A DNA stretch of 64,000 bases from an uncultured Chloracidobacterium sp. Lineage in GTDB: Bacteria; Acidobacteriota; Blastocatellia; Pyrinomonadales; Pyrinomonadaceae. The stretch is taken from assembly GCA_964410495.1 (NCBI GenBank), contig CAYPGP010000001.1, positions 61,993 to 125,992 on the forward strand, in the 5' to 3' direction. The translations under genes and the position numbers were made by a program. This document shows, piece after piece, positions 1 through 64,000 of this stretch (within the stretch, counting starts at the first letter, position 1; each line of letters starts with the position of its first letter). Below the pieces are notes generated by a model. The model was not told where the DNA came from, did not search any database, and saw only the letters and a list, made by a program, of their open reading frames with translations.

Positions 1-153
1 ATTGCCAAAGAGCTCTTTGCGGCATCGTTCGACCACGACGTCCACCGATTTCTTGCCCTCTCTGAGGCGATCGCACATCTGGACTACGCCGAATCCGAAG
101 GAAAGCTTGGGGTGGAAATGAGCGGCGGCGTCGAATACTACCGGCCGATCTGA
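1..153 (+). CDS. 3' end of an unidentified protein (partial, enters from upstream of the window)
   Basis: Open frame from base 1 (IAKELFAASFDHDVHRF...GVEYYRPI) ending at TGA 151-153; no motif recognised. Confidence 0.3.
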   Translation: MAKELFAASFDHDVHRFLALSEAIAHLDYAESEGKLGVEMSGGVEYYRPI

Positions 154-156
154 CTG

Positions 157-258
157 GAGCGCAGGCATCCTGCCTGCCGCTTTACAGAATCACGTACTTT
201 GACTTGGGTGTAAACGCGGCTTTCGAAGACTCGGCGGGCAGGCAGGATGCCTGCGCTC
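157..258. repeat. REP/BIME-like palindromic element between convergent genes
   Basis: 22-nt arm GAGCGCAGGCATCCTGCCTGCC (157-178) recurs as a perfect reverse complement at 237-258; each arm contains a self-complementary GCAGGCAtccTGCCTGC unit. Confidence 0.7.
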
Positions 259-262
259 GCCG

Positions 263-1105
263 TTAAGCCGGTTCGGCTTCCATTTTGGGATGGCCAGCCA
301 TGTCGGATATCACCTCGGTTATTTTGGTGATCCCGTCAAAACCGGGAAGCTGGCGAACGCGCTCGGTGACGGTCCGTTCGAGCCCATCTATCGAAGCCTC
401 TTCTGCAAACAAGACCGATATCGCATACTCCGTCCGGCTCTTTGCCAGCGAGCCCTGGCCGACCGGTGCCCAGAAACGCTCGATGAACCAGCGGGCCATC
501 TTTTGCGAATATTCGTTTCTTTCCAACTCGAGCCGGGCGACGCTGCGGTAAAACTGAGCGTGGACCGATTCTTCGCGAATGATCGCATTGATGATATGCG
601 TGAGCACCGGATGATTCGCTAGTTTCATCAATTGGCGATATCCGAGAGCGGCCTCCATTTCGTGGATCGCTCCGAACGTCATGTGCGTGGCCGTGAACTT
701 CTTGCCGATCAGCTTCGTAAGCAAGGTGATCATATAGGCGGTCGCGTTATAGCTGGTCGTGACATCGCGGCGAACCTGGTCCTGCCAGTCGTCATCTGTC
801 TCGTAGCCGGCTTCGTTGAGGAATCGATTTAGCACTTCGCCGTGCGTGATCTCTTCGACGCCCCAGCGTTCCATGAATTTGCTGATGTGCGGATCCTTGC
901 CGGTAGGCGTGCGCAGCAGTTCGCGGTGGTACATGTCGGTCAGCGTTTCTACATCGCGCATGTACAGGAGAACAGGAATGAACTTGTCGTCAAGCGGATG
1001 GTCCTTTACCTGGTGCCAGGGAATCGAGCCGATGAATTCATCGGTCAGGGCTCGATTCTGCCGTTCGAACCAGTCCAGGACATCTTTGTTAGTTTCAAAA
1101 TTCAT
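263..1105 (-). CDS. ferritin-like di-iron carboxylate protein (acyl-ACP desaturase / di-iron oxygenase superfamily)
   Basis: Track ORF 263-1111 starts at TTG, with ATG two codons in at 1105. Two E-x-x-H motifs (GVEEITHGE and IREESVHAQ) lie roughly 95 aa apart. Confidence 0.55.
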   Translation of the reverse strand: MNFETNKDVLDWFERQNRALTDEFIGSIPWHQVKDHPLDDKFIPVLLYMRDVETLTDMYHRELLRTPTGKDPHISKFMERWGVEEITHGEVLNRFLNEAGYETDDDWQDQVRRDVTTSYNATAYMITLLTKLIGKKFTATHMTFGAIHEMEAALGYRQLMKLANHPVLTHIINAIIREESVHAQFYRSVARLELERNEYSQKMARWFIERFWAPVGQGSLAKSRTEYAISVLFAEEASIDGLERTVTERVRQLPGFDGITKITEVISDMAGHPKMEAEPA

Positions 1106-1213
1106 AGACAAAACGGGTCGGACACGCCGTTCAGACTTGCTTAATCGCTAAATTCGCAAAACTACTTCGTACAGATGCGTCAAAATGACGATCTACATAA
1201 TATAATCGAAAAC

Positions 1214-2260
1214 ATGGCAAAGTTGTATATAGCGACCCTCTTCATTATAACCCTTGTGTCAACCGCATTTCCTCAGGCAAAGCCTTTATGGCTGGAAGGC
1301 GAGAAGCACCTGAAGAATATCAAGCAGCTTACATTCGGCGGCGAGAATGCTGAAGCTTACTTTTCATCAGACGGCAAGCAGCTTATTTTTCAGTCGAAAC
1401 GCGATGGCCGCGGATGCGATCAGATATATCGCATGAACATCGACGGTTCGAACACAAAGATGGTTTCGAACGGCGATGGCCGCACGACCTGCTCGTATTT
1501 TTTCAAGGGCAACAAGCGTGTGATATATGCTTCGACCCACGGGGGTGCCAAGGAATGCCCGCCGAATCCCGACATGTCGCAAGGCTATGTTTGGGCGGTC
1601 TATCCTGACTACGATCTTTATACGTCGAAGCCTGACGGTACGGACATCAAGAAGCTGACCGATACCAAGGGCTACGATGCCGAAGCCACCATTTCGCCTG
1701 ACGGCAAAAAGATAATCTTTACCAGCGAACGCAGCGGCGATCTCGAGCTCTATTCGATGGACATCGACGGCAAGAATATCAAACAACTGACCGATGCCGT
1801 GGGCTACGACGGCGGAGCTTTCTATTCGCCGGACAGCAAGATGATCGTCTATCGCCGCTCGACCCCGAAGACCGAAGCGGAAGTTGCCCGCTACAAAGGC
1901 CTGCTCGCGCGCCACCTGATCGTACCGACGACGTTCGAGATCTGGGTGATGAATGCCGACGGCACCAACAAACGCCAGATCACGAACCTAGCGAGCGGCA
2001 GCTTTGCCCCGTACTTTACGCCCGACGGTAAACGGATCATCTTCTGCACCAACTTCTTCGCGACCGATCCGCGTAAACGCAACTTCGACCTCGCTCTGAT
2101 CGATCTCGACGGCAAGAACCTCGAACGCGTGACATTCAACGAAACCTTCGACGGCTTCCCGATGTTCTCGCCCGACGGCAAGAAATTGGTTTTTGCATCG
2201 AACCGCAACGCCGCGAAAGAGGGCGACACTAATGTATTTATCGCAGATTGGGTGAAGTAG
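1214..2260 (+). CDS. TolB-like periplasmic beta-propeller protein (PD40 repeats)
   Basis: Signal peptide from ATG 1214 (MAKLYIATLFIITLVSTAFPQA). Repeated SxDGK-x-I-x-F-x-S-x-R-x-G...Y...DG...KQLT units. Confidence 0.75.
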   Translation: MAKLYIATLFIITLVSTAFPQAKPLWLEGEKHLKNIKQLTFGGENAEAYFSSDGKQLIFQSKRDGRGCDQIYRMNIDGSNTKMVSNGDGRTTCSYFFKGNKRVIYASTHGGAKECPPNPDMSQGYVWAVYPDYDLYTSKPDGTDIKKLTDTKGYDAEATISPDGKKIIFTSERSGDLELYSMDIDGKNIKQLTDAVGYDGGAFYSPDSKMIVYRRSTPKTEAEVARYKGLLARHLIVPTTFEIWVMNADGTNKRQITNLASGSFAPYFTPDGKRIIFCTNFFATDPRKRNFDLALIDLDGKNLERVTFNETFDGFPMFSPDGKKLVFASNRNAAKEGDTNVFIADWVK

Positions 2261-2304
2261 CCCAGCGATCTGCAAGATCAATATTTGCCGCCGTTCTGAG
2301 AAAT

Positions 2305-2874
2305 ATGAAGAAGTGCATTTTTGCTGCGTTTTTCATGTTGTTCACGACCGGCGGCATATTCGCGCAAGCTCCCGTCGTTGATATCGACAAACGCTACTCG
2401 GAGATTTCCGAGAAATCCCGGCTCTGCGAAGCGGATGAGGATCAGGGCCAGTTCGGTGAGCTGTTCATGAACGAGCTGACCATCAACAGCCGTTCGCACC
2501 AGTGGCGGGCGGTTGGAATCTATGGCCAGAAGTTTCGGTTCTTTTACAAACAGGCCGAGAATGACGAGCGACGGTTGTATCCGGACCAGCTTGTTTTTGT
2601 AAAGGCCGAACGAAAGGTTTCCGCCCGCACCTACAATGAGGAGTTCCTGTTTTCCGAAGCCGGAAGCCTTATTTTCTATTTTCAAAGATCAACCAACGAC
2701 GAGGATATGCCCGCCGAGCGGCGTGTCTATTTTGCCGGAGCCAAGGCACTGCGCGTGGTCGAGGATTCGAAAACACGTACACGCCTAACTGCAAAAGACG
2801 CCGGAACCGTTAAAGATATCCTGGCAGCAAGCCGCCGGATCACCGACGTGTTTGCCCGCAGCCTCAAAATGTGA
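2305..2874 (+). CDS. secreted hypothetical protein
   Basis: Internal ATG 2305 gives a clean signal peptide (MKKCIFAAFFMLFTTGGIFAQA); no known motif. Confidence 0.55.
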   Translation: MKKCIFAAFFMLFTTGGIFAQAPVVDIDKRYSEISEKSRLCEADEDQGQFGELFMNELTINSRSHQWRAVGIYGQKFRFFYKQAENDERRLYPDQLVFVKAERKVSARTYNEEFLFSEAGSLIFYFQRSTNDEDMPAERRVYFAGAKALRVVEDSKTRTRLTAKDAGTVKDILAASRRITDVFARSLKM

Positions 2875-2927
2875 TCCTTCGCCTTCGCAAATGCATGTCG
2901 GGCCGTAACTGTAATAGAATTGCGTTC

Positions 2928-3257
2928 ATGAGAACTGCACTGATCCTCCTGCTTTTATGCATGGCATTCGGAGCCTGTGCGAGCAAGCCCGCAAATTCGC
3001 CCGTGCCCGGTGCACCGGGTGCCGCGATCAAAGACGGCGATTACAAAGGCTCGGGCAAGGTTACGAAGATCAATAACGAACTCGGTTCCGTTGAGATGGA
3101 TCATGGCGACATTCCGGGGCTGATGCCGGCGATGCGGATGGAGTTTTACGTGTCGGACAAGGCGATCCTCCAGGGCATCGCGGTCGGCGACAGCGTCGAT
3201 TTTACGATCCTGCACAAAGGCGGCACAGAGACGATAACCAAACTCACTAAGAAATAA
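2928..3257 (+). CDS. CusF-like periplasmic copper-binding protein
   Basis: Signal/lipobox-like N-terminus from ATG 2928 (MRTALILLLLCMAFGAC). GKVTKIN..GSVEMDHGDIPGLMPAMRMEFYV matches the CusF-type H..I..L..M-x-M-x-F core. Confidence 0.65.
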   Translation: MRTALILLLLCMAFGACASKPANSPVPGAPGAAIKDGDYKGSGKVTKINNELGSVEMDHGDIPGLMPAMRMEFYVSDKAILQGIAVGDSVDFTILHKGGTETITKLTKK

Positions 3258-4133
3258 ATGCCCATCGAATTTACCAAGTTTCACGGCTTCGGGAACGACT
3301 ATATCGTTATCGAAAGGTCGAAGATCGCTCCGGATGCCGACCTGAGCGAACTCGCGATCAAGATCTGCAACCGGCACACCGGCGTTGGCGGTGATGGGAT
3401 CGCGGTCCTTGTCGAGGCGTGGCACGAGGGCGAGCCCGGTTCGGCGGACGCGGCGGACTACTTTTGCGAGATCGTCAATCCCGACGGCAGCATCGCCGGG
3501 TTTTCGGGTAACGGAACTCGTTGCGCGGTGGCGTATCTGCATTATCACGGGCTCTGGAAAAAGCGTTCGCTCCGGCTCGAAACCCGCAGCGGGATCAAGA
3601 ATTACCATCTGCTCGAACGCAAGGGCAACGGTGAATTCTGGTTCGAGGCCGAGATCGGAAAGCCGAAATTTGCGAGTGACGAAGTACCGGTCGCGGGCGG
3701 TGAACGTCGGGATTCCGTGGTTGACGAGCCGATAACGATCGACAGCCAAACCCTTGCGTTTGCTGGCGTTAACGTCGGCAATCCGGTTGCCTGCGTGTTT
3801 GTCGACGACTTCGATTTCGACTGGCGTGAGATCGGGCGGAAGATGGAAGTTCATAGCGTTTTCCCCGAAAAGGCGAACATCGTTTTTGTCAAAATTCTCG
3901 ACGCGGAGAACATCGAGATCCGCATCTGGGAGCGTGCCGCGGGCGAAACCTCATCGTCAGGAACCTGCTCGAGCGGTGCCGCGGTCCTTTCGGCATTTAC
4001 CTCACGAACCGGCCGCAATGTGAACGTCCACGCCGAAGGCGGCACTACCCGCGTCTGGTGGCGAGAGGACGGCGAGATCATCATCAACGGTCGGGCCGAT
4101 CTGGCATTCAGCGGCCAGTGGTTACCGCAATAA
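3258..4133 (+). CDS. dapF: diaminopimelate epimerase
   Basis: FTKFHGFGNDYIVIE N-terminus and GNGTRC first active-site motif; ~290 aa two-domain length; ATG directly follows the upstream TAA. Confidence 0.85.
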   Translation: MPIEFTKFHGFGNDYIVIERSKIAPDADLSELAIKICNRHTGVGGDGIAVLVEAWHEGEPGSADAADYFCEIVNPDGSIAGFSGNGTRCAVAYLHYHGLWKKRSLRLETRSGIKNYHLLERKGNGEFWFEAEIGKPKFASDEVPVAGGERRDSVVDEPITIDSQTLAFAGVNVGNPVACVFVDDFDFDWREIGRKMEVHSVFPEKANIVFVKILDAENIEIRIWERAAGETSSSGTCSSGAAVLSAFTSRTGRNVNVHAEGGTTRVWWREDGEIIINGRADLAFSGQWLPQ

Positions 4134-4136
4134 ATT

Positions 4137-4292
4137 GCGGCTTAGCCGCAGTGCTGTGCGGAAAGGCTTCGCCTTTCTGGTGAACAGCTTATTCTTTGCG
4201 GCGGCGCCGCCAGTTTCGAGGCTGAGCCTCGGAAGTTTTAGAAGACTGTCGGAAGGGCCAAGCCCTTCCGCACAGCACTGCGGCAAAGCCGC
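4137..4292. repeat. REP/BIME-like composite palindrome between convergent genes
   Basis: ~30-nt arms GCGGCTTAGCCGCAGTGCTGTGCGGAAAGG (4137-4166) and reverse complement at 4264-4292 (one mismatch, one indel). Internal hairpins at 4161-4177, 4217-4231 and 4251-4269. Confidence 0.7.
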
Positions 4293-4757
4293 TCACCGGG
4301 CGTTCTTGTTCAAAATCTCCGCCACCGTTTTCTGCCGGTAATCAAAAATATAAGCCAGCTCCCTTGCCACTATAAAATGTGCCACATCGCCGAGTGGTTC
4401 GAATGGTAGACGATATTTTACTTCGTCTTCGATCAGTGTTTTGCCGGGTTCGACCTCGGTGAATGTGTGAGTGTGGATCCATTGCGAGTAGGGCCCTCGG
4501 AGCTGTTGATCGACGAAGCGAAAGGGCGGTTCCCAGACTGAGATCTCGGTCCGCCACTTCATCGGGATGCCGCGGAGTTTTAGCTGGTAATCGATCAGCG
4601 TGCCTTTGGTTATCTCGAACGGCTGCGGCGTTGTGATCCGGAAATTGAGTTCCGGCGGCGTTATCCGTTCGAGATTTCCCGCGTCAGCAAAAAACTCAAA
4701 TACCTCTTCGCGAGGCAGGTCGAGGGTCAACGAACGAGTAAGGATATGTTCTGCCAT
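4293..4757 (-). CDS. SRPBCC (START / cyclase-dehydrase fold) family protein
   Basis: From ATG 4757 (MAEHILTRSLTLDLPREEVFEFFADAGNLERITPP...), ~154 aa. This start avoids overlap with the upstream gene ending at 4787. Confidence 0.6.
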   Translation of the reverse strand: MAEHILTRSLTLDLPREEVFEFFADAGNLERITPPELNFRITTPQPFEITKGTLIDYQLKLRGIPMKWRTEISVWEPPFRFVDQQLRGPYSQWIHTHTFTEVEPGKTLIEDEVKYRLPFEPLGDVAHFIVARELAYIFDYRQKTVAEILNKNAR

Positions 4758-4786
4758 AACCGATTCGATTCGCGTCCCCGGCCGAT

Positions 4787-5362
4787 TCAGTTTCGGTCTT
4801 TTAGATATTTTTCCGGGATCTTGTTGTCCGGCGTCTCGGCCTGCCAGTAAATGCTGATCACCCACCAGCGTTTGCCGTCGTTCATCAGCTGGAAGCTGTT
4901 GATGCCGCGGAGGAAAGGTTCCTTGTCATCCTTCTTACGAAATGCGTGATAGGTCGAGAAAACCTGGGCGATGTTGCCGTATTGATCGACGTGGCGGGCG
5001 AGTTCGCGTTCGTGAAAACCGTCGCGCTCCAGCACCGGGCCGCTGCGCGTCACGTAATCCTCGGGCGTCATGAATCTCGCGGCCACGACGCCTGTTTGCG
5101 GATTCTTGCCCGTCGGGATGAGCTTTGCGTCCTTATGAAACAGCGAGCGAAAGCGGTCCCAGTTGCGCTTCTGGTTCGCGTCGCCCGAGATCACGTCGTA
5201 GACGGCCTTCATTATGCTGTCGAGCGATTCGACGTCTTTCGGGTCGGCCGCAGGTGCGGTAATGGGTGACGACGCGGCCGGCGACGGAGCGGGCGTCGGG
5301 GTTTGAGCAATAAAAGGCAGCGACAAAAGTAAGATCGCGATAAGCGGTAGAATGTTTTTCAT
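4787..5362 (-). CDS. secreted hypothetical protein
   Basis: Signal peptide MKNILPLIAILLLSLPFIAQ followed by a Pro/Ala-rich linker; the NTF2-like impression is unverified. Confidence 0.55.
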   Translation of the reverse strand: MKNILPLIAILLLSLPFIAQTPTPAPSPAASSPITAPAADPKDVESLDSIMKAVYDVISGDANQKRNWDRFRSLFHKDAKLIPTGKNPQTGVVAARFMTPEDYVTRSGPVLERDGFHERELARHVDQYGNIAQVFSTYHAFRKKDDKEPFLRGINSFQLMNDGKRWWVISIYWQAETPDNKIPEKYLKDRN

Positions 5363-5367
5363 AGCTT

Positions 5368-5724
5368 CTAGTTACGTCCGAAAAATGCTTTGGTTTCAGG
5401 TTTGATCCAATAAATGAGCAGCGGCACGCAGATCGGCAGAAAACAGCAGCTCGTCATCCCCAAACAAATAAGGACAATTCCGACGATCCAGTTATATGGC
5501 TTCGGAGGAAGAAACAACGCCGCCGCGAAGATGAGAAAAAAGATCGCCCCAAGCACCGCGTACAATCCGCCCAGCAAGAGGACCTCAGACTGTTCGTACA
5601 GACGGCTTTCAGGCTTGGCCACGACCAGAATCACGCCCATGACCGAGACCGCTGCGTAGAGCACCGTCAATATTGCCAGGTATATCCGATACCAGAGAAA
5701 TGTTTTGCGTCCGATCTCGTTCAT
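5368..5724 (-). CDS. small integral membrane protein (4 predicted TM helices)
   Basis: 118-aa ORF made almost entirely of hydrophobic helices; ATG start. Confidence 0.5.
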   Translation of the reverse strand: MNEIGRKTFLWYRIYLAILTVLYAAVSVMGVILVVAKPESRLYEQSEVLLLGGLYAVLGAIFFLIFAAALFLPPKPYNWIVGIVLICLGMTSCCFLPICVPLLIYWIKPETKAFFGRN

Positions 5725-5730
5725 AATCTA

Positions 5731-5812
5731 CGCTTTGCGTTATCTTTGCGACCTTAGAGGGCTTTGCGGTTAAGCCGGCTTTTTAACGCAAAGACCGCTA
5801 AGAACGCAAAGA
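5731..5812. repeat. palindromic element built from CTTTGCG / CGCAAAG heptamers
   Basis: Arm TCTTTGCGaccttagagggCTTTGCGgttaa (5743-5773) faces ttaaCGCAAAGaccgctaagaaCGCAAAGA (5783-5812). A further CTTTGCG copy lies at 5733-5739. Confidence 0.65.
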
Positions 5813-5831
5813 AAACACCAAAAAAAAACAT

Positions 5832-6620
5832 TCATCGATTCTCAATCTTATCCTGCAACTCCCTCGGCAGGGAAGAGAACAGGTCGAGGCCGGTTTTTTG
5901 TTCGATCGAGCGCACCGTGGTCTTGTACCGTTCCCATTTTTCGTTAGCGATACCGTCAACGTTGGGCATATCTACGGCGACGACGCGGGTCTGCTCGGTT
6001 ATCGTTTGCGTCCCAGCTTCTATCATGGCGATGACTTTCCAGCAATTCGTGGGCACCGTGACCTTTCCGCGAAGCCTGCCTTTGTCGCCATAAACTCCAG
6101 CGATCTGATAAACATCAAAGCGTTGACGCGCCTGTCCGCGGGCGTAGCCTTCGAAGTCGTTCCACGGGTACTGGTTCAGGTCGCCGGTTTGCGGAACGAT
6201 GTTGGTCATCAGAAACGTTTCGTTCATCAGCCGTTCGTCGGCAAACCGATCGGCCGCCGGAACCATGTGCCCGCGATCGTAGCCGCTGCCGGAATAGTCG
6301 TAGTACTGGATTCGTGTAAATCCATTAGGCAGCGACCTGTCCGGTTCGAACAGCGGCCGTTCGCGTCTTTCACCAAGGTTCGAAGCTTTTGTCCACCAAG
6401 CGACCCAATTCGGCGTCCCACGATCGTTGTTGTACGACAGCGTGTGGCTTTGATGGACGACGAGCAGATCGTCCTCACCGCTCAACGGCGACGGCGTCCC
6501 AAAGGGCAGGGCGGTCGATGTCGCCGGTGCTGACGCGGGTTCGCTTTGTGGCGGCCGTTCGGGATATTGGCACGCCGCCAGAAGAGCAAGTGCCGCGAGG
6601 ATCGTGAGCGTTCTCAACAT
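5832..6620 (-). CDS. secreted DNA/RNA non-specific endonuclease (beta-beta-alpha-Me, NucA/EndoG family)
   Basis: SGYDRGHMVPAADR catalytic motif followed by NIVPQ; signal peptide MLRTLTILAALALLAAC from ATG 6620. Confidence 0.8.
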   Translation of the reverse strand: MLRTLTILAALALLAACQYPERPPQSEPASAPATSTALPFGTPSPLSGEDDLLVVHQSHTLSYNNDRGTPNWVAWWTKASNLGERRERPLFEPDRSLPNGFTRIQYYDYSGSGYDRGHMVPAADRFADERLMNETFLMTNIVPQTGDLNQYPWNDFEGYARGQARQRFDVYQIAGVYGDKGRLRGKVTVPTNCWKVIAMIEAGTQTITEQTRVVAVDMPNVDGIANEKWERYKTTVRSIEQKTGLDLFSSLPRELQDKIENR

Positions 6621-6648
6621 TCGAAGAAAGTGTAGCAAAGGACTTGTC

Positions 6649-6795
6649 GGTACCGGGAACGGTAGTGACCGGGGTTTTGCGCGTCCCAGGAAAACAAGCC
6701 CCGGGGAGAACTCTCGATCGCTTGGGTCGAATGCGTCCCAAGAAGTTCGTGTTCCCTGCCGTTGGACGATCCCCGGTCACTACCGTTCCCGGTAC
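6649..6795. repeat. MITE-like element with 26-bp terminal inverted repeats
   Basis: GGTACCGGGAACGGTAGTGACCGGGG (6649-6674) matches its reverse complement at 6771-6795 at 25 of 26 positions; no coding capacity. Confidence 0.6.
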
Positions 6796-6907
6796 TGACC
6801 CGTCGTCCTTGTGCGTCCCAGACTCGACGCTTGCGTCCCAAAACCAAGGTTGTCAAATATCCAGTCAAAAGTTAACGGTGAAAGGTGAACAGGGCGGCGT
6901 CGGATCG

Positions 6908-7270
6908 TCAGGGTGAGCCTCGGGCGGGTTGGGTTGGCGAGAGTGTCGCGGCGTACGGGAAAAGATCCGATATTGATCGTGCGATAAAACCGGGAATGCC
7001 ATTCTCGGAAAAATTGGTGGCCGGCGGGCTGCATCTTTTGGCTGGGGCAGCGGGTCTGGCGAATCGCGGTTTTTCGCGGATCGATTCGTCGAGATCGTTT
7101 TCGGATGATGAACACCAATGTTCCCACGCTTCGGCATGGCCATTGTCGAAGCGGCTTTCGATCAGCAGGGCGCAGACCCGCTCGATGAATGCTAGCTTTT
7201 CATGACGGGCGAACTGCGGGAGCTTGATGGAAAGTTTCGAGTGGTTATCACAGACGGCACGAGTGTTCAT
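6908..7270 (-). CDS. orphan ORF, possibly a gene remnant
   Basis: 120-aa ATG ORF. Only the first ~55 aa look protein-like (MNTRAVCDNHSKLSIKLPQFARHEKLAFIERVCALLIESRFDNGHAEAWEHW); the rest is low complexity. Confidence 0.2.
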   Translation of the reverse strand: MNTRAVCDNHSKLSIKLPQFARHEKLAFIERVCALLIESRFDNGHAEAWEHWCSSSENDLDESIREKPRFARPAAPAKRCSPPATNFSENGIPGFIARSISDLFPYAATLSPTQPARGSP

Positions 7271-7416
7271 GGATACAAACCTACTCGAAACCGCGAAAAA
7301 AATAAATGCATTTATGCCGACATTGCATGATTATGCTCAAATCGACACAAAATGCTTAAAATGCCGAGAATGTGTCCGGAAGTGAGCATGGTGCGTGAAT
7401 ACGCTAGAATATTAAC

Positions 7417-8505
7417 GTGACCGAGAAGTTTCATATTACCGGCATGAATCGTCGCGAGCTGGAGGAGTTTTTCCTCTCGATCGGCGAGCCGAAGTATCGT
7501 TCGATGCAGGTGTTTAAGGCCGTGCACGAGCGGCGTCTGCTGACGTTTGACGAGATAACGGATCTCCCGAAGAAGCTGCGGGCAAAGCTCGAAGAAACGG
7601 CGGAGATATCGCGTCTGACGGTTGAATCGCGTTATGTTTCGGTGGACGGGACGCGGCGGTATTTGATGAAAACCGCCGACGGAAAGCCCGTCGAGACGGT
7701 CTTCATCCCGACCGAAAACCGCGACACGATCTGTTTTTCTTCGCAATCGGGCTGTCCGCTCAAATGCGATTTTTGCCTAACGGCGAAGCTTGGCCTGTTA
7801 AAAAATCTGACCGTCGGCGAGATCGTCGAGCAGATAATCATTGTGCTAAATGACGTTTACGGCGTGGCAGGCGAGACTCCGCATGGGACGAACCTCGTCG
7901 GAATGGGGGCAGGTGAGCCGTTCCTGAATTTTGAGAACCTGATCGGCGCTCTGGAGATAATGGCGGATGAAGACGGCCTTTTCATCGTGCCGAACCGTGT
8001 GACGATCTCGACCGCCGGCATAGTGCCGCGGATCTACGATTTTGCGAAGCTCGAAAATCGCCCGCATCTCGCGATATCCCTTTCATCGCCACGGAACGAA
8101 CAGCGAAACGTCTTGATGCCGATCAACAAAAAATGGGATATCGGCGAGCTGATGACGGCGGCGAAGGAGTTTGAGGGCAGTTTGCGGCGTGGCGAACGGT
8201 TTACCTTCGAGTACGTAATGCTCGGCGGTGTCAACGACCGCGACGAGGATGCCCGCGAGCTGGTACGAGTTCTGGAAAGATATCAGTTAAATCGCGTAAA
8301 AATAAACCTCATCCCGCACAATGGTGCCGAACAGCTCGATTACAACGCATCGACGCCGGAACGGGTCGCGAGGTTCAAGAGCTTGCTGGAATCGAACGGT
8401 GTTGACGCCTACGTCAGGCAACCGCGTGGCCGGGATATCTACGCCGCTTGTGGGCAGCTTGCTGGTATGAGTAACGCGTTTACGCGTGACCGTGTCGCGG
8501 ATTGA
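7417..8505 (+). CDS. rlmN: 23S rRNA (adenine2503-C2)-methyltransferase (radical SAM)
   Basis: CPLKCDFC radical-SAM cluster motif, GMGAGEP, C-terminal IYAACGQL; GTG start at 7417 (alternative ATG at 7444). Confidence 0.85.
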   Translation: MTEKFHITGMNRRELEEFFLSIGEPKYRSMQVFKAVHERRLLTFDEITDLPKKLRAKLEETAEISRLTVESRYVSVDGTRRYLMKTADGKPVETVFIPTENRDTICFSSQSGCPLKCDFCLTAKLGLLKNLTVGEIVEQIIIVLNDVYGVAGETPHGTNLVGMGAGEPFLNFENLIGALEIMADEDGLFIVPNRVTISTAGIVPRIYDFAKLENRPHLAISLSSPRNEQRNVLMPINKKWDIGELMTAAKEFEGSLRRGERFTFEYVMLGGVNDRDEDARELVRVLERYQLNRVKINLIPHNGAEQLDYNASTPERVARFKSLLESNGVDAYVRQPRGRDIYAACGQLAGMSNAFTRDRVAD

Positions 8506-8511
8506 TGGCCT

Positions 8512-9114
8512 ATGTACGACTGGAGAACGATGAGCGACAAGGAACGCGCTCGAACCGTTTCGGGGCGTAAGGTGGATAGACAGCCCTGGCACGCACCACC
8601 TAAATTCGATCATGGCGGAAAAACAGAATTTCTGGTCACAGCTGCCTGCTACGAGCATAGGCATATTATCGGATTCTCAAATGAACGGCTACGGGAACTG
8701 GAGAAGGCGTTGATCGAGATCTGCGGTTCGCTTGAGGCGGTTCTCTTTGCGTGGTGTGTATTGCATAACCATTACCACATTTTGATCAAGACAGAGGATA
8801 TTCGCGAATTTCAGATCGAGCTTGGTAAGATCCACGGAAAGACGTCTTATCGATGGAATCGTGAAGAAGGGGCTGAGGGGCGAAAGGTTTGGTATAGAAG
8901 TTTCGAGCGAGCGATCAAAAGTCGGGGACATTTTTTTGCAACGGTGAATTACATTCACAATAATCCCGTGAAGCACGGGTACGTGAAGAGATGGCAGGAC
9001 TGGCCTTTTTCGAGCGCTGCTGAATATTTAGATCTAGTGGGACGCGAGAAAGCACTGGAAGTGTGGGAAAAATATCCGGTTCGCGACTACGGTGCTGAGT
9101 GGGATGTCTTCTAA
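8512..9114 (+). CDS. REP-associated tyrosine transposase (RAYT; IS200/IS605-type HUH Y1 family)
   Basis: HUH motif HNHYHIL and catalytic-Tyr motif VNYIHNNPVKHG; ~200-aa single domain; starts 6 nt after rlmN. Confidence 0.75.
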   Translation: MYDWRTMSDKERARTVSGRKVDRQPWHAPPKFDHGGKTEFLVTAACYEHRHIIGFSNERLRELEKALIEICGSLEAVLFAWCVLHNHYHILIKTEDIREFQIELGKIHGKTSYRWNREEGAEGRKVWYRSFERAIKSRGHFFATVNYIHNNPVKHGYVKRWQDWPFSSAAEYLDLVGREKALEVWEKYPVRDYGAEWDVF

Positions 9115-9151
9115 GCAGATCGATCACGCCTAAAGGCGTAACCCATACATT

Positions 9152-9667
9152 ATGGAGCTTTTGATTCCTGGATTAATACTGGTCGCGTTAATGGTCTACG
9201 CCTCGACGCGGATCAAGAAGACGGCGGCGGCTGCTTTCGATGCGGAGAGTGTTGATAACGAACATTTCTCACTCGAGAAACCTGATGGGTTTTTGACCGT
9301 ATTGAACGGTAACCCGGAGCTTCTTTTCGAGTCTTATTCGAAAGATTTTGGCGATGAGCCAGCGGAGAATGTGAGACAGGCGAGGATAGAGGTCCGCCGG
9401 ATCGCAGCCGCTACACTTGAACAGGCGGCAAAACGGATCGCGGCGGAGACGAAGATCACGTCGAAAACGGCCGAGATGATCAACGAGCGAAAATATTTGC
9501 TCATCGAGGCCAAGCGGGTTGAAAAAGGCGTGGGTTACGTCGATCTTTACAAGCTCGGGGCAAGCGGGCGGGACGTTTTGGAGCTCAAGGTCGCGGCACT
9601 TGAGCAGGTCTCGGAGGACGTTTCGCGGAGAATACAATCGCTGGCTTCGAGTTTTTTGGTGAAATAA
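9152..9667 (+). CDS. membrane-anchored hypothetical protein
   Basis: N-terminal TM helix (MELLIPGLILVALMVYAS) followed by a soluble domain; no motif recognised. Confidence 0.5.
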   Translation: MELLIPGLILVALMVYASTRIKKTAAAAFDAESVDNEHFSLEKPDGFLTVLNGNPELLFESYSKDFGDEPAENVRQARIEVRRIAAATLEQAAKRIAAETKITSKTAEMINERKYLLIEAKRVEKGVGYVDLYKLGASGRDVLELKVAALEQVSEDVSRRIQSLASSFLVK

Positions 9668-9707
9668 TTACAACGGCGGTGCAGATCTTTTACATCAAGA
9701 AGTGAGT

Positions 9708-10175
9708 ATGAAAACGATTCGGAACTTTGTTTTTGCGGTATTGGTAGCGGCAGCGAGCGTTTCGGCGGCGTCGGCCCAGGAAGTGAGCGGAAATCTCGGC
9801 GACGGAACGATCGAACGCGGCAAAAAAACGCGGGCGGTAGTTGTGCTCGATATACCTTCCGAACTCCACGCGAACTCGAACAAGCCGAAGAGCGAATACC
9901 TGATACCGACGACGGTCAAGGTCACGCCCGTTGCGGGACTTAGGATCGGGCCGGTGGTTTATCCGGCCGGGATAGACAAGAAATTTGGATTTTCCGAGAA
10001 CGAACTGAACGTTTACGAAGGCAAGGTCGAATTCGGATTTGATATTACGCCGCTAAAGAATTTTCGAGGCGACAAGGTTTCGGTCGAGGTCGCGGTCAGA
10101 TATCAGGCTTGTAACGACGAGGTTTGTTTTCCGCCGAAAACGAAGCGGGTGACACTTACCGCCGCGATCAAATAA
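9708..10175 (+). CDS. DsbD N-terminal (alpha) domain-like thiol:disulfide interchange protein
   Basis: Signal peptide from ATG 9708; C-terminal YQACNDEVCFPPKT is typical of the DsbD-alpha/DsbC-like domain. Confidence 0.6.
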   Translation: MKTIRNFVFAVLVAAASVSAASAQEVSGNLGDGTIERGKKTRAVVVLDIPSELHANSNKPKSEYLIPTTVKVTPVAGLRIGPVVYPAGIDKKFGFSENELNVYEGKVEFGFDITPLKNFRGDKVSVEVAVRYQACNDEVCFPPKTKRVTLTAAIK

Positions 10176-10193
10176 TCTTTCAAAAAATATCGT

Positions 10194-11075
10194 ATGAAAT
10201 TCGGACAGGTTCCAAATCCTGAAGAGATCGACTTTACCATTCCGCCGGACCACGCCGACACGAAGAAGGTGCTTTCAAAGTCGAAGGCTAAGGAAATGGC
10301 GATCCGCGTCGGGTGCGCGAAGTGGAACAAGACCGATCTTAAAGGCTTTTATCCCAAGGGCGTTAAGGACGAGCTGGCTTACTACGCCACGCAGTTCAAC
10401 TGCATCGAACTTAACGCGACGTTTTACCGCTTATTCAAGGCCGATGTTTATGTGAACTGGTACGAGACCGTGCCCGATGGTTTCACGTTCTTTCCGAAGT
10501 TTACGCAATCGATCTCGCATTTTCGGCGGCTGAAGGATGTCGAGGAACTCGTCGATATTTCGGTTACAAATATGTCGCATTTGAAAGAGAAACTGGGCAT
10601 GCCATTTCTGCAGATGCATAATAATTTCGGGCCGAAGGATGTCGATCGCGTGGTCGCATTCGTTGAGAACTGGAAGCAGTACAAAATGCCGCTGGCGATG
10701 GAGTTTCGCAAGACGGAATGGTGCTGCGATGAAAGCGTTGCGAAAGACCTCTGCGACCTGCTGCGAGAGAACAAGATCACACAGGTGTTAGTCGATACAG
10801 CCGGGCGACGTGACCTGATGCACATGCGGCTGACGACGCCGACGGCTTTCATTCGATGGGTCGGGGCGAACGTTCCCGAGCAAGACCGCATGCGGCTCGA
10901 CGAATGGGTCGAACGGATCGCGGCATGGAAAGACGCGGGTTTGAAGGAACTGAATTTCTTCGTGCATCAGAACATCGAAAAGGAATCGCCGCTGCTGTCA
11001 GCGTACTTTATCGAGAAACTTAATAACAGGATCGGGTCAAACCTGACACCGCCGAAAACACTAAACCAACAATGA
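10194..11075 (+). CDS. DUF72 (UPF0759) family protein
   Basis: YATQFNCIELNATFYRL...W...VPDGFTFFPKF.Q.ISH pattern and ~290 aa length. Confidence 0.6.
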   Translation: MKFGQVPNPEEIDFTIPPDHADTKKVLSKSKAKEMAIRVGCAKWNKTDLKGFYPKGVKDELAYYATQFNCIELNATFYRLFKADVYVNWYETVPDGFTFFPKFTQSISHFRRLKDVEELVDISVTNMSHLKEKLGMPFLQMHNNFGPKDVDRVVAFVENWKQYKMPLAMEFRKTEWCCDESVAKDLCDLLRENKITQVLVDTAGRRDLMHMRLTTPTAFIRWVGANVPEQDRMRLDEWVERIAAWKDAGLKELNFFVHQNIEKESPLLSAYFIEKLNNRIGSNLTPPKTLNQQ

Positions 11076-11560
11076 TCCGACTTGTTCGAACCGATGTAGA
11101 GAACGCCGACCTTCATTCCCTTGTCGCTCTGCTCGATGCGGAGTTGCGTCAGCGTGACGGCGAAGATCATTACTTCTTTGCACAGTTCAATAAGCTGGCG
11201 GGGCTTCTTGGTGTAGTACTCGCTTATGACGGCGAAACTGCCGTCGGCTGCGGCGGATTTAAAAAACACGGCGAAAATGAGGCAGAGATCAAGCGGATGT
11301 TCGTACTGCCCGAGCATCGTGGGAAGCGGATCGCCGCACAGGTTCTCGTCGAACTCGAGGCGTGGGCGATGGAATCCGGATTCGATTCCTGCGTCCTCGA
11401 AACCGGCTTCAAACAGCCCGAGGCGATCGCGCTTTACAAGCGTTCCGGATACTTCGAAATACCAAACTACGGCCAGTATGCCGACGTGGACCTCAGCGTT
11501 TGCATGCGGAAGGAATTAAGGGCGAGCGAGAAAAACGGCACCGCCGAAAGTCAACAGTAA
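11072..11560 (+). CDS. GNAT family N-acetyltransferase
   Basis: VLPEHRGKRIAAQVLVELEAWA acetyl-CoA binding motif (R-x-x-G-x-A); ATGA overlap with the upstream gene. Confidence 0.75.
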   Translation: MIRLVRTDVENADLHSLVALLDAELRQRDGEDHYFFAQFNKLAGLLGVVLAYDGETAVGCGGFKKHGENEAEIKRMFVLPEHRGKRIAAQVLVELEAWAMESGFDSCVLETGFKQPEAIALYKRSGYFEIPNYGQYADVDLSVCMRKELRASEKNGTAESQQ

Positions 11561-12388
11561 GATGACACTCACGAAAGCGTTTGTTGTGAAGAACGCGGCG
11601 TTCATTTTTGAGAGATCGTTTGGTTTGACCAAGGTGTGCTGATAAATGAGGAGGCATCCCACGGCGATCACGCCAGCGAGGGCGAGATAGCCTAGTTCGC
11701 TGACGAGATAGACCAGGATAAGCACGACGAACGATTGCGCATGGAACAGGCGTGCTATCCAAAGTGAGTTCTTTATCCCAAACCTAGCGGGGATCGACCG
11801 AAGGCCGCTTTTGCGGTCGAATTCGTAATCCTGGCAGGCGTAAAGCACGTCGAAACCCGCCGTCCACATCAAGACCATCACTGACAAAAGGATCGGAAGC
11901 TCGCTGTCCAACGCTCCACGGACGGCGATCCACGCCGCCGATGGCGAGATCGCGAGGGCGATGCCGAGAATGAGATGGGCGAATGCGGTGAATCTCTTGG
12001 CGTACGAATAGCCAAGGACGAACAGCAAAGCGACGGGCGAGAGTGCGAACGTGAGCCAGTTCAGCGAGTACGAGGCGAGCAGGAAAATGCCGATGGAGAC
12101 GTACAAGAATACCCAAGCAAAACCGACGGAGAGTTTGCCGCTCGGCAGTTCGCGGTTGGCTGTACGGGGGTTTTTAGCGTCGATGTCGCGATCGACTATG
12201 CGATTGAACGTCATCGCGGCCGAGCGGGCACCGAACATCGCGACCGTTATCCAAAGTATCTGCCACCACGAAGGAAGCCCGTTGGACGCGAGGATCGCCC
12301 CTAGAAAGGCGAAGGGAAGAGCGAAAAGTGTATGCTCGAACTTGATCATTTCGAGCGTGGTTTTTAGCTTATCGGTAAAGGTAGCCAT
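11516..12388 (-). CDS. UbiA-family aromatic polyprenyltransferase (4-hydroxybenzoate polyprenyltransferase-like)
   Basis: NRIVDRDIDAKNPRTANRELPSG (N-x3-D-x3-D) plus about 8 TM helices. Confidence 0.75.
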   Translation of the reverse strand: MATFTDKLKTTLEMIKFEHTLFALPFAFLGAILASNGLPSWWQILWITVAMFGARSAAMTFNRIVDRDIDAKNPRTANRELPSGKLSVGFAWVFLYVSIGIFLLASYSLNWLTFALSPVALLFVLGYSYAKRFTAFAHLILGIALAISPSAAWIAVRGALDSELPILLSVMVLMWTAGFDVLYACQDYEFDRKSGLRSIPARFGIKNSLWIARLFHAQSFVVLILVYLVSELGYLALAGVIAVGCLLIYQHTLVKPNDLSKMNAAFFTTNAFVSVILLLTFGGAVFLARP

Positions 12389-12447
12389 CTACAGATTCGG
12401 CGCGGCAAACTCTTAACTATAAACTATCTGCCAGCGACTGGTTAAAT

Positions 12448-12981
12448 ATGCCCAGCGGACGAACCCACGACGCAATAACCTTAATGCTCGCGGTTCCGGC
12501 ATTCGCCGTGACCTACGCGGTGACAAAAAGTACGGCTCCGGCTGCGACCGTGGCCATTGCGTTCATTTTCGGCGGACTGATGTTCGGGCCTGATCTGGAC
12601 ACGGTCTCACGTCAATATTCACGGTGGTGGGCATTTCGATTTCTATGGCTTCCGTACAGGCATTTCTTTAAGCATCGTTCGCGGTTCTCGCACGGCTTGA
12701 TATTTGGGGCGTTGATCCGCGTCGTTTATTTTCTGGGTATCGTCACGCTGGCCGGGTTCTGCGCGGTTTATCTCACGGCTGCGTATTCGGGAGGCGGTTT
12801 GCCCGGGTTAGAGCAGATAGCGAGCTTCTGGCGGCCTGTGGGCGAAAGCGTTCGGGCGTGGCTCGGGCGGGATTTTCCGATCTTGATATTTGTCGGGCTG
12901 TGGCTCGGGGCGGCGAGCCATACCTTTACTGATATGACCGGTTCGTTCATAAAGACCGGCCGTGTAGCGAAGTTTCTCTAG
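12448..12981 (+). CDS. membrane protein, DUF2227-like putative metal-binding protein
   Basis: MPSGRTHD N-terminus and C-terminal ASHTFTD histidine motif, with TM helices; family name recalled from memory. Confidence 0.45.
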   Translation: MPSGRTHDAITLMLAVPAFAVTYAVTKSTAPAATVAIAFIFGGLMFGPDLDTVSRQYSRWWAFRFLWLPYRHFFKHRSRFSHGLIFGALIRVVYFLGIVTLAGFCAVYLTAAYSGGGLPGLEQIASFWRPVGESVRAWLGRDFPILIFVGLWLGAASHTFTDMTGSFIKTGRVAKFL

Positions 12982-14204
12982 CCTCTGCCGCCGCCGGTGC
13001 GTGCGGTGTGCAGGCGAAGTGCCTGTCGGCGAACGGCATCGGAGACGTTGCGGTTCTTGGAAAGGGCGATCAGGTCGCGGAGCTGCAGGCGATTCATGAT
13101 CGTAATGACGTTCGCGAGCGGCGTTCGCGGGTTGCGAGCGAGGTTGTGCATGATCGGATAGCTGCGGCCCCACTGGCGATTCGAGGCGAGCTGCCTGAGT
13201 ATTTCCTCTGACATCGATCGCATCGCCGCGATGTTCTCGACTTCTTTTTCGGTGATCCTCGGGTTGTTAACGACGGCGGTTGAAACGAGCTTGTTCGGGT
13301 CGCGAATGAGGATGTTACGTGCCTCCCTATCTCCTTTCATTGCAAGCTTTACGCGATCCTTAACGCCCATTCGCATGATGCGGTTGAGCATTGAGATGCG
13401 GTCGGCGGTCGCCTCGTCGTCAGCCTGCAGATCGCCCAGCATTACCTTGAGAGCGGCGAGACGCTGTTCTTCGGTCTCTTCGTAGATCTCCTCGATATAT
13501 TCGAGCGCGAGCCATGAGTCGTCGGTTTCCTGGTCCGGAACCTCGATGTGTTCGGCAAGGAAAAGGGCGTCTTCGAGACTCATTCCCGATTCCGAACCGA
13601 TCGCTTCGGAAAACTCGGCCTGTTCTATAAATTCGGCCGCGGCGTCCTGGCCTTTTGCCCGTAACTCGTTCGCGATCTGCTGAGCGCCGCGTTCTTTCTC
13701 GAAGAATTCTTTCTTTAACTCTAGAACCCGTCGTTCCGCGTCGGGCGTCCGATTTGGATTTGCGACGATGGCGTCTATGATCGCGGGGTTTTGAATCAGT
13801 AGCTGCTGATTAAAAGAGATCAGGTCGATCAGCGGTGCGTTCTGGGTCCGGCGGGCAAAATGGGCGATCGCATCGGGCGGCGTTGCCGCATTGGTGACGA
13901 TCGCTTCCTGAATCGACGGTGAAAGGTCGCTCCGTGTCGAAAAATGAGCGAGAACACGCGGAGCGACCGCGGAACTTCTGATCGTAGATTCAAGCGAGTC
14001 GTGCGACTGTGCAGCGAGCGTTTCGCCGGCCGCCGATCGCAGCTCCTCATCAGGCCCCTCAAAAAAACTTACAAGAATTTCGAGCAGGTCATTCTGCGGA
14101 AGCGGTAGAGCTCCTCGAGCCGCGGCTAACTGGGCCGGCCGTGGAGCCGTGCCCTCGACCACAGCTTTGACCACAGGATTGCTTGAAACTATCTCGCTGC
14201 TCAT
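12978..14204 (-). CDS. hypothetical helical-repeat protein with acidic central linker
   Basis: 408 aa; repeated N-P-(R/N)-T-P-type helical units (NPNRTPDAE, NNPRITEKE, NPRTPLANV) around a D/E-rich segment. Confidence 0.5.
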   Translation of the reverse strand: MSSEIVSSNPVVKAVVEGTAPRPAQLAAARGALPLPQNDLLEILVSFFEGPDEELRSAAGETLAAQSHDSLESTIRSSAVAPRVLAHFSTRSDLSPSIQEAIVTNAATPPDAIAHFARRTQNAPLIDLISFNQQLLIQNPAIIDAIVANPNRTPDAERRVLELKKEFFEKERGAQQIANELRAKGQDAAAEFIEQAEFSEAIGSESGMSLEDALFLAEHIEVPDQETDDSWLALEYIEEIYEETEEQRLAALKVMLGDLQADDEATADRISMLNRIMRMGVKDRVKLAMKGDREARNILIRDPNKLVSTAVVNNPRITEKEVENIAAMRSMSEEILRQLASNRQWGRSYPIMHNLARNPRTPLANVITIMNRLQLRDLIALSKNRNVSDAVRRQALRLHTARTGGGRG

Positions 14205-14393
14205 TTTATTGCGGGAGAATCCGCGTATTAAAAATATTCTAAGCCGAGGGGCACGATTTTCTTGGTGAACCGCGTAATTCTAGCATATATCGCTATTATC
14301 TTGACTAACGCTACCGCATAACATAGCTTAAATATGGACGACAAACTTTCCTGTACCACCTTCATACCGCAGACTGAAACACGACCTAATGCA

Positions 14394-15731
14394 ATGGTAA
14401 AAGACGAATTAAAGAGACTCATCGAATCGAAGAGCGCGCGCATCGGCGTTATCGGCCTCGGCTATGTAGGCCTGCCGTTGATCGTTGAGTTTTGCCTGAA
14501 AGGCTTCGAGGCGATCGGCTTCGAGGTGGACGAAAAGAAAACTACCGCGATCAGTTCCGGCGAATCTTACATCGTGGACGTTCCGGCGGAAGATGTAAAA
14601 AAATGCCTCGCTGACGGAAAACTCACCGCGACGACGGATTTCAGCAAGCTGAATGATTGCGATGTCATCGTGATCTGCGTGCCGACGCCGCTTCGCAAGA
14701 CGAAGGATCCGGACATGTCGTACATCCTGACCGCCGGCGGCGAGATCCAGAAGTATATGCGTCGCGGGCAGCTAATTATACTGGAATCAACGACTTATCC
14801 GGGAACTACGGACGAAGTGCTGCAGCCGATGTTCGAGGAAATGGGCTTCAAACTCGACGAAGATTTCCTGCTTGCTTTCTCGCCCGAACGCGTCGATCCG
14901 GGCAATCCGCAGTTTCAGACGCACAATATCACCAAGGTCGTCGGCGGTGTCGGCGAGGATTCGACGGAGGTTGCCACGCTGCTTTATTCGCAGATCGTCG
15001 GCCAGGTGCATCCGGTTTCCTCCGCCCGCGTGGCCGAGGCCGCGAAGCTTTGGGAAAACACGTTCCGTGCCATCAATATCGGCATGGCGAACGAGATGGC
15101 GAAGGTTTGCAATGCACTCGGCATCGATACGTGGGAAGTTGTTCGGGCCGCGGCGACGAAGCCATTCGGCTTTATGCCGTTCTATCCCGGTCCCGGAATT
15201 GGCGGGCATTGCATCCCGCTCGACCCACATTATCTTTCGTGGAAGGCCCGTCAACACGGCTTCGATTCGAAGTTCATCTCGCTCGCCGAGCAGATAAATT
15301 CAACGATGCCGAACTATGTCGTCGAACTCGTTACCGACGCTTTGAATGCCGAGAAAAAGGCCGTCAACGGCTCAAAGATTCTCATCCTCGGCGTCGCTTA
15401 CAAGAAAGACATCGACGACATGCGCGAATCGCCCGCACTATCGATAATCGACCTTCTGCGTGCCGACGGAGCCGACGTTTACTACCACGACCCGTTCGTA
15501 GCCGAAGTAACCTTCGACCACGCCTACACGATCGGCGACGGCGAACCGCTTTATAATCAAGAGCTTACAGACGAGCTGATTGCCGGATCCGACTGTGTGA
15601 TCATCTGCACCGAACACACCACTGTCGATTACAGCCGTATCTGTTCGCTCGCAAAACTCGTCGTCGATACGCGGAATGCTCTTACGCCTGAACTCCGCGG
15701 CGCATGTAACGCACGGGTCGTGAGGCTCTAA
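14394..15731 (+). CDS. nucleotide-sugar dehydrogenase (UDP-GlcNAc/UDP-ManNAc 6-dehydrogenase family)
   Basis: Rossmann motif IGVIGLGYVGLP and catalytic GGHCIPLDP; the next gene on the same strand is wecB; ATG 14394 preferred over ATG 14334. Confidence 0.8.
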   Translation: MVKDELKRLIESKSARIGVIGLGYVGLPLIVEFCLKGFEAIGFEVDEKKTTAISSGESYIVDVPAEDVKKCLADGKLTATTDFSKLNDCDVIVICVPTPLRKTKDPDMSYILTAGGEIQKYMRRGQLIILESTTYPGTTDEVLQPMFEEMGFKLDEDFLLAFSPERVDPGNPQFQTHNITKVVGGVGEDSTEVATLLYSQIVGQVHPVSSARVAEAAKLWENTFRAINIGMANEMAKVCNALGIDTWEVVRAAATKPFGFMPFYPGPGIGGHCIPLDPHYLSWKARQHGFDSKFISLAEQINSTMPNYVVELVTDALNAEKKAVNGSKILILGVAYKKDIDDMRESPALSIIDLLRADGADVYYHDPFVAEVTFDHAYTIGDGEPLYNQELTDELIAGSDCVIICTEHTTVDYSRICSLAKLVVDTRNALTPELRGACNARVVRL

Positions 15732-15735
15732 GCCG

Positions 15736-15866
15736 GGAACGCAGGAGCCCTCGCCTGCAAGCGTACCGCTTCGGGACGCTGATGAACGCGTGATCTTGCC
15801 TCTGAATAATACTAACGATCATAACGCCGGAGGAACCGGCGTTGCAGGCGAGGGCGCCTGCGTTCC
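15736..15866. repeat. REP/BIME-like palindromic element
   Basis: 25-nt arm GGAACGCAGGAGCCCTCGCCTGCAA (15736-15760) against TTGCAGGCGAGGGCGCCTGCGTTCC (15842-15866), one mismatch. Each arm is a GCAGG..CCTGC hairpin. Confidence 0.7.
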
Positions 15867-15874
15867 AGTCAAAA

Positions 15875-16981
15875 GTGCTTAAAGTTCTACTCATTGCCGG
15901 TGCGCGGCCGAATTTTATGAAGGTGGCGCCGATCTACGCTGAGATGAAGCGGCGTTCGTCTCATTTCACGCCGTTGATCGTGCATACTGGCCAGCATTAT
16001 GATGCGGCGATGTCGGATTCATTTTTCGAGGACCTTCGGATGCCGAAGCCGGATGTGCATCTGGGAGTAGGTTCGGGTTCGCACGCGGTGCAGACGGCGA
16101 AGATCATGACGGAGTTCGAGCCGGTCGTGCTGGAACATAAACCGGACTGGGTCTTGGTCGTGGGCGATGTGAATTCGACGATCGCTTGCGCCCTGGTTTG
16201 CGCAAAGCTCGGCGTAAAAGTTGCGCATGTCGAGGCGGGCCTGCGATCGCGTGACCGTGCGATGCCGGAGGAGATAAATCGCATCCTTACCGATTCGATC
16301 TCCGACCTGCTGCTGACGACATCTGAGGATGCCGACGAGAACCTGGCGGCGGAAGGAATTCCGGCAAATCGGGTGAAATTTGTCGGGAATGTGATGATCG
16401 ATTCGCTGCTCGAGCATCTGAAGATCGCTGAAGGCTCGACGGTTCGCGACGATCTTGGGATCGAGGCAGGGAAGTACGGTGTTGTAACGCTTCATCGCCC
16501 GTCGAATGTGGACGACAGGGATGTTTTTGAAGGGATCGTGGACGCGCTTGTCACCGTTTCAGAAAAGCTTCCGATCATTTTTCCGGTTCACCCGCGAACG
16601 CGTGGAAAGATCGCGGAGTTCGGGTTCGACGCGAAGATCGCGGCCTCGAACATTCGCTTGATCGAGCCGCTCGGATATCTGGATTTCATGCGGTTGTATA
16701 GCGGTGCTCGGTTGGTGTTGACGGATTCCGGCGGATTGCAGGAAGAAACGACTGTGCTGCACATTCCTTGCCTCACGCTGCGTCACAACACGGAACGGCC
16801 GGTGACGATCGAAATGGGGACGAATGTTCTCGTCGGTACGGACCCGGAAAAGATCAAGGTTGCCGCTGAAAATGCATTAGAGACTACACTCGACCGAACA
16901 GAAGCAAAGATCCCGCCGCTCTGGGATGGAAAAGCGGCGGGACGAATTTGTGACGAGTTGCTGAGATATTCCGTCGCGTGA
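15875..16981 (+). CDS. wecB: UDP-N-acetylglucosamine 2-epimerase (non-hydrolysing)
   Basis: LLIAGARPNFMKVAP, HVEAGLRS and TDSGGLQEE motifs. GTG 15875 preferred because the track's TTG 15842 lies inside the palindromic repeat. Confidence 0.8.
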   Translation: MLKVLLIAGARPNFMKVAPIYAEMKRRSSHFTPLIVHTGQHYDAAMSDSFFEDLRMPKPDVHLGVGSGSHAVQTAKIMTEFEPVVLEHKPDWVLVVGDVNSTIACALVCAKLGVKVAHVEAGLRSRDRAMPEEINRILTDSISDLLLTTSEDADENLAAEGIPANRVKFVGNVMIDSLLEHLKIAEGSTVRDDLGIEAGKYGVVTLHRPSNVDDRDVFEGIVDALVTVSEKLPIIFPVHPRTRGKIAEFGFDAKIAASNIRLIEPLGYLDFMRLYSGARLVLTDSGGLQEETTVLHIPCLTLRHNTERPVTIEMGTNVLVGTDPEKIKVAAENALETTLDRTEAKIPPLWDGKAAGRICDELLRYSVA

Positions 16982-16984
16982 TCG

Positions 16985-17398
16985 CTATTTGCCGGCCTCG
17001 ACCGGAAAACCGGCCGCTTTCCAGCCCTGGATGCCGCCTTTGAGGGCGAATACGTTAGCGATGCCTTTTTGATTCATCTGGAATGCCAAACTGGCACTCG
17101 AATTCTCCGACGGTCAGGCACAATAGACGATTATCTTCTTCCCCTTGGGGAGCGAGTCGAAGCGGTTTTCCGCTGATCCCTCTACTAAAACTGCCCCTTT
17201 GATGCGCTCTTGCCTAAAGGCTTCCGCCGACCGCGAATCGACAAAGACCGCGCTTCCGTCATCAAAGCTCTTTTTGGCTTCCTCGACCGTTACACGCGGC
17301 ACTTCGGAAGCGTTAGCGAATTTCTTTAGGTCGTCGTTATGGGCCAGGGCGCCGATCGCCGTAAAGGCCAAAACGTATAGGCAAAGTATAAATTTCAT
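16985..17398 (-). CDS. exported single-domain rhodanese, predicted selenoprotein (TGA 17114-17116 read as Sec)
   Basis: Track ORF ends ...KGKKIIVYCA at TGA. The same frame continues PSENSSASLAFQMNQKGIANVFALKGGIQGWKAAGFPVEAGK to TAG 16985-16987, completing the rhodanese fold. Signal peptide MKFILCLYVLAFTAIGALA. Confidence 0.7.
17081..17099 (-). promoter_or_regulatory. SECIS-like hairpin 14 nt downstream of UGA
   Basis: RNA GAGUGCC-AGUUU-GGCAUUC: 7-bp stem with one G-U pair and G-U in the apical loop. Confidence 0.55.
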
Positions 17399-17413
17399 AC
17401 TATCTCCTTTTTG

Positions 17414-17851
17414 TTATTGTTGCGGCGTGGAACTTAGAACGGGATAGCCCTGAGCCTTCCAGGCGTTCGGCCCGCCGACAAGTGCGTAAGTTCCGGGGAT
17501 GCCTTTCTGATTCATTTTGAGTGCCAAACTGGCACTCGTGTGTTCGCCTCCTCAGGAACAGTAGAGGACTATCTTTTTCCCCTTGGGCAGCTTTTCGAAC
17601 TCGGTTTCCGGGGCATTGTATTCGATCACGACGGCCCCGGGAAGATGTTCCACGTCATACGCGCCCTTACCGCGCGTATCAACGAAAACTACGCGGCCCG
17701 CATCGTATTCCTTCTTGGCGTCTTCGGCTGAAATACGCGGAACAGCCTGTTCATTGTCGTACTTTACGTACTCGATCACCGGAGCGTTCTGGCAGGCAAA
17801 AGCGAATGCCAGCAGCACCGATGAGAGGATAAAAAGAACCGCTTTCTTCAT
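17414..17851 (-). CDS. exported single-domain rhodanese, predicted selenoprotein (TGA 17552-17554 read as Sec)
   Basis: Track ORF ends ...KGKKIVLYCS at TGA. The same frame continues GGEHTSASLALKMNQKGIPGTYALVGGPNAWKAQGYPVLSSTPQQ to TAA 17414-17416. Signal peptide MKKAVLFILSSVLLAFAFA; ATG 17851 shares its A with the bcp stop codon. Confidence 0.7.
17519..17537 (-). promoter_or_regulatory. SECIS-like hairpin 14 nt downstream of UGA
   Basis: RNA GAGUGCC-AGUUU-GGCACUC: perfect 7-bp stem and 5-nt loop with G-U. Confidence 0.55.
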
Positions 17852-18309
17852 CACTTTTCTCCAAATGCCGCGAGCACTTCGTCAGCGTGTTTTGAAACAT
17901 CGACCTTGTCGAAGATCTTGACGATCTTGCCGTCGTCGATCAGGAACGTCTTTCGGAACGTGCCCATGTACTTCTTGCCGTACATGCTCTTTTCGCCCCA
18001 GACGCCGTAGTCTTCGACCACCTTTTTATCGACGTCGGCGAGCAGGTCGAACGGGAGCTGATACTTTGAGATGAATTTCTGATGGGCTTTTTCGCTGTCG
18101 GTGGATACGCCGAGGACGGTGATTCCCTTGGCGCGGTAAATTTCATCTGCATCGCGGAACGAGCAGGCTTCCTTCGTACAGCCGGGCGTGTCGTCTTTCG
18201 GATAAAAATACAGAGCCAGCCGCTTGCCTTTGAAATCGGAAAGCTTAACGGTGTTTCCGTTCTGGTCGGTTGAAGAAAAATCGGGTGCTTTGTCGCCTTC
18301 TTTTAGCAT
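17851..18309 (-). CDS. bcp: thioredoxin-dependent peroxiredoxin Bcp (PrxQ)
   Basis: FYPKDDTPGCTKEACSFRD with peroxidatic and resolving Cys; 152 aa. Confidence 0.85.
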   Translation of the reverse strand: MLKEGDKAPDFSSTDQNGNTVKLSDFKGKRLALYFYPKDDTPGCTKEACSFRDADEIYRAKGITVLGVSTDSEKAHQKFISKYQLPFDLLADVDKKVVEDYGVWGEKSMYGKKYMGTFRKTFLIDDGKIVKIFDKVDVSKHADEVLAAFGEK

Positions 18310-18376
18310 TTATCTCCTCGATCGTTTTGATACCTGATTTTCCAATATTTCACTAAGGGCGCGCAATAGTTGAGCG

Positions 18377-19378
18377 TCATTTCTTCTTGCCGAAATTCCA
18401 TTTCATGCCGGTCGTAAGAAGAAAATCGTTCTTCTTCGACGTACCGTTCGGGTCGTTATTATAACGGTCGCCCACGGCGATGAAGAAGCCAATCTTCTTT
18501 GTGACATCAATGCTGATGGTCGAGTCCATGATGAAGCGAAATTCGACGCGGTCTGTCACATTCTGAAAATACGTGACCGCATTCTGGATGCGCAGTTTGT
18601 CGTTGATGCGATGCTTGAAATTAAAGCCCGCGAGGCCTTCGGGCGTGTTTGCGTCCGAATTGGCCTGCCATGTGCGGTTCCAAGCTCCGCCCATGAAGAG
18701 TTCGAGTTCGGTCCTGTCATTCTTGATAGTACGATGCCCGAGTCCGCCGCCGGCAACCGAACGGAAGTCGAGACGACGAGGTTTGTCCCGTTCGAAATCG
18801 TATGAGACAAAGCCGAAGACTTTCTTGTTTAGAGTTCTATCGTATCTCGCACCGCCCCAGAATGCGTTTTGTGTCGTGACGTTCAGATTTGAACCGTGAT
18901 TGCTGTTCCAAAGGCTGCGGGCGTAGATGGTGATGCCATCCTGCGGACGCGATTTGGATGCTCGCAGGCCTGTGGTCATCGTAATGTTGTTGGAGTTTCC
19001 CGATGTATAGCTGAATCCGATATTTGCGTTGCCATCCCAGCCCGTGGCGACCGACTTCATCCGGCCGACAAAACCATTGCGCGAACTCTTTTTGATGACT
19101 GAGCCTACAGGCGGAGCAGCAGCGGCCGGCTTCGGAGCGGCCAGATTTGCAGCGGCGGCAGATCGAGCCAGCGATGCGGGGCCGACCTTGGCGATATGTT
19201 TTCGGTCGATCTTGAGCTTGCCGGCGTACTCGGTCTCAATCACCACCGCGTCCTCGCTTTCCTCGACGATCTTTCCGGAGAGCCGGTCGCCGTTTTTCAG
19301 CGTTAATTCCCCGGCAAACGCCGACGAAAAAATAGCCGCGATCAGGATGAAGGCCAGCAAGCGCGAAACGTGTCTCAT
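18377..19378 (-). CDS. DUF481 family outer-membrane beta-barrel protein
   Basis: Signal peptide; N-terminal LKNGDRLSGKIVEESEDAVVIETEYAGKLKIDRKHI module; C-terminal alternating beta-strand pattern. Confidence 0.65.
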   Translation of the reverse strand: MRHVSRLLAFILIAAIFSSAFAGELTLKNGDRLSGKIVEESEDAVVIETEYAGKLKIDRKHIAKVGPASLARSAAAANLAAPKPAAAAPPVGSVIKKSSRNGFVGRMKSVATGWDGNANIGFSYTSGNSNNITMTTGLRASKSRPQDGITIYARSLWNSNHGSNLNVTTQNAFWGGARYDRTLNKKVFGFVSYDFERDKPRRLDFRSVAGGGLGHRTIKNDRTELELFMGGAWNRTWQANSDANTPEGLAGFNFKHRINDKLRIQNAVTYFQNVTDRVEFRFIMDSTISIDVTKKIGFFIAVGDRYNNDPNGTSKKNDFLLTTGMKWNFGKKK

Positions 19379-19478
19379 AAACTTAATAAAATAACATTAT
19401 GAAAAATGGATGTGAATTAGGGTTGATAATGGCCTAGGTTGACGCGGGTTCCCCGGTTTCCGAGAATGTTCACGGGAA

Positions 19479-19997
19479 ATGAAGCGATTGCCGGAAAAAA
19501 AAGCGTTCGATCAACTGCGGATGATGCAGCGGCGATACGCGGAACAGATCAGGGGCGAGTACGAACACCGTGCCTTACCATGTTCGACATGTGCCACGCC
19601 CGGAGCATGCTGTCTCGACGCGCACTTCGTTAACGTACATGTCTCGAAACTCGAAGCTCGAATGATCAGATCGGCGATCGATGGGTTCGATGAAAAGCTT
19701 CGCCAGAAAGTCGTAGAACGCACAACCGAGGCGATCTTAAAATATAAGCTGTCTTCCGATGGCGACACCTACGCTCGCAAATTCGCGTGCCCGCTGTTCG
19801 AGAAAGGCGTCGGCTGCCTCATCCATGAGACCGGAAAACCGGTGGCGTGCATGACCCACGCGTGCTACGAGAACGAGCAGGATCTTCCGCCGGATGAACT
19901 GCAGACCGCACAGGAACAAAAGATCGACAACCTCAGCGCCCGCGTTTATGGGCAACGCGATCCTTGGCTTCCACTGCCGCTCGCGATTCTCGGGTGA
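19479..19997 (+). CDS. YkgJ-family cysteine-cluster (CxxCxxxxCC) protein
   Basis: CSTCATPGACC and CPLFEKGVGCLIHETGKPVAC motifs. Confidence 0.6.
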   Translation: MKRLPEKKAFDQLRMMQRRYAEQIRGEYEHRALPCSTCATPGACCLDAHFVNVHVSKLEARMIRSAIDGFDEKLRQKVVERTTEAILKYKLSSDGDTYARKFACPLFEKGVGCLIHETGKPVACMTHACYENEQDLPPDELQTAQEQKIDNLSARVYGQRDPWLPLPLAILG

Positions 19998-20066
19998 GTT
20001 CCAAATCAGCCAAACGAAACCTCAGTTTGAGCGATACGCCCTTGCTTACGCGCGGGCTTTTGCATC

Positions 20067-21986
20067 TTACTCAATGGTCACTTCTACAAACTTATCGCTG
20101 ACGTTGCCGGCGAAATCGGTGATGAGAAATCCGATCGAGTAGTCGCCCGGTGCGACGTCCATGTTGCCGACGTACAGGTCTTCTTTATCGGTAATGTTCA
20201 GGATGTCGGCTGCATCGGTCGACGCGACCTCCTCTGCATCGCCGTTCTCGTCTATCGAGAGGTAAACGGGCCGGATAGAATCGCCTTTATCGAGCTTTAC
20301 TTCTCGCTGTCCCGACTTGGTTTCGATGATCGCGTAGACAAATTCACCGCTCGCCTCTTCGTCGTTGAAATCGATCACGAAATACAGCGTGATCCGGTTC
20401 CATTCCTTGCGGCCTTTATAGCGGACTTCGGCAGGAACTTCGACGTAATATATATCCTTCCCTTCGTCGATCTCAGCGAAATCCGTAATAGGGCAGATAA
20501 CTTCTTTCGTTCCGTCCCCGATCGAGAACCAGGAGCCGTCCCATTCTTCGATCAAGTTTCCTTTTTCGTCGGGTTCGGTCGGCACGGAACCAATGATGAT
20601 CGATTGGTCGTCATGTTCCTCGGCGATTATGAACGTCGCTTCCTCGATGTCGTCGGCGTTGACCTTTGCGCTTACCGTGACGACTCCGTCTTTGGCGAGG
20701 TTAGGTTTGCTTGATTGAACCGGCGTGATGACGGGCTTTGCTGTGTCACCGGCGAGGATGGTCGCGATGTCGGTAAGCATACCGTTCCACTTCATGCCCT
20801 GCTGGAACGGATGTTTGCTGTATCCGCTTTGAGAGAGTTGCTGCGGGTCATTCGGGAAATAGAGGCTCAAACCGGTCGCACGAGGATGCGCGGCACCGAA
20901 TACATTACTAACGACCGCGGCGGAGAGAGCGGCCATTACATCATCCGCCGCTTTTTTCGTCTCCGGGTCGGGGGCGAGTGTTTTGAGGTTTTGGACATAA
21001 TGGCCCATATCGAAAAACTCAGCCGCCGCCGGGCCCTGTCCACGCGAACCGAAATTCGCGGTCACAGAGCGGGCCCTTGCCGTTCTTATCAGTCCATCGC
21101 GTCCCGAGCGTACGATCGATTGATTCCGTACGGTCAGAGCAGCAAAGGCGGTATTCAGTGCGTCGATCTTCGATAGGTCAAGCAGGCTCAGCGTGATCGA
21201 AGCCTTTCGATTGGCCTCAGCTCCGGCGGTGTAAAAATTCTTGTAGCTTCGGGTAATGCCTTCGCCGAGAGCTTTTCCGTCCATCGTCGGATTCGCTGTC
21301 AGCCCGTTCATAATGGCGACGTAGTTCCAGCCGTCTCCGGGCTCAAGTTCCTCGGACGCGACCATGTATTTGGCGTACGGGCTCACGGTTCGAGCGACCT
21401 CGAAATTGGCCATGAGACACGCGTCGAAACCGATGAGTTCCAGCTTTCCGGTCGCCTTCGTTGCCCGTGCGAGAGCGGCGTTGAGCTCGGTCATGTTCAG
21501 GCTGTCGTCACCGTTTCCCTCGTCGTGAAGAATGCCCGGCCAGCCGCTGCCGTGATTGCCGAAAACGAGGGCGTATTTCTTGGCCGGAAAATCCTTAGCT
21601 GCGTTTTCGATAAAAGCCACGAGATTATTCGGGTCGCCCATGTTCAACTCGCCGAGGTCCGCCCCCTCTCTGAGTTTGCCCTTTTCGACGCGGAGGTATT
21701 TTGCCGTCGTCCAGTTCTTGATTCCGCCAATGTCGGCGTTCGTGTAGTTGTTGTCTTCATCGCCGCTGGCGTGTCGGTCGGCGAGAACGATGATATTTAC
21801 CGCGGCCGAGCTTCCTACCTCCGCCATCTCGAGAAGGTCGATCATCTGCGGAAGCTCAAGATCGTTATCCGCGTCCATGTAGAACATCAGAGTCCACTCG
21901 GCTTGAACGGGTGATTGGCTATATAGATTGCCAGGAAAAAGGAGAAACAGGACAAGGAGAATCGAAAAGAGTGATGGAAATCTCAT
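20067..21986 (-). CDS. secreted clostripain-like cysteine peptidase (family C11) with C-terminal beta-rich domains
   Basis: Signal peptide; MFYMDADNDLE, VLADRH, GNHGSGW (catalytic His) and GFDACLMA (catalytic Cys). Confidence 0.75.
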   Translation of the reverse strand: MRFPSLFSILLVLFLLFPGNLYSQSPVQAEWTLMFYMDADNDLELPQMIDLLEMAEVGSSAAVNIIVLADRHASGDEDNNYTNADIGGIKNWTTAKYLRVEKGKLREGADLGELNMGDPNNLVAFIENAAKDFPAKKYALVFGNHGSGWPGILHDEGNGDDSLNMTELNAALARATKATGKLELIGFDACLMANFEVARTVSPYAKYMVASEELEPGDGWNYVAIMNGLTANPTMDGKALGEGITRSYKNFYTAGAEANRKASITLSLLDLSKIDALNTAFAALTVRNQSIVRSGRDGLIRTARARSVTANFGSRGQGPAAAEFFDMGHYVQNLKTLAPDPETKKAADDVMAALSAAVVSNVFGAAHPRATGLSLYFPNDPQQLSQSGYSKHPFQQGMKWNGMLTDIATILAGDTAKPVITPVQSSKPNLAKDGVVTVSAKVNADDIEEATFIIAEEHDDQSIIIGSVPTEPDEKGNLIEEWDGSWFSIGDGTKEVICPITDFAEIDEGKDIYYVEVPAEVRYKGRKEWNRITLYFVIDFNDEEASGEFVYAIIETKSGQREVKLDKGDSIRPVYLSIDENGDAEEVASTDAADILNITDKEDLYVGNMDVAPGDYSIGFLITDFAGNVSDKFVEVTIE

Positions 21987-22152
21987 AAAAAGTCCTCAAT
22001 TGTTTAAGCGGTTTCGGATAGAACAGAAGCAGTCTACGCGAATTCGGCGGAATTCAAGAAATTGCTAATGTCTAACTCCTAACCATTGAGCGACATTTCT
22101 ATCGAGTTAGGGTCATTGTGTTGAAATTTCTTAATTTGGTCGATGGACGTCC

Positions 22153-22196
22153 AGCAAAAAATATGTCCGAAACACCTCTAGGAAGCGTTTCGGACA
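22153..22196 (-). terminator. rho-independent terminator of sppA
   Basis: Minus strand GUCCGAAAC-N13-GUUUCGGAC followed by AUAUUUUUUG. Confidence 0.6.
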
Positions 22197-22219
22197 AGTT
22201 TGTTTGGAGGTGTTTTAGC

Positions 22220-24013
22220 CTACTTTATCTCAAGCTCAAACGGCATCATCATCATTGCCTCGCCTCGCTGCATTTTGTCGAAGAGCGATGTGTAGCGGAA
22301 TGCACGGCGGACGTCTTTTGGCATCGATTCGAGAATGGCTGCCTGGGCTTTCTGATCGGCGGTCATCTGGGTCTCTTCGCTGCCGAAATACTCTTCCAGG
22401 AACGGCCGCGGGGCCGGGAACACGACGCGGCGGACGTCTTTGTCGGCGGGAAGGTTTGCGAGTTCCTTTGCGATATCGATCGCTTTTTCGAGGCCGCCGA
22501 ATTCGTCGATCAGGCCGTTCGCTTTTGCCTGAGTGCCGGTCCAGACGCGACCCTGACCGAGGGCATTCGCTTCTTCATTTGTTTTGTTGCGGCCTTTGGC
22601 GACTTTTGGGATAAAGCTGTCGTAATAAACGCTGCTGATCTGGCTTTCCATCCGCGCACGTTCCTCGGGCGACCATTTTTCAGTCGCGCGGAAAATCCCG
22701 GCGTTCTTTCCCCGCATTGTGTATTCGTTGGAGACGCCGATCCAGTCAAAGAAACCCTTGATATTCGGCTTCATGACAAAAATCCCGATCGAGCCGGTGA
22801 TAGTCGCTGGTTCGGCGACGATTTTGTTGGCGTTGCATGCAATGTAATAACCGCCGGAAGCCGCAACGTCTCCCATCGAAACGACGACAGGTTTCTTAGC
22901 CTTTGCATTCTCGATGGCGTACCACATAAGGTCGGAAGCCAGGGCGGAGCCGCCGCCGGAATCAACGCGGAGGATGATCGCTTTTACTGAATCATCCCTC
23001 GCTGCATCATTAACAGCCCCAACAATGGTATCCGAACCAACCGTTTCGCCGCTGAGCGGACCACTCGCCGACCGTCCGCCGGTGATCGCTCCGGATGCGT
23101 AGATAACGGCGACCTTTTGACCGTTATTAAGGCCCAGCGAGTCAGATGGAATGTCGCGATAGCTGCTGCCGCTGACAGTGCGAAGCTTGTCGTTTTCCTT
23201 GTAACCGAGCTTTGTCTTCAGTTCGTTTTCCACCTGTTCGCGATAAAAAGCATCGTCGATCAGGCCAAGCTCTTTTGCTTGCTTCGCATTGTACGGAGCA
23301 CCGTCGACCAGAGCTTTGACGTCGTTAACATCTTTCTTACGCGATTCGGCAATGCCGCTCGTGAAGCGGCCGAAAAACTCGTCGAGAAGAGCATTGACAA
23401 CCTCACGCTGGCCTTCGCCCATCGTTGTTTTTGTGTACTGATCGGGAGCGTTCTTGTATTTCGGGCCGATCTGGATGGTGTCCATTTCAACGCCAAGTTT
23501 GTCGAGCGAACCTTTGAAGAACATCGCTTCCGCGGCGAGGCCGTTGATGTAAATATCGCCTGAGGGCGGGAGAAAGATCTTATCGGCGGCTGTCGCGATG
23601 TGATATTCCTTGTTGGTGCCGATCTCCATGTAGGCATAAACCGGTTTCCCGGAAGCACGAAAATCCTTGATCGCGTCGCGAAGTTCATCGGCCTTGCCCC
23701 AGCCTATTCCGGGAAAATCGATATCGAGGAGGATCGCACCGATGCGGTTGTCGACCTTTGCCTTGCGTAGCTGAGTAAGCAGGCTCGTGAACGATTGCGG
23801 CTGACTTACGCCAAAGGCCTTTGCAAGCGGCTCCTCAGCTACGTAGTCCGGCAGAGCACCGGAAACGCTCAATGTCAGTACACTGTTGTTAGCGACGCTG
23901 GGCTGGTTCATTGTCCGCGTGGCGACGATCAGGCCGATCACGCCGAGGACGAGCAGCAAAACCAGGATGCCGCCGAGAAGGAGAAGGACCTTTGATGTTT
24001 TTGACATTGCCAT
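22220..24013 (-). CDS. sppA: signal peptide peptidase SppA, 67K type (two S49 domains)
   Basis: N-terminal TM helix, duplicated ClpP/S49 fold, DVAASGGYYIA serine motif; 597 aa. Confidence 0.85.
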   Translation of the reverse strand: MAMSKTSKVLLLLGGILVLLLVLGVIGLIVATRTMNQPSVANNSVLTLSVSGALPDYVAEEPLAKAFGVSQPQSFTSLLTQLRKAKVDNRIGAILLDIDFPGIGWGKADELRDAIKDFRASGKPVYAYMEIGTNKEYHIATAADKIFLPPSGDIYINGLAAEAMFFKGSLDKLGVEMDTIQIGPKYKNAPDQYTKTTMGEGQREVVNALLDEFFGRFTSGIAESRKKDVNDVKALVDGAPYNAKQAKELGLIDDAFYREQVENELKTKLGYKENDKLRTVSGSSYRDIPSDSLGLNNGQKVAVIYASGAITGGRSASGPLSGETVGSDTIVGAVNDAARDDSVKAIILRVDSGGGSALASDLMWYAIENAKAKKPVVVSMGDVAASGGYYIACNANKIVAEPATITGSIGIFVMKPNIKGFFDWIGVSNEYTMRGKNAGIFRATEKWSPEERARMESQISSVYYDSFIPKVAKGRNKTNEEANALGQGRVWTGTQAKANGLIDEFGGLEKAIDIAKELANLPADKDVRRVVFPAPRPFLEEYFGSEETQMTADQKAQAAILESMPKDVRRAFRYTSLFDKMQRGEAMMMMPFELEIK

Positions 24014-24125
24014 AACAATTCATGAGCCCGCTGGCTAGCTAAATATTACGACATCGGGCGGGCGAAAGTTTAACGCAAATCATGTATACGCCCGCGGGTA
24101 AGCAAGGGCGATACGCCGCGATTGC

Positions 24126-24737
24126 TTACCCGCGTGGGTTCGCATCGCTGTGCGGCCTTTCGGCCGTGATTATGTTTAGTATTCCGGCGAGCCTTTTTTC
24201 AACGACTATGTGCTCGAATCCGGCTTGTGCGACCGACTTCGCCGTCTGCCGGTTGAAATGATCATCTATCAAGGCGACGGTAAGGGCATTCAGAACGTCG
24301 AAGATATATCCAAGCGGTCCGTCGGGGCGAACGTGCTCGATCAATACCAATCTCCCGCCCGGCTTAAGCACGCGATGGATCTCTGAAAAGCCTCTCGCCG
24401 GATCGGGCACCGAACAGAAAACCAACGTCGCAAATGCGGCATCGAAATGATTTGCTGGAAAGGGGAGCGTTTGAGCGTCGGCTTGGAGAATGTCGATAGA
24501 GTCGGTTTTAGTGCGGGCGATATCGATCATTTTTAGCGATATCTCGCTTGCAACAGCGTGTTTGCACGAAGGATAGTATTTGAAATTCACACCGGTGCCG
24601 GCGCCGATCTCAAGCAATCGGCCTTCGGCAGGAAGTTTAGCAAGAACTCGCCTACGCAAGCCGTTCAGATAAAGGCTCTCGAGCGGCGAAAACGCTGCGT
24701 CGTAGAATTGGGCGAGCCGGTCGTAGGTTTGCGGCAT
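24126..24737 (-). CDS. class I SAM-dependent methyltransferase
   Basis: LLEIGAGTGVN motif I and LKPGGRLVLIEH post-I motif; ATG 24737 lies inside the TTG-initiated track ORF. Confidence 0.75.
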   Translation of the reverse strand: MPQTYDRLAQFYDAAFSPLESLYLNGLRRRVLAKLPAEGRLLEIGAGTGVNFKYYPSCKHAVASEISLKMIDIARTKTDSIDILQADAQTLPFPANHFDAAFATLVFCSVPDPARGFSEIHRVLKPGGRLVLIEHVRPDGPLGYIFDVLNALTVALIDDHFNRQTAKSVAQAGFEHIVVEKRLAGILNIITAERPHSDANPRG

Positions 24738-24893
24738 ATGCGTGTTTTGCTTTTGCAACTCGCTATTCTACCGCATCGTTGTCCGATCTTTGCGGGTTTT
24801 GCGTTGAGCACACTGGCTGCATCATGAATGGGACATACGCGGCAATTTCGCTTTCAAACGTGTGAGTGTCTATAATCAAGTGCTTTCGAGAGT

Positions 24894-26321
<1,428 letters not shown>

Positions 26322-26404
26322 AAAAAATCCGAACTTTCATATAACAACGCTGGGCTGAACCGCTTAAACGCTGTGAAACGCTACATTTATTGTCGCGCCC
26401 TCTT

Positions 26405-26419
26405 TGGCATGGATTTTGA
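26405..26419 (+). promoter_or_regulatory. weak sigma-54-like -24/-12 element
   Basis: TGGCAT-ggatt-TTGA, 71 nt upstream of ATG 26490; correct spacing, but the -12 element is GA rather than GC. Confidence 0.2.
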
Positions 26420-26489
26420 CTCCAAAACCATTACTATCGAATGCATAGTAAGGGTAGTTAAGTTTTACTTACAACACAGGAGGAACAAG

Positions 26490-29400
26490 ATGAAGAGGTT
26501 TTTAAGCACCTTTTTGCTTATAATGCTTGGCTCAGTCGCCCTGCTTGCGCAGGGAACTACGGGTGGGCTGACCGGAACCGTATCGGGTCCGGACGGGCTA
26601 CTGCCGGGTGCGACCGTTGTCGTACGCGATACCGTCACAAGCAAAGAGGTAACAGTTACCACGAACTCCGAGGGCGTTTACCAGATAAACCAGCTCGAGT
26701 TTGGTACATACACGATCAGGATCACAGCCGCCGGCTTCAAGACCCTGGTCGCCAACGAACAGAAGATCGACGTCGGACGAACGGCAACCTTTAATGCCAC
26801 GCTCGAGGTCGGTGCTGTTTCCGCTGAGGTCGTCGTCACCGCCGGTGCTGACGTCATCACAGGCAATACGGCGCAGGTCAGCAGCACGATCAGTCCGCAG
26901 CAGATCATGTCGCTGCCGTTGATCACTCGAAGTCCTTTGGCTCTAACCCTGCTTCAGGCAGGTACTTCGTCGAACGGCGCTACCACTATCAATGGTATGC
27001 GTACGTCGATGACCAATATAACCAGAGACGGCATCAATATTCAGGATACTTTCATCCGATCCAATGCGACCGATTTCGTGCCGGGTCGCCCGTCGGTTGA
27101 CGATACCGCGGAATTCACGATCACCACCACGAACCAGGAAGCTGATCAGGGTTACGGCACCGCCCAGATCCGACTCGTGACGCCACGCGGCACGAAGGAC
27201 TTTCATGGGGCTCTTTTTGCCTACAACCGAAACAGTGGCTTTGCGGCTAACAACTTTTTCAATAACCGCACGCCAAACAATGCTGACGGCTCGCAGGCAG
27301 CGGCGGCGATCAAGCCTTCGTACCGCAATCGATGGCAGTACGGCGGCAAGGTTAGCGGTCCTATCTGGCTTCCGTATTTCGGTGAAGGTCCGCCTAAGAT
27401 CTGGAAAGACAAGGCTGTCTTCTTCTTCTCATATGAAAAGATCGAAGACCCGGTCAGCGGCGCGGCAACGCGTACCATCCTGACCCCGACGGCTCGTAAC
27501 GGAGCCTTCCGTTATCAGCGTACTAACTCCACAGACGTTACCCCGTTCTGCCCATCGCAGACCATCGGCAGCGTTTGTGAGGTCCCGAATATTCTGCAGT
27601 TTGCGGTTGGTCGCGGTCTCGCGGTCCCGTCGGCTGTGGATGCTGCGATCCAGGCCCGCATCTTGTCCCGTCTCCCGGCGCAGAGCAACTTCACCGGTGG
27701 AGATGGCGTTCTTATCAATGGTGTTTCGACACCGCTGAACACTGCAGGCTATCGTGTCCTGCGTCGCTCGGATCAAACGCGTGACCAGTATGCTTCGCGT
27801 TTCGACTTTGATTTCAACGACGCGAATTCGCTGCAGTTCATCTACAACTACAACAAAGAGGTCAACCTTCGTCCCGACATCGATACGAGCGGTTTCGATC
27901 CAATTCCCGACGGCGAGCAGTCGTCTGAGAATACACAGTACACGGCGGCCTACCGTCGCGTATTCAGCCCGAACTTTGTTAATGAGGTTCGCGGTGGACT
28001 TTTCAAATCAGAAGTTCCGTTCTATCGGTTAACGCCGAATCAGGACTTCGGCTTGACGGTCCCGCTGGTTTCGAATCCGGAGAACAATTTCCGCGATCAG
28101 GGTCGTTCGACGAAATCGTGGAACCTCCAATCGAACGGTGACTGGATCCTCGGCAAGCACAGCTTCAAGTTCGGCGGCCAGCTTCAGTTCTTTGAAGTAA
28201 CGCCATACAATGACGCCGGAATCATCCCGACCGTTACGGTCGGAACGGCTTCCGCATCGACGCCGGTGTTCACCCAGGCTCTTTTCAATGGCTTCGGTGG
28301 TATCAGCACCGCGCAGCTTGGAACGGCAAACGGAATGCTCGGATTGTTCGGCGGCATCGTCAACGCTGCCCAGCGAACCTTCACCGTTCCGGATATCGCG
28401 AGCGGATTTCAGCCCGTGCGCATCAATGAGCCATACAAACACGCTTCGCACTCGTTGTACGTTGCCGATCGATGGCAGGTCAGCAACAGCTTGACCCTTT
28501 CGCTTGGCGTTCGCTGGGAGTACTATCCGCCCCTCGTTATCGATTCGGGCGTTGCCCTCGAACCAGTCATCGAAGATCCGGATAACCCGCTGCCGTCGCT
28601 GCTTCGCACCAACGGACAGTACGTTCCGGTTGGAGCTAATGCCGGCCGCAAGAATGCTTACTACAAACCGCAGTACAACAACTTCGCGCCGAACCTCGGT
28701 TTTGCGTGGACACCGTCGTTCAGCGGCGGCCTCGGTAAGTGGCTGTTTGGCGACCGTTCGGTCATCCGCGCCGGTTACAGCCATGCATTCGGTAATGACT
28801 CGATCATCACGTCGATCCGCAATGCCGCTGCCAATAACGTCGGCCTTGCGGCGACCGCGTTCGGAATCTCGAACCAGAACGGACGGCTTTCGAATACTGC
28901 CAGCTTTGCGATCCCGGCGAATCCGACGTTCATTCCTCCGCCGCGTACTTACCTGCAGAACAACACCGCTCAGTTCGGCCCGTTCTTCGGTACGGTATTC
29001 GGCATTGATCCGAACATCGAAGTTACCCGTGTGAAGCAGTACAGTCTAGGAATTCAGCGCGAATTCTGGGGCAACACGGCGGTCGAGGTTCGTTACGTCG
29101 GAACCTCGAGCAACAACCTTGTCCGCACTATCGATTACAACCAGATCGACATTCGCGACAACGGATTTGCAGCCGACTTCCTTCGTGCACAGGCAAACTT
29201 CGCTCTGACGGGAAATGCTTTCTGTGCGACGGCTGGCTGTCAGGCCCTTCAGATATTCCAGAGCGGAGGTACACCAGGTGCCGGACGTCTTGTTGTTGGT
29301 ACGGGCGGTCTCGCTCTCGCCTCGTTCAACAATTCTCTGACGGCCGGAACTCCGGCTGACCTTGCTCTTACGTTTATCACGAGCAATCTGAACAACCATC

Positions 29401-30305
29401 CGACAGTTGCAAATCCCAGCCTCGTGCCTTTCGTCCGTCTGTTGCCGAACCCGGCATCGGGCGTGGTTAACCTGCTGCAGAACGGTGGTTTTTACGACTA
29501 CAACTCGCTGCAGACCGAAGTCCGCCGCCGCTTCTCGAACGGCCTGTATTTCCAGGCGAATTACACGTTCTCGAAGAACATCGGTGACGCTACGGCTTCG
29601 AACGGTTCACAGACGCTTGTCGAGCCCTACCTCGACAATCGCCAGCCTGAACTCGACCGTACGCGTGTCGACTTTGACCAGACGCATGCGTTCAAGTTCA
29701 ACGGTATCTATCAGCTTCCGTTCGGAAAGGGACGTACGTTCCTTAACCGCGGCGGCGTTGTAGATGCGATCCTTGGCGGATGGGAACTTTCGGGTACCGT
29801 TCAGTGGGATTCGGGCCAGCCGATCACGTTCCTTGATCCTCGCGGAACACTGAACCGTGCCGCCCGTGCGGGACGACAGACAGCCAACACCAACCTGAGC
29901 TACGATGATATCCGCGCTCTCCAGGGGATATTTGAGCAGAACGGTAATATCTACTGGATCAATCCGTCGATCATCTGCAGCAACGGTGCTGCTACGGCGG
30001 GTGTCGGTCAGCCGGCATGCCCGGGACAGGTTTTCTTCAATGTTCCGGCAGGCCAGACGGGTACGATGGGACGTGCGATCGCAAACGCTCCGTCGTTCTT
30101 CAATGCTGATGCCTCGATGATGAAGAATTTCCGCTTTACGGAAGATATGCGGTTGCAGTTCCGCGTTGAAGCTTTCAACGTGCTGAACAAGACCAACTTC
30201 TTCCAGGGAGCTGTTCTTCAGAACATCAACAGCACCTCGTTCGGTCAGATCACAAGTGCCGGTGCGGCTCGCCAGCTGCAGTTGGCTCTTCGGTTTGAGT
30301 TCTAG
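26490..30305 (+). CDS. TonB-dependent receptor with N-terminal carboxypeptidase-regulatory-like domain
   Basis: RBS AGGAGG then MKRFLSTFLLIMLGSVALLAQ signal peptide. GLTGTVSGPDG...ATVVV CarboxypepD_reg domain, a plug region, and a long barrel ending ...LALRFEF. Confidence 0.85.
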   Translation: MKRFLSTFLLIMLGSVALLAQGTTGGLTGTVSGPDGLLPGATVVVRDTVTSKEVTVTTNSEGVYQINQLEFGTYTIRITAAGFKTLVANEQKIDVGRTATFNATLEVGAVSAEVVVTAGADVITGNTAQVSSTISPQQIMSLPLITRSPLALTLLQAGTSSNGATTINGMRTSMTNITRDGINIQDTFIRSNATDFVPGRPSVDDTAEFTITTTNQEADQGYGTAQIRLVTPRGTKDFHGALFAYNRNSGFAANNFFNNRTPNNADGSQAAAAIKPSYRNRWQYGGKVSGPIWLPYFGEGPPKIWKDKAVFFFSYEKIEDPVSGAATRTILTPTARNGAFRYQRTNSTDVTPFCPSQTIGSVCEVPNILQFAVGRGLAVPSAVDAAIQARILSRLPAQSNFTGGDGVLINGVSTPLNTAGYRVLRRSDQTRDQYASRFDFDFNDANSLQFIYNYNKEVNLRPDIDTSGFDPIPDGEQSSENTQYTAAYRRVFSPNFVNEVRGGLFKSEVPFYRLTPNQDFGLTVPLVSNPENNFRDQGRSTKSWNLQSNGDWILGKHSFKFGGQLQFFEVTPYNDAGIIPTVTVGTASASTPVFTQALFNGFGGISTAQLGTANGMLGLFGGIVNAAQRTFTVPDIASGFQPVRINEPYKHASHSLYVADRWQVSNSLTLSLGVRWEYYPPLVIDSGVALEPVIEDPDNPLPSLLRTNGQYVPVGANAGRKNAYYKPQYNNFAPNLGFAWTPSFSGGLGKWLFGDRSVIRAGYSHAFGNDSIITSIRNAAANNVGLAATAFGISNQNGRLSNTASFAIPANPTFIPPPRTYLQNNTAQFGPFFGTVFGIDPNIEVTRVKQYSLGIQREFWGNTAVEVRYVGTSSNNLVRTIDYNQIDIRDNGFAADFLRAQANFALTGNAFCATAGCQALQIFQSGGTPGAGRLVVGTGGLALASFNNSLTAGTPADLALTFITSNLNNHPTVANPSLVPFVRLLPNPASGVVNLLQNGGFYDYNSLQTEVRRRFSNGLYFQANYTFSKNIGDATASNGSQTLVEPYLDNRQPELDRTRVDFDQTHAFKFNGIYQLPFGKGRTFLNRGGVVDAILGGWELSGTVQWDSGQPITFLDPRGTLNRAARAGRQTANTNLSYDDIRALQGIFEQNGNIYWINPSIICSNGAATAGVGQPACPGQVFFNVPAGQTGTMGRAIANAPSFFNADASMMKNFRFTEDMRLQFRVEAFNVLNKTNFFQGAVLQNINSTSFGQITSAGAARQLQLALRFEF

Positions 30306-30333
30306 GCTGAATGATCAGCATTACCAACCACTT

Positions 30334-30367
30334 ATCCCGCCGGTCTAAAGATCGGCGGGATTTTTTC
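30334..30367 (+). terminator. rho-independent terminator
   Basis: ATCCCGCCG-N10-CGGCGGGAT followed by TTTTTT. Confidence 0.75.
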
Positions 30368-30419
30368 CCTCTTTGCAATCGCGACTTGAGACACGTATGG
30401 GAGCAGTCTGTCGTCTACA

Positions 30420-30434
30420 TGGTATAGTTTCCGC
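30420..30434 (+). promoter_or_regulatory. possible sigma-54 -24/-12 element
   Basis: TGGTAT-agttt-CCGC with GG-N10-GC spacing intact, 83 nt upstream of ATG 30517. Confidence 0.25.
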
Positions 30435-30516
30435 AGGAATATGAGTTTCGGGTTTCTTCCCCTTATTGAGCCCGACTCAAAGACACGCAATTCTCGTTTC
30501 GTATCAGTAGTAAAAA

Positions 30517-31365
30517 ATGGAGTTCAAAATGAAAAGAGTCTTGATATTGGTCACCGCATTGGTGATCGGTGCCGCCGCCGTTAACGGTCAGAAACTAAAA
30601 GCAGAAGAAATTGTTGAGAAGCATCTTGCATCAGTGGCCGCGCCCGAAAAACGGGCTTCGATCAAGACGATGATAGCCTCGGGCGAAGTGCGAGTTGAAT
30701 TTGTAACACAAAAGACACAACCGGCCGTTGGTCGCTTCGTTCTCGCCTCAGAAGGAGCCAAACGCTTCTTCGGGATGGATTTGATTTCGGTGGACTATCC
30801 TCGAGAAGTGTTCACATTTGACGGTGCGAAAACGGACGTCGCGCTCATCAGGGCCGGAAACCGATCAATACTAGGAAATTTTATCCAGTCAAACAGCTCG
30901 CTGATATCCCAGGGATTTCTGACCGGGACTCTGATGACAGGTTGGGTGCTTTCGAATGCTGTTGAGCGTGGTATAAAAGTATCGGCTTCGGGCACCAAGA
31001 AGATAGATGGTAAAGAGACATATGTGCTGTCCGTTACGCCTAAAGGCGGAAGCGACCTGGACGTCACGATGTATTTTGATCAGGCAACGTTCCGACATTT
31101 ACGCACCGAGTATAAACGCACGGCTTCGGCCGCGATGGGAAGAACAATCGATGAATCCGCACGAAATCTCGAAACGCGGATAAAATTGACCGAAGATTTT
31201 TCGGATCATCAGGAGTTTGAAGGTGTCATGCTTCCCCGGAAATATAGGCTCCATTATTCGATATCGGGCCAGAACGGAACCACGGAGATATCGTGGGCCG
31301 GCGTTTTCACGGAATTTGCGTTTAACCAGAAGCTCGATCCCAGCAGCTTTGCTACCGGAAAGTAA
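30517..31365 (+). CDS. secreted hypothetical protein (LolA / lipoprotein-sorting-like fold suspected)
   Basis: Signal peptide MKRVLILVTALVIGAAAVNG (alternative ATG 30529); beta-rich; lies between the two receptor genes. Confidence 0.5.
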   Translation: MEFKMKRVLILVTALVIGAAAVNGQKLKAEEIVEKHLASVAAPEKRASIKTMIASGEVRVEFVTQKTQPAVGRFVLASEGAKRFFGMDLISVDYPREVFTFDGAKTDVALIRAGNRSILGNFIQSNSSLISQGFLTGTLMTGWVLSNAVERGIKVSASGTKKIDGKETYVLSVTPKGGSDLDVTMYFDQATFRHLRTEYKRTASAAMGRTIDESARNLETRIKLTEDFSDHQEFEGVMLPRKYRLHYSISGQNGTTEISWAGVFTEFAFNQKLDPSSFATGK

Positions 31366-31399
31366 CTGCATTCGTTACCGACTTAACTTGAAAGACCAG

Positions 31400-31444
31400 G
31401 ATCCTACCGCGTTTCGCTGCTGAAATGGGGTAGGATCTTTTTTA
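31400..31444 (+). terminator. rho-independent terminator
   Basis: GATCCTACC-N20-GGTAGGATC followed by TTTTTTA. Confidence 0.65.
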
Positions 31445-31604
31445 ATTTTGCGTAACAAAAATCCAAAGAATTGGATTAAGTTCCAAAAAATACTAAATAC
31501 TAGGCCGCCTGTTCGAGCATTACGCTGTCGGCGAAACAGCGATTATTGCGTAATCACTTTGTAATGTAAGCGGTTAAGCCTCGACCCGATTTTTGCCGGT
31601 AAAT

Positions 31605-31619
31605 TGGAACGCGAATTGC
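31605..31619 (+). promoter_or_regulatory. sigma-54 promoter candidate
   Basis: TGGAAC-gcgaa-TTGC against consensus TGGCAC-N5-TTGC, 228 nt upstream of ATG 31847. Palindromes lie 50-160 nt further upstream. Confidence 0.5.
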
Positions 31620-31846
31620 CTTTGTCTTCATTTCGTAAAGAACCCGATTAATAATTTAATTTTTCTGAGTTGAGTAGCGTACTCCCGCGTTTTGAGGATA
31701 CGGCTGTATACAACTTTCAGGTAAACGGCAATTTTCCTGAAAGCTCTAGCCGAAAAAAGTCTTTCATTCCGGATGATCTACTCGACGATTTATTGATTGC
31801 ACTTATTCTTGAGTGAATCTGATTTTAAATTTTCTGAGGAGGAAAA

Positions 31847-34800
31847 ATGAGAAAGTTTACCAGCTTTACCATCGCGGTAATGGCCCTTATGTTGGCGGTT
31901 ACCGCGGTCATGGCTCAGACGACCGGCTCCCTTTCGGGAACGATCGTTGATCCAAATAAAGAACTCGTGGCGGGAGCCACGGTAGTCGTACAAAACGACA
32001 GTACAAAGGCTGAATTTACCGCAGTATCGAGCGGTGAAGGTTCTTTCCGCGTGCCTAACCTGGCTTCGGGAACCTACACCGCGACGATCACGGCAGGCGG
32101 TTTTAAGAAGACCATCGTTAAGGGCATCAAGGTTGACGTCGGTCTTTCGTCGTCGATCAATGTCCAGATGGAGATCGGCGCGGCAGCCGAAGAGGTCACG
32201 GTCACGGGAACCGGCGAATTGCTTCGCACGGAAAGCGCGACGGTCGGCACGACGCTCACGGGCCGCCAGATCACTGACATCCCGACTGCATCCCGCGATG
32301 CTCTCGACCTCGTCCTTGCGCTTCCCGGAACGGCAACGCCGGGACGCCCGCGAACCTCGACGGTCAATGGACTGCCGAAAGGTGCTTTGAATATCACCAT
32401 CGACGGCATCAACGTCCAGGACAACCTGCTCCGCTCGAGCGACGGTTTCTTCACTTATATTCGTCCACGCACGGACGCCATCGGCGAAGTGTCGACGTCG
32501 ATCTCGTCGCCCGGAGCTGAAAGCTCGGGTGAAGGCGCCGTCCAGATCAAGTTCGTAACGCAGAATGGCGGTAATCAGTACCGCGGCGGTGCTTATTGGT
32601 ACCATCGCGATCCTTCGCTCAACGCGAACTACTGGTTCTCAAACCGCGATCTGAACCCGCTTCCGGGACAGACCAAGGCACCGCAGACGGTGATGATCCT
32701 TAACCAGTTCGGAGCCAAATTGGGCGGCCCGATCTCGTTCCCGGGACTCTTCAGCGGAAAGGACAAGGCGTTCTTCTTCTTCAACTATGAAGAGTTCCGT
32801 CTTCCGGAGCGTTCACCGCTTCGTACGCGTACCATCTTGAGCCCTGAGGCGCAGAGCGGTATCTATCGCTTCAATGCAGCGGCAACCTACGTTCCTGCGG
32901 CGGGGTCGAATATCACCTGTGTACCTTCCGGCTCGGCTCAGGTTTGTTCATTTAACGTTCTGACTCGTGCCGCTTCGCTTGCTAACACAACGATGCCAGG
33001 TACCGTCGACCCAACCATCGGAGCACTGCTGACCTCGATCCGCGGTTCTCTGACCGGGTTGAACATTGTAAATACCGGCGACCCGAACCTTCAGCAGGTT
33101 TCCTTCCTCAATCTGGGATCGCAGGTACGCAAGTTTCCAACCATCCGTTTCGACTTCAATATCGGAAAGAACCACCACGTCGAGAACATCTGGAACTATC
33201 AGCAGTTCCGATCGAGTGTTGACTTCCTCAACGGCGTCGATCCGGTTTTCCCCGGCTTTCCGAATTTCGGCAGCCAGGATTCGAACCGCTTTTCAAACGC
33301 AACCGCGTGGCGCTGGAATATCAAGAACAACATCGTAAACGAAGCTCGCTACGGGATACTCGGTGGAACGTCGCTGTTCTTCCCACAGGTCAATGCCGGG
33401 CAGTTTGCCAATAATGGCGGACTCTACGCTCTGAACATCAGCGCAGCGGGTATCAGCAACGGATACATCACGACCAGCAGCTCACGCCGCAATTCGCCTG
33501 TGAAGCAGTTCAGCGACACCGTCAACTGGGTTTCCGGAAATCACGCTCTGTCGTTTGGTTTCAACTTTACCCAGATCAACCTTTGGAGCCGGGCAGGAAA
33601 TGCTGTTCCAACGGTGAGCTTTGGACTGAGCTCGACGCTCGAAGCTACCAACTATCAGGCCCTCGTCGGAGCACTTCCGGCGGCCAATCAGGGTGGAGCC
33701 GCAGCTCTTTGGGCGACACTTGCGGGCCGCGTCAGTTCGTTGAATGCCAACGGTATTCTTGAAGAAGAGACTGGCAGGATCAGGTTTAACGGAATCAGCA
33801 CCCAGCGTGCTATGCAGCGAGAGTATGGCTTCTTCGGCCAAGACACTTGGAAGGTTCGTCCGAATCTTACGCTCACACTTGGCCTTCGTTATGAGGTCCA
33901 GGGGCCGATCAATCCGGCAAACAACGTGTTCACGCTTGCCACCTATGAGTCGGTGTTTGGCGAATCGGGCGTCGGCAATCTCTTTAAGCCAGGAACCCTG
34001 GCCGGTGCTCCTACCGTTTACAACCCGATCACATCGGGAACTAGGATCTGGGATACGGATATGGACAATATCGCTCCCAGCCTGGGTGTTGCGTGGACAC
34101 CGAACTTTAAGAATTCGGTGCTGCGATTCCTCGGTGGCGAATCGGGCCAAAGCGTTTTCCGCGGTGGTTTCTCGCGTTCGTTTGTTCGTGAAGGAACAAA
34201 CACGTTCCTGAGCATCATCGGTTCAAATCCTGGTGCAACCATCGGTGCTACCCGAAATATTACGGGTACGCCGTTCTCGCTTCCGCTGGGAACGCTTCTA
34301 CGTTCGGGACCGATCGCTCCGCCGACGCTGCCCGCAACATTGACCTTCCCATACAACGGACCCGCAACCGAATCGGTCAACGCTTTCGATCCGAATTTGA
34401 AAACGGGGTATGTCGATTCGTGGTCGTTCGGCTACCAGCGTGAGCTGTCCTCGAACATGGCGATCGAGTTCCGTTATGTCGGTAACCGTGGTAAGGACCT
34501 TTGGCGTCAGTACAACATCAATGCTGAGCTCTCGATCCTCGAGAACGGCTTCTATGATGAGTTCAAGCTCGCACAGGCCAATCTGGCTGCCAACGTAGCT
34601 GCCGGCCGCGGTGCTAACTTCCGTTACTTTGGTGCGGGAACCGGTACGGCACCGCTTCCGATCATCATGGCCTACTTCAGCGGCTTAGCTCCAACGGCTG
34701 CTAACGCTTCGAACACAGCCAATTATTCGAACGCGTTCTTTGCGAATGCAACGTTCGTTAATACGCTTAATCCTTTCAGCCCTGCTCCGGTGACTTTTGC

Positions 34801-35821
34801 TGCCACGCTTGGCGGTACCGCGAACGCTTCGCTCTTTGAGCCGACGCGTATCTCGGCAGGCATTCCAGTGAACTTCTTCTACAACAACCCGAGCAAGAGG
34901 GGCGGCGGCGCATGGCTCATCGACAACTCGTCGAGGACCTGGTACGACGCATTCACCTTCGAGTTCCGTCGTCGTATGTCGAGAGGTTTACTGCTCCAGG
35001 CGAACTATACGTTCGGCAAGTCGATCGCTAACACCTATGCCAGCAGCTCGGTCGCGGCTGACCAGCCTGGATCGCTTCGCGATGGCAAGGATGTTCGACG
35101 CGGACTCTCGCCGTTCGATATCAAGCACGCTGCTAAGATGAACTTCATCTATGAGCTGCCGTTCGGACGCGGACAGTCGTTCCTTAGCGACTCTCCGGGC
35201 TGGGTCAACCAGATCGTAGGCGGATGGGGCTTTAACGGCAACATTCGTATGCAGAGCGGTTCGAACTTCAACCTCGGTAATGTCCAGCTCGTCGGCATCA
35301 CTGCCAAAGAGCTTCAGGACCTCGTCGGTATCTACCGCGGTGAAGCTGATGCCGCCGGCAACACAAGCCGCGACGTCTACATCTTCCCGCTTGAGATCCG
35401 CCAGAATACCTATCGTGCGTTCAACATCGCCCTTTCGGGAGGTTTGCCGGTGTATACACAGGGAACCCCGAGCGGTCGTTATATCGCACCGGCAGGTACC
35501 GGAAACTGTGCCCAGGCCTATTCGGGTCAGTGCGGTTTTCAGAATCTGGTACTCAAAGGCCCGGCGTTCTTCCGTTCCGACATATCGGTCGTGAAGAAAT
35601 TCCGATTTACCGAGCGGGTTAACATGGAACTTCGCGGTGAATTGCTTAATGCATTCAACAACATCAACTTCCTGGTTGGTGCTGCCGCTAATGATGTTAA
35701 CGGACTCGGCGGAACGGGTGCGACGACCTTTGGCCGCTACACCGCAGCCTATCAGGACACGTCGACCACCAACGATCCCGGTGGACGTCTTGTTCAGTGG
35801 GTCCTCAGGCTCAACTTCTAA
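31847..35821 (+). CDS. TonB-dependent receptor with N-terminal carboxypeptidase-regulatory-like domain (paralog of 26490-30305)
   Basis: RBS GAGGAGG; signal peptide; SLSGTIVDPN...ATVVV domain; barrel ending ...WVLRLNF. Confidence 0.85.
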   Translation: MRKFTSFTIAVMALMLAVTAVMAQTTGSLSGTIVDPNKELVAGATVVVQNDSTKAEFTAVSSGEGSFRVPNLASGTYTATITAGGFKKTIVKGIKVDVGLSSSINVQMEIGAAAEEVTVTGTGELLRTESATVGTTLTGRQITDIPTASRDALDLVLALPGTATPGRPRTSTVNGLPKGALNITIDGINVQDNLLRSSDGFFTYIRPRTDAIGEVSTSISSPGAESSGEGAVQIKFVTQNGGNQYRGGAYWYHRDPSLNANYWFSNRDLNPLPGQTKAPQTVMILNQFGAKLGGPISFPGLFSGKDKAFFFFNYEEFRLPERSPLRTRTILSPEAQSGIYRFNAAATYVPAAGSNITCVPSGSAQVCSFNVLTRAASLANTTMPGTVDPTIGALLTSIRGSLTGLNIVNTGDPNLQQVSFLNLGSQVRKFPTIRFDFNIGKNHHVENIWNYQQFRSSVDFLNGVDPVFPGFPNFGSQDSNRFSNATAWRWNIKNNIVNEARYGILGGTSLFFPQVNAGQFANNGGLYALNISAAGISNGYITTSSSRRNSPVKQFSDTVNWVSGNHALSFGFNFTQINLWSRAGNAVPTVSFGLSSTLEATNYQALVGALPAANQGGAAALWATLAGRVSSLNANGILEEETGRIRFNGISTQRAMQREYGFFGQDTWKVRPNLTLTLGLRYEVQGPINPANNVFTLATYESVFGESGVGNLFKPGTLAGAPTVYNPITSGTRIWDTDMDNIAPSLGVAWTPNFKNSVLRFLGGESGQSVFRGGFSRSFVREGTNTFLSIIGSNPGATIGATRNITGTPFSLPLGTLLRSGPIAPPTLPATLTFPYNGPATESVNAFDPNLKTGYVDSWSFGYQRELSSNMAIEFRYVGNRGKDLWRQYNINAELSILENGFYDEFKLAQANLAANVAAGRGANFRYFGAGTGTAPLPIIMAYFSGLAPTAANASNTANYSNAFFANATFVNTLNPFSPAPVTFAATLGGTANASLFEPTRISAGIPVNFFYNNPSKRGGGAWLIDNSSRTWYDAFTFEFRRRMSRGLLLQANYTFGKSIANTYASSSVAADQPGSLRDGKDVRRGLSPFDIKHAAKMNFIYELPFGRGQSFLSDSPGWVNQIVGGWGFNGNIRMQSGSNFNLGNVQLVGITAKELQDLVGIYRGEADAAGNTSRDVYIFPLEIRQNTYRAFNIALSGGLPVYTQGTPSGRYIAPAGTGNCAQAYSGQCGFQNLVLKGPAFFRSDISVVKKFRFTERVNMELRGELLNAFNNINFLVGAAANDVNGLGGTGATTFGRYTAAYQDTSTTNDPGGRLVQWVLRLNF

Positions 35822-35843
35822 TCGAAGTTAGCTGAAAATAGAA

Positions 35844-35880
35844 GGAGAGCTTCCACGATCGAGGCTCTCCTCTTTTCTTT
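35844..35880 (+). terminator. rho-independent terminator
   Basis: GGAGAGCTTC-cacgatc-GAGGCTCTCC followed by TCTTTTCTTT. Confidence 0.7.
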
Positions 35881-35947
35881 ATCATCGTGCAAAATATTTG
35901 ATATTATCTGTACAAATACTTCCGACTAAAATTATTTTGAGGTGAAC

Positions 35948-36667
35948 ATGAGTAAGTTTCTTTTTGCTTTTGTTTTGTTGGCGTTTTCCATCTCTGCTTT
36001 CGGCCAAAACTCCGGCAAACCCTGGGGCGAATGGTCAAAGAAGGATGCCGAGAAGATATTAAACGACTCCGCCTGGGGCCAGACTTATACGCAGGAGATG
36101 CCGGTGCCCACCGGTACATCGGCTACGACCCGAACAAGCGGCGGATTCGCGGGCACAAATAATGGTGAATCCGGCGAGAATAAAGCACCTGCCCCGACCA
36201 AATATCGGGCCCGGCTCCTGACCGCGAAGCCGGTCAGGGAAGCCTTTGCGAGAATGATCGTGCTCCAGCAGGACAAACCGACGGACGAGTTGAAGACTTC
36301 GCTTCAGGGCTTTATCGATCGTGATTTTGGTGATTATCTCGTGGTCTCGTTCTCGATCGAAGGGGGAAATCCGCAGATATCGGCGGCGGCCGAAGGAATG
36401 CTTTCCCGCCTTACCGGGGCAATGATAAAGGACAAGGTCTATCTTGAACGCAAGGACGGAAAACGTGCCGCGTTCATCGATTACAAACCGCCGGTCGGTG
36501 ATGGAATGGGAGCCAAGATCGTCTTTTCTCGCACCTTGGACGGACAGCCATTTCTGGCGGAAGGCGAAGAAATGGTCAAATTCGGCTTCGATATGAGCGA
36601 GAAGCAAAAGATAGCAATGAAATTCAAGGTTTCAGGAATGATGTACGGCGGTAAGCTCGAGTACTAA
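35948..36667 (+). CDS. secreted protein, tandem paralog 1 of 3 (uncharacterised family, C-terminal LEY)
   Basis: Signal peptide MSKFLFAFVLLAFSISAFG; WGEWSKKDAEKILNDSAWGQTYTQ; YRARLLTAKPVREAF; ends GGKLEY. Confidence 0.7.
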   Translation: MSKFLFAFVLLAFSISAFGQNSGKPWGEWSKKDAEKILNDSAWGQTYTQEMPVPTGTSATTRTSGGFAGTNNGESGENKAPAPTKYRARLLTAKPVREAFARMIVLQQDKPTDELKTSLQGFIDRDFGDYLVVSFSIEGGNPQISAAAEGMLSRLTGAMIKDKVYLERKDGKRAAFIDYKPPVGDGMGAKIVFSRTLDGQPFLAEGEEMVKFGFDMSEKQKIAMKFKVSGMMYGGKLEY

Positions 36668-36688
36668 GGCAGATTGGCGGAGAAAACA

Positions 36689-37375
36689 ATGATGAAGATC
36701 GTACTTTTAATATTTGCGGCATTGGCTCTATCGGTCTCTGCCGTCGCCCAGCAGAAGCCCTGGAGTCAGTGGGACAAAAAGGAGCTCGATAAGATGTTGA
36801 ACTCCTCGCCCTGGGGACAAACTCAGACCGAAACTGATACGTCGCAGATGACCTACACGCCGACAACCGACCGTTCCGCAATGTCGACCGACGGGGCACG
36901 TAATCAGTCCGTAGATCTTAAGTATCGTATTCGTTTGTTCTCAGCCAAGCCCATTCGTGAAGCGTTTGGTCGGATGGTCCTGATGTCGAACCCGAACCTG
37001 AAACCGGAACAGTTAAATGGTTTTATCAATGGCGATTACTCGGAATCCATAGTCGTATCGGTAGCCGTCGAATCGTCAGACCGCCGTTACAGCGGGCCTG
37101 TCATGCAGAAATTTGACTCGGCAACGACCGAGACCCTGAAGAATCTCGTATATCTTGAAAACTCATCGGGTAAGAAGGTGTTTATTGATGAGTATGCACG
37201 GCCTTCGACCGATGGCACCGGAGCTAAGTTCGTATTTCCTAAACTAATAGACGGAAAGCCATGGCTAAAGGATGATGACATCCTCAGGTTCAGTGCCGAC
37301 CTGCAAGGCGGTACTAAATTCGGCTGGCGGTTCAAGCTCGCTGAGATGAAATACAACGGTGTCCTGGAATACTAG
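36689..37375 (+). CDS. secreted protein, tandem paralog 2 of 3
   Basis: Signal peptide MMKIVLLIFAALALSVSAVA; WSQWDKKELDKMLNSSPWGQTQTETDT; YRIRLFSAKPIREAF; ends NGVLEY. Confidence 0.7.
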   Translation: MMKIVLLIFAALALSVSAVAQQKPWSQWDKKELDKMLNSSPWGQTQTETDTSQMTYTPTTDRSAMSTDGARNQSVDLKYRIRLFSAKPIREAFGRMVLMSNPNLKPEQLNGFINGDYSESIVVSVAVESSDRRYSGPVMQKFDSATTETLKNLVYLENSSGKKVFIDEYARPSTDGTGAKFVFPKLIDGKPWLKDDDILRFSADLQGGTKFGWRFKLAEMKYNGVLEY

Positions 37376-37376
37376 T

Positions 37377-38141
37377 ATGAAAGTTTGTACGGTCCTTTTA
37401 GTTATTTTGGCTACTGTGCCGTTCGCGATGGCTCAGCGGTCGAAGGACTGGAAAGACATGACAGTTCAAGCGGCGATGAAGCTCCTGAACGATTCGCCGT
37501 GGGCCCACACGCAGACCGATACGGACACCTCCGAGATGTTCTTCTCGCCGACCCGGCCGGGCGTTGGTTCGATAAACCAGGACACTATGATTCCGGGCCG
37601 CCCGGTTCGAGAGCAGTCGGAGAGGAACAATGCCCGGGCCGACCGCGGAGCGCTCAATCAGGCGGTGTCGGTTGACTATTACATTCGGTTCTTTTCCGCC
37701 CGTCCCGTCCGTGAGGCCATTGCCCGCATTGTACTGCTCAGCAGCCCCGAACCGGGCCCGAAAATGATCAAGGAATGGCAGGATTTCGTCGACCGGGATT
37801 TCGGGCCATATATTGTCGTTACGGTTACTTGCGCCGCAGCCGACGGCCGGTTGCTTGGACCGAATCTGCAGGCTTTCAACGGAGCTACGGCTGGCACTCT
37901 CAAAAATACGACTTACCTCGAGCGAAAAGACGGCAAGCGCGTTTATCTTATGGCTTACCGCCCGCCGGAGGATGACGGAATTGGGGCAAAGTTCATTTTC
38001 CCGCGTTACGTTGAGGGCGAACGTTTTCTCTCCGCGGCCGAAGGTTCGGTCAGATTCGTCACCGAGATCGGCAGCACGGTGAAGATAAACTCCCGTTTTG
38101 ACCTCACCCAGATGATCCTTGCTGATCGGCTGGAGTATTGA
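37377..38141 (+). CDS. secreted protein, tandem paralog 3 of 3
   Basis: Signal peptide MKVCTVLLVILATVPFAMA; AAMKLLNDSPWAHTQTDTDT; YYIRFFSARPVREAI; ends ADRLEY; ATG lies 1 nt after the upstream stop. Confidence 0.7.
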   Translation: MKVCTVLLVILATVPFAMAQRSKDWKDMTVQAAMKLLNDSPWAHTQTDTDTSEMFFSPTRPGVGSINQDTMIPGRPVREQSERNNARADRGALNQAVSVDYYIRFFSARPVREAIARIVLLSSPEPGPKMIKEWQDFVDRDFGPYIVVTVTCAAADGRLLGPNLQAFNGATAGTLKNTTYLERKDGKRVYLMAYRPPEDDGIGAKFIFPRYVEGERFLSAAEGSVRFVTEIGSTVKINSRFDLTQMILADRLEY

Positions 38142-38179
38142 ACACGGTTCTCCCTAATCCGCTATAATTACAAGCAGGT

Positions 38180-39274
38180 ATGGACCCATCTGCAAACCCA
38201 CACGCGGGCCTGTCTGTCTCCGCACTCGGGGCCGGCGACTTGATCGATCGCGCGGTGCGGTTTTATCGGAAATATTTCTGGACATTCATTTTGATAGCGG
38301 CCCCGCCGGTTGTTGTGGGTACGGTCATCTCCGTTCTATGGACTTTCACGGGAAGGCAGCTCTTTTCGGTTGGGGACGCTTACTCGGCTGAGACCGCTTT
38401 TTATTATCTGTTCGTTTCGCTGGGAACGGTCGTGATATGGCTGACCGAGACTATCGCGACCCTGGTCGTAATGGGCGGGGCGTCGCGCAATTTTGTGCGG
38501 CATCTGCTCTTTGGCGAGGCGATCACTTTCATCGAAACGTACCGCAATGTGAAAAGCAGGCTCGGCGGGTTGGTGGTCGCATCGTCGTTGATCGCTGCAT
38601 TTTTAGGCACGATCGGTATCGCTATATTCTACTTTGCTTTTTTGCTGATAGTGCTCGCGATCTACGCTGTGTACTCGGCGATCGGTGAATTGGTGCCGGT
38701 CGTTACGTTCATCATCGGATTATTGCTTACGATCGCCGTCAGTTACGGGGCGATTTGGCTATTTTTTCTCGCAGCGTCGCGGCTAGCTTATGTGCCGCAA
38801 GCTATGCTCGTCGAGGGGCAGGGAACTTTTTCGGCTATCGGGCGAAGCGCGAGTCTGGCGGGAAATAGCGTAAGGCGGCTGGCTGCTCTATTTATCTTTT
38901 CCACAGTTGCGACCTATTCGGCCCTCGCGATCCTTTACGTTCCGCTAGCATGGTATGCGTCGTCGCAGGGGATCTCGCCGATGAACTGGGACGCCGACAT
39001 AATCCCGGCTTGGTACGAGATCAGCTATAACCTGATCTGGCAGGTCAGTTTTATCCTGCTATCGCCGGTTTGGATGATCGGACTTTGTCTTTTGTACGTC
39101 GATGAACGTGTACGTGCCGAGGGTTACGACATAGAATTGATGGCCGCGGCCCGACTCGGCGATATCCCGAACGTCCCGTCAACCTATATCAACCCGCTGC
39201 AGCCCGCCCTTGCGGGTACACAAGCTGCGCAGCCGCCGCAGGGTTCGTCGATAACGACGCTGGGCCTCAGATAG
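38180..39274 (+). CDS. polytopic membrane protein (GDPD-membrane-domain-like, C-terminal Y-x-D-x-R-x-R-x-E-G-x-D motif)
   Basis: About 7 TM helices; C-terminal LLYVDERVRAEGYDIELM resembles the membrane proteins that accompany DUF4129/DUF4350/MoxR clusters (recalled, not searched). Confidence 0.5.
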   Translation: MDPSANPHAGLSVSALGAGDLIDRAVRFYRKYFWTFILIAAPPVVVGTVISVLWTFTGRQLFSVGDAYSAETAFYYLFVSLGTVVIWLTETIATLVVMGGASRNFVRHLLFGEAITFIETYRNVKSRLGGLVVASSLIAAFLGTIGIAIFYFAFLLIVLAIYAVYSAIGELVPVVTFIIGLLLTIAVSYGAIWLFFLAASRLAYVPQAMLVEGQGTFSAIGRSASLAGNSVRRLAALFIFSTVATYSALAILYVPLAWYASSQGISPMNWDADIIPAWYEISYNLIWQVSFILLSPVWMIGLCLLYVDERVRAEGYDIELMAAARLGDIPNVPSTYINPLQPALAGTQAAQPPQGSSITTLGLR

Positions 39275-39283
39275 AATTTCCCG

Positions 39284-40345
39284 ATGATCTTACCGCGTTT
39301 CAAACAGCTCGTTATTATCCTTGCGGCCGCTGCGTGCATGGTGATATCGACGTTTGCGGCGAGTCCGGAGGATTATGTCGAACGAGTCGAATCGGCACGG
39401 ATCTCAGTAGAGATCCTTCTTGACGACATGCGTAACAAGACGCAGACCGAGGACATTCCGGAAACGATCGCGTCGATAAAGGAGGAAATTCCGGCCACGG
39501 AATCCATAGAGTGGAACGGAGGCGGCGTTCAGACGAATAACGAATGGCTGCATCAGGACCTAAAGCGATTTTCGGAAGCTGCCAGCGAGAAAGAACGCTC
39601 CGCAGTTCTGATCGCGATCAGTGAGCGCCTTCTCGCGGTCGCCGAAACCGCAAAAGACCTCAAAAAACAGGCCCAGGGCGAACGGAGCAAAGACGAAGAT
39701 AAACAAAAGCTCGGCGAGATCCTCGGGCGGCCGGAGTATCAGAAGCCTGAGGAGAAAGGCGAGAGTCTTTTCCAGAAATGGTGGCGCGAATTTCTCGAGT
39801 GGCTAGAAAAGATGTTCCCGGGCCGGCCCGATATCGAGCCTTCGTCCTCGAGCGGGTTGAGTACGGCCCAGTTCGTTCTGCAGATCGTCGTGTTTGCGGC
39901 GGTCGCTGCACTTGTTATTTTTGCGATATTCAAGTTTCTGCCGCTCATTCGCCGCCGAATCTCATCGAGCAAGGACGAGAAGGACGGCGACCGAGTGATA
40001 CTCGGCGAGCGGATCGATGACAATATGTCGTCGTTCGACCTCTTTGGTGAAGCGGAGCGTCTTGCTCGCGAAGGCGATCTTCGCTCGGCGATCCGCAAGG
40101 GGTATATCGCGATGCTGTGCGATCTCGCCGACCGGAAGATCGTCCGACTTGACCGCTCGAAGACCAATCGCGATTACCTCCGCGATGTGCGGCGGATCGA
40201 GCCGCTGTTTGAGAATGTTCGCGGCCTGACGTCAAGCTTTGAGGTCAACTGGTATGGACTTCGGCCTGCGGAAGCGGGCGACTGGGAGGAATTTCGCTCC
40301 GGATACCAGCGGACAGTGGCCGAGGCACGTCGAGTTCAGAAATGA
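39284..40345 (+). CDS. DUF4129-like protein
   Basis: Signal/anchor, central TM helix (VVFAAVAALVIFAIF), C-terminal ...NRDYLRDVRR...FEVNWYGLRPA region typical of DUF4129. Confidence 0.5.
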   Translation: MILPRFKQLVIILAAAACMVISTFAASPEDYVERVESARISVEILLDDMRNKTQTEDIPETIASIKEEIPATESIEWNGGGVQTNNEWLHQDLKRFSEAASEKERSAVLIAISERLLAVAETAKDLKKQAQGERSKDEDKQKLGEILGRPEYQKPEEKGESLFQKWWREFLEWLEKMFPGRPDIEPSSSSGLSTAQFVLQIVVFAAVAALVIFAIFKFLPLIRRRISSSKDEKDGDRVILGERIDDNMSSFDLFGEAERLAREGDLRSAIRKGYIAMLCDLADRKIVRLDRSKTNRDYLRDVRRIEPLFENVRGLTSSFEVNWYGLRPAEAGDWEEFRSGYQRTVAEARRVQK

Positions 40346-41796
40346 AGCAAAAGCTTTTCATCGTTATTTTGCTTTTATTTACGGCCGTCGTTCTGATCGG
40401 GCTGAATGCCGCGTCGTATCAGCAAAAGGAAGAGACGCCCGACACGGAGCTCGCTCCGAACCGTTCGAGCTTCAATGCGGGATCAACCGGGACTCAGGCA
40501 TTTTTCACGCTGCTCAGCGAAACCGGCCGCGGGCCGACGCGTTGGCAGGAACCTCCGGCGGCTCTTATAACAGCCAGGAAGAACACCCCAGCCGTTTTCG
40601 TGGTCATCGGCGAACTGCGTCGTCCCTACACAGAACAGGAAACGACAGATCTTTTCCGCTGGGTCTCGTCAGGCGGGCGGCTAGTTTTGATCGACCGCGA
40701 AGTTCCGGAAGCTCTCGCGATGACTACCGCAAACTGGAGGGTTTCAGTTAAGGGAAAGGATGTGCCTGACCTTTTAACGGTCGATTCGAGCGACCGCGTG
40801 CAGATGACCAAAGGCGTCGCTGGTGTTCGGCCAGCACAGCCGAGCGTTTTTACGCAAAGCGTCAACGCAATTCAGCCATCCCGATTCGCCGGAGCGGTCA
40901 GCTTTGAACGGTTCATTGATCCCGATATACCCAGAGTTGACGATGATGATCCGCCGCCACCGCCAAGGGCCGCACCGCCCACATCCAATGTTCCGACGAA
41001 GCCCGTTCGTGTGGAGCGCAATACTGGCCAGGTTTATCAAATGCCGAGTCCAACGCCGTTTGAGATAACGACCGTTGGCGGGACCAGCGTTGAGTCGCCG
41101 AGCCAGATGGCTCCGGTCGTGCATTTTGCCGACGGAGCGAACAATCTGCTCGTCGAAGTACCCTACGGAGAAGGGAAGATCGTTTTTCTTACCGATCCTT
41201 TCATTGTCTCGAACGCCGGTATTTCGATGGTTGATAACGCGCAATTGGCGATCAATCTCGTCGCCGCGGGCCAGGGGGCGATAGCGTTTGACGAATATCA
41301 TCAAGGTTACGGTGTGGACAATAATCGATTCCTGCAGTTTTTCGCGGGCACGCCGGTGGTAGCGATATTTTTGCAGCTCGCGGTGATCGTCGCTCTTGTT
41401 TTCTTTTCGCAAAGCCGACGGTTCGCTCGTGCGGTCCCCGAAAGGGAAGAGGATCGGCTTTCGAAGCTGGAATATATCGCTGCGATGGCCGAACTCCAGT
41501 CGAGAACCAAGGCATTCGACCTTGCGGTCGAGAATATTTACACCGACTTTCGTCGGCGCGTCGCGCGGTCGCTGGGGCTCGATCATCACAGCATGACGAG
41601 CGTGGAGCTTGCCGGTGTAGTTGCGGAGCGGACCGGGCGAGACCGAAGGGAGATCGCGGAGGTATTCTCGAAATGTGAGCACATCGTGCATGGCCAGCCG
41701 ACGAATAAGCGCGAGGTTCTAAAGCTCGTCGAGGAACTTCGCGGATTGGAGGCCGCATTAAATCTGTCGCGACAGCCGAAGGGAGCGCGGATCTGA
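40342..41796 (+). CDS. DUF4350-like protein
   Basis: N-terminal anchor, NRSSFNAGSTGTQAFFTLLSETG motif, later YHQGYG plus a TM helix; ATGA overlap with the upstream gene. Confidence 0.5.
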   Translation: MKQKLFIVILLLFTAVVLIGLNAASYQQKEETPDTELAPNRSSFNAGSTGTQAFFTLLSETGRGPTRWQEPPAALITARKNTPAVFVVIGELRRPYTEQETTDLFRWVSSGGRLVLIDREVPEALAMTTANWRVSVKGKDVPDLLTVDSSDRVQMTKGVAGVRPAQPSVFTQSVNAIQPSRFAGAVSFERFIDPDIPRVDDDDPPPPPRAAPPTSNVPTKPVRVERNTGQVYQMPSPTPFEITTVGGTSVESPSQMAPVVHFADGANNLLVEVPYGEGKIVFLTDPFIVSNAGISMVDNAQLAINLVAAGQGAIAFDEYHQGYGVDNNRFLQFFAGTPVVAIFLQLAVIVALVFFSQSRRFARAVPEREEDRLSKLEYIAAMAELQSRTKAFDLAVENIYTDFRRRVARSLGLDHHSMTSVELAGVVAERTGRDRREIAEVFSKCEHIVHGQPTNKREVLKLVEELRGLEAALNLSRQPKGARI

Positions 41797-41803
41797 CTTG
41801 CCG

Positions 41804-42553
41804 ATGACAACCGGATCACTCATCCTCCTGGCCGTGATCGTTTTCGTGACGTGCACCATTGGCGTGGTCACGGGCAGTAATTCCCTGATCAACGTACCGG
41901 CGATGTTTCAGCTCGGGGTCGAACCGCGGGTGGCGGTCGCGACAAACATGTTCGGCCTTGTCTTCATGGCGGTCGGCGGGACGATACCTTTCATTCGCCA
42001 AAAGCGGATCGAGTACGGCCGGGTTTGGCCTCTGGTCGCGATCACGCTCGTTAGTTCCGCTCTCGGAGCATTGCTGGTCGGTTTTATGACCGGCGACGGG
42101 ATGAAGCTGGCGGTCACGATATCAATGATCGCCGTGATCGTATTCACATTAGTGCGCCGCGATGCTGGAGTTGAAGCGAAAAAACCAGGCCGTTACGCTA
42201 TACCCATCGCGTATCTGCTAGTATTCCTTCTCGGAATTTACGGCGGGTTTTACAGCGGCGGTTACGTGACAATGCTTACCGCCGTCTGCGTTGGTATTTA
42301 TGGTATGACGTATGGGTCGGCTGTTGCGTCGACGAAGCTGATCAACATTTTCTCATGCGGCATCGCAACGGCGATCTTTATGTGGCAGGGGCTTGTCGAT
42401 TATAGGCTCGGGGCAATCCTTGCGGTAGTAATGTTCGTGGGCGGTTACGTTGGCGCCCACTTTGCGACAAAGATGGATGACAAACTTCTTCGCCGCATCT
42501 TTTTGACGGCGGTTCTGCTGCTGGCCGCAAAAACCCTGTACGATTTTATTTGA
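41804..42553 (+). CDS. sulfite exporter TauE/SafE family permease
   Basis: ~250 aa with 7-8 TM helices and internally duplicated G-rich helices (alternative TTG start at 41798). Confidence 0.6.
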
Positions 42554-42564
42554 TGATCTTAGAG

Positions 42565-42589
42565 CCTCTGCGTCTCAGCGACTCTGCGG
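42565..42589. repeat. solo copy of the CTCTGCGTCTC..CTCTGCGG repeat
   Basis: CCTCTGCGTCTCAGCGACTCTGCGG matches the 59754-59778 repeat arm at 21 of 25 positions. Confidence 0.6.
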
Positions 42590-42602
42590 TAAAATTCCAT
42601 TA

Positions 42603-43556
42603 ATGCTGACTTACACACCAAATACTGTCGCCCACATCGTAAACGAACTTCGCAAAACCATCGTCGGCCAGGATGATGTCATCGAACAAGTGCTGGTCGC
42701 GATCCTAGCCGAAGGCCATGCTTTGATCGAGGGCGTGCCCGGCACTGCGAAGACCTTGATGATCAAAACACTCGCCCACATCGTCGGTGCAAAGTACTCT
42801 CGCATCCAGTTCACGCCCGATCTGATGCCGTCGGACATTACCGGGACGAACGTGTTCAACGTTCAGACATCGCAGTTTGCTCTGCGGCACGGGCCGATAT
42901 TTACTGACGTTCTGCTCGCGGACGAGATCAACCGAACTCCGCCAAAAACTCAGGCCGCATTGCTCGAAGCGATGGAGGAACGCCAGACGACCATCGACGG
43001 AGACCGCTATCTGCTGTCGCCGCTTTTCACGGTGCTCGCGACCGAAAACCCGATCGAATACGAGGGTACGTATCCTCTTCCTGAAGCTCAGCTTGACCGG
43101 TTTTTAATGAAGATCATCATCGATTATCCGGAACGGGCCGACGAAGAAGAGATCGTTTCGCGGTGGGATGCGGGCTTTAGTTCGCGGCATCTTCAGAATG
43201 TACAGATCGCCCGGTTGCAGGACCCGTCCGCGATCCAGCGATGCCGGGCCGAGGTGCGGGCGATGCGAATGGAACCGGGCGTGCAGAAGTACGTCGTCGA
43301 GATCGTTCGCCGAACGCGAACTCATCCGACGATCCTTTACGGGGCAAGCCCGCGTGCATCTGTCGCGTTATTGTTGTGTTCAAAGGCTCTTGCCGCTCTT
43401 CGGGGGCGTGATTTTCCGACTCCGGACGATGTCCGCGATGTCGCTCTTCCGGTCTTGCGTCATCGCCTGGCACTAAGAGCAGAAGCTGAGCTTGACGGCG
43501 CAACTACCGACGCCGTGATTTCCGACATTATTAAAACAATAGAAGTTCCCAGATGA
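42603..43556 (+). CDS. MoxR-family AAA+ ATPase
   Basis: Walker A GVPGTAKT, Walker [19 protein letters not shown] and ASPRA motifs; 317 aa. Confidence 0.9.
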
Positions 43557-44839
43557 TTCGAGCGATCTTAGCATTAGGTATTGTCATTTCTTTTGCCCTA
43601 GTCGCTTTCGGACAAAGCCGCGGCTCGGCGGCGTGGATCCTGAAGGAAAAGTTGGTTCGAGCCTGTATGCTCGGCGATGTTGAGGCGGTGAAGGAAACGC
43701 TTCGTCGCGGGGCTTCGCCAAATTCGAAGGACGAGTTTGGCAACCCTGTACTTCTGCTCGCCGTGCGGCCTTCGGTCTATGCTGGTTCGGCTGAGCCGGC
43801 GGCGATAGTGAATTTGCTGCTCGACGCCGGTGCGGATATCAATGCCCCAAACGATTTCGGCTCGACCGCACTTTTTTTGACCAATAAGCCGAATCCGAAT
43901 ATTCCGATACCAAACGATCCGCTCGAAGTGCTCCTCCGCCGCGGTGCTGATCGCAAGAAGAAGGATAAGTTCGGATTAACCTTCGAGGAATATCGCGAGG
44001 GCGAGGCCGAAAAGAAAATGAGCGAAGACGATATCGTCTGGCGGTACTTGTTTGAGGGGAACATAAAGATCGACGACTTTTTTCCGAACATAAAGCCCTA
44101 TTCTAATGGAGCGACTTTCTTGATGGGCGCGGCGTATTACGCCGAATATTATCAACAGCCAACTCGCTTTCGGCCGACCGCAGCTACGGATAAATTCGGT
44201 GAAACTTACCTGTTCTATCTGGCTGGACGAGAAAAATATTTCGCGGGCGAGTTGGGTGAGATCGATCCCAAGATCGCAAATATTCAAACGCCGGACGGCG
44301 AGACCGCGATGATCCGCGGGGCGAAATTCGGTGCCGATATGTTTGTTTTCAGATTGCTTAAGAACAACGCCGATCCTGAGCTGCGTGATCGCTCAGGGCT
44401 TTCTGCCCTCGATCATGCGGTGATGACGGATAGCTATATGACGGTTCTCAATCTGCTGATGAAGGCCGATGCATCGCGAACCGCCGCGGACGGAAAGACT
44501 GCATTGATGCGGGCGATACAAAAGAATGCGTTACGTTCTGTCAATGCGTTCATAGTAGCCCGGCGGATGGCCGATGAGATCGAAGCGAACCGAAAGAAAG
44601 GCGAAACGCAGGAAGTCGATCTGAAACTCGCCGAATCGTTTCGGCGGATAAACATCGATCAGGCCGACAGAAACGGCCGAACTGCGTTGATGTACGCGGT
44701 AGAAGCTGGCAATGTCGCGATAGCCAAAGAGCTTCTTGCACTCAAGCCAAAACTAAATTTGCGAGACCGAAGCGGAAAGACCGCTGCTGATCTCGCAAAA
44801 TCGAATCCCGAAATTCTTGCCCTATTGAGCGGCAGGTAA
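43553..44839 (+). CDS. secreted ankyrin-repeat protein
   Basis: Signal peptide [20 protein letters not shown]. Multiple ANK units (G.TAL..A......V..LL..GAD.N); ATGA overlap with the moxR stop. Confidence 0.75.
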
Positions 44840-46414
44840 CTCTTCCGAATCTTTCTGAGTGCCGCTTTTCGCGGGCTTCGATGCCGGCTTGGCAGGCTGA
44901 TCAGCCGGTTTGTTCTTCGGCGGCGGCGTTGCCATCGGTTTTGGCGTCGGTGCGCCTTCCGGCGTCGGCTGCGTCACGGCCGTGTTTGCCGCTGAGTTCT
45001 TCGGCGTTGGTGAAGGTTTCGCACCGGGCTGCGGAGCGTTGCTCGGGCAGGGAATATCCTGGCCCGTCTGTACGTCGCGACAGCGAAGCTCGACACTACC
45101 GCTTGGGTTAAAGTCGGGCATGAATTGGCTCTGGCCTTCGCCCACCGTATACATCTGGCCGCCGGGAGGTACGTAACCCGCCGGAGGTGCCGTCGGGATT
45201 CCGGAAGGAACGCCGGGCATCGATCCCGCGAGGGGACCCGTCAGCGGAGCCCCAGCGGGTGGAATGCCGCCATTTGCCCATGGATTGTATCCGTCGCCGC
45301 CCGGCAGGTCGCTCATCATCTGATTTTGAGTCGACATGATCTCGGCTTCGGTCAGGGCGGGAAGCTTTGCCAGGCTTTCCTCCTGAGCACCCGTCGCGGG
45401 GCCGATCGGCTGGACTGGAAGGCTTCCGGCGTCTGCCTGCACTGTCTCGGTCGGGTCGGTTTGTCGGACCGATGTCGCGTAGATCAACGCCGAGGCGAAG
45501 ATCGCAATGCCGAGGAGTGAGAAAATCGCGGTCTGCCAAACGTTACGTTTCGGAGCAGCTCCCGCCGCGGCGGCCATCGCCTTTTCCTGAGTAACGGGCG
45601 AGCCGATCCGGCCGGCAAGGATCTCAAGATCCTCTGCAAACGCGGCCATCGTTTGGTATCGGCGTTCCGGATCGACGGCCATCGCACTTAAAACTATCGG
45701 CTCGATCTCGGGATTCAGATCGCGGCGAAAGGCTGAGATCGGCGGCGGTGGTTCGCTGTTTTGTTTCTTGAGGATGTCGGCGGCCGTCGGTCCTTCGTAC
45801 GGCACGCTTCCCGCAAGTAGCTCATATAAGATCACGCCGAGCGAATAAACATCCGAACGTTCGTCCGAAGCCGGATATGCATTACATTGCTCGGGTGCGA
45901 GATACCGCGGATCGGCATTTCGGCTGACGTTAAGCGGATCGCCGCCGAAGTCGTAAACTTTGCACCTATTCTCTTCCTCGACGAAGATATTTTGCGGACT
46001 CAGACTTCCGTGAACTGTCTTTTTCTCGTGAGCCGCGGAAACGGCCGATGATATCTGCCGAGCGATATCGATCGCCGCATTTTCGTCGAGCGGTTCGCCC
46101 GTTCCGATCTGATCAAGCGTTTTTCCGTCGGTCGGTTCGTAAACGGCGTATGAAATGCCTTTCGAATCCGTACCGAAATCGGTGATGTTCAAAATGCCGG
46201 GATGCGAAAGTAGTGACGCCGAACGGGCTTCGCGCACAAAGCGTTTTACCCAGCGTTCGTCGACAGCCAAAGCGGTTGGCAGGATCTTCAGCGTTACCGG
46301 CCGCTCCTGAATTTCGGAGCTGCCTGTGTAAAGGTCGCCTGAGTCGCCCTCGCGAAGCAGTTCGCCGACACGATATTTATCCGCAATTAGTTTTCCAGCA
46401 AAATCACCTAACAT
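44822..46414 (-). CDS. membrane-anchored Hanks-type Ser/Thr kinase homolog with degenerate catalytic loop (probable pseudokinase)
   Basis: VTLK, DFG, APE and DVYSLG motifs are present, but the catalytic loop reads HGSLSPQN rather than HRDLKPxN. One TM helix, then a Pro-rich C-terminal tail. Confidence 0.75.
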   Translation of the reverse strand: MLGDFAGKLIADKYRVGELLREGDSGDLYTGSSEIQERPVTLKILPTALAVDERWVKRFVREARSASLLSHPGILNITDFGTDSKGISYAVYEPTDGKTLDQIGTGEPLDENAAIDIARQISSAVSAAHEKKTVHGSLSPQNIFVEEENRCKVYDFGGDPLNVSRNADPRYLAPEQCNAYPASDERSDVYSLGVILYELLAGSVPYEGPTAADILKKQNSEPPPPISAFRRDLNPEIEPIVLSAMAVDPERRYQTMAAFAEDLEILAGRIGSPVTQEKAMAAAAGAAPKRNVWQTAIFSLLGIAIFASALIYATSVRQTDPTETVQADAGSLPVQPIGPATGAQEESLAKLPALTEAEIMSTQNQMMSDLPGGDGYNPWANGGIPPAGAPLTGPLAGSMPGVPSGIPTAPPAGYVPPGGQMYTVGEGQSQFMPDFNPSGSVELRCRDVQTGQDIPCPSNAPQPGAKPSPTPKNSAANTAVTQPTPEGAPTPKPMATPPPKNKPADQPAKPASKPAKSGTQKDSEELPAAQ

Positions 46415-46447
46415 CAGTATTTAGAACGAAAAACCTGGCCTGAAGTT

Positions 46448-46506
46448 GCAAAAGAAAGTGGCCGGTGCAGCGGTCGGCGATACCGACTTAACTGACCACC
46501 GGCCAC
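46448..46506 (-). terminator. rho-independent terminator after atpE
   Basis: Minus strand GUGGCCGGUG-N29-CACCGGCCAC followed by UUUCUUUUGC. Confidence 0.6.
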
Positions 46507-46526
46507 TGATCACTGACGGCTGCTCT

Positions 46527-46847
46527 TTAGAGCTTAACGAATACGATAAGCAGAGCGAAAAGCACGAGCGATTCGATAAGTGCCAGCGCGATGATCATCA
46601 TCGTCTGAACCGTACCGGCAGCACCCGGATTGCGGGCTGCACCTTCGGCTGCACGCGAACCAACGAGTCCCTGTCCGATACCGGCAAGACCTGCTGCGAG
46701 ACCGAAACCGATACCGCCACCGATCGCCTTAGCGGCGCTCACGGTCGATTCGTTGTCAGCTGCTCCGGCCTGTGCCATTGCTGCTACCGACATCATCGCG
46801 ATCGCAAGCGTCGCGAAAACCAAATATTTCATTTTCTTCATTGTCAT
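46527..46847 (-). CDS. atpE: F0F1 ATP synthase subunit c with N-terminal signal-like extension
   Basis: [19 protein letters not shown] loop and the ion-binding Glu in [14 protein letters not shown]; an extra ~30 aa at the N-terminus ([27 protein letters not shown]). Confidence 0.85.
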
Positions 46848-47022
46848 TTTCTCCTTTATTTTTGGTTCAAAGGAAGATCGTCGCTTGTATGATTTCGCCT
46901 CGCTTCCGGTATTGCGTGGATTTTATACTCCCAAAGAGTCCACGCCGCCTGTAGCGTGCGGGCATATGCTATTTAACGAACCTTCCGGTTTTCGTCGCAC
47001 GACGGCGACAAATTCTTAAATA

Positions 47023-47922
47023 CTACGCATGAGCTACGGCCGTCTCGGCGTGATGCTCGTCCGCGTGCTCATCATCGTGATGATCATGTGGTGCATGCGA
47101 CACTTCGCCGATGTAGATCATCGAAAGCAGCGTGAAAACAAAAGCCTGTACGAACGCCACAAAAACGCCCAGCAGTGTAAGTACGAGCGGCACGATAAAG
47201 TGCGTGAACGGCGGTGCGAGATTCGTGATCTGCAAGAACACCTGCTCGTCCGAGAACATGTTGGCAAACAGTCGCACACCAAGCGTGAACGGGCGTATCG
47301 AACTCGAAATGATCTCGATAAAGAAGATCAGGATCGTGATCGGGATCATCAATGCCGGCAGTTTCGGCCCCGCAAAATGTTTTATGTGGCCGAAGAGTCC
47401 GTTTTCAGCGATGCCAACGTAGTTGTAGTAAACAAAAGACGAAATGCCGAGAGCGAAAGTCACGTTAACCGATGCCGTCGGCGACATGAACATCGGGAAC
47501 TGGCCCATCAGATTGGAAACAAGGATCAGCACGCCGAACGTGGCGACAACCGGGAAGTGCCGTGCGCCGTGGTCGCCGATGATCGAGCCGATCATGTCTT
47601 TGACCGCGAGATAGCCAGCTTCGAGCGTCAGCTGTCCGGGCTTTGGATCATCTGAAGAAAGTTTGCCTTTCAGCAGACTGACAATGATGACCGTCAGGAT
47701 ACACGCGATCACGAACATGATCGTGTACCACGGGATCGCATTCTCGACCGTGTAGGGGCCAAAGGCTTTTTCCGCTGTGGTTCCGAAGTTGGAAAAGACG
47801 TACTTGTTCCAAAGCGGCTCGGTGTAAGCTTTCTGAAAATTATGGACCGGCGTGCCGAGATAGTGGTTGATGAACTCAACGATCAATGGCACATGATGGC
47901 CGCCTTCTGCAAATAAAAGCAT
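47023..47922 (-). CDS. atpB: F0F1 ATP synthase subunit a with His-rich C-terminal tail
   Basis: Conserved IRPFTLGVRLFANM (essential Arg) helix; C-terminus HAPHDHHDDEHADEHHAETAVAHA. Confidence 0.85.
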   Translation of the reverse strand: MLLFAEGGHHVPLIVEFINHYLGTPVHNFQKAYTEPLWNKYVFSNFGTTAEKAFGPYTVENAIPWYTIMFVIACILTVIIVSLLKGKLSSDDPKPGQLTLEAGYLAVKDMIGSIIGDHGARHFPVVATFGVLILVSNLMGQFPMFMSPTASVNVTFALGISSFVYYNYVGIAENGLFGHIKHFAGPKLPALMIPITILIFFIEIISSSIRPFTLGVRLFANMFSDEQVFLQITNLAPPFTHFIVPLVLTLLGVFVAFVQAFVFTLLSMIYIGEVSHAPHDHHDDEHADEHHAETAVAHA

Positions 47923-47935
47923 CTTAAAATTCCCT

Positions 47936-48343
47936 TCAAAAAGAAGTCGTAAAAATATTTTTTAATCCCTCGAAAACGACCGCAAAAGCGAATACCGCTA
48001 GACCAAGTATCACGGCCGCAACCGGAAAAGCTCCGGTAAGATATATCAAGAAAACTATCCCGCCGATCACCGCGTACCGGAGTATGTACTTCAGCGCGAG
48101 TATCGCAGTCGACGCCGTCGCATTCTCGGCAAAGATCGCCCGAGTCGAACGGTCCAGCCAGAAGTAATTGGCAAACGCAAGAATTCCGCCAAAGATAACT
48201 CCGAGGCCGAATCGCGAGCCGCCGAAGGCAAAACCCAGGGCGGACGCAAGAACCGCGATCGCCAACATGGCGATCAGGATCCCGCGATGCCTGATAGGCT
48301 TCGGCTGGTCGGATGTTGTCAAAGGATCAAGTTCTTCGCCCAT
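47936..48343 (-). CDS. atpI: ATP synthase subunit I-like membrane protein
   Basis: 135 aa, 4 TM helices, immediately upstream of atpB. Confidence 0.5.
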   Translation of the reverse strand: MGEELDPLTTSDQPKPIRHRGILIAMLAIAVLASALGFAFGGSRFGLGVIFGGILAFANYFWLDRSTRAIFAENATASTAILALKYILRYAVIGGIVFLIYLTGAFPVAAVILGLAVFAFAVVFEGLKNIFTTSF

Positions 48344-48406
48344 TGCGAAACTTACATGTTACCGATATTTGCGGGATTTTTCAAAGTGCAGCCGAGCTCG
48401 TCGCGT

Positions 48407-48913
48407 TTACTTTTCATCGTCGTGGTGTGATGAAAGCGGGTTTTGTTTCGGAGTATCGCCGGAGTTATTGAAAATCTGAGATGTGATGCGGAAAAACTGC
48501 AGAAATCCGATGATCGCACCGAGTATGATGCCCGCGACGATTCCCCACGGAGAACTGCCGAGCAACAGATCGGCGAGCCAGCCGAGGAACAGCATAAAAG
48601 CGACCGACCCGAAAAACACGACTCCGACCGAGAACGCGAGGCCGCGTTGACGAACGGCTTCGTCGGACGTCTCCGGCGTGTAGGCAACCGGAACGAACGG
48701 AGCGTCGAAAGGCGTTTCGACCTTGTTTTCGTAAAGGAATGGTGTCTCGACGGGGGATTGAATATGCGTTGACGGCAAATCAGCAAACGCATCAGCGTTT
48801 TCCTGGGCATAAACCGGCTGCGCGCTCGCGGCTGCCTCCGCCCTTTCCTCTTCGGTGGGCCAAAGGTCGTACGGCGTCATCGGCTGTTCGTTTACGGGTT
48901 TTTCCTCGGTCAT
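48407..48913 (-). CDS. AtpZ/AtpI-family (ATPase_gene1) membrane protein with long N-terminal extension
   Basis: C-terminal two-TM unit GLAFSVGVVFFGSVAFMLFLGWLADLLLGSSPWGIVAGIILGAIIGF; ATG 48913 lies 1 nt after the upstream stop. Confidence 0.55.
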   Translation of the reverse strand: MTEEKPVNEQPMTPYDLWPTEEERAEAAASAQPVYAQENADAFADLPSTHIQSPVETPFLYENKVETPFDAPFVPVAYTPETSDEAVRQRGLAFSVGVVFFGSVAFMLFLGWLADLLLGSSPWGIVAGIILGAIIGFLQFFRITSQIFNNSGDTPKQNPLSSHHDDEK

Positions 48914-48914
48914 G

Positions 48915-50114
48915 TCAATCCGCAATAATGACAGTTTCGGTCGGTGATTTCAATTCGTAGGTGATCCCCCGCCAGGTCAGCCGCCGCGAGAGCGCGGCCG
49001 CAACGCAGTTGTAGAAGAAGACGGCAGGCGTGACCAGCCAGAGGGCCAACTGCCATTTTCTTTGAGCTTTCATCTCGTCCGGGCGATCGACCAGCACCAA
49101 TTCAGCGGCTTTGAACCTAAGATGAGCCTTTCCGATGCTGCATGTCGAGACGGCGAGAATAGTTAGTGCCGCGATTACGAAGGCAAGGCTGGACGGCGGC
49201 CAAGCAGCGATGATCACTGCAGAAGTGATCATCACCGAGCAAAAAAGTGCCGATCCGAACCACGACAACAGCCACAAATGCGACGAATAAACACGGGTGA
49301 TCTTCATCTGCCGTGTCGTAAACTCCAGCATCTCGCGAAATGTGCAGTTTTCAACTGACGGAGTCAGGGCAGCGGGCACAAATTCGATCCTTAATCCAGC
49401 TTTCTTTACGGCGTGCGTGACCGCAAAATCGTCTGACAATGCACCAGCCCAAGCTTCGGCGATCTGAAGTTTTTCAAAAGTTTCCCGTCGTATCGCCATC
49501 GAGCCGCCCCAACAGAAATTGGACTTAGTGTTTGGGCCCAGGGCCGAGGCGATCGAGGCGTTCCAAGACGCACGTATTTCGGTCGCAAGGCTTGGCCCTT
49601 CGGCGATGAACCATCGGTATCCGGTCGCGGCTCCAACGTGAGGATCTGCCAGCGGCGCAACAAGTGAACGCAGCCAGTCTTTTCGAGGTCGAGCGTCAGA
49701 GTCGACGAAGACAAACGTCTGCGATGCGGGCGAAGCGTGATTTATTGCGGCGAGAAGGTTTTCGATCTTCTGGCTTGCACGCGACGCTCTAGGTGCGATG
49801 ACGAGCTTCGCCGATACTCGGCTCTTTTTCCCTATCAATGACCGGATCACCTTAACTGCCGGATCGTTCTCATTATCGACCGCAAAAATGATCTCGTATG
49901 CCGGGTGATCCTGAAGGAAGAGTGCCTGTAAATTTTGTTTGAGCCCTTGATCGTGACCTTTGCACGGGGCGAAAACAGTGGCGAAGGGGGCGAACTCGGG
50001 GCGTTCCTCGGTGAGCTTCGCGCGAAAAAAGCGCAGATATTCAAACCCGCCCCGGAGCGAGTGGAGGCTGAGCAGGATCAAAACGGCGGCAAAAAAATAG
50101 AAGATGAAGAGCAA
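48915..50114 (-). CDS. membrane glycosyltransferase, GT2/GT21 (ceramide glucosyltransferase-like) family
   Basis: N-terminal TM helix, FAPCKG...IIFAVDNEND and FVDSDARP (D-x-D) motifs, C-terminal TM helices; TTG start 6 nt after the waaA stop. Confidence 0.65.
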   Translation of the reverse strand: MLFIFYFFAAVLILLSLHSLRGGFEYLRFFRAKLTEERPEFAPFATVFAPCKGHDQGLKQNLQALFLQDHPAYEIIFAVDNENDPAVKVIRSLIGKKSRVSAKLVIAPRASRASQKIENLLAAINHASPASQTFVFVDSDARPRKDWLRSLVAPLADPHVGAATGYRWFIAEGPSLATEIRASWNASIASALGPNTKSNFCWGGSMAIRRETFEKLQIAEAWAGALSDDFAVTHAVKKAGLRIEFVPAALTPSVENCTFREMLEFTTRQMKITRVYSSHLWLLSWFGSALFCSVMITSAVIIAAWPPSSLAFVIAALTILAVSTCSIGKAHLRFKAAELVLVDRPDEMKAQRKWQLALWLVTPAVFFYNCVAAALSRRLTWRGITYELKSPTETVIIAD

Positions 50115-50120
50115 CCCCAG

Positions 50121-51425
50121 CTATTTTATCATCGAAGCGAGATACTCCAGTGTTCGCTCTACCGCGCCTCGGTTTTGGTCCATAACGGTGAGTGCGTTAT
50201 AGCCTAGCTTTTCGGCCCGTTTGTGGTCGGTAAGTAGAGCTTCGAACGATTCAGCAAGTGCCGGGACAATTTTCGCCTCTTTTACCGCCGGAAGCTGGAT
50301 CAGGGCTTCTTTCGACAAAAATTCCGTAACTGCGGCGTCGAAGTTCTTTGTGTGCGGGCCGGTTACGATGGCGTTGCCGGCGGCGGCGGGTTCAAAGATG
50401 CTTTGGCCACCATGTTTTATCAGGCTTCCGCCAACGAAGACGATCTCGGCGAGCGGATATGCGGCTCGGAGTTCGCCGATGCTGTCGAGCAGAATGACCT
50501 CGGCCGTTTCGTCGTTTTCGGTCGGAGATGAGGAACGGCGCGTCCACGAAAAGCCCGACGCTTCGATCAGGGCCGCGACCTCTTGAAAACGTTCGGGATG
50601 ACGTGGCGCAATCATTAGTCGAGGAAGGCGAGCGGTCGAGTTTTTCCAGACCTCTTTGAACGCCTCGAGAACGTACTTTTCTTCCGGCGCATGCGTGCTC
50701 GCGGCGATTATAAGCGGGACTTCGTCGGTAATGCCGAAGCGCAGTTGGAATAGGTCGGTCAGGTCGTTTTCCTGCTGATTAATATCGTGATCGAACTTCA
50801 GGTTTCCCGTGACCTTGACCTTGCTCGCCCTCATTCCCAGGCCCATTATGCGCTTCGCGTCAGCGTTTTCCTGCATCAGGGCCAGGTCGACATGGCCGAG
50901 CACTCGACGCATGAACTGACCGAGGTAGCTGTATCGTTTGTGCGAACGTTCGGAAATACGACCGTTTATTATGGCGATCTTTGTCTTATTGCGGCTATTC
51001 TCGCGGATGAAATTGAACCAGAGTTCCGTTTCCATCAGCAGAACAACCGAGGGGGAAATACGTTTGAGCGAGCGGCGAACGGTCGAGGCCCAATCGAACG
51101 GGAAATAGATGACGAGTTCGGCGATGTCGGCAAATAGCGTTTTGGCGAGTTCCTGGCCTGTTCTGGTGGTCGTCGAAACAACGAGGCGAATATCGGGATT
51201 TTCTTCCTTCAGCCGGATCGCGAGTGGTCGAGCGGCGTTCGTTTCGCCGACCGATACACAATGGAGCCAGACGACTTTTCGATCGTCGGGTTTTAGGACG
51301 GGCACGAAACCGAGGCGCTGCTTGAAACCGGCGGCATACTTTCCCTTGAAGATCGCATCGAATACGAACCTCGGGAGCAGCACAACAAATGCTAGCGTCA
51401 AAATGATGCTGTAGAAAAAGTACAT
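50121..51425 (-). CDS. waaA: 3-deoxy-D-manno-octulosonic acid (Kdo) transferase
   Basis: WLHCVSVGETNAARPL motif; GT30 architecture; 434 aa. Confidence 0.8.
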   Translation of the reverse strand: MYFFYSIILTLAFVVLLPRFVFDAIFKGKYAAGFKQRLGFVPVLKPDDRKVVWLHCVSVGETNAARPLAIRLKEENPDIRLVVSTTTRTGQELAKTLFADIAELVIYFPFDWASTVRRSLKRISPSVVLLMETELWFNFIRENSRNKTKIAIINGRISERSHKRYSYLGQFMRRVLGHVDLALMQENADAKRIMGLGMRASKVKVTGNLKFDHDINQQENDLTDLFQLRFGITDEVPLIIAASTHAPEEKYVLEAFKEVWKNSTARLPRLMIAPRHPERFQEVAALIEASGFSWTRRSSSPTENDETAEVILLDSIGELRAAYPLAEIVFVGGSLIKHGGQSIFEPAAAGNAIVTGPHTKNFDAAVTEFLSKEALIQLPAVKEAKIVPALAESFEALLTDHKRAEKLGYNALTVMDQNRGAVERTLEYLASMIK

Positions 51426-51456
51426 CGCCTTTGGTGACTAAAAAGTCGCGAAACGT

Positions 51457-51498
51457 GCAAAAGTCCAGAAAGTCATCTGTAAGGATAACTTTCCGGAC
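51457..51498 (-). terminator. rho-independent terminator after efp
   Basis: Minus strand GUCCGGAAAGU-N14-ACUUUCUGGAC followed by UUUUGC. Confidence 0.6.
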
Positions 51499-51524
51499 CT
51501 CAGATTATCAGCTAAACCGAGCGA

Positions 51525-52088
51525 CTACTTCACTCGTTCGATATATTTTGCCTCCGCAGGGTTAACGCGGATCTTCTCGCCTTCGAGGATAAAGGGCGGG
51601 ACCGACACCGTCACACCATTCTCGAGCGTCGCGGGTTTGTTCGAATTCGATGCGGTCGCGCCTTTAAGAGGCGGATCCGTTCGCGTGATGGTAAGGTCCA
51701 TCGACATCGGAAGCGTAACGCCGATCGGTGTGCCGTTGTAGAACTCAACTTCGATCGTCAGATTCGGCATCAGCCACTGGGCTGCATCGCCGAGCTCGTC
51801 ATCAGTCAACTGCACCTGCTCGTAGTTCTCATTATTCATGAAATGGTGGTGCGAGCCGTCCGAATAAAGATACTCCATTTTTTGCTGCTCAAGCGTTACC
51901 TTATCTAGCGTGTCGTTCGAGCGAAAGCGGTACTCGAACGAGTTGCCCGTGAGCAGATTGCGAAGCCGGGCCTGAACCATCGCCCTGAGGTTGCCGGGCG
52001 TGTGGTGATGAAAATCCATCACTCGAACCGGTGATCCTTCGTGAACGATCACCATTCCTTTTCTTATATCATTTGCGGAAATTGCCAT
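51525..52088 (-). CDS. efp: elongation factor P
   Basis: From ATG 52088: MAISANDIRKGMVIVHEGSPVRVMDFHHHTPGNLRAMVQ...; 187 aa. Confidence 0.9.
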   Translation of the reverse strand: MAISANDIRKGMVIVHEGSPVRVMDFHHHTPGNLRAMVQARLRNLLTGNSFEYRFRSNDTLDKVTLEQQKMEYLYSDGSHHHFMNNENYEQVQLTDDELGDAAQWLMPNLTIEVEFYNGTPIGVTLPMSMDLTITRTDPPLKGATASNSNKPATLENGVTVSVPPFILEGEKIRVNPAEAKYIERVK

Positions 52089-52198
52089 AAATCTAGTCCT
52101 GAAGGCGCGAGGCCAAAAATACAAAACCCTAATTCTAGTTTTCGGGCGCGGCCTTTGTCTAGTCCGCCTGACGGTTGACCCGCTCCCGCATAGGCATT

Positions 52199-52717
52199 TT
52201 AGGCTTTCTTGAACGGCAGCGGCGGTGGTTCCTCACCTTCTTTAGGGGCTGACCGCTTCAGGCTGTCGTAGATCATTGTGATCTTATCAACCCATTCTTT
52301 GGCATCCGCGTTCGACGGGTCGTGTTTGAGCGTACGACGATAGTCGCCGATCGCCGATGCATACTGCCGGGCTTCGGTCAGAGCGACCGCGCGCTTGTAG
52401 AATGCGTCTGCGAGGGCCTTTTTCAGAGCCGCGTCATTCGGTTTTCCGGTAAGGGCCTTTTCCGCCGACATTACTGCCGCGTCAAGTTTTGTAGTGTCGA
52501 TCGGGTCGCCGCTTGCCGTCCATTTGCCAGTTTCGCCTGCAGGTTTTGCGTAAGGAGCGTCGGCCTTATTTTCGGACGAATGGGCGATCGCGGTCTGCGA
52601 CTTGTCGGGCGTGGCGCTGGCGGCATTATTACTTTGCGCGACGGGCTTCGCGGCATCTGTGCAGCCGACTGAGATAATTGCGAGAGCGGTAACGAGCAAA
52701 AGATTTTGTTTGATCAT
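52199..52717 (-). CDS. TPR-like lipoprotein
   Basis: Signal/lipobox LAIISVGC; TPR-like helices (ARQYASAIGDYRRTLKHDPSNADAKEW). Confidence 0.55.
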   Translation of the reverse strand: MIKQNLLLVTALAIISVGCTDAAKPVAQSNNAASATPDKSQTAIAHSSENKADAPYAKPAGETGKWTASGDPIDTTKLDAAVMSAEKALTGKPNDAALKKALADAFYKRAVALTEARQYASAIGDYRRTLKHDPSNADAKEWVDKITMIYDSLKRSAPKEGEEPPPLPFKKA

Positions 52718-54669
52718 TTGTTTTCAATGTATGGACGCGATTGTACTACATAGATCTTACCGCCGAGAATACCCCATTCTATATCCTGCTCTTTTTTGCC
52801 GCCAAAGACCGTGCGAATGCCGATCGCTGCTTTCGCAAGATTCCTGGCTTGAAGATCGGTAAGAACGCGTTTCTGCGGCCCGGCGCATTTATCGACGGTT
52901 TCCTTTAGGTCGCCGTCCGCGTCAAATGCGAGAGCATTTTCCTGCTGCGAGAGCGTCATTACCACGACCGAATTCGATCTCGGGTTAAAGAGAATCTGTT
53001 CGGGTACACCGCTGTTATCGACGACCTTCGAATTGTGACCGCAGACGGCGCTGATGTAAACGGCGTTGCGATTTCGGTCGTCGAACGGATCTTTGGTTAT
53101 CATCACGCCGCCCTTTTCCATATCCACGCCAATCTGGATCAAGGCCGACATGTAAACGTCCTGCTGGCTGACGTAATTGCGTACGCGGGCTTCGTAAGCC
53201 TCGAATTTCCACAGCGAAGCCCAGACTTTTTTCACCGCATCGATCAATTTATCCTCATTGATCACATTGGGAACGCTCGAATAAAGCCCGGCGCCGCTGA
53301 AGTTCGGCAGGTCTTCAGAATTCGACGAGCTGCGCACAAATACAGGCTTGCTTCCAAGCTGCGTCTTCCATTTATCGATGATCGCTGCCCTTAGCTGCGG
53401 ATCAAAACTGCCTTTTTCGATCGCCTTGCGATAATCCTCAAGTTTCTGCCGTCGATAACGCGGATTGTGTATAAAATCCAGGTCCTCGCTCAGGTCGTCC
53501 ATTATCTTGACGAGGTCGTTATCGCGCATGAACTTTTCATACCAATGAAAAGGCACCGAGAAGCCGTCGGGTATCGAAATACCGGGAATTCGTTTATTGA
53601 TCATCTCGCCCAAGTTGGCGGCCTTTGCGCCGAAAGCGATGCTGTCTTTCTTCCGCATTTCCCCAAGCTCAGCAAGTTTTGTCACCTTCAGGTCAACCGG
53701 CGGGATCTGCTGATCGGGCGAGATAAAGTCTTTCCTGATCTCATCGCCCGACGCTCGCTGCAGAGAATAGTCCGTCAGATTAGCCTCGAGTTTGAAAACA
53801 AACGAATTGTACTCACGAAAGAGGCGATCGGCGTCCTTAATGTAAACATTCGGAATGTTCCAGCCCTTCGCCAGGATGTTGATATGCGAGAGCGGCGACG
53901 AGGGTTTCGCCAGGATAATGCCTTTGACGGGCGGAAGCGTAAGTGGCAATTCCTTAAGAACGATGATCTCGTTACTGCCGATCTCGACCGTGTCATCGAG
54001 TTTATCGATTATGTGTATACGGCCAACTGCGGTTCCGGTGTTCAGCGCCAGATAGGCTTGATTCTTATTGAGTTCGTCCTGCAATACGCGCTCGATCCCA
54101 AGAGATGCCGAGGCGTCTTCCTGACGGATCGAATTTGGTTTGTAGAATACCTTCTCAAAGAAAGCTCGGTTGATGGCGTCATTTGCGGCCTTGATGATCT
54201 CACCCGAAGCGAGGTCGCCTTCCCAGAGTTCCCACGTGAATTTCTCGACCGTTTTTTGCCAGGCGATCGTACCGACGATGAAGCGACGGTCCTGGTCGAC
54301 ATAGATCGGTTTGAAAACGTCCGCCCCTCGCGGGACGAGATAGGTGGCGAGTAAAAAATCCTTATGAAAACGATATTTCTGCGAATTTACGAAATAGATC
54401 TTGTTCTTCGCCCGCCGGTCGATAACGAACATCGCGTGCGGCATCGCGTACGGCGTATTCGGATGATAAACGCGGCGGATGAGGTCGAAATCCTTCTGCG
54501 AAGCGACACGCGGCAAGCTGTTCCTCGGCGAATCGGGCCGATGAGCCATCGCGCCTTTGGGCTCACGCGTCGGTGAAGGCTTTCGCGACAACTGAGCGTC
54601 AGCAACGACGCTAGTGCAAAGCGCGAAGAAAAGAGCGGCTATGATTCCCCTTGTCCAGGTCCAAAACAT
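52714..54669 (-). CDS. PEP/pyruvate-binding (PPDK_N-like ATP-grasp) domain protein with N-terminal signal peptide
   Basis: FVRSSSNSEDLPNFSGAGLYSSVPNV motif typical of the PPDK_N domain; N-terminus MFWTWTRGIIAALFFALCTSVVADA; no phosphohistidine swivel domain seen. Confidence 0.6.
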   Translation of the reverse strand: MFWTWTRGIIAALFFALCTSVVADAQLSRKPSPTREPKGAMAHRPDSPRNSLPRVASQKDFDLIRRVYHPNTPYAMPHAMFVIDRRAKNKIYFVNSQKYRFHKDFLLATYLVPRGADVFKPIYVDQDRRFIVGTIAWQKTVEKFTWELWEGDLASGEIIKAANDAINRAFFEKVFYKPNSIRQEDASASLGIERVLQDELNKNQAYLALNTGTAVGRIHIIDKLDDTVEIGSNEIIVLKELPLTLPPVKGIILAKPSSPLSHINILAKGWNIPNVYIKDADRLFREYNSFVFKLEANLTDYSLQRASGDEIRKDFISPDQQIPPVDLKVTKLAELGEMRKKDSIAFGAKAANLGEMINKRIPGISIPDGFSVPFHWYEKFMRDNDLVKIMDDLSEDLDFIHNPRYRRQKLEDYRKAIEKGSFDPQLRAAIIDKWKTQLGSKPVFVRSSSNSEDLPNFSGAGLYSSVPNVINEDKLIDAVKKVWASLWKFEAYEARVRNYVSQQDVYMSALIQIGVDMEKGGVMITKDPFDDRNRNAVYISAVCGHNSKVVDNSGVPEQILFNPRSNSVVVMTLSQQENALAFDADGDLKETVDKCAGPQKRVLTDLQARNLAKAAIGIRTVFGGKKEQDIEWGILGGKIYVVQSRPYIENK

Positions 54670-54686
54670 ACTTATCTCAAAGAAAC

Positions 54687-55673
54687 TTAAAATTTGATGT
54701 GCCGAACCACGTAAAAGTAAACCGGCATTCCAATAGTAATATTAAAAGGAAAGGTTACACCCAACGCCATTGGGATGTATAAACCGGGATCCGCATTCGG
54801 GGCTGCGATCCTCATGGCAGCTGGGACGGCGATGTATGAGGCACTAGCGGCAAGAACACCAAATAGAAACCTGTTCCCCTCACTTTCGGTAAAGAGTCCG
54901 CTTAGGGCCGCGGCGGCAACGCCGTTTACGAGTGGTGCGACGATGCCGAATAACGTTACAAATCGCCCATACTTCAGGAAGACGGAGAAACGCTTCGCCG
55001 TAACCATTCCCATTTCGAGAAGAAAGATGGCGAGAAATCCTTTGAAGATGTCCGTCGTAAACGGTTTGATGCCTTCGGCTTGTCGCGTATCTGCCACGAA
55101 ACCTATCAGCAGACTTCCTATCAGCATCAGCACGCTGCCGTTAGTGAAGGAATGGCGAAGGATGCTTCCGATGCCGATCTTCTCATCATCCGGCCCGCCG
55201 ATGTCTTCCGGTTCGGCATAGCGCATCAGCAGGATCACGCCGACTATGATCGCGGGCGATTCCATCAACGCCATCACGGCGACCATATGACCGCCGAAGG
55301 GAATTTGTTGAGCTTCGAGAAATGACGACGCAGCAACAAACGTGACCGCGCTGACCGAGCCATACGCGGCCGCCGAAGCTGCCGCATCGCTGACGCTCAG
55401 CTTACGCTTCAGGACAAAGAACGAATAAAGCGGGATCAATGCCGCGATCGCTGCACCGAAAAGCAGAGACCAAACGACCTCCATTCCGATCGGCTGGTGA
55501 GCAAGCTCCTGCCCGCCTTTGAAACCGATGGCGAAGAGCAAATAAAGAGCGATGAAGCGGACACTGTTCTGCGGTATCTCGAGATCGCTTTTGACGAGAG
55601 CCGCGACCACTCCCAAAAGAAAAAAGAGGAGCGTCGGGTTGGTCAGATTCGAGATCACCAGTTGAAGGTCCAT
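54687..55673 (-). CDS. SbtA-like sodium-dependent bicarbonate transporter family permease (DUF897)
   Basis: MDLQLVISNLTNPTLLFFLLGVVAALVKSDLEIPQ N-terminus; about 10 TM helices. Confidence 0.6.
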   Translation of the reverse strand: MDLQLVISNLTNPTLLFFLLGVVAALVKSDLEIPQNSVRFIALYLLFAIGFKGGQELAHQPIGMEVVWSLLFGAAIAALIPLYSFFVLKRKLSVSDAAASAAAYGSVSAVTFVAASSFLEAQQIPFGGHMVAVMALMESPAIIVGVILLMRYAEPEDIGGPDDEKIGIGSILRHSFTNGSVLMLIGSLLIGFVADTRQAEGIKPFTTDIFKGFLAIFLLEMGMVTAKRFSVFLKYGRFVTLFGIVAPLVNGVAAAALSGLFTESEGNRFLFGVLAASASYIAVPAAMRIAAPNADPGLYIPMALGVTFPFNITIGMPVYFYVVRHIKF

Positions 55674-55703
55674 GCAGATCGTTCAGCGCGGCAATCTAAT
55701 ATT

Positions 55704-56969
55704 CTACATCTTTTCGTGCAAAACTCTCTCGATCGCATCGCAGGCCGTGGTGGTTCCTGTTTCTGTATCGACGAGCTTTTGCAGCTTTTGTGCGGCATCG
55801 CGGTAGCTTTTATCGGACAAAACCTTGCGGATCGTGGTCACCGCGGATTCGGCATTATAGGAGCCGCGTGAAATTACTTCAGCGACGCCGGCACGCCGAC
55901 ATCGCGCCGCGTTGTCCGGCTGATCATGGCTGAACGGCATGATCACCGCCGGAACGCCCGCACGTAGAACCTGTGCCGTCGTGCCGACGCCGGCCTGATG
56001 CACGACACAAGCTGCACTGGGAAAGACGAGGGAATATGGCGCGTATTCGAATCCGACGATCTCATCACTTAAACCTTTTGGAACCGGACAATCGCGGCCG
56101 AATAGCAGTATCGCCCGTTTGTTCAGCATCTTGGCAGCTTTTGCGCTTTCGTCGAAGAAATCGCCCGCGTCCATCACCGCTGCAGAACCAAGCGTGAATA
56201 CTATCGGCGGTTCGCCGCTGTTCAAAAAAACTTCGAGACGCGGATCAAGCGACGAATTTTCGCTCTCGTCGTAAAAACAAAAGCCGGTTTGCACGGTCGG
56301 CTGGAACCAATCTGGCTGCGGCTCGGCAAGTGCCCGCGAGAACATGGCCAGATGAAGCAGCGACGAGTATTTTTGCGTAAAAACCGGATCGTGTTCCGGA
56401 TCGAGGCCGAGTTTGCGTCGAAATTCGCGATAAGGAGCGAACCAGTCTTTGATCGTCCAACGCATAAATCCGAACAAAGCATCGTGAAAGGCCACCGGCA
56501 GCGGCCGCAAAAAATCGAAGACCCAGCTTGCCTGCGGATACACGTTCGGGTCGTACGACGAGAACATCGCGAGCGGCTGGAGACTGGTCGATATCCATTT
56601 AACGTTGCTTGTTTCAGCCGCCGAATAGGCGGCGTAAACAATTTCGCCGCTAAGGAACACGTCGGCGCCTTGGATAGCCGTCATCAGATCGTCATACATC
56701 GCCTCGATGTTGGGAAGAATAAGTTCTTTTATGACGAATTCCGGCCCCTTTACCGGATGCATCGCCTTCGCATGTAGTTCCTGGTCGTCTGGGTCTACAT
56801 TCGGCCGAAGATTGGCGAACTCAAGCCCGAGAGCGTCGATCTTCTCCTGATAACCGGCCCACGTGTTGATCACGACCGAATGCCCCCGGCGACGCAGCTC
56901 AAGGCCGAGCGCGATCATCGGATGAAGGTCGCCGAGCGAACCCATTGTTGAAAGAACAATTCTTGCCAT
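55704..56969 (-). CDS. GT1-family glycosyltransferase (MGT / UDP-glycosyltransferase type)
   Basis: From ATG 56969: MARIVLSTMGSLGDLHPMIALGLELRRRGH. C-terminal HQAGVGTTAQVLRAGVPAVIMPFSHDQPDNA nucleotide-sugar motif. Confidence 0.75.
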   Translation of the reverse strand: MARIVLSTMGSLGDLHPMIALGLELRRRGHSVVINTWAGYQEKIDALGLEFANLRPNVDPDDQELHAKAMHPVKGPEFVIKELILPNIEAMYDDLMTAIQGADVFLSGEIVYAAYSAAETSNVKWISTSLQPLAMFSSYDPNVYPQASWVFDFLRPLPVAFHDALFGFMRWTIKDWFAPYREFRRKLGLDPEHDPVFTQKYSSLLHLAMFSRALAEPQPDWFQPTVQTGFCFYDESENSSLDPRLEVFLNSGEPPIVFTLGSAAVMDAGDFFDESAKAAKMLNKRAILLFGRDCPVPKGLSDEIVGFEYAPYSLVFPSAACVVHQAGVGTTAQVLRAGVPAVIMPFSHDQPDNAARCRRAGVAEVISRGSYNAESAVTTIRKVLSDKSYRDAAQKLQKLVDTETGTTTACDAIERVLHEKM

Positions 56970-57057
56970 AAAGTCAGAACCGCCTCGCATAAGCGGGCGG
57001 CAATCGAGGTCGAATCTTTGGGACGATCGGTGAAACTGCTGAACGTCCGCCGCCCGA

Positions 57058-57249
57058 TCACACAGGCGGATCAGATTCGCGTTCGGCCATTCGCTTCTTG
57101 ATCTGAAAACGCATCCCAAGAAAATAGCTGCAAACACCGACGGCGAACGCGGCGAGCGCCCAGTCAAAATTGTCCTGCCACAAAAAATAAGCGGCAGATC
57201 CGACAAGGATCGCCGCTATGATCTGAAAAACTAAAGTCATCGGTCTCAA
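57058..57249 (-). CDS. small two-TM membrane protein
   Basis: 63-aa ORF, 4-nt overlap with the upstream DUF4126 gene. Confidence 0.4.
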   Translation of the reverse strand: MRPMTLVFQIIAAILVGSAAYFLWQDNFDWALAAFAVGVCSYFLGMRFQIKKRMAERESDPPV

Positions 57250-57872
57250 CCCGCCTTACGAGCAACGCTCTCAAAACTTTCGCCGCGGAAAAATGCTCCG
57301 ACGGCTTTGAATAACCTGATTATCGCACGCAGGACCTTCGGGAAAAACCAGAAAAAGGCGATCAAAAAGATGCCAAGCACCGCCGCGATGATAAACGGGG
57401 CAAAGACCGCGAGAAAAGTGCCGAGGAAAGCGATCGCGTCCTCAACCAAGGATAGAACCCAGTTCGAGACTGGTTCCGGCGAAAAATTCGCCCCTATCCG
57501 AGCCGCCGCCTTTGTTCCGTGCGAAGCAAAAGCCAACCCGCCGCCGATGAGTGTCGCCGGAATCGTGATCGTCGGATCAAGATCGGTCGTGGCCGCATAA
57601 GCCACGATCGCGCCCGCCGGAACGCGGATAAACGTATGAACGACATCCCAAACGCTGTCGACATACGGGATCTTATCCGCAAAAAACTCGATCAAATACA
57701 ACCCGCCCGCGACGCCGATGATCACCCAGTTGTCGAGCACATCGAGCCCGCCCGGCAGTTTTGTCGCTCCGAACTTTTGGAGCAACCCGAGCACCGAAAC
57801 GGTCGCGTAAAGATTGATGCCGGACGTCCACGCCGTACCAAGGGCCAAGCTAATTGTCGAGAACCATTCCAT
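57246..57872 (-). CDS. DUF4126 family membrane protein
   Basis: MEWFSTISLALGTAWTSGINLYATVSVLGLL N-terminus; 5-6 TM helices. Confidence 0.55.
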   Translation of the reverse strand: MEWFSTISLALGTAWTSGINLYATVSVLGLLQKFGATKLPGGLDVLDNWVIIGVAGGLYLIEFFADKIPYVDSVWDVVHTFIRVPAGAIVAYAATTDLDPTITIPATLIGGGLAFASHGTKAAARIGANFSPEPVSNWVLSLVEDAIAFLGTFLAVFAPFIIAAVLGIFLIAFFWFFPKVLRAIIRLFKAVGAFFRGESFESVARKAG

Positions 57873-57923
57873 CTGCGTTTCTCCAGTTGCGTGCCAAATT
57901 GCATCGCGATTCTACCATACAAA

Positions 57924-59285
<1,362 letters not shown>

Positions 59286-59300
59286 AAGGTTTTTCTTCCA

Positions 59301-59325
59301 CCGCAGAGACGCGGAGACGCAGAGA
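59301..59325. repeat. left 25-bp inverted repeat flanking the GxxExxY cassette
   Basis: CCGCAGAGACGCGGAGACGCAGAGA is the reverse complement of 59754-59778 with one mismatch. Confidence 0.75.
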
Positions 59326-59334
59326 AGAGTAGAG

Positions 59335-59738
59335 TTAGAACTTATTTACTATTCGCTTTATTCCGTCCTTTAATACTGGAGAATGAAAATTGAGGAGCAA
59401 GCCAACCCGTAAATTGAGTATTCGCAAATACGAAAGTAGCTGAGCCTCGTGAATCGAGATCAACCGCTCAACGGCATTGATCTCGAGAATGCTCGCTTCC
59501 TCGAGATAATATCCAGTTTGTATCCGCAATCGAGCTTTACCTCTTTGTACACGACCGGAAGTGGAACTTGACGCCTAAACCCTAACCCACACTCTGAAAA
59601 TTCGTAGCATAAGCACTCCTCGTACGCCGATTCCAAAAGTCCGGGACCAACTGATCGGTGAACCTCAATTGCGCAGCCAATTATCTTCTCGGTCAAAAAA
59701 TTGATCTGCTCAGGACTGAAGTCTGCTCGCTCTATCAC
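59335..59738 (-). pseudogene. GxxExxY (PD-(D/E)XK-like) protein gene, frameshifted
   Basis: ORF 59460-59738 carries ...GPGLLESAYEECL...VVYKEVKLDCGYKLDII. ORF 59335-59529, in another frame, carries YYLEEASILEINAVERLISIHEAQLLSYLRILNLRVGLLLNF...LKDGIKRIVN. The frames join at ~59502-59510. Confidence 0.7.
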
Positions 59739-59753
59739 TCTCTTTCTCTGTCC

Positions 59754-59778
59754 TCTCTGCGTCTCCGCGTCTCCGCGG
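59754..59778. repeat. right 25-bp inverted repeat flanking the GxxExxY cassette
   Basis: TCTCTGCGTCTCCGCGTCTCCGCGG, abutting the histidine kinase stop codon. Confidence 0.75.
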
Positions 59779-59779
59779 T

Positions 59780-61276
59780 TTAAACATTCTTAGGTAACTT
59801 TACCGTAAACTTCGTTCCTTCGCCCTCGACAGAGTCAACCTCGATCTTTCCGTTATGAGTCTCAACTATCTTCTGAACGATCGCCAGCCCTAGACCTGTT
59901 CCTGTCTCTTTCGTCGAAAAATACGGCTCGAAGATCTTTGAGAGGTTTTCCGCGGGGATGCCGTTGCCCGTGTCGGTGATCTCAAAACTTACAAATTCGC
60001 CCGATTCGTCTGGCAGGATCTTGATCGTTAGGTGGCCGCCGTCTTTTTCCATCGATTGGATCGCGTTTATGAACAGATTATTGAAAACGGAACGCAGAAA
60101 CTCAGGATCGCCCAATATTTGCGGGACGTTCTCGTGCTCAATTACGCCGATCTTGACGTTCTTGTCTTCGGCCTCGATCTCGGCTATTCGGAGCGAATCA
60201 GCGATAGCTTCACGAGCGTCGATCGGATGAAGATTTGCCTTCGCCGGACGCGAATAATTAAGGAAGTCCGTTATTTGTTGATTGATACGTGCGACCTCGC
60301 CCTTCAATTGAGAGGTGAGCTTTTCAAACGTCGCCCGCTTTTCCGGATCATCAGGCGAGTACTTAGACCGTAGATGATCGAGGGTCAAGTTTATGTAATT
60401 TAAAGGGTTGCGGATCTCGTGTGCGATCGCCGAACCCAGTCGACCAACAACCGCGCTCTTCTCGGCTTGCCGCAGCTGCTCTTCGAGTTCACGTGATTTT
60501 TCGAGCTCCGCTGCCATGTCGTTGAAATTAACAGACAGCTGGCCTATTTCGTCAGAACGGTTGGTGTCGGGGACACGGACGCTGAGATTGCCTTCGGCGA
60601 CCTGACGGGCGGCATCCGAAAGGTTGGCGATAGGGCGGGTGAATCTCCAAACCAGCAGCAGCGTTATCAGCGAGGAAACGAGCAAGATGCCGAGCGTGAA
60701 AACAAGTGGCTGTGCCGCACGCCACGCAGCATTATTCTTGTCATTTTTCAGCAAGACCATGACGTAATACCGACCGAGACTTGTATCGATCGGGATCGCG
60801 TACGCTTCATCGGGCTCAAATTTGTTTGTCTCGCTTTTGCGATTCGGGAAGTTCTTGAGATCGTCGCCTAAACGAGCCCCTTCCATTAGCGGCGGCAGAT
60901 CGGTCAGATCGCCAAGCTTTTTATAAACTACGGCTCCTTTCTCGTCATACGTTGGCTGGTAGTTCGGGCTTAAGCTGTCTGTTACCTGCCACGTACTGTC
61001 TATAACAAGAATGTCGCGAATGCCGTCTTTGGTCTCCTGGTCGAAATAGCCTTGATCGGTCTCGTTGAAGAGATCTTCAACATAGATGTCACGGAGCGTA
61101 AGGCTTCGAAAACCGAGGTTCATTCCGGCGATAAGCGAGCGAAATTGGGCTTCGCGGCGTGCGTTGTTATCGGCTTGTGTCTGGAGGTTCAGATAGTATT
61201 GAAACCCGATGGTCGCGACCAGCAGGACCGCCAGTATCAGCAACAATCTTCCTCGGAATGTATTAAAGAAATTCAT
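59780..61276 (-). CDS. sensor histidine kinase (TM-periplasmic-TM, HAMP, HisKA, HATPase_c)
   Basis: From ATG 61276 (MNFFNTFRGRLLLILAVLLV); H-box AIAHEIRNPLN; N/G boxes (NLFINAIQSM, DTGNGI, GTGLGLAIV). Confidence 0.85.
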   Translation of the reverse strand: MNFFNTFRGRLLLILAVLLVATIGFQYYLNLQTQADNNARREAQFRSLIAGMNLGFRSLTLRDIYVEDLFNETDQGYFDQETKDGIRDILVIDSTWQVTDSLSPNYQPTYDEKGAVVYKKLGDLTDLPPLMEGARLGDDLKNFPNRKSETNKFEPDEAYAIPIDTSLGRYYVMVLLKNDKNNAAWRAAQPLVFTLGILLVSSLITLLLVWRFTRPIANLSDAARQVAEGNLSVRVPDTNRSDEIGQLSVNFNDMAAELEKSRELEEQLRQAEKSAVVGRLGSAIAHEIRNPLNYINLTLDHLRSKYSPDDPEKRATFEKLTSQLKGEVARINQQITDFLNYSRPAKANLHPIDAREAIADSLRIAEIEAEDKNVKIGVIEHENVPQILGDPEFLRSVFNNLFINAIQSMEKDGGHLTIKILPDESGEFVSFEITDTGNGIPAENLSKIFEPYFSTKETGTGLGLAIVQKIVETHNGKIEVDSVEGEGTKFTVKLPKNV

Positions 61277-61417
61277 CGGGGCTATAAAATAAATAGAAGG
61301 AAACCGCTTGCCCAGCCGCGAGTTGAATGTTATAGTCTTCGCTAGACATTGCGCAAACAGCCTTAAAAAGCTGCTATCCAACAAACCCATTACAAGTAGA
61401 GGCCCCGTAGGTAAAGC

Positions 61418-63079
61418 ATGAAGTTAATGTTCCCGAAACACTCTTTTGTTGGCTCGTTGCTGACAGTTATCGTTATAACACTGGCATTCGCCGTTGCGTC
61501 TTCGGCCCAATCGAAGAAGAGCGCGAAAAAGCCGGAACCCAAGAAAGCGGCGGCCGCTAAGACCGCAACTAAGAAGAACGATAAACAGGCAAAAGATGCC
61601 AAAAAAGATCGCGGGAAGGCGAAAACTACGGCCAAAGACACCAAAAAAGACAGCCGGAAGGACAAGGCTTCTGCTAAAAAAGAAAGCGCAAAAGACAAGA
61701 AAGAGAAGGCAAAAGCCGACTCCAGATCAAAAAACGACCCAAAGAAAAACAAGGCTGAAACCAGAAAAGCCGAGCAGGAACGCCGCCGTATAGAAGCTGA
61801 ACGCCGTGCGGCCGCTCTTGCCGAAGCTCGTCGCCGCGAACAGGCCCGCCGCGAAGCGATTGCCCGCCGGATCGCGTTCGAACGCGGCCTCAGAACAGAA
61901 ACGATCAACAATATCGCCGCGGACCAAACGGAAGGCGAAGACCTCGCAATTCGTCAGGTTGCGATCAACGCGCTCGGTAACCGTGCCGGTTCCGTGGTCG
62001 TGATGGAAGCTCAGACTGGCAAGGTCCTGACCATCGTCAACCAGAATTGGGCGGTCCGCAGCAGCATTCGGCCATGTTCTACCATCAAGCTTGTGACCGG
62101 TGCCGCCGGCTTGAACGAAGGCGTGATCGACAAGGAGACCGGAGCGGTCAGGAACGCTTCGACCCGCCGGAAACTCGACGATGCTCTCGCCTATTCTGAC
62201 AATCCATACTTTCAACGTGCCGGAGTACTGATGGGCAATCAGAAGCTGGTTGAATACGGTAAAAAGTTCGGTCTGGGTGAGCCGACGGGCGTCAATCTTG
62301 AAGGTGAGACGGCCGGAAAACTTCCGGTTTCAAACAGCAGCCCGCTTATCTACTCACACGGCGACGACACCGAAGTTTCAACGATCCAGCTCGCGGTTAT
62401 GGCCGCGGCGATGACTAATGGCGGAAAGCGGGTCCTGCCGCGAATTCCTCGAAACGAGGTCGAAAAAGCGAAGTTCCAGACATTTTATAAAGCGACCGTC
62501 GATCTTCCGCAGCAGAATGTTCGCCGCGTGATCCCCGGCATGATGGGAGCCGCCGAATACGGGACGGCCCGCCGCAACATGAACCAGAATATCGGCGTCG
62601 CGGGCAAAACCGGCACTTGTTCTGACAAGGGCACGAAAACAGGCCTATTCACCTCGGTCGCTCCGATCGAACAGCCCAAGTACGCCGTCGCCGTCATAAC
62701 TCGCGGCCCGGGCGAACGTGGACGAACTGCAGTCGAGGTCGCCGCAAAGATCTACGACGCTCTCGCTCCGCAAATAACGCGGACCGATCGAAATCTGGCG
62801 CAAACGGAATTTAAGATCACTCCGCGAAATGGGGTTATCAATACTGCTGTTGCCGATGCTGACGAAGAGGACGACGATGCGGAATCAGGTGAAACAAATG
62901 CGGTCGACATGACCGGGATCGATACCGCCGGCCGAAACGTCATCATCGTGCCGAATGCTCCCAAATCGCAGAAGCTCGTAACCAAAACGGTTAATTCGAA
63001 GCCCGTTTTGCCACCGGTCGTGATCACTTACGATAAGAATCCTAAAGAGGCAAAACCCACTAAGGCAGACAAGCCCTAA
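61418..63079 (+). CDS. penicillin-binding protein transpeptidase-domain protein with Lys-rich N-terminal region
   Basis: STIK (SxxK), SDN (SxN) and KTGT motifs; signal anchor followed by a ~130-aa K/A/E/R-rich segment. Confidence 0.8.
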   Translation: MKLMFPKHSFVGSLLTVIVITLAFAVASSAQSKKSAKKPEPKKAAAAKTATKKNDKQAKDAKKDRGKAKTTAKDTKKDSRKDKASAKKESAKDKKEKAKADSRSKNDPKKNKAETRKAEQERRRIEAERRAAALAEARRREQARREAIARRIAFERGLRTETINNIAADQTEGEDLAIRQVAINALGNRAGSVVVMEAQTGKVLTIVNQNWAVRSSIRPCSTIKLVTGAAGLNEGVIDKETGAVRNASTRRKLDDALAYSDNPYFQRAGVLMGNQKLVEYGKKFGLGEPTGVNLEGETAGKLPVSNSSPLIYSHGDDTEVSTIQLAVMAAAMTNGGKRVLPRIPRNEVEKAKFQTFYKATVDLPQQNVRRVIPGMMGAAEYGTARRNMNQNIGVAGKTGTCSDKGTKTGLFTSVAPIEQPKYAVAVITRGPGERGRTAVEVAAKIYDALAPQITRTDRNLAQTEFKITPRNGVINTAVADADEEDDDAESGETNAVDMTGIDTAGRNVIIVPNAPKSQKLVTKTVNSKPVLPPVVITYDKNPKEAKPTKADKP

Positions 63080-63101
63080 TTATCGACGCGATAAGATCAT
63101 A

Positions 63102-63143
63102 AAGCATCCCTCAGACATTTCTGTTTTAAGGGATGCTTTTTTG
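63102..63143 (+). terminator. rho-independent terminator
   Basis: AAGCATCCCT-N17-AGGGATGCTT followed by TTTTTG. Confidence 0.75.
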
Positions 63144-63377
63144 TGCGGCAGCTAACAGTTTTCGGCTTGACAGCGCCGCGAATACTAAAGGATTATTTAG
63201 GTTCTCGAAAGATTTCTGTTGATTCGTCATTTCAATCAAATTGTCGGCAAGTAGACGGAAATCCTTGCAACTTTTTTGCATACTGCATACATCTGATTGG
63301 ACGCTGAGACGATGACGCCTGCGGTCGTCGATCCTGAGCGATCATGAGGCGAAAAACTCGAGAGAGGTAGGATTAAG

Positions 63378-64000
63378 ATGAACAAGATTTTTAGATACAC
63401 AAACATGGCGCTCCTCGCTGCCGCGATGTTCGCGGTTGGAGCGATTGGTACATTTGCTCAGGATAACTGTGGCGATGCTGCGGGACAGACAACGCTCGGC
63501 GATCAGGTTCGTGAGGAATTTAAGGACAAGTCGCTTGACGGCAAAAAGAAGTTTGTAAACACGGGTAAATCATTCCTTGAAAAGTACGGTAGCTGCGAAC
63601 CGTCAAAAGACCTTTCAGACTGGCTAAAAGGACGTATTCCAGTAGTCGAAAAGCAGATCGCGGATCAGATCGAATTGGATAAGAAGAATGCGCTTCTTAA
63701 ACGGTTTGACGATTCGCTCAAGGCAAAGAACTGGGATGAGACCTACGTCTCGGGCAAGGAAATTCTCCAAAAATACGGCGATGAATTCAGGGCCGTTGAA
63801 CTGGTCCTCGGTTCGATCGGTTACGATGAGAATTTTAAGACGCCACCTGTAACGAAGTTTAACGATGAAACACTTCGGTTTGCAAAGCAGTCCTTAGTGG
63901 CTCTCGAGGCTGGCAAAGAATTCAAGCCGGGCTTCGGTGTAGCTCCTTTCGTCTACAAAAACAAAGAAGACGCAATGGCTTGGATGAACCTGACCGTCGG
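63378..64000 (+). CDS. secreted hypothetical protein (partial, runs off window end)
   Basis: ATG preceded by GAGAGGTAGG; signal peptide MNKIFRYTNMALLAAAMFAVGAIGTFA; frame open to base 64000. Absent from the track because no stop codon lies in the window. Confidence 0.6.
   Translation, partial: MNKIFRYTNMALLAAAMFAVGAIGTFAQDNCGDAAGQTTLGDQVREEFKDKSLDGKKKFVNTGKSFLEKYGSCEPSKDLSDWLKGRIPVVEKQIADQIELDKKNALLKRFDDSLKAKNWDETYVSGKEILQKYGDEFRAVELVLGSIGYDENFKTPPVTKFNDETLRFAKQSLVALEAGKEFKPGFGVAPFVYKNKEDAMAWMNLTV

Follow-up and report, generated by a model that had tools for sequence, protein, structure and literature searches.

Bacterial SECIS (bSECIS) elements are described by a structural model, that of bSECISearch by Zhang and Gladyshev (summarized in PMC13188914), in which the stem-loop has an apical loop of 3–9 nt on an upper stem of 4–16 bp, a G among the first two loop positions that is usually followed by G or U, a UGA-to-loop distance of 16–37 nt, and a minimum free energy (MFE) of −7.5 kcal/mol or lower. 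In the fdhF gene of Escherichia coli (NC_000913.3), 11 nt separate the UGA from GGUUGCAGGUCUGCACC, and the G-U of the loop occupies +23/+24. Selenoproteins with a rhodanese fold include rhodanese-like form 3, which carries a CxU motif and is represented by the NCBIfam model NF041203 (PMC13188914). Acidobacteria are known to include users of selenocysteine (Sec) (PMC1794560, Table 2), one of them Occallatibacter riparius (PMC12013277).

Here, we describe two tandem rhodanese genes of an acidobacterial genome, each with an in-frame UGA followed by a hairpin that is very probably a bSECIS element located inside the reading frame of a rhodanese-type selenoprotein. Neither the mechanism nor the protein family is novel; the new findings are an acidobacterial clade that has gone unannotated and a clear demonstration of the element by comparative analysis.

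Organization of the locus

On the minus strand of the window (the whole 64-kb stretch of DNA that was analyzed), positions 16983–19378 hold four successive genes: a DUF481 gene (18377..19378), bcp, which encodes a Bcp-type peroxiredoxin of the AhpC-TSA type (17851..18309), and two rhodanese genes, referred to below as gene A (17412..17851) and gene B (16983..17398). The TGA stop of bcp and the ATG of gene A overlap, with one base in common, and bcp and gene A are therefore probably part of one operon. A promoter-like site lies at the DUF481 gene (19416–19388, minus strand), gene B is preceded by an AAGGAG Shine–Dalgarno sequence, and a terminator-like hairpin with a 13-bp stem and a T-rich tail (16910..16943, minus strand), which is likely to mark the end of the operon, is situated approximately 40 nt past the gene B stop. 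The N-terminus of the gene A product has the look of a lipoprotein signal (…FAFAC-Q), and that of the gene B product is signal-peptide-like. Both the operon structure and the export of the two proteins are predictions from sequence features of this kind. The order DUF481, bcp, rhodanese, rhodanese, epimerase is kept in the orthologous loci of relatives, and genomes of the Pyrinomonadaceae/Chloracidobacterium clade carry tandem rhodanese pairs, at times with a third, cysteine-containing paralog, beside bcp and DUF481.

Both rhodanese genes are interrupted by a single in-frame UGA. In gene A, it is located at 17552..17554 (minus strand) in the context LYCS-U-GGEHTS, and in gene B, at 17114..17116 (minus strand) in the context VYCA-U-PSENSS; the longer read-through motifs are LYCS-U-GGEHTSASLALKMNQKGI and VYCA-U-PSENSSASLAFQMNQKGI, respectively. 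When read through the UGA, gene A has 145 codons plus a stop and gene B has 137 codons plus a stop, and each encodes a single rhodanese domain (PF00581) matched over its full extent, at residues 41–133 in A (E-value = 1.1e-14) and at residues 37–129 in B (E-value = 2.2e-16). In both genes, the Pfam match spans the TGA. In an alignment with PDB 6mxv, the TGA column, including that of gene B, coincides with the catalytic cysteine of the CGGGFRS and CGSGFRS loops. Both codons are thus candidates for decoding as Sec at the catalytic position. A genome-wide reassigned code, with TGA as a sense codon, was rejected because 14 of the 42 open reading frames of at least 250 aa in the window terminate at TGA. 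In a scan of the window for further open reading frames broken by one TGA, only the two rhodaneses looked like real proteins.

Two hairpins downstream of the UGA codons

In gene A, the TGA (17554–17552, minus strand) is followed by a 14-nt spacer (GGAGGCGAACACAC) and then by a 19-nt hairpin at 17537–17519 (GAGUGCC-AGUUU-GGCACUC; GAGTGCCAGTTTGGCACTC). Gene B is arranged in the same way: its TGA lies at 17116–17114 (minus strand), the 14 nt of its spacer read CCGTCGGAGAATTC, and its hairpin occupies 17099–17081 (GAGUGCC-AGUUU-GGCAUUC; GAGTGCCAGTTTGGCATTC). The hairpin coordinates and sequences are exactly those given in a preliminary description of the locus, which had called attention to near-identical, SECIS-like hairpins 14 nt past both TGA codons, and its further observations hold as well. 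The two hairpins are identical at 18 of 19 positions, and the lone C/U difference turns a G-C pair into a G-U pair, so that pairing is kept; the spacers, described as almost wholly different, are identical at only 4 of 14 positions; and the 18 nt that start 3 nt past the hairpin (ATGAATCARAAAGGCATC), described as nearly identical, agree at 17 of 18. Within the 64-kb window, the 19-mer occurs at these two sites only (0.03 occurrences expected at up to three mismatches).

Folded alone, the gene A hairpin has an MFE of −11.7 kcal/mol (z = −5.5) and the gene B hairpin one of −9.4 kcal/mol (z = −5.9), and none of 200 shuffled sequences was equally stable in either case. In a 66-nt context, the z-scores are only −1.9 (A) and −0.1 (B). 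The folding check proposed in the preliminary description came out in favor of the SECIS-like reading, in that the isolated 19-mers are far more stable than their shuffled counterparts; the z-scores of the longer segments are unremarkable. RNAalifold, applied from −44 to +75 nt to look for a conserved lower helix encompassing the UGA, predicted the apical hairpin alone.

Both hairpins agree with all four rules of the bSECIS model; the preliminary description had seen a fit to this model in the distance of approximately 21 nt between UGA and loop and in the loop G-U. The stem has 7 bp under a 5-nt loop, or 8 bp under a 3-nt loop in RNAfold, where an A-U pair of the loop closes; the UGA-to-loop distance is accordingly 21 nt, made up of the 14-nt spacer and one 7-nt arm, or else 22 nt. 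The loop, AGUUU, has a G at its second position followed by U, and in gene A, this G-U falls at +26/+27 counted from the U of UGA. Two further features of bSECIS elements are also present, namely the location in the coding region just past an in-frame UGA and the occurrence of a Cys/Sec pair among homologs. The rules are permissive: of the 1954 TGA trinucleotides in the window, 5 per cent are followed by a hairpin that satisfies them, and for 2.4 per cent this hairpin reaches −9.4 kcal/mol or better. A match to the rules is therefore weak evidence by itself, and the case rests on comparative data.

Searches for a described RNA family gave no match to Rfam anywhere in the window at the gathering score; at E-values of up to 10, positions 16950–17900 yielded only chance-level matches unrelated to the hairpins. 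A full-text literature search for the loop-containing string GCCGGUCUGGC found no paper. This string is presumably shared with the Moorella thermoacetica SECIS of the SelB co-crystals, a resemblance on which no conclusion here is based.

Conservation of the hairpin among homologs

A genome scan with one genome per species yielded 75 loci, mostly from Pyrinomonadaceae and Chloracidobacterium MAGs but also from Nitrospiraceae, Desulfobaccales, and other deltaproteobacterial MAGs, and a metagenome scan added 34 loci. From all loci, we extracted the family members whose active-site column reads TGA or TGY; these amount to 106 distinct sequences with TGA and 9 with Cys. The distant genome-scan loci L064 and L066–L079, which are ordinary Cys rhodaneses of other subfamilies, were left out.

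The hairpin is present at the identical offset in all 106 distinct TGA homologs, and a TGA without the hairpin was found in none of them. The ortholog comparison suggested in the preliminary description thus came out in favor of the SECIS-like reading. The inner pairs C23-G31 and C24-G30 are invariant across the 106 sequences, as is the G at the second loop position (nt +26), which is followed by U (92 sequences) or G (14 sequences). Most sequences retain the primary sequence GAGUGCC…GGCAYUC, of which the gene B hairpin is the commonest variant. The loop variants are AGUUU, AGGCU, AGGUU, AGUCU, GGUCU, AGUUG, CGUGU, CGUGC, and CGGGN. Some distant TGA homologs have weaker hairpins, with −6.1 to −7.4 kcal/mol on a 26-nt segment. 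Among the first 75 sequences, 92.4 per cent of stem cells are paired in register, compared to 27–43 per cent when the 3′ arm is slid by 1–3 nt, and neither the observed pairing score nor the covariation score was reached by any shuffle.

The stem is conserved mainly in sequence, with little covariation. Double-sided changes occur in only two of the seven stem pairs, and covarying pairs are no more numerous than in the shuffles (322 of 500). Pair 21-33 is U-A in 63 sequences, C-G in 9, and U-G in 1, and pair 18-36 is G-C in 57, C-G in 3, and G-U in 3. On a neighbor-joining tree from which the hairpin codons were excluded, pair 21-33 requires at least 8 changes, and the toggling of pair 20-34 between G-U and G-C requires at least 17.

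RNA-level and protein-level constraint

Part of this conservation is at the protein level, as the hairpin codons also encode a conserved S-A-x-L-A. We therefore considered the possibility that the palindrome has no RNA function and is a by-product of protein constraint on S-A-S-L-A in the rhodanese active-site region, possibly reinforced by gene conversion between the paralogs. The neighboring LPKGKKI and MNQKGI are also alike between the two paralogs, and two Cys forms keep a weak hairpin, which speaks for this possibility. The preliminary description had entered the same caveat, which is answered by synonymous-site data, compensatory changes, and the grouping of orthologs.

Codon entropy given the amino acid was calculated from 82 distinct 120-nt sequence windows. 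In the flanking codons, it is near its maximum (Pro-11, 1.87 of 2 bits; Gly+17, 1.97 of 2; Ala+23, 1.76 of 2; Leu+24, 2.48 of 2.58), so that equally conserved residues outside the hairpin use all of their codons. Within the hairpin, synonymous sites are nearly frozen: Ala+7 is GCC in 77 of 77 cases, Ser+8 is AGT in 47 of 47, and Thr+5 is ACG in 49 of 57, and Ser+6 is encoded by AGY only, Leu+9 by YTG only, and Ala+10 by GCA or GCG only. The difference between frozen synonymous sites in the hairpin and free ones in its flanks separates RNA-level from protein-level constraint, and the suggestion of RNA-level constraint in the preliminary description is borne out by it. Moreover, pairs 18-36, 21-33, and 24-30 each link third codon positions, and the change from U-A to C-G at pair 21-33 combines Ser AGU→AGC with Ala GCA→GCG. 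Both substitutions are synonymous, and the combination is found in several lineages. Compensatory substitution, for which the preliminary description had proposed to look, is therefore present, albeit in the two pairs noted above. Finally, Cys homologs with similar peptides (TSSSLAFQMNQKG, TSAALSFQLNQ) use other codons and do not fold.

As to gene conversion, genes A and B belong to separate ortholog groups across approximately 60 genomes. The likeness of their hairpins is therefore old conservation, and recent conversion between the two paralogs is rejected. Taken together, we consider it highly unlikely that protein constraint, with or without conversion, accounts for the palindrome.

Association of the hairpin with TGA rather than TGY

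The hairpin is tied to TGA and not to TGY at the active-site column. The mean MFE of the 19-nt segment is −8.8 kcal/mol in the 106 TGA forms and −2.2 kcal/mol in the 9 Cys forms (Mann–Whitney test; P-value ~1e-6, uncorrected for phylogeny). In the nine Cys homologs, which comprise P0005, P0007, and seven further distinct TGY paralog sequences, the hairpin is absent or has decayed to a weak relic. Several of these Cys forms are third paralogs in operons that also contain two hairpin-bearing Sec paralogs (L006, L008, L013, L014, L017, and L092). The sole observation that softens the contrast comes from P0005 and P0007, full-length relatives with Cys at the UGA position, in which a weak hairpin persists (−4.6 and −4.4 kcal/mol). 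Its loop is GCGAU, with the G-U lost, and such a relic is what a SECIS decaying after replacement of Sec by Cys would look like.

These data also bear on the idea that the UGA is recoded without SelB and Sec, for example by hairpin-stimulated near-cognate read-through (with insertion of Trp or Cys) or by ribosome pausing. Both UGA codons are preceded by C and followed by C or G, a context that is poorly read by RF2 in E. coli termination and would suit read-through, and no Sec machinery is seen in the window: tblastn searches with E. coli SelA, SelB, and SelD gave no matches in the window or in any of the fetched loci, which says little about the whole genome, and ARAGORN found no tRNA, and hence no tRNA-Sec, in the 64-kb window. 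Against recoding of this kind, the UGA sits at the Cys column of homologs, and Cys/Sec pairing is a hallmark of selenoproteins; the nearest curated family consists of selenoproteins that share both motif and hairpin; and the loop, with its invariant G and a U or G after it, fits the SelB-dependent model, as does its distance from the UGA. Read-through without Sec is likewise considered highly unlikely.

Translation past the UGA

Beyond the TGA, the frame stays open for a further 42–45 codons, which complete the rhodanese domain. Free synonymous change together with a conserved protein sequence past the TGA indicates that the downstream region evolves as a translated protein under purifying selection; judged by this pattern of substitution, coding translation continues past the UGA throughout the family. 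Public protein entries for nearly all close homologs are 99–100 aa in length and end at …YCS, gene callers having stopped at the same TGA.

It is also highly unlikely that the TGA codons are true stops of truncated genes or pseudogenes and that the hairpins are terminators, attenuators, or mRNA-stabilizing stem-loops: although the database entries end at the TGA and this codon regularly serves as a stop in the window, the codons that follow complete the domain and are under purifying selection in more than 100 homologs, truncation ahead of the catalytic residue would inactivate a rhodanese and yet the TGA is kept across phyla, and a terminator reading is rejected because the sequences right after the hairpins (AAAAUGAAU and CAGAUGAAU) contain no U-tract and a terminator scan flagged neither hairpin, whereas a proper terminator-like hairpin follows gene B.

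Proposed function and significance

With both hairpins read as bSECIS elements, we propose the following course of events. As a ribosome nears the UGA, the specialized elongation factor SelB, carrying Sec-tRNA(Sec), would use its C-terminal domain to bind the 19-nt stem-loop that begins 14 nt past this codon, with the exposed loop nucleotides G26 and U27 as the expected contact. Tethering of the ternary complex at the A site would then allow the UGA to be decoded as Sec instead of being read by RF2, and translation would yield a rhodanese domain of full length in which Sec occupies the catalytic-loop position, two residues after a Cys (CxU). We propose that genes A and B are old tandem paralogs, each of which has kept a SECIS of its own, and that they would be co-transcribed with the Bcp peroxiredoxin gene.

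Two more speculative suggestions can be made, although both are rather unlikely. The first is that the Pyrinomonadaceae/Chloracidobacterium clade may consist of functionally distinct, exported CxU rhodanese selenoproteins that have so far escaped annotation, with the gene A product as a lipoprotein and the gene B product in the periplasm, acting as a pair alongside the DUF481 outer-membrane protein and the Bcp peroxiredoxin, whose gene would be co-transcribed with theirs; such a set may act as a selenol/thiol redox module of the envelope or as a module for sulfur/selenium trafficking. The second, separate from the first, concerns the sequence of the SECIS: the near-invariant GAGUGCC-NGKNN-GGCAYUC, together with an invariant NCC codon ahead of the UGA, may indicate that SelB in this lineage recognizes specific nucleotides beyond what the generic structural model requires.

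The findings leave the known mechanism unchanged, and their main practical value lies in annotation. Dozens of Acidobacteriota genomes store these genes as rhodanese fragments of approximately 100 aa that lack the catalytic residue. Recognition of the UGA and its SECIS would restore two full-length selenoproteins per genome and extend the selenoproteome of an abundant soil phylum. In addition, the set of 106 sequences constitutes a natural experiment on the constraint that a SECIS imposes on coding sequence and on its decay once Sec is replaced by Cys.

Comparison with known systems

An intrinsic terminator is likewise a short, G+C-rich stem-loop in mRNA. Unlike Rho-independent terminators and attenuators, the hairpins described here have no U-tract and lie inside a conserved reading frame. 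The likeness to fdhF is closer, as both are coding-region stem-loops just 3′ of a UGA, and the fdhF loop, GGUCU, is also found in many of the homologs analyzed here. The loop G-U of the rhodanese hairpins, at +26/+27, is situated one codon farther from the UGA than that of fdhF. The rhodanese hairpins also differ from fdhF and from the bSECIS model in having neither a bulged U in the upper stem nor a conserved lower helix extending over the UGA, and in the unusual conservation of their primary sequence; binding by SelB is, in their case, a prediction only.

Among rhodanese selenoproteins, forms 1, 2, and 4 (with UxxS or UxxG motifs) and TsoB (NF045694) share the rhodanese fold and Sec at the catalytic loop with the proteins encoded by genes A and B but differ from them in motif and architecture, and the match to TsoB is weak, at 18.7 and 25.5 bits where the cutoff is 805. 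The best NCBIfam match of both genes is NF041203 (rhodanese_LYCAU, "rhodanese-related (seleno)protein"), with which they share the single rhodanese domain, the [LV]YC[AS]U motif, the position of Sec, and the offset of the hairpin. With Cys substituted for Sec, gene A scores 79.3 bits and gene B scores 93.5 bits against this model, below its cutoff of 115, and the other Pyrinomonadaceae and Chloracidobacterium copies score 76–90 bits. The Nitrospiraceae, Desulfobaccales, and deltaproteobacterial homologs, at 137–167 bits, are true members of NF041203; L060, L061, and L063 among them score 164, 167, and 137 bits, respectively, and have the hairpin at the identical offset. The genes of the window thus differ from the members of NF041203 in falling under the cutoff, outside the reach of the model, and in being stored as truncated proteins. 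Given the same motif, Sec position, and SECIS register in combination with scores below the cutoff, we conclude that these rhodaneses form a sister clade that NF041203 does not capture.

Variation in the SECIS-type stem

Two kinds of departure from the commonest form of the hairpin that lies 14 nt 3' of the UGA (positions are counted from the U of UGA) were found among the homologous loci. In seven sequences (L011:3675, L012:3760, L013:3750, L085:1372, L008:3722, L041:3706, and L090:1052; locus:position), G at stem position 22 is replaced by U, which creates a U·C mismatch and changes Ala to Ser. All seven have at least one adjacent pair that is stronger than its counterpart in the commonest form (21–33 becomes C-G or 20–34 becomes G-C), and the mismatch therefore looks as though it is compensated by stabilization of the neighboring pairs. 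The second kind characterizes a Chloracidobacterium/Pyrinomonadaceae subgroup (L044–L058; peptides SASLV, SASWV, or SAGLV), whose outer stem has shifted register, with C replacing G at the start of the 5' arm and one bulged base in the 3' arm (GGUAxCUG). Because of this shift, our fixed-column pairing count treats these loci as unpaired, even though a helix persists in RNAfold predictions (−6.4 to −8.2 kcal/mol).

Nucleotide context of the probable selenocysteine codon

The codon preceding UGA (17555–17557 in gene A and 17117–17119 in gene B, the two tandem rhodanese genes, minus strand) is under strong synonymous constraint among the homologues in L001–L120. Where this codon specifies Ser, it is TCC in 70 of 70 cases, and where it specifies another residue, it is ACC, GCC, or GAC; the nucleotide directly 5' of UGA is thus invariably C. 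The nucleotide directly 3' of UGA is C or G in 80 of 82 homologue sequences, and the Cys at position −2 is encoded by TGT in 71 of 82. These patterns suggest that, besides the hairpin, selection acts on the UGA context itself, through either the P-site tRNA or competition with RF2.

Database entries and predicted export

Among the 43 close homologues from protein databases (P0001–P0043), 41 are entries of only 82–117 amino acids with the C-terminus …YCS or …YCT, under names such as 'rhodanese-like domain-containing protein'. These short entries are proteins truncated at the Sec codon.

At the other end of the protein, the N-terminus of gene A (17789–17851, minus strand) and of its orthologues is a hydrophobic stretch ending in …L[LF]LAC-Q or …FAFAC-Q, which resembles a lipoprotein signal, and the N-terminus of gene B (17339–17398, minus strand), ending in …GALA-H, is signal-peptide-like by sequence. 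If these N-termini are the signals that they appear to be, both selenoproteins would be exported.

Probable operon organization and a cysteine-containing paralogue

The Bcp peroxiredoxin gene terminates in a TGA codon that overlaps the gene A start codon, ATG, by one base (TGATG, 17849–17853), which implies that the two genes would be translationally coupled. Relatives keep the gene order DUF481, bcp, rhodanese, rhodanese. Approximately 40 nt past the gene B stop codon, where the rhodanese and epimerase genes converge, a hairpin with a 13-bp stem and a T-rich tail (16910–16943, minus strand) is likely the operon terminator.

Some relatives have a third rhodanese paralogue, which precedes the first Sec paralogue by ~440 nt (L006:2850, L008:2855, L013:2856, L014:2824, L017:2824, and L092:1068). 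At all six loci, this paralogue has an active-site Cys (TGT or TGC) and lacks the hairpin, providing an internal control inside a single operon.

Follow-up and report, generated by a model that had tools for sequence, protein, structure and literature searches.

The window analyzed here, by which we mean the whole 64,000-nucleotide stretch of DNA from an uncultured Chloracidobacterium sp., carries on its minus strand a peroxiredoxin gene, bcp, followed by two rhodanese genes, rhd1 and rhd2, each of which is interrupted by an in-frame TGA (Table 1). The TGA stop codon of bcp and the ATG of rhd1 (17851-17849, with an alternative GTG at 17854) overlap as TGATG, while the ATG of rhd2 at 17398 lies 15 nt past the rhd1 stop codon and is preceded by GGAG. 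This overlap, together with the close spacing of the two rhodanese genes, therefore points to a bcp-rhd1-rhd2 operon. A rhodanese gene was also found directly downstream of a bcp homolog in 58 of 64 acidobacterial loci. The preliminary description of this region was confined to rhd1; the tandem paralog rhd2, which was absent from it, likewise possesses a TGA, a downstream tail, and a hairpin.

The called reading frame of rhd1 (17854..17552, minus strand) begins MKKAVLFILSSVLLAFAFACQ and ends LPKGKKIVLYCS, immediately before TGA 17554-17552. As had been described, the frame stops at this TGA and then stays open for 45 more codons, GGEHTSASLALKMNQKGIPGTYALVGGPNAWKAQGYPVLSSTPQQ, up to TAA 17416-17414. 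The arrangement in rhd2 is LPKGKKIIVYCA (...IIVYCA), TGA 17116-17114, and then PSENSSASLAFQMNQKGIANVFALKGGIQGWKAAGFPVEAGK (42 codons) up to TAG 16987-16985. When the TGA was bridged, residues 41 to 133 of rhd1 matched the Pfam Rhodanese profile PF00581 over positions 1 to 101 of 102 (E value, 1e-14; 55.2 bits), and rhd2 matched it over positions 1 to 102 of 102 (E value, 2e-16; 60.6 bits), so that both proteins exceeded the gathering threshold of 22.2 bits over the full domain. Since the match crosses the TGA of rhd1, the called reading frame corresponds to only about two-thirds of a rhodanese domain. The Pfam match and the structural model presented below both agree with the earlier suggestion that the stretch after the TGA supplies the active-site loop, an alpha-helix, and the end of the domain, as the called fragment stops short of that loop, of a helix, and of the fold's last strand.

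Table 1. Positions of the bcp-rhd1-rhd2 genes and their predicted elements in the window
Feature	Coordinates	Strand	Remarks
bcp	17851..18309	-	AhpC/TSA-family (Bcp/PrxQ-type) peroxiredoxin, Cys form; first gene of the predicted operon; Pfam PF00578, E value 4.8e-42
rhd1, predicted complete selenoprotein CDS	17414..17851	-	145 codons; predicted Sec at codon 100; stop TAA 17416-17414
rhd1, predicted signal peptide	17792..17851	-	Probable lipobox Cys at its end, MKKAVLFILSSVLLAFAFA-C20-Q; from sequence
rhd1, predicted Sec codon UGA	17552..17554	-	Context L-Y-C-S-U-G-G-E-H-T-S; TGA kept in 93/100 copies
rhd1, SECIS-like hairpin	17519..17537	-	GAGUGCCA / GUU / UGGCACUC; 8 bp; G is first loop base
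rhd2, predicted complete selenoprotein CDS	16985..17398	-	137 codons; predicted Sec at codon 95; stop TAG 16987-16985
rhd2, predicted signal peptide	17342..17398	-	Probable type I, MKFILCLYVLAFTAIGALA|HNDD; from sequence
rhd2, predicted Sec codon UGA	17114..17116	-	Context V-Y-C-A-U-P-S-E-N-S-S
rhd2, SECIS-like hairpin	17081..17099	-	GAGUGCCA / GUU / UGGCAUUC; begins 14 nt 3' of UGA

Conservation of the TGA codon and of the frame that follows it

A protein database search returned 43 close homologs, of which 41 extended over at most 68% of the query; sequences were inspected for 10 of the short homologs, and all 10 ended in ...YCS. These entries bear out the expectation that the gene would be mis-called as a truncated one. 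Two full-length close homologs (P0005 and P0007) read LILYCS-C-P[SA]EHTS, with the Cys exactly on the TGA column, and a second search recovered about 29 full-length Cys-form relatives in which the Cys was invariant at this column; homologs with Cys aligned to the TGA, which the preliminary description had proposed looking for, were thus obtained. The residues Y99, C100, C102, E105, and S108 (P0005 numbering) were invariant in the 29 Cys-form sequences, as was the lipobox-like Cys22, which is equivalent to the lipobox Cys of rhd1.

A scan of species-representative genomes yielded 80 loci, and gene copies were then counted in a pool made up of these loci, five earlier loci, and the window, with 71 source sequences possessing the C-x-[U/C] motif. 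Among the 100 C-x-[U/C] copies in these 71 sequences, the second position was specified by TGA in 93 and by TGY in 7; this tally takes in four near-identical assemblies and the window, and 79 of the 93 TGA copies were distinct across the 45 nt from the UGA. The hosts of the TGA form were metagenome-assembled genomes (MAGs) labelled Pyrinomonadaceae, Chloracidobacterium, Blastocatellia, or Acidobacteriota, and this form was also present in Nitrospiraceae, Desulfobaccales, Syntrophus, a 'Deltaproteobacteria' MAG, and Desulfosarcinaceae. The frame after the TGA was open for 38 to 58 codons in all 93 TGA genes. Comparison of the tail between the window and its orthologs gave pS values of 0.34 to 0.81 and pN values of 0.06 to 0.18 (pN/pS, approximately 0.12 to 0.22), and on these ratios the post-TGA tail is judged to be under purifying selection. 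The situation that the preliminary description had regarded as adverse, namely, homologs that terminate at this position and are followed by an unrelated frame, was therefore not encountered, since the frame was open in 93 of 93 cases and is under purifying selection. When the copies were sought with a pattern that did not require the upstream Cys, Y(-3), C(-2), E(+3), and S(+6) surrounded U in all 85 genuine copies, and the invariant core is Y-C-x-U-x-x-E-x-x-S.

A SECIS-like hairpin specific to the TGA forms

The perfect hairpin that had been placed 14 nt after the UGA of rhd1 was confirmed, with a stem of 8 bp at 17537-17519. The rhd2 hairpin is nearly identical and lies in the same register, one G-C pair being replaced by G-U; the rhd1 and rhd2 DNA sequences have diverged widely, and yet a 17-nt block, CGAGTGCCAGTTTGGCA, is identical in the two genes. 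The 79 distinct 45-nt sequences beginning at the UGA were aligned without gaps, such that columns 18 to 25 pair with columns 29 to 36. In this alignment, 89.9% of the helix cells were paired, versus 24.7 to 48.9% when the 3' partners were slid by 1 to 3 columns, and none of 500 shuffles attained the observed helix pairing. Compensatory exchanges were found at three pairs: U21-A33 was replaced by C-G in seven sequences, C23-G31 was replaced by U-A in one sequence, and G18-C36 was replaced by C-G or A-U in three sequences. The first loop base was G in all of the unique TGA sequences tabulated (81 distinct 48-mers), with GUU, GUC, GGC, GUG, GGG, or GGU as the loop. In the Cys-form genes, the stem had one to four mismatches in seven of seven cases, and five of the seven were without the loop G. 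By these comparative measures, the hairpin is a predicted element that behaves as expected of a bacterial SECIS.

The z-scores of single-sequence folds were weak (-1.36 for a 66-nt fold with the rhd1 hairpin, and -1.05); as they were not significant, they were not used as evidence. In addition, the stem overlaps the conserved peptide S-A-S-L-A, and conservation of the hairpin is partly confounded with coding. A covariance model match to a SECIS near 17480-17560, which the preliminary description had suggested seeking, did not materialize: a search of Rfam with the whole window at the gathering threshold gave no SECIS or any other family, and the same was true of positions 16950 to 17600 at E values of up to 10. 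The hairpin resembles the Escherichia coli fdhF-type SECIS in its location within the coding sequence, in its short and fixed distance from the UGA, and in the presence of G in the apical loop, but it is unrelated in sequence and its apical loop is very small (GUU, GUC, or GGC). The consensus features of bacterial SECIS elements reportedly go back to Zhang and Gladyshev in 2005.

Decoding of the UGA codons

The conserved TGA, the Cys homologs, the selected tail, and the covarying, TGA-specific hairpin all support the original proposal that the TGA of rhd1 is read through as selenocysteine. We place at roughly 0.86 the probability that bcp, rhd1, and rhd2 form a three-gene operon in which both rhodanese genes encode selenoproteins, with the in-frame TGA specifying selenocysteine. 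By analogy with the established SelB/SECIS mechanism, the ribosome would meet UGA at codon 100 of rhd1 and codon 95 of rhd2, and SelB-GTP-Sec-tRNA(Sec), tethered on the hairpin 14 nt downstream, would insert selenocysteine instead of allowing termination. ARAGORN detected no tRNA at all, and hence no tRNA-Sec, in the 64-kb window, and the same result was obtained with 60 fetched loci; no selA, selB, or selD was recognized by Pfam and NCBIfam among 28 of the larger open reading frames and further proteins of the window, and none of these three genes was found in the fetched loci either. Acidobacteria are on record as having selenoproteins, with literature support for the selenocysteine trait at the level of the phylum only, and searches of the literature, BSepDB, and the Secmarker supplements gave no report of selenoproteins in Pyrinomonadaceae, Blastocatellia, or Chloracidobacterium.

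The TGA codons might in principle represent sequencing or assembly errors for TGC or TGT, or UGA might be a sense codon throughout the genome. Nothing beyond this a priori possibility speaks for either idea. Both TGAs and both hairpins were unchanged in L087, a JGI metagenome contig whose DNA is 96% identical to that of the window and which differs from it in the rhd1 tail mostly at synonymous third positions; four independent assemblies of a related species agreed with the window in synteny and in having both TGAs, both tails, and both hairpins, bringing to five the further independent assemblies in which both TGAs occur. Furthermore, of 30 well-supported window genes, 11 end normally at a TGA, and the frames beyond those 11 stops do not continue as one continuous protein. 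A scan of the whole window for other genes with an in-frame TGA gave no coherent one besides the two rhodanese genes; one candidate, at 7408-9114, was rejected because it consisted of RlmN followed by a separate IS200-like gene. With the TGAs present in independent assemblies and TGA serving as a normal terminator, assembly error, which the preliminary description had itself named as a risk, and genome-wide reassignment are refuted, and we assign them virtually no weight. It is slightly less improbable, though still very unlikely, that the TGA is a true stop and that the gene is a pseudogene or encodes an N-terminal fragment of about 99 residues, the downstream frame being untranslated. This is how gene callers have treated these genes, as reflected in the limited coverage by nearly all of the close database entries and in NCBI and JGI annotations that give products of 100 and 94 amino acids, and no Sec machinery genes were found in the window or the fetched loci. 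On the other hand, such a fragment would be an incomplete fold devoid of its active-site loop, the downstream frame is under purifying selection and open in every TGA gene, dozens of species have retained the feature in both paralogs, the covarying hairpin is specific to the TGA forms, and the Cys homologs are full length. The comparative data thus effectively refute a pseudogene or truncation.

A more serious competitor, albeit an improbable one, is that UGA is indeed recoded via the hairpin, but with insertion of Cys or another standard residue by a tRNA(Sec)-like selC* tRNA(Cys)UCA, possibly with a SelB paralog, or by an acidobacterial allo-tRNA suppressor. Such selC* tRNAs occur in deltaproteobacteria, Nitrospirae, and other lineages, a second selB copy follows selC* in two deltaproteobacterial subgroups, and suppressor-like allo-tRNAs have been described in Acidobacteria (Mukai et al., PMC5389517). 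The site also tolerates Cys functionally, as judged from the 7 TGY copies and the approximately 29 Cys-form homologs. However, selC* was not reported from Acidobacteria in that study, and the genomes that had it also had complete Sec systems (PMC5389517). Moreover, maintaining a TGA and a SECIS in 93 copies would bring no obvious gain over a plain TGY codon, and separate Cys paralogs lie beside TGA copies at five loci (L007, L009, L014, L015, and L020). The adjoining of Cys paralogs and TGA copies in the same genomes implies that the two forms are not equivalent, and insertion of selenocysteine remains the preferred reading.

Active site, family, and possible role

The structure of a natural Cys homolog, P0005, was modeled with AF2 (pLDDT, 87.7), giving a central strand (K95-Y99), a loop (C100-S-C102-P-S-E105), and a helix (residues 106 to 117). 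Foldseek searches with this model retrieved rhodanese folds, the nearest being BH2092 (root mean square deviation [rmsd], 1.6 A) and 3tp9 (rmsd, 1.8 A), and in both of these alignments the 'YC' of the known structure was set on the first Cys of C-x-U. Relatives with a loop of canonical length also align their YC with this first Cys, for which a 2-residue gap is needed, whereas ungapped alignments to 6mxv and 1yt8 put U on the catalytic Cys. Because the alignments conflict, two readings stand, one with U and the other with the Cys before it at the canonical position. Guided by the model, its two nearest structures, and the canonical-length relatives, we lean towards the arrangement in which the canonical Cys would be kept and would directly follow the central beta-strand, while Sec would lie at +2 of a loop that has gained 2 residues. 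The loop had originally been taken to have canonical length, with U on the catalytic Cys and an additional Cys two residues upstream; the additional Cys is indeed there, but the assignment of U to the catalytic position, favored by 6mxv and 1yt8 and opposed by the model, BH2092, 3tp9, and the canonical-length relatives, is not established.

The rhd proteins share with GlpE and the periplasmic PspE of E. coli the rhodanese fold and a catalytic loop preceded by a hydrophobic strand whose end is an aromatic residue plus Cys. They differ in that their loop-plus-helix segment exceeds that of canonical-length relatives by 2 residues, in that a second chalcogen residue (Sec or Cys) is present at +2 from the first Cys, and in that position +5, counted from this Cys, is an invariant Glu. 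Loops that bind the thiosulfate anion do not typically contain an acidic residue, and the invariant Glu argues against a classical thiosulfate-binding loop. Scores with the NCBIfam GlpE model were 27.5 and 35.5 bits, versus a cutoff of 102. With BH2092 (PDB 3nhv and 3o3w), the resemblance extends to the spacing between YC and the conserved post-helix Gly (19 residues) and to the presence of a second Cys in the loop (YCWGPAC), but that Cys is at +5 rather than +2. For BH2092 and 3tp9, sequence identity is only 21 to 24%, and both are without Sec; they are structural-genomics entries to which, to our knowledge, no function has been assigned.

The statement in the preliminary description that rhodanese-related selenoproteins form a predicted family agrees with the literature, in which reviews catalogue a CxU rhodanese class that was predicted by Zhang and Gladyshev in 2005 and is tied to NCBIfam NF041203; two reviews place it among the families known from prediction only. 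NF041203 ('rhodanese_LYCAU, rhodanese-related (seleno)protein') was the best NCBIfam match of both window proteins, which were scored with U replaced by C: rhd1 gave 79.3 bits over profile positions 13 to 123 of 126 and rhd2 gave 93.5 bits over positions 12 to 125, and both fell under the curated cutoff of 115 bits. Three further acidobacterial Sec copies and the Cys form P0005 scored 76 to 97 bits, whereas six Desulfobacterota/Nitrospirota copies (L067, L068, L070, L072, L076, and L083) scored 137 to 173 bits and are members of NF041203. The acidobacterial and NF041203 proteins are alike in having an N-terminal signal-like segment followed by a single rhodanese domain of some 130 residues and in the motif [LV]-Y-C-[AS]-U-x-x-E-x-[TS]-S (LYCSU in rhd1 and VYCAU in rhd2), and the Desulfobacterota/Nitrospirota copies, which form part of the hairpin alignment described above, also have the hairpin in the same register with a G-first loop. 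They differ in score, as all acidobacterial copies tested were in the range of 76 to 97 bits and thus under 115, and in gene context: the bcp gene that lies upstream in most acidobacterial loci was upstream in no NF041203-positive locus, and the frequent tandem duplication (one to three copies per locus) and the occasional extra Cys paralog of the acidobacterial loci were likewise seen in none of the NF041203-positive loci. Given scores under the cutoff, compared to 137 to 173 bits for members, the window genes are placed by sequence in a Blastocatellia-type sister clade of NF041203, with predicted cotranscription with a Bcp peroxiredoxin. They therefore represent a new member clade, mis-annotated throughout, of a selenoprotein class already known from computational prediction.

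The products would be single-domain rhodaneses of 145 (rhd1) and 137 (rhd2) residues, and their putative signal peptides suggest export, with rhd1 as a probable lipoprotein and rhd2 as a soluble periplasmic protein. Under either reading of the loop, the invariance of both Cys and Sec at a spacing of two residues suggests a selenenylsulfide or sulfane-relay couple; the pair probably serves as a redox or sulfane-transfer couple via a selenenylsulfide or Se-S-S(n) intermediate, and a plain thiosulfate:cyanide sulfurtransferase role is probably not that of the rhd proteins. The conserved linkage to a peroxiredoxin suggests a role in oxidative or sulfur stress of the envelope. A bolder proposal, which we advance tentatively and consider rather doubtful, is that the rhodaneses of the Blastocatellia/Pyrinomonadaceae bcp-rhd(Sec) operon constitute a distinct, uncurated, exported family in which a Cys-x-Sec plus Glu selenenylsulfide center in the expanded loop would act as a selenium-based detoxifier of peroxide, sulfenate, or sulfane sulfur in the envelope rather than as a sulfurtransferase, and that this family may be widespread and present in multiple copies in Acidobacteria that abound in soil and wastewater.

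All of the assemblies and database entries examined had the genes called as half-domain fragments of about 94 to 100 residues, and these calls span the species-representative Pyrinomonadaceae, Chloracidobacterium-labelled, and other Blastocatellia-type MAGs bearing the gene. Since all acidobacterial copies tested remain under its cutoff, the curated NCBI selenoprotein model does not pick up the clade, and a model taking in the acidobacterial clade would correct many entries. The findings also indicate that selenocysteine is used by a major acidobacterial lineage of soil and wastewater, often in two adjacent paralogs. Moreover, the tie between a CxU rhodanese and a peroxiredoxin operon provides a concrete hypothesis on the function of a class known from prediction, in which the invariant Cys-x-Sec-x-x-Glu loop on a rhodanese scaffold represents an uncharacterized active site.

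Cysteine and predicted Sec forms of the rhodanese in one operon

In some genomes, a third rhodanese paralog was found between bcp, the gene for a Bcp-type peroxiredoxin, and both Sec copies. At the position that the predicted Sec UGA occupies in the Y-C-x-U motif of those copies, the third paralog carries a Cys codon (TGY), within the motif YCSCATEGTS or YCACNGEGTS. The SECIS-like hairpin was degraded in this Cys-form paralog (loci L007, L009, L014, L015, and L020, fetched from species-representative genomes). Since the Cys form lies next to the Sec copies, a single operon holds both Sec and Cys versions of the rhodanese. A Syntrophus metagenome-assembled genome (MAG; locus L072) has two Sec rhodaneses in a nontandem arrangement, about 2 kb apart and without bcp. 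One of these (L072:3268) has the motif YCKU and scored 164 bits against the rhodanese_LYCAU model NF041203 (cutoff, 115 bits), and the other (L072:1231) has the motif YCDU.

Other genes of the window

Upstream of bcp, the window encodes a protein of the DUF481 family and a C11 peptidase of the clostripain family. Homologs of the DUF481 protein lie upstream of bcp in 26 of the related loci, and homologs of the C11 peptidase do so in 9, counts in which short flanks limit the detection of both. A mechanical scan had proposed an RlmN-like open reading frame (ORF), so named from the look of its sequence, and the ORF of an IS200-like Y1 transposase as a TGA read-through gene, but these are rather two adjacent genes. 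The two ORFs of about 1,300 amino acids are predicted from their domains to encode TonB-dependent-receptor-like outer-membrane proteins. No Pfam match was obtained for the 282-amino-acid ORF between them or, at an E value of ≤0.001, for four ORFs of 233 to 299 amino acids, and three consecutive ORFs had no NCBIfam match. These three, together with the MoxR-type AAA ATPase gene and the 428-amino-acid ORF downstream, may constitute an uncharacterized MoxR-associated module.

Features of the window and Cys codons of the third paralog
Feature	Position	Strand	Remarks
Four ORFs, 233-299 aa	2955-3854; 35942-38141	-; +	
RlmN-like ORF	7417-8505	+	Ends in TGA
Y1 transposase ORF, 200 aa	8512-9114	+	PF01797; same frame as 7417-8505
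DUF481 protein gene	18377-19378	-	
C11 peptidase gene	20067-21986	-	
Two ORFs, ~1,300 aa each	26373-30305; 31847-35821	+	CarboxypepD_reg and OMP_b-brl_4 in each
282-aa ORF	30517-31365		
Three ORFs, 364, 353, 484 aa	38180-41796	+	Last two overlap by 4 nt
MoxR-type AAA ATPase gene	42603-43556		
428-aa protein ORF	43553-44839		C terminus like ankyrin-type effector repeats
Cys codon, third paralog	L007:2850; L009:2855; L014:2856; L015:2824; L020:2824		Locus positions

Terminators of the predicted Sec rhodanese genes

The true stop codons of the 93 TGA-form rhodanese genes were TAA in 42, TAG in 40, and TGA in only 11 (12%), whereas 11 of 30 ordinary genes of the window (37%) end in TGA. A possible reason for this low share of TGA stops is that a second UGA near the SECIS is avoided.
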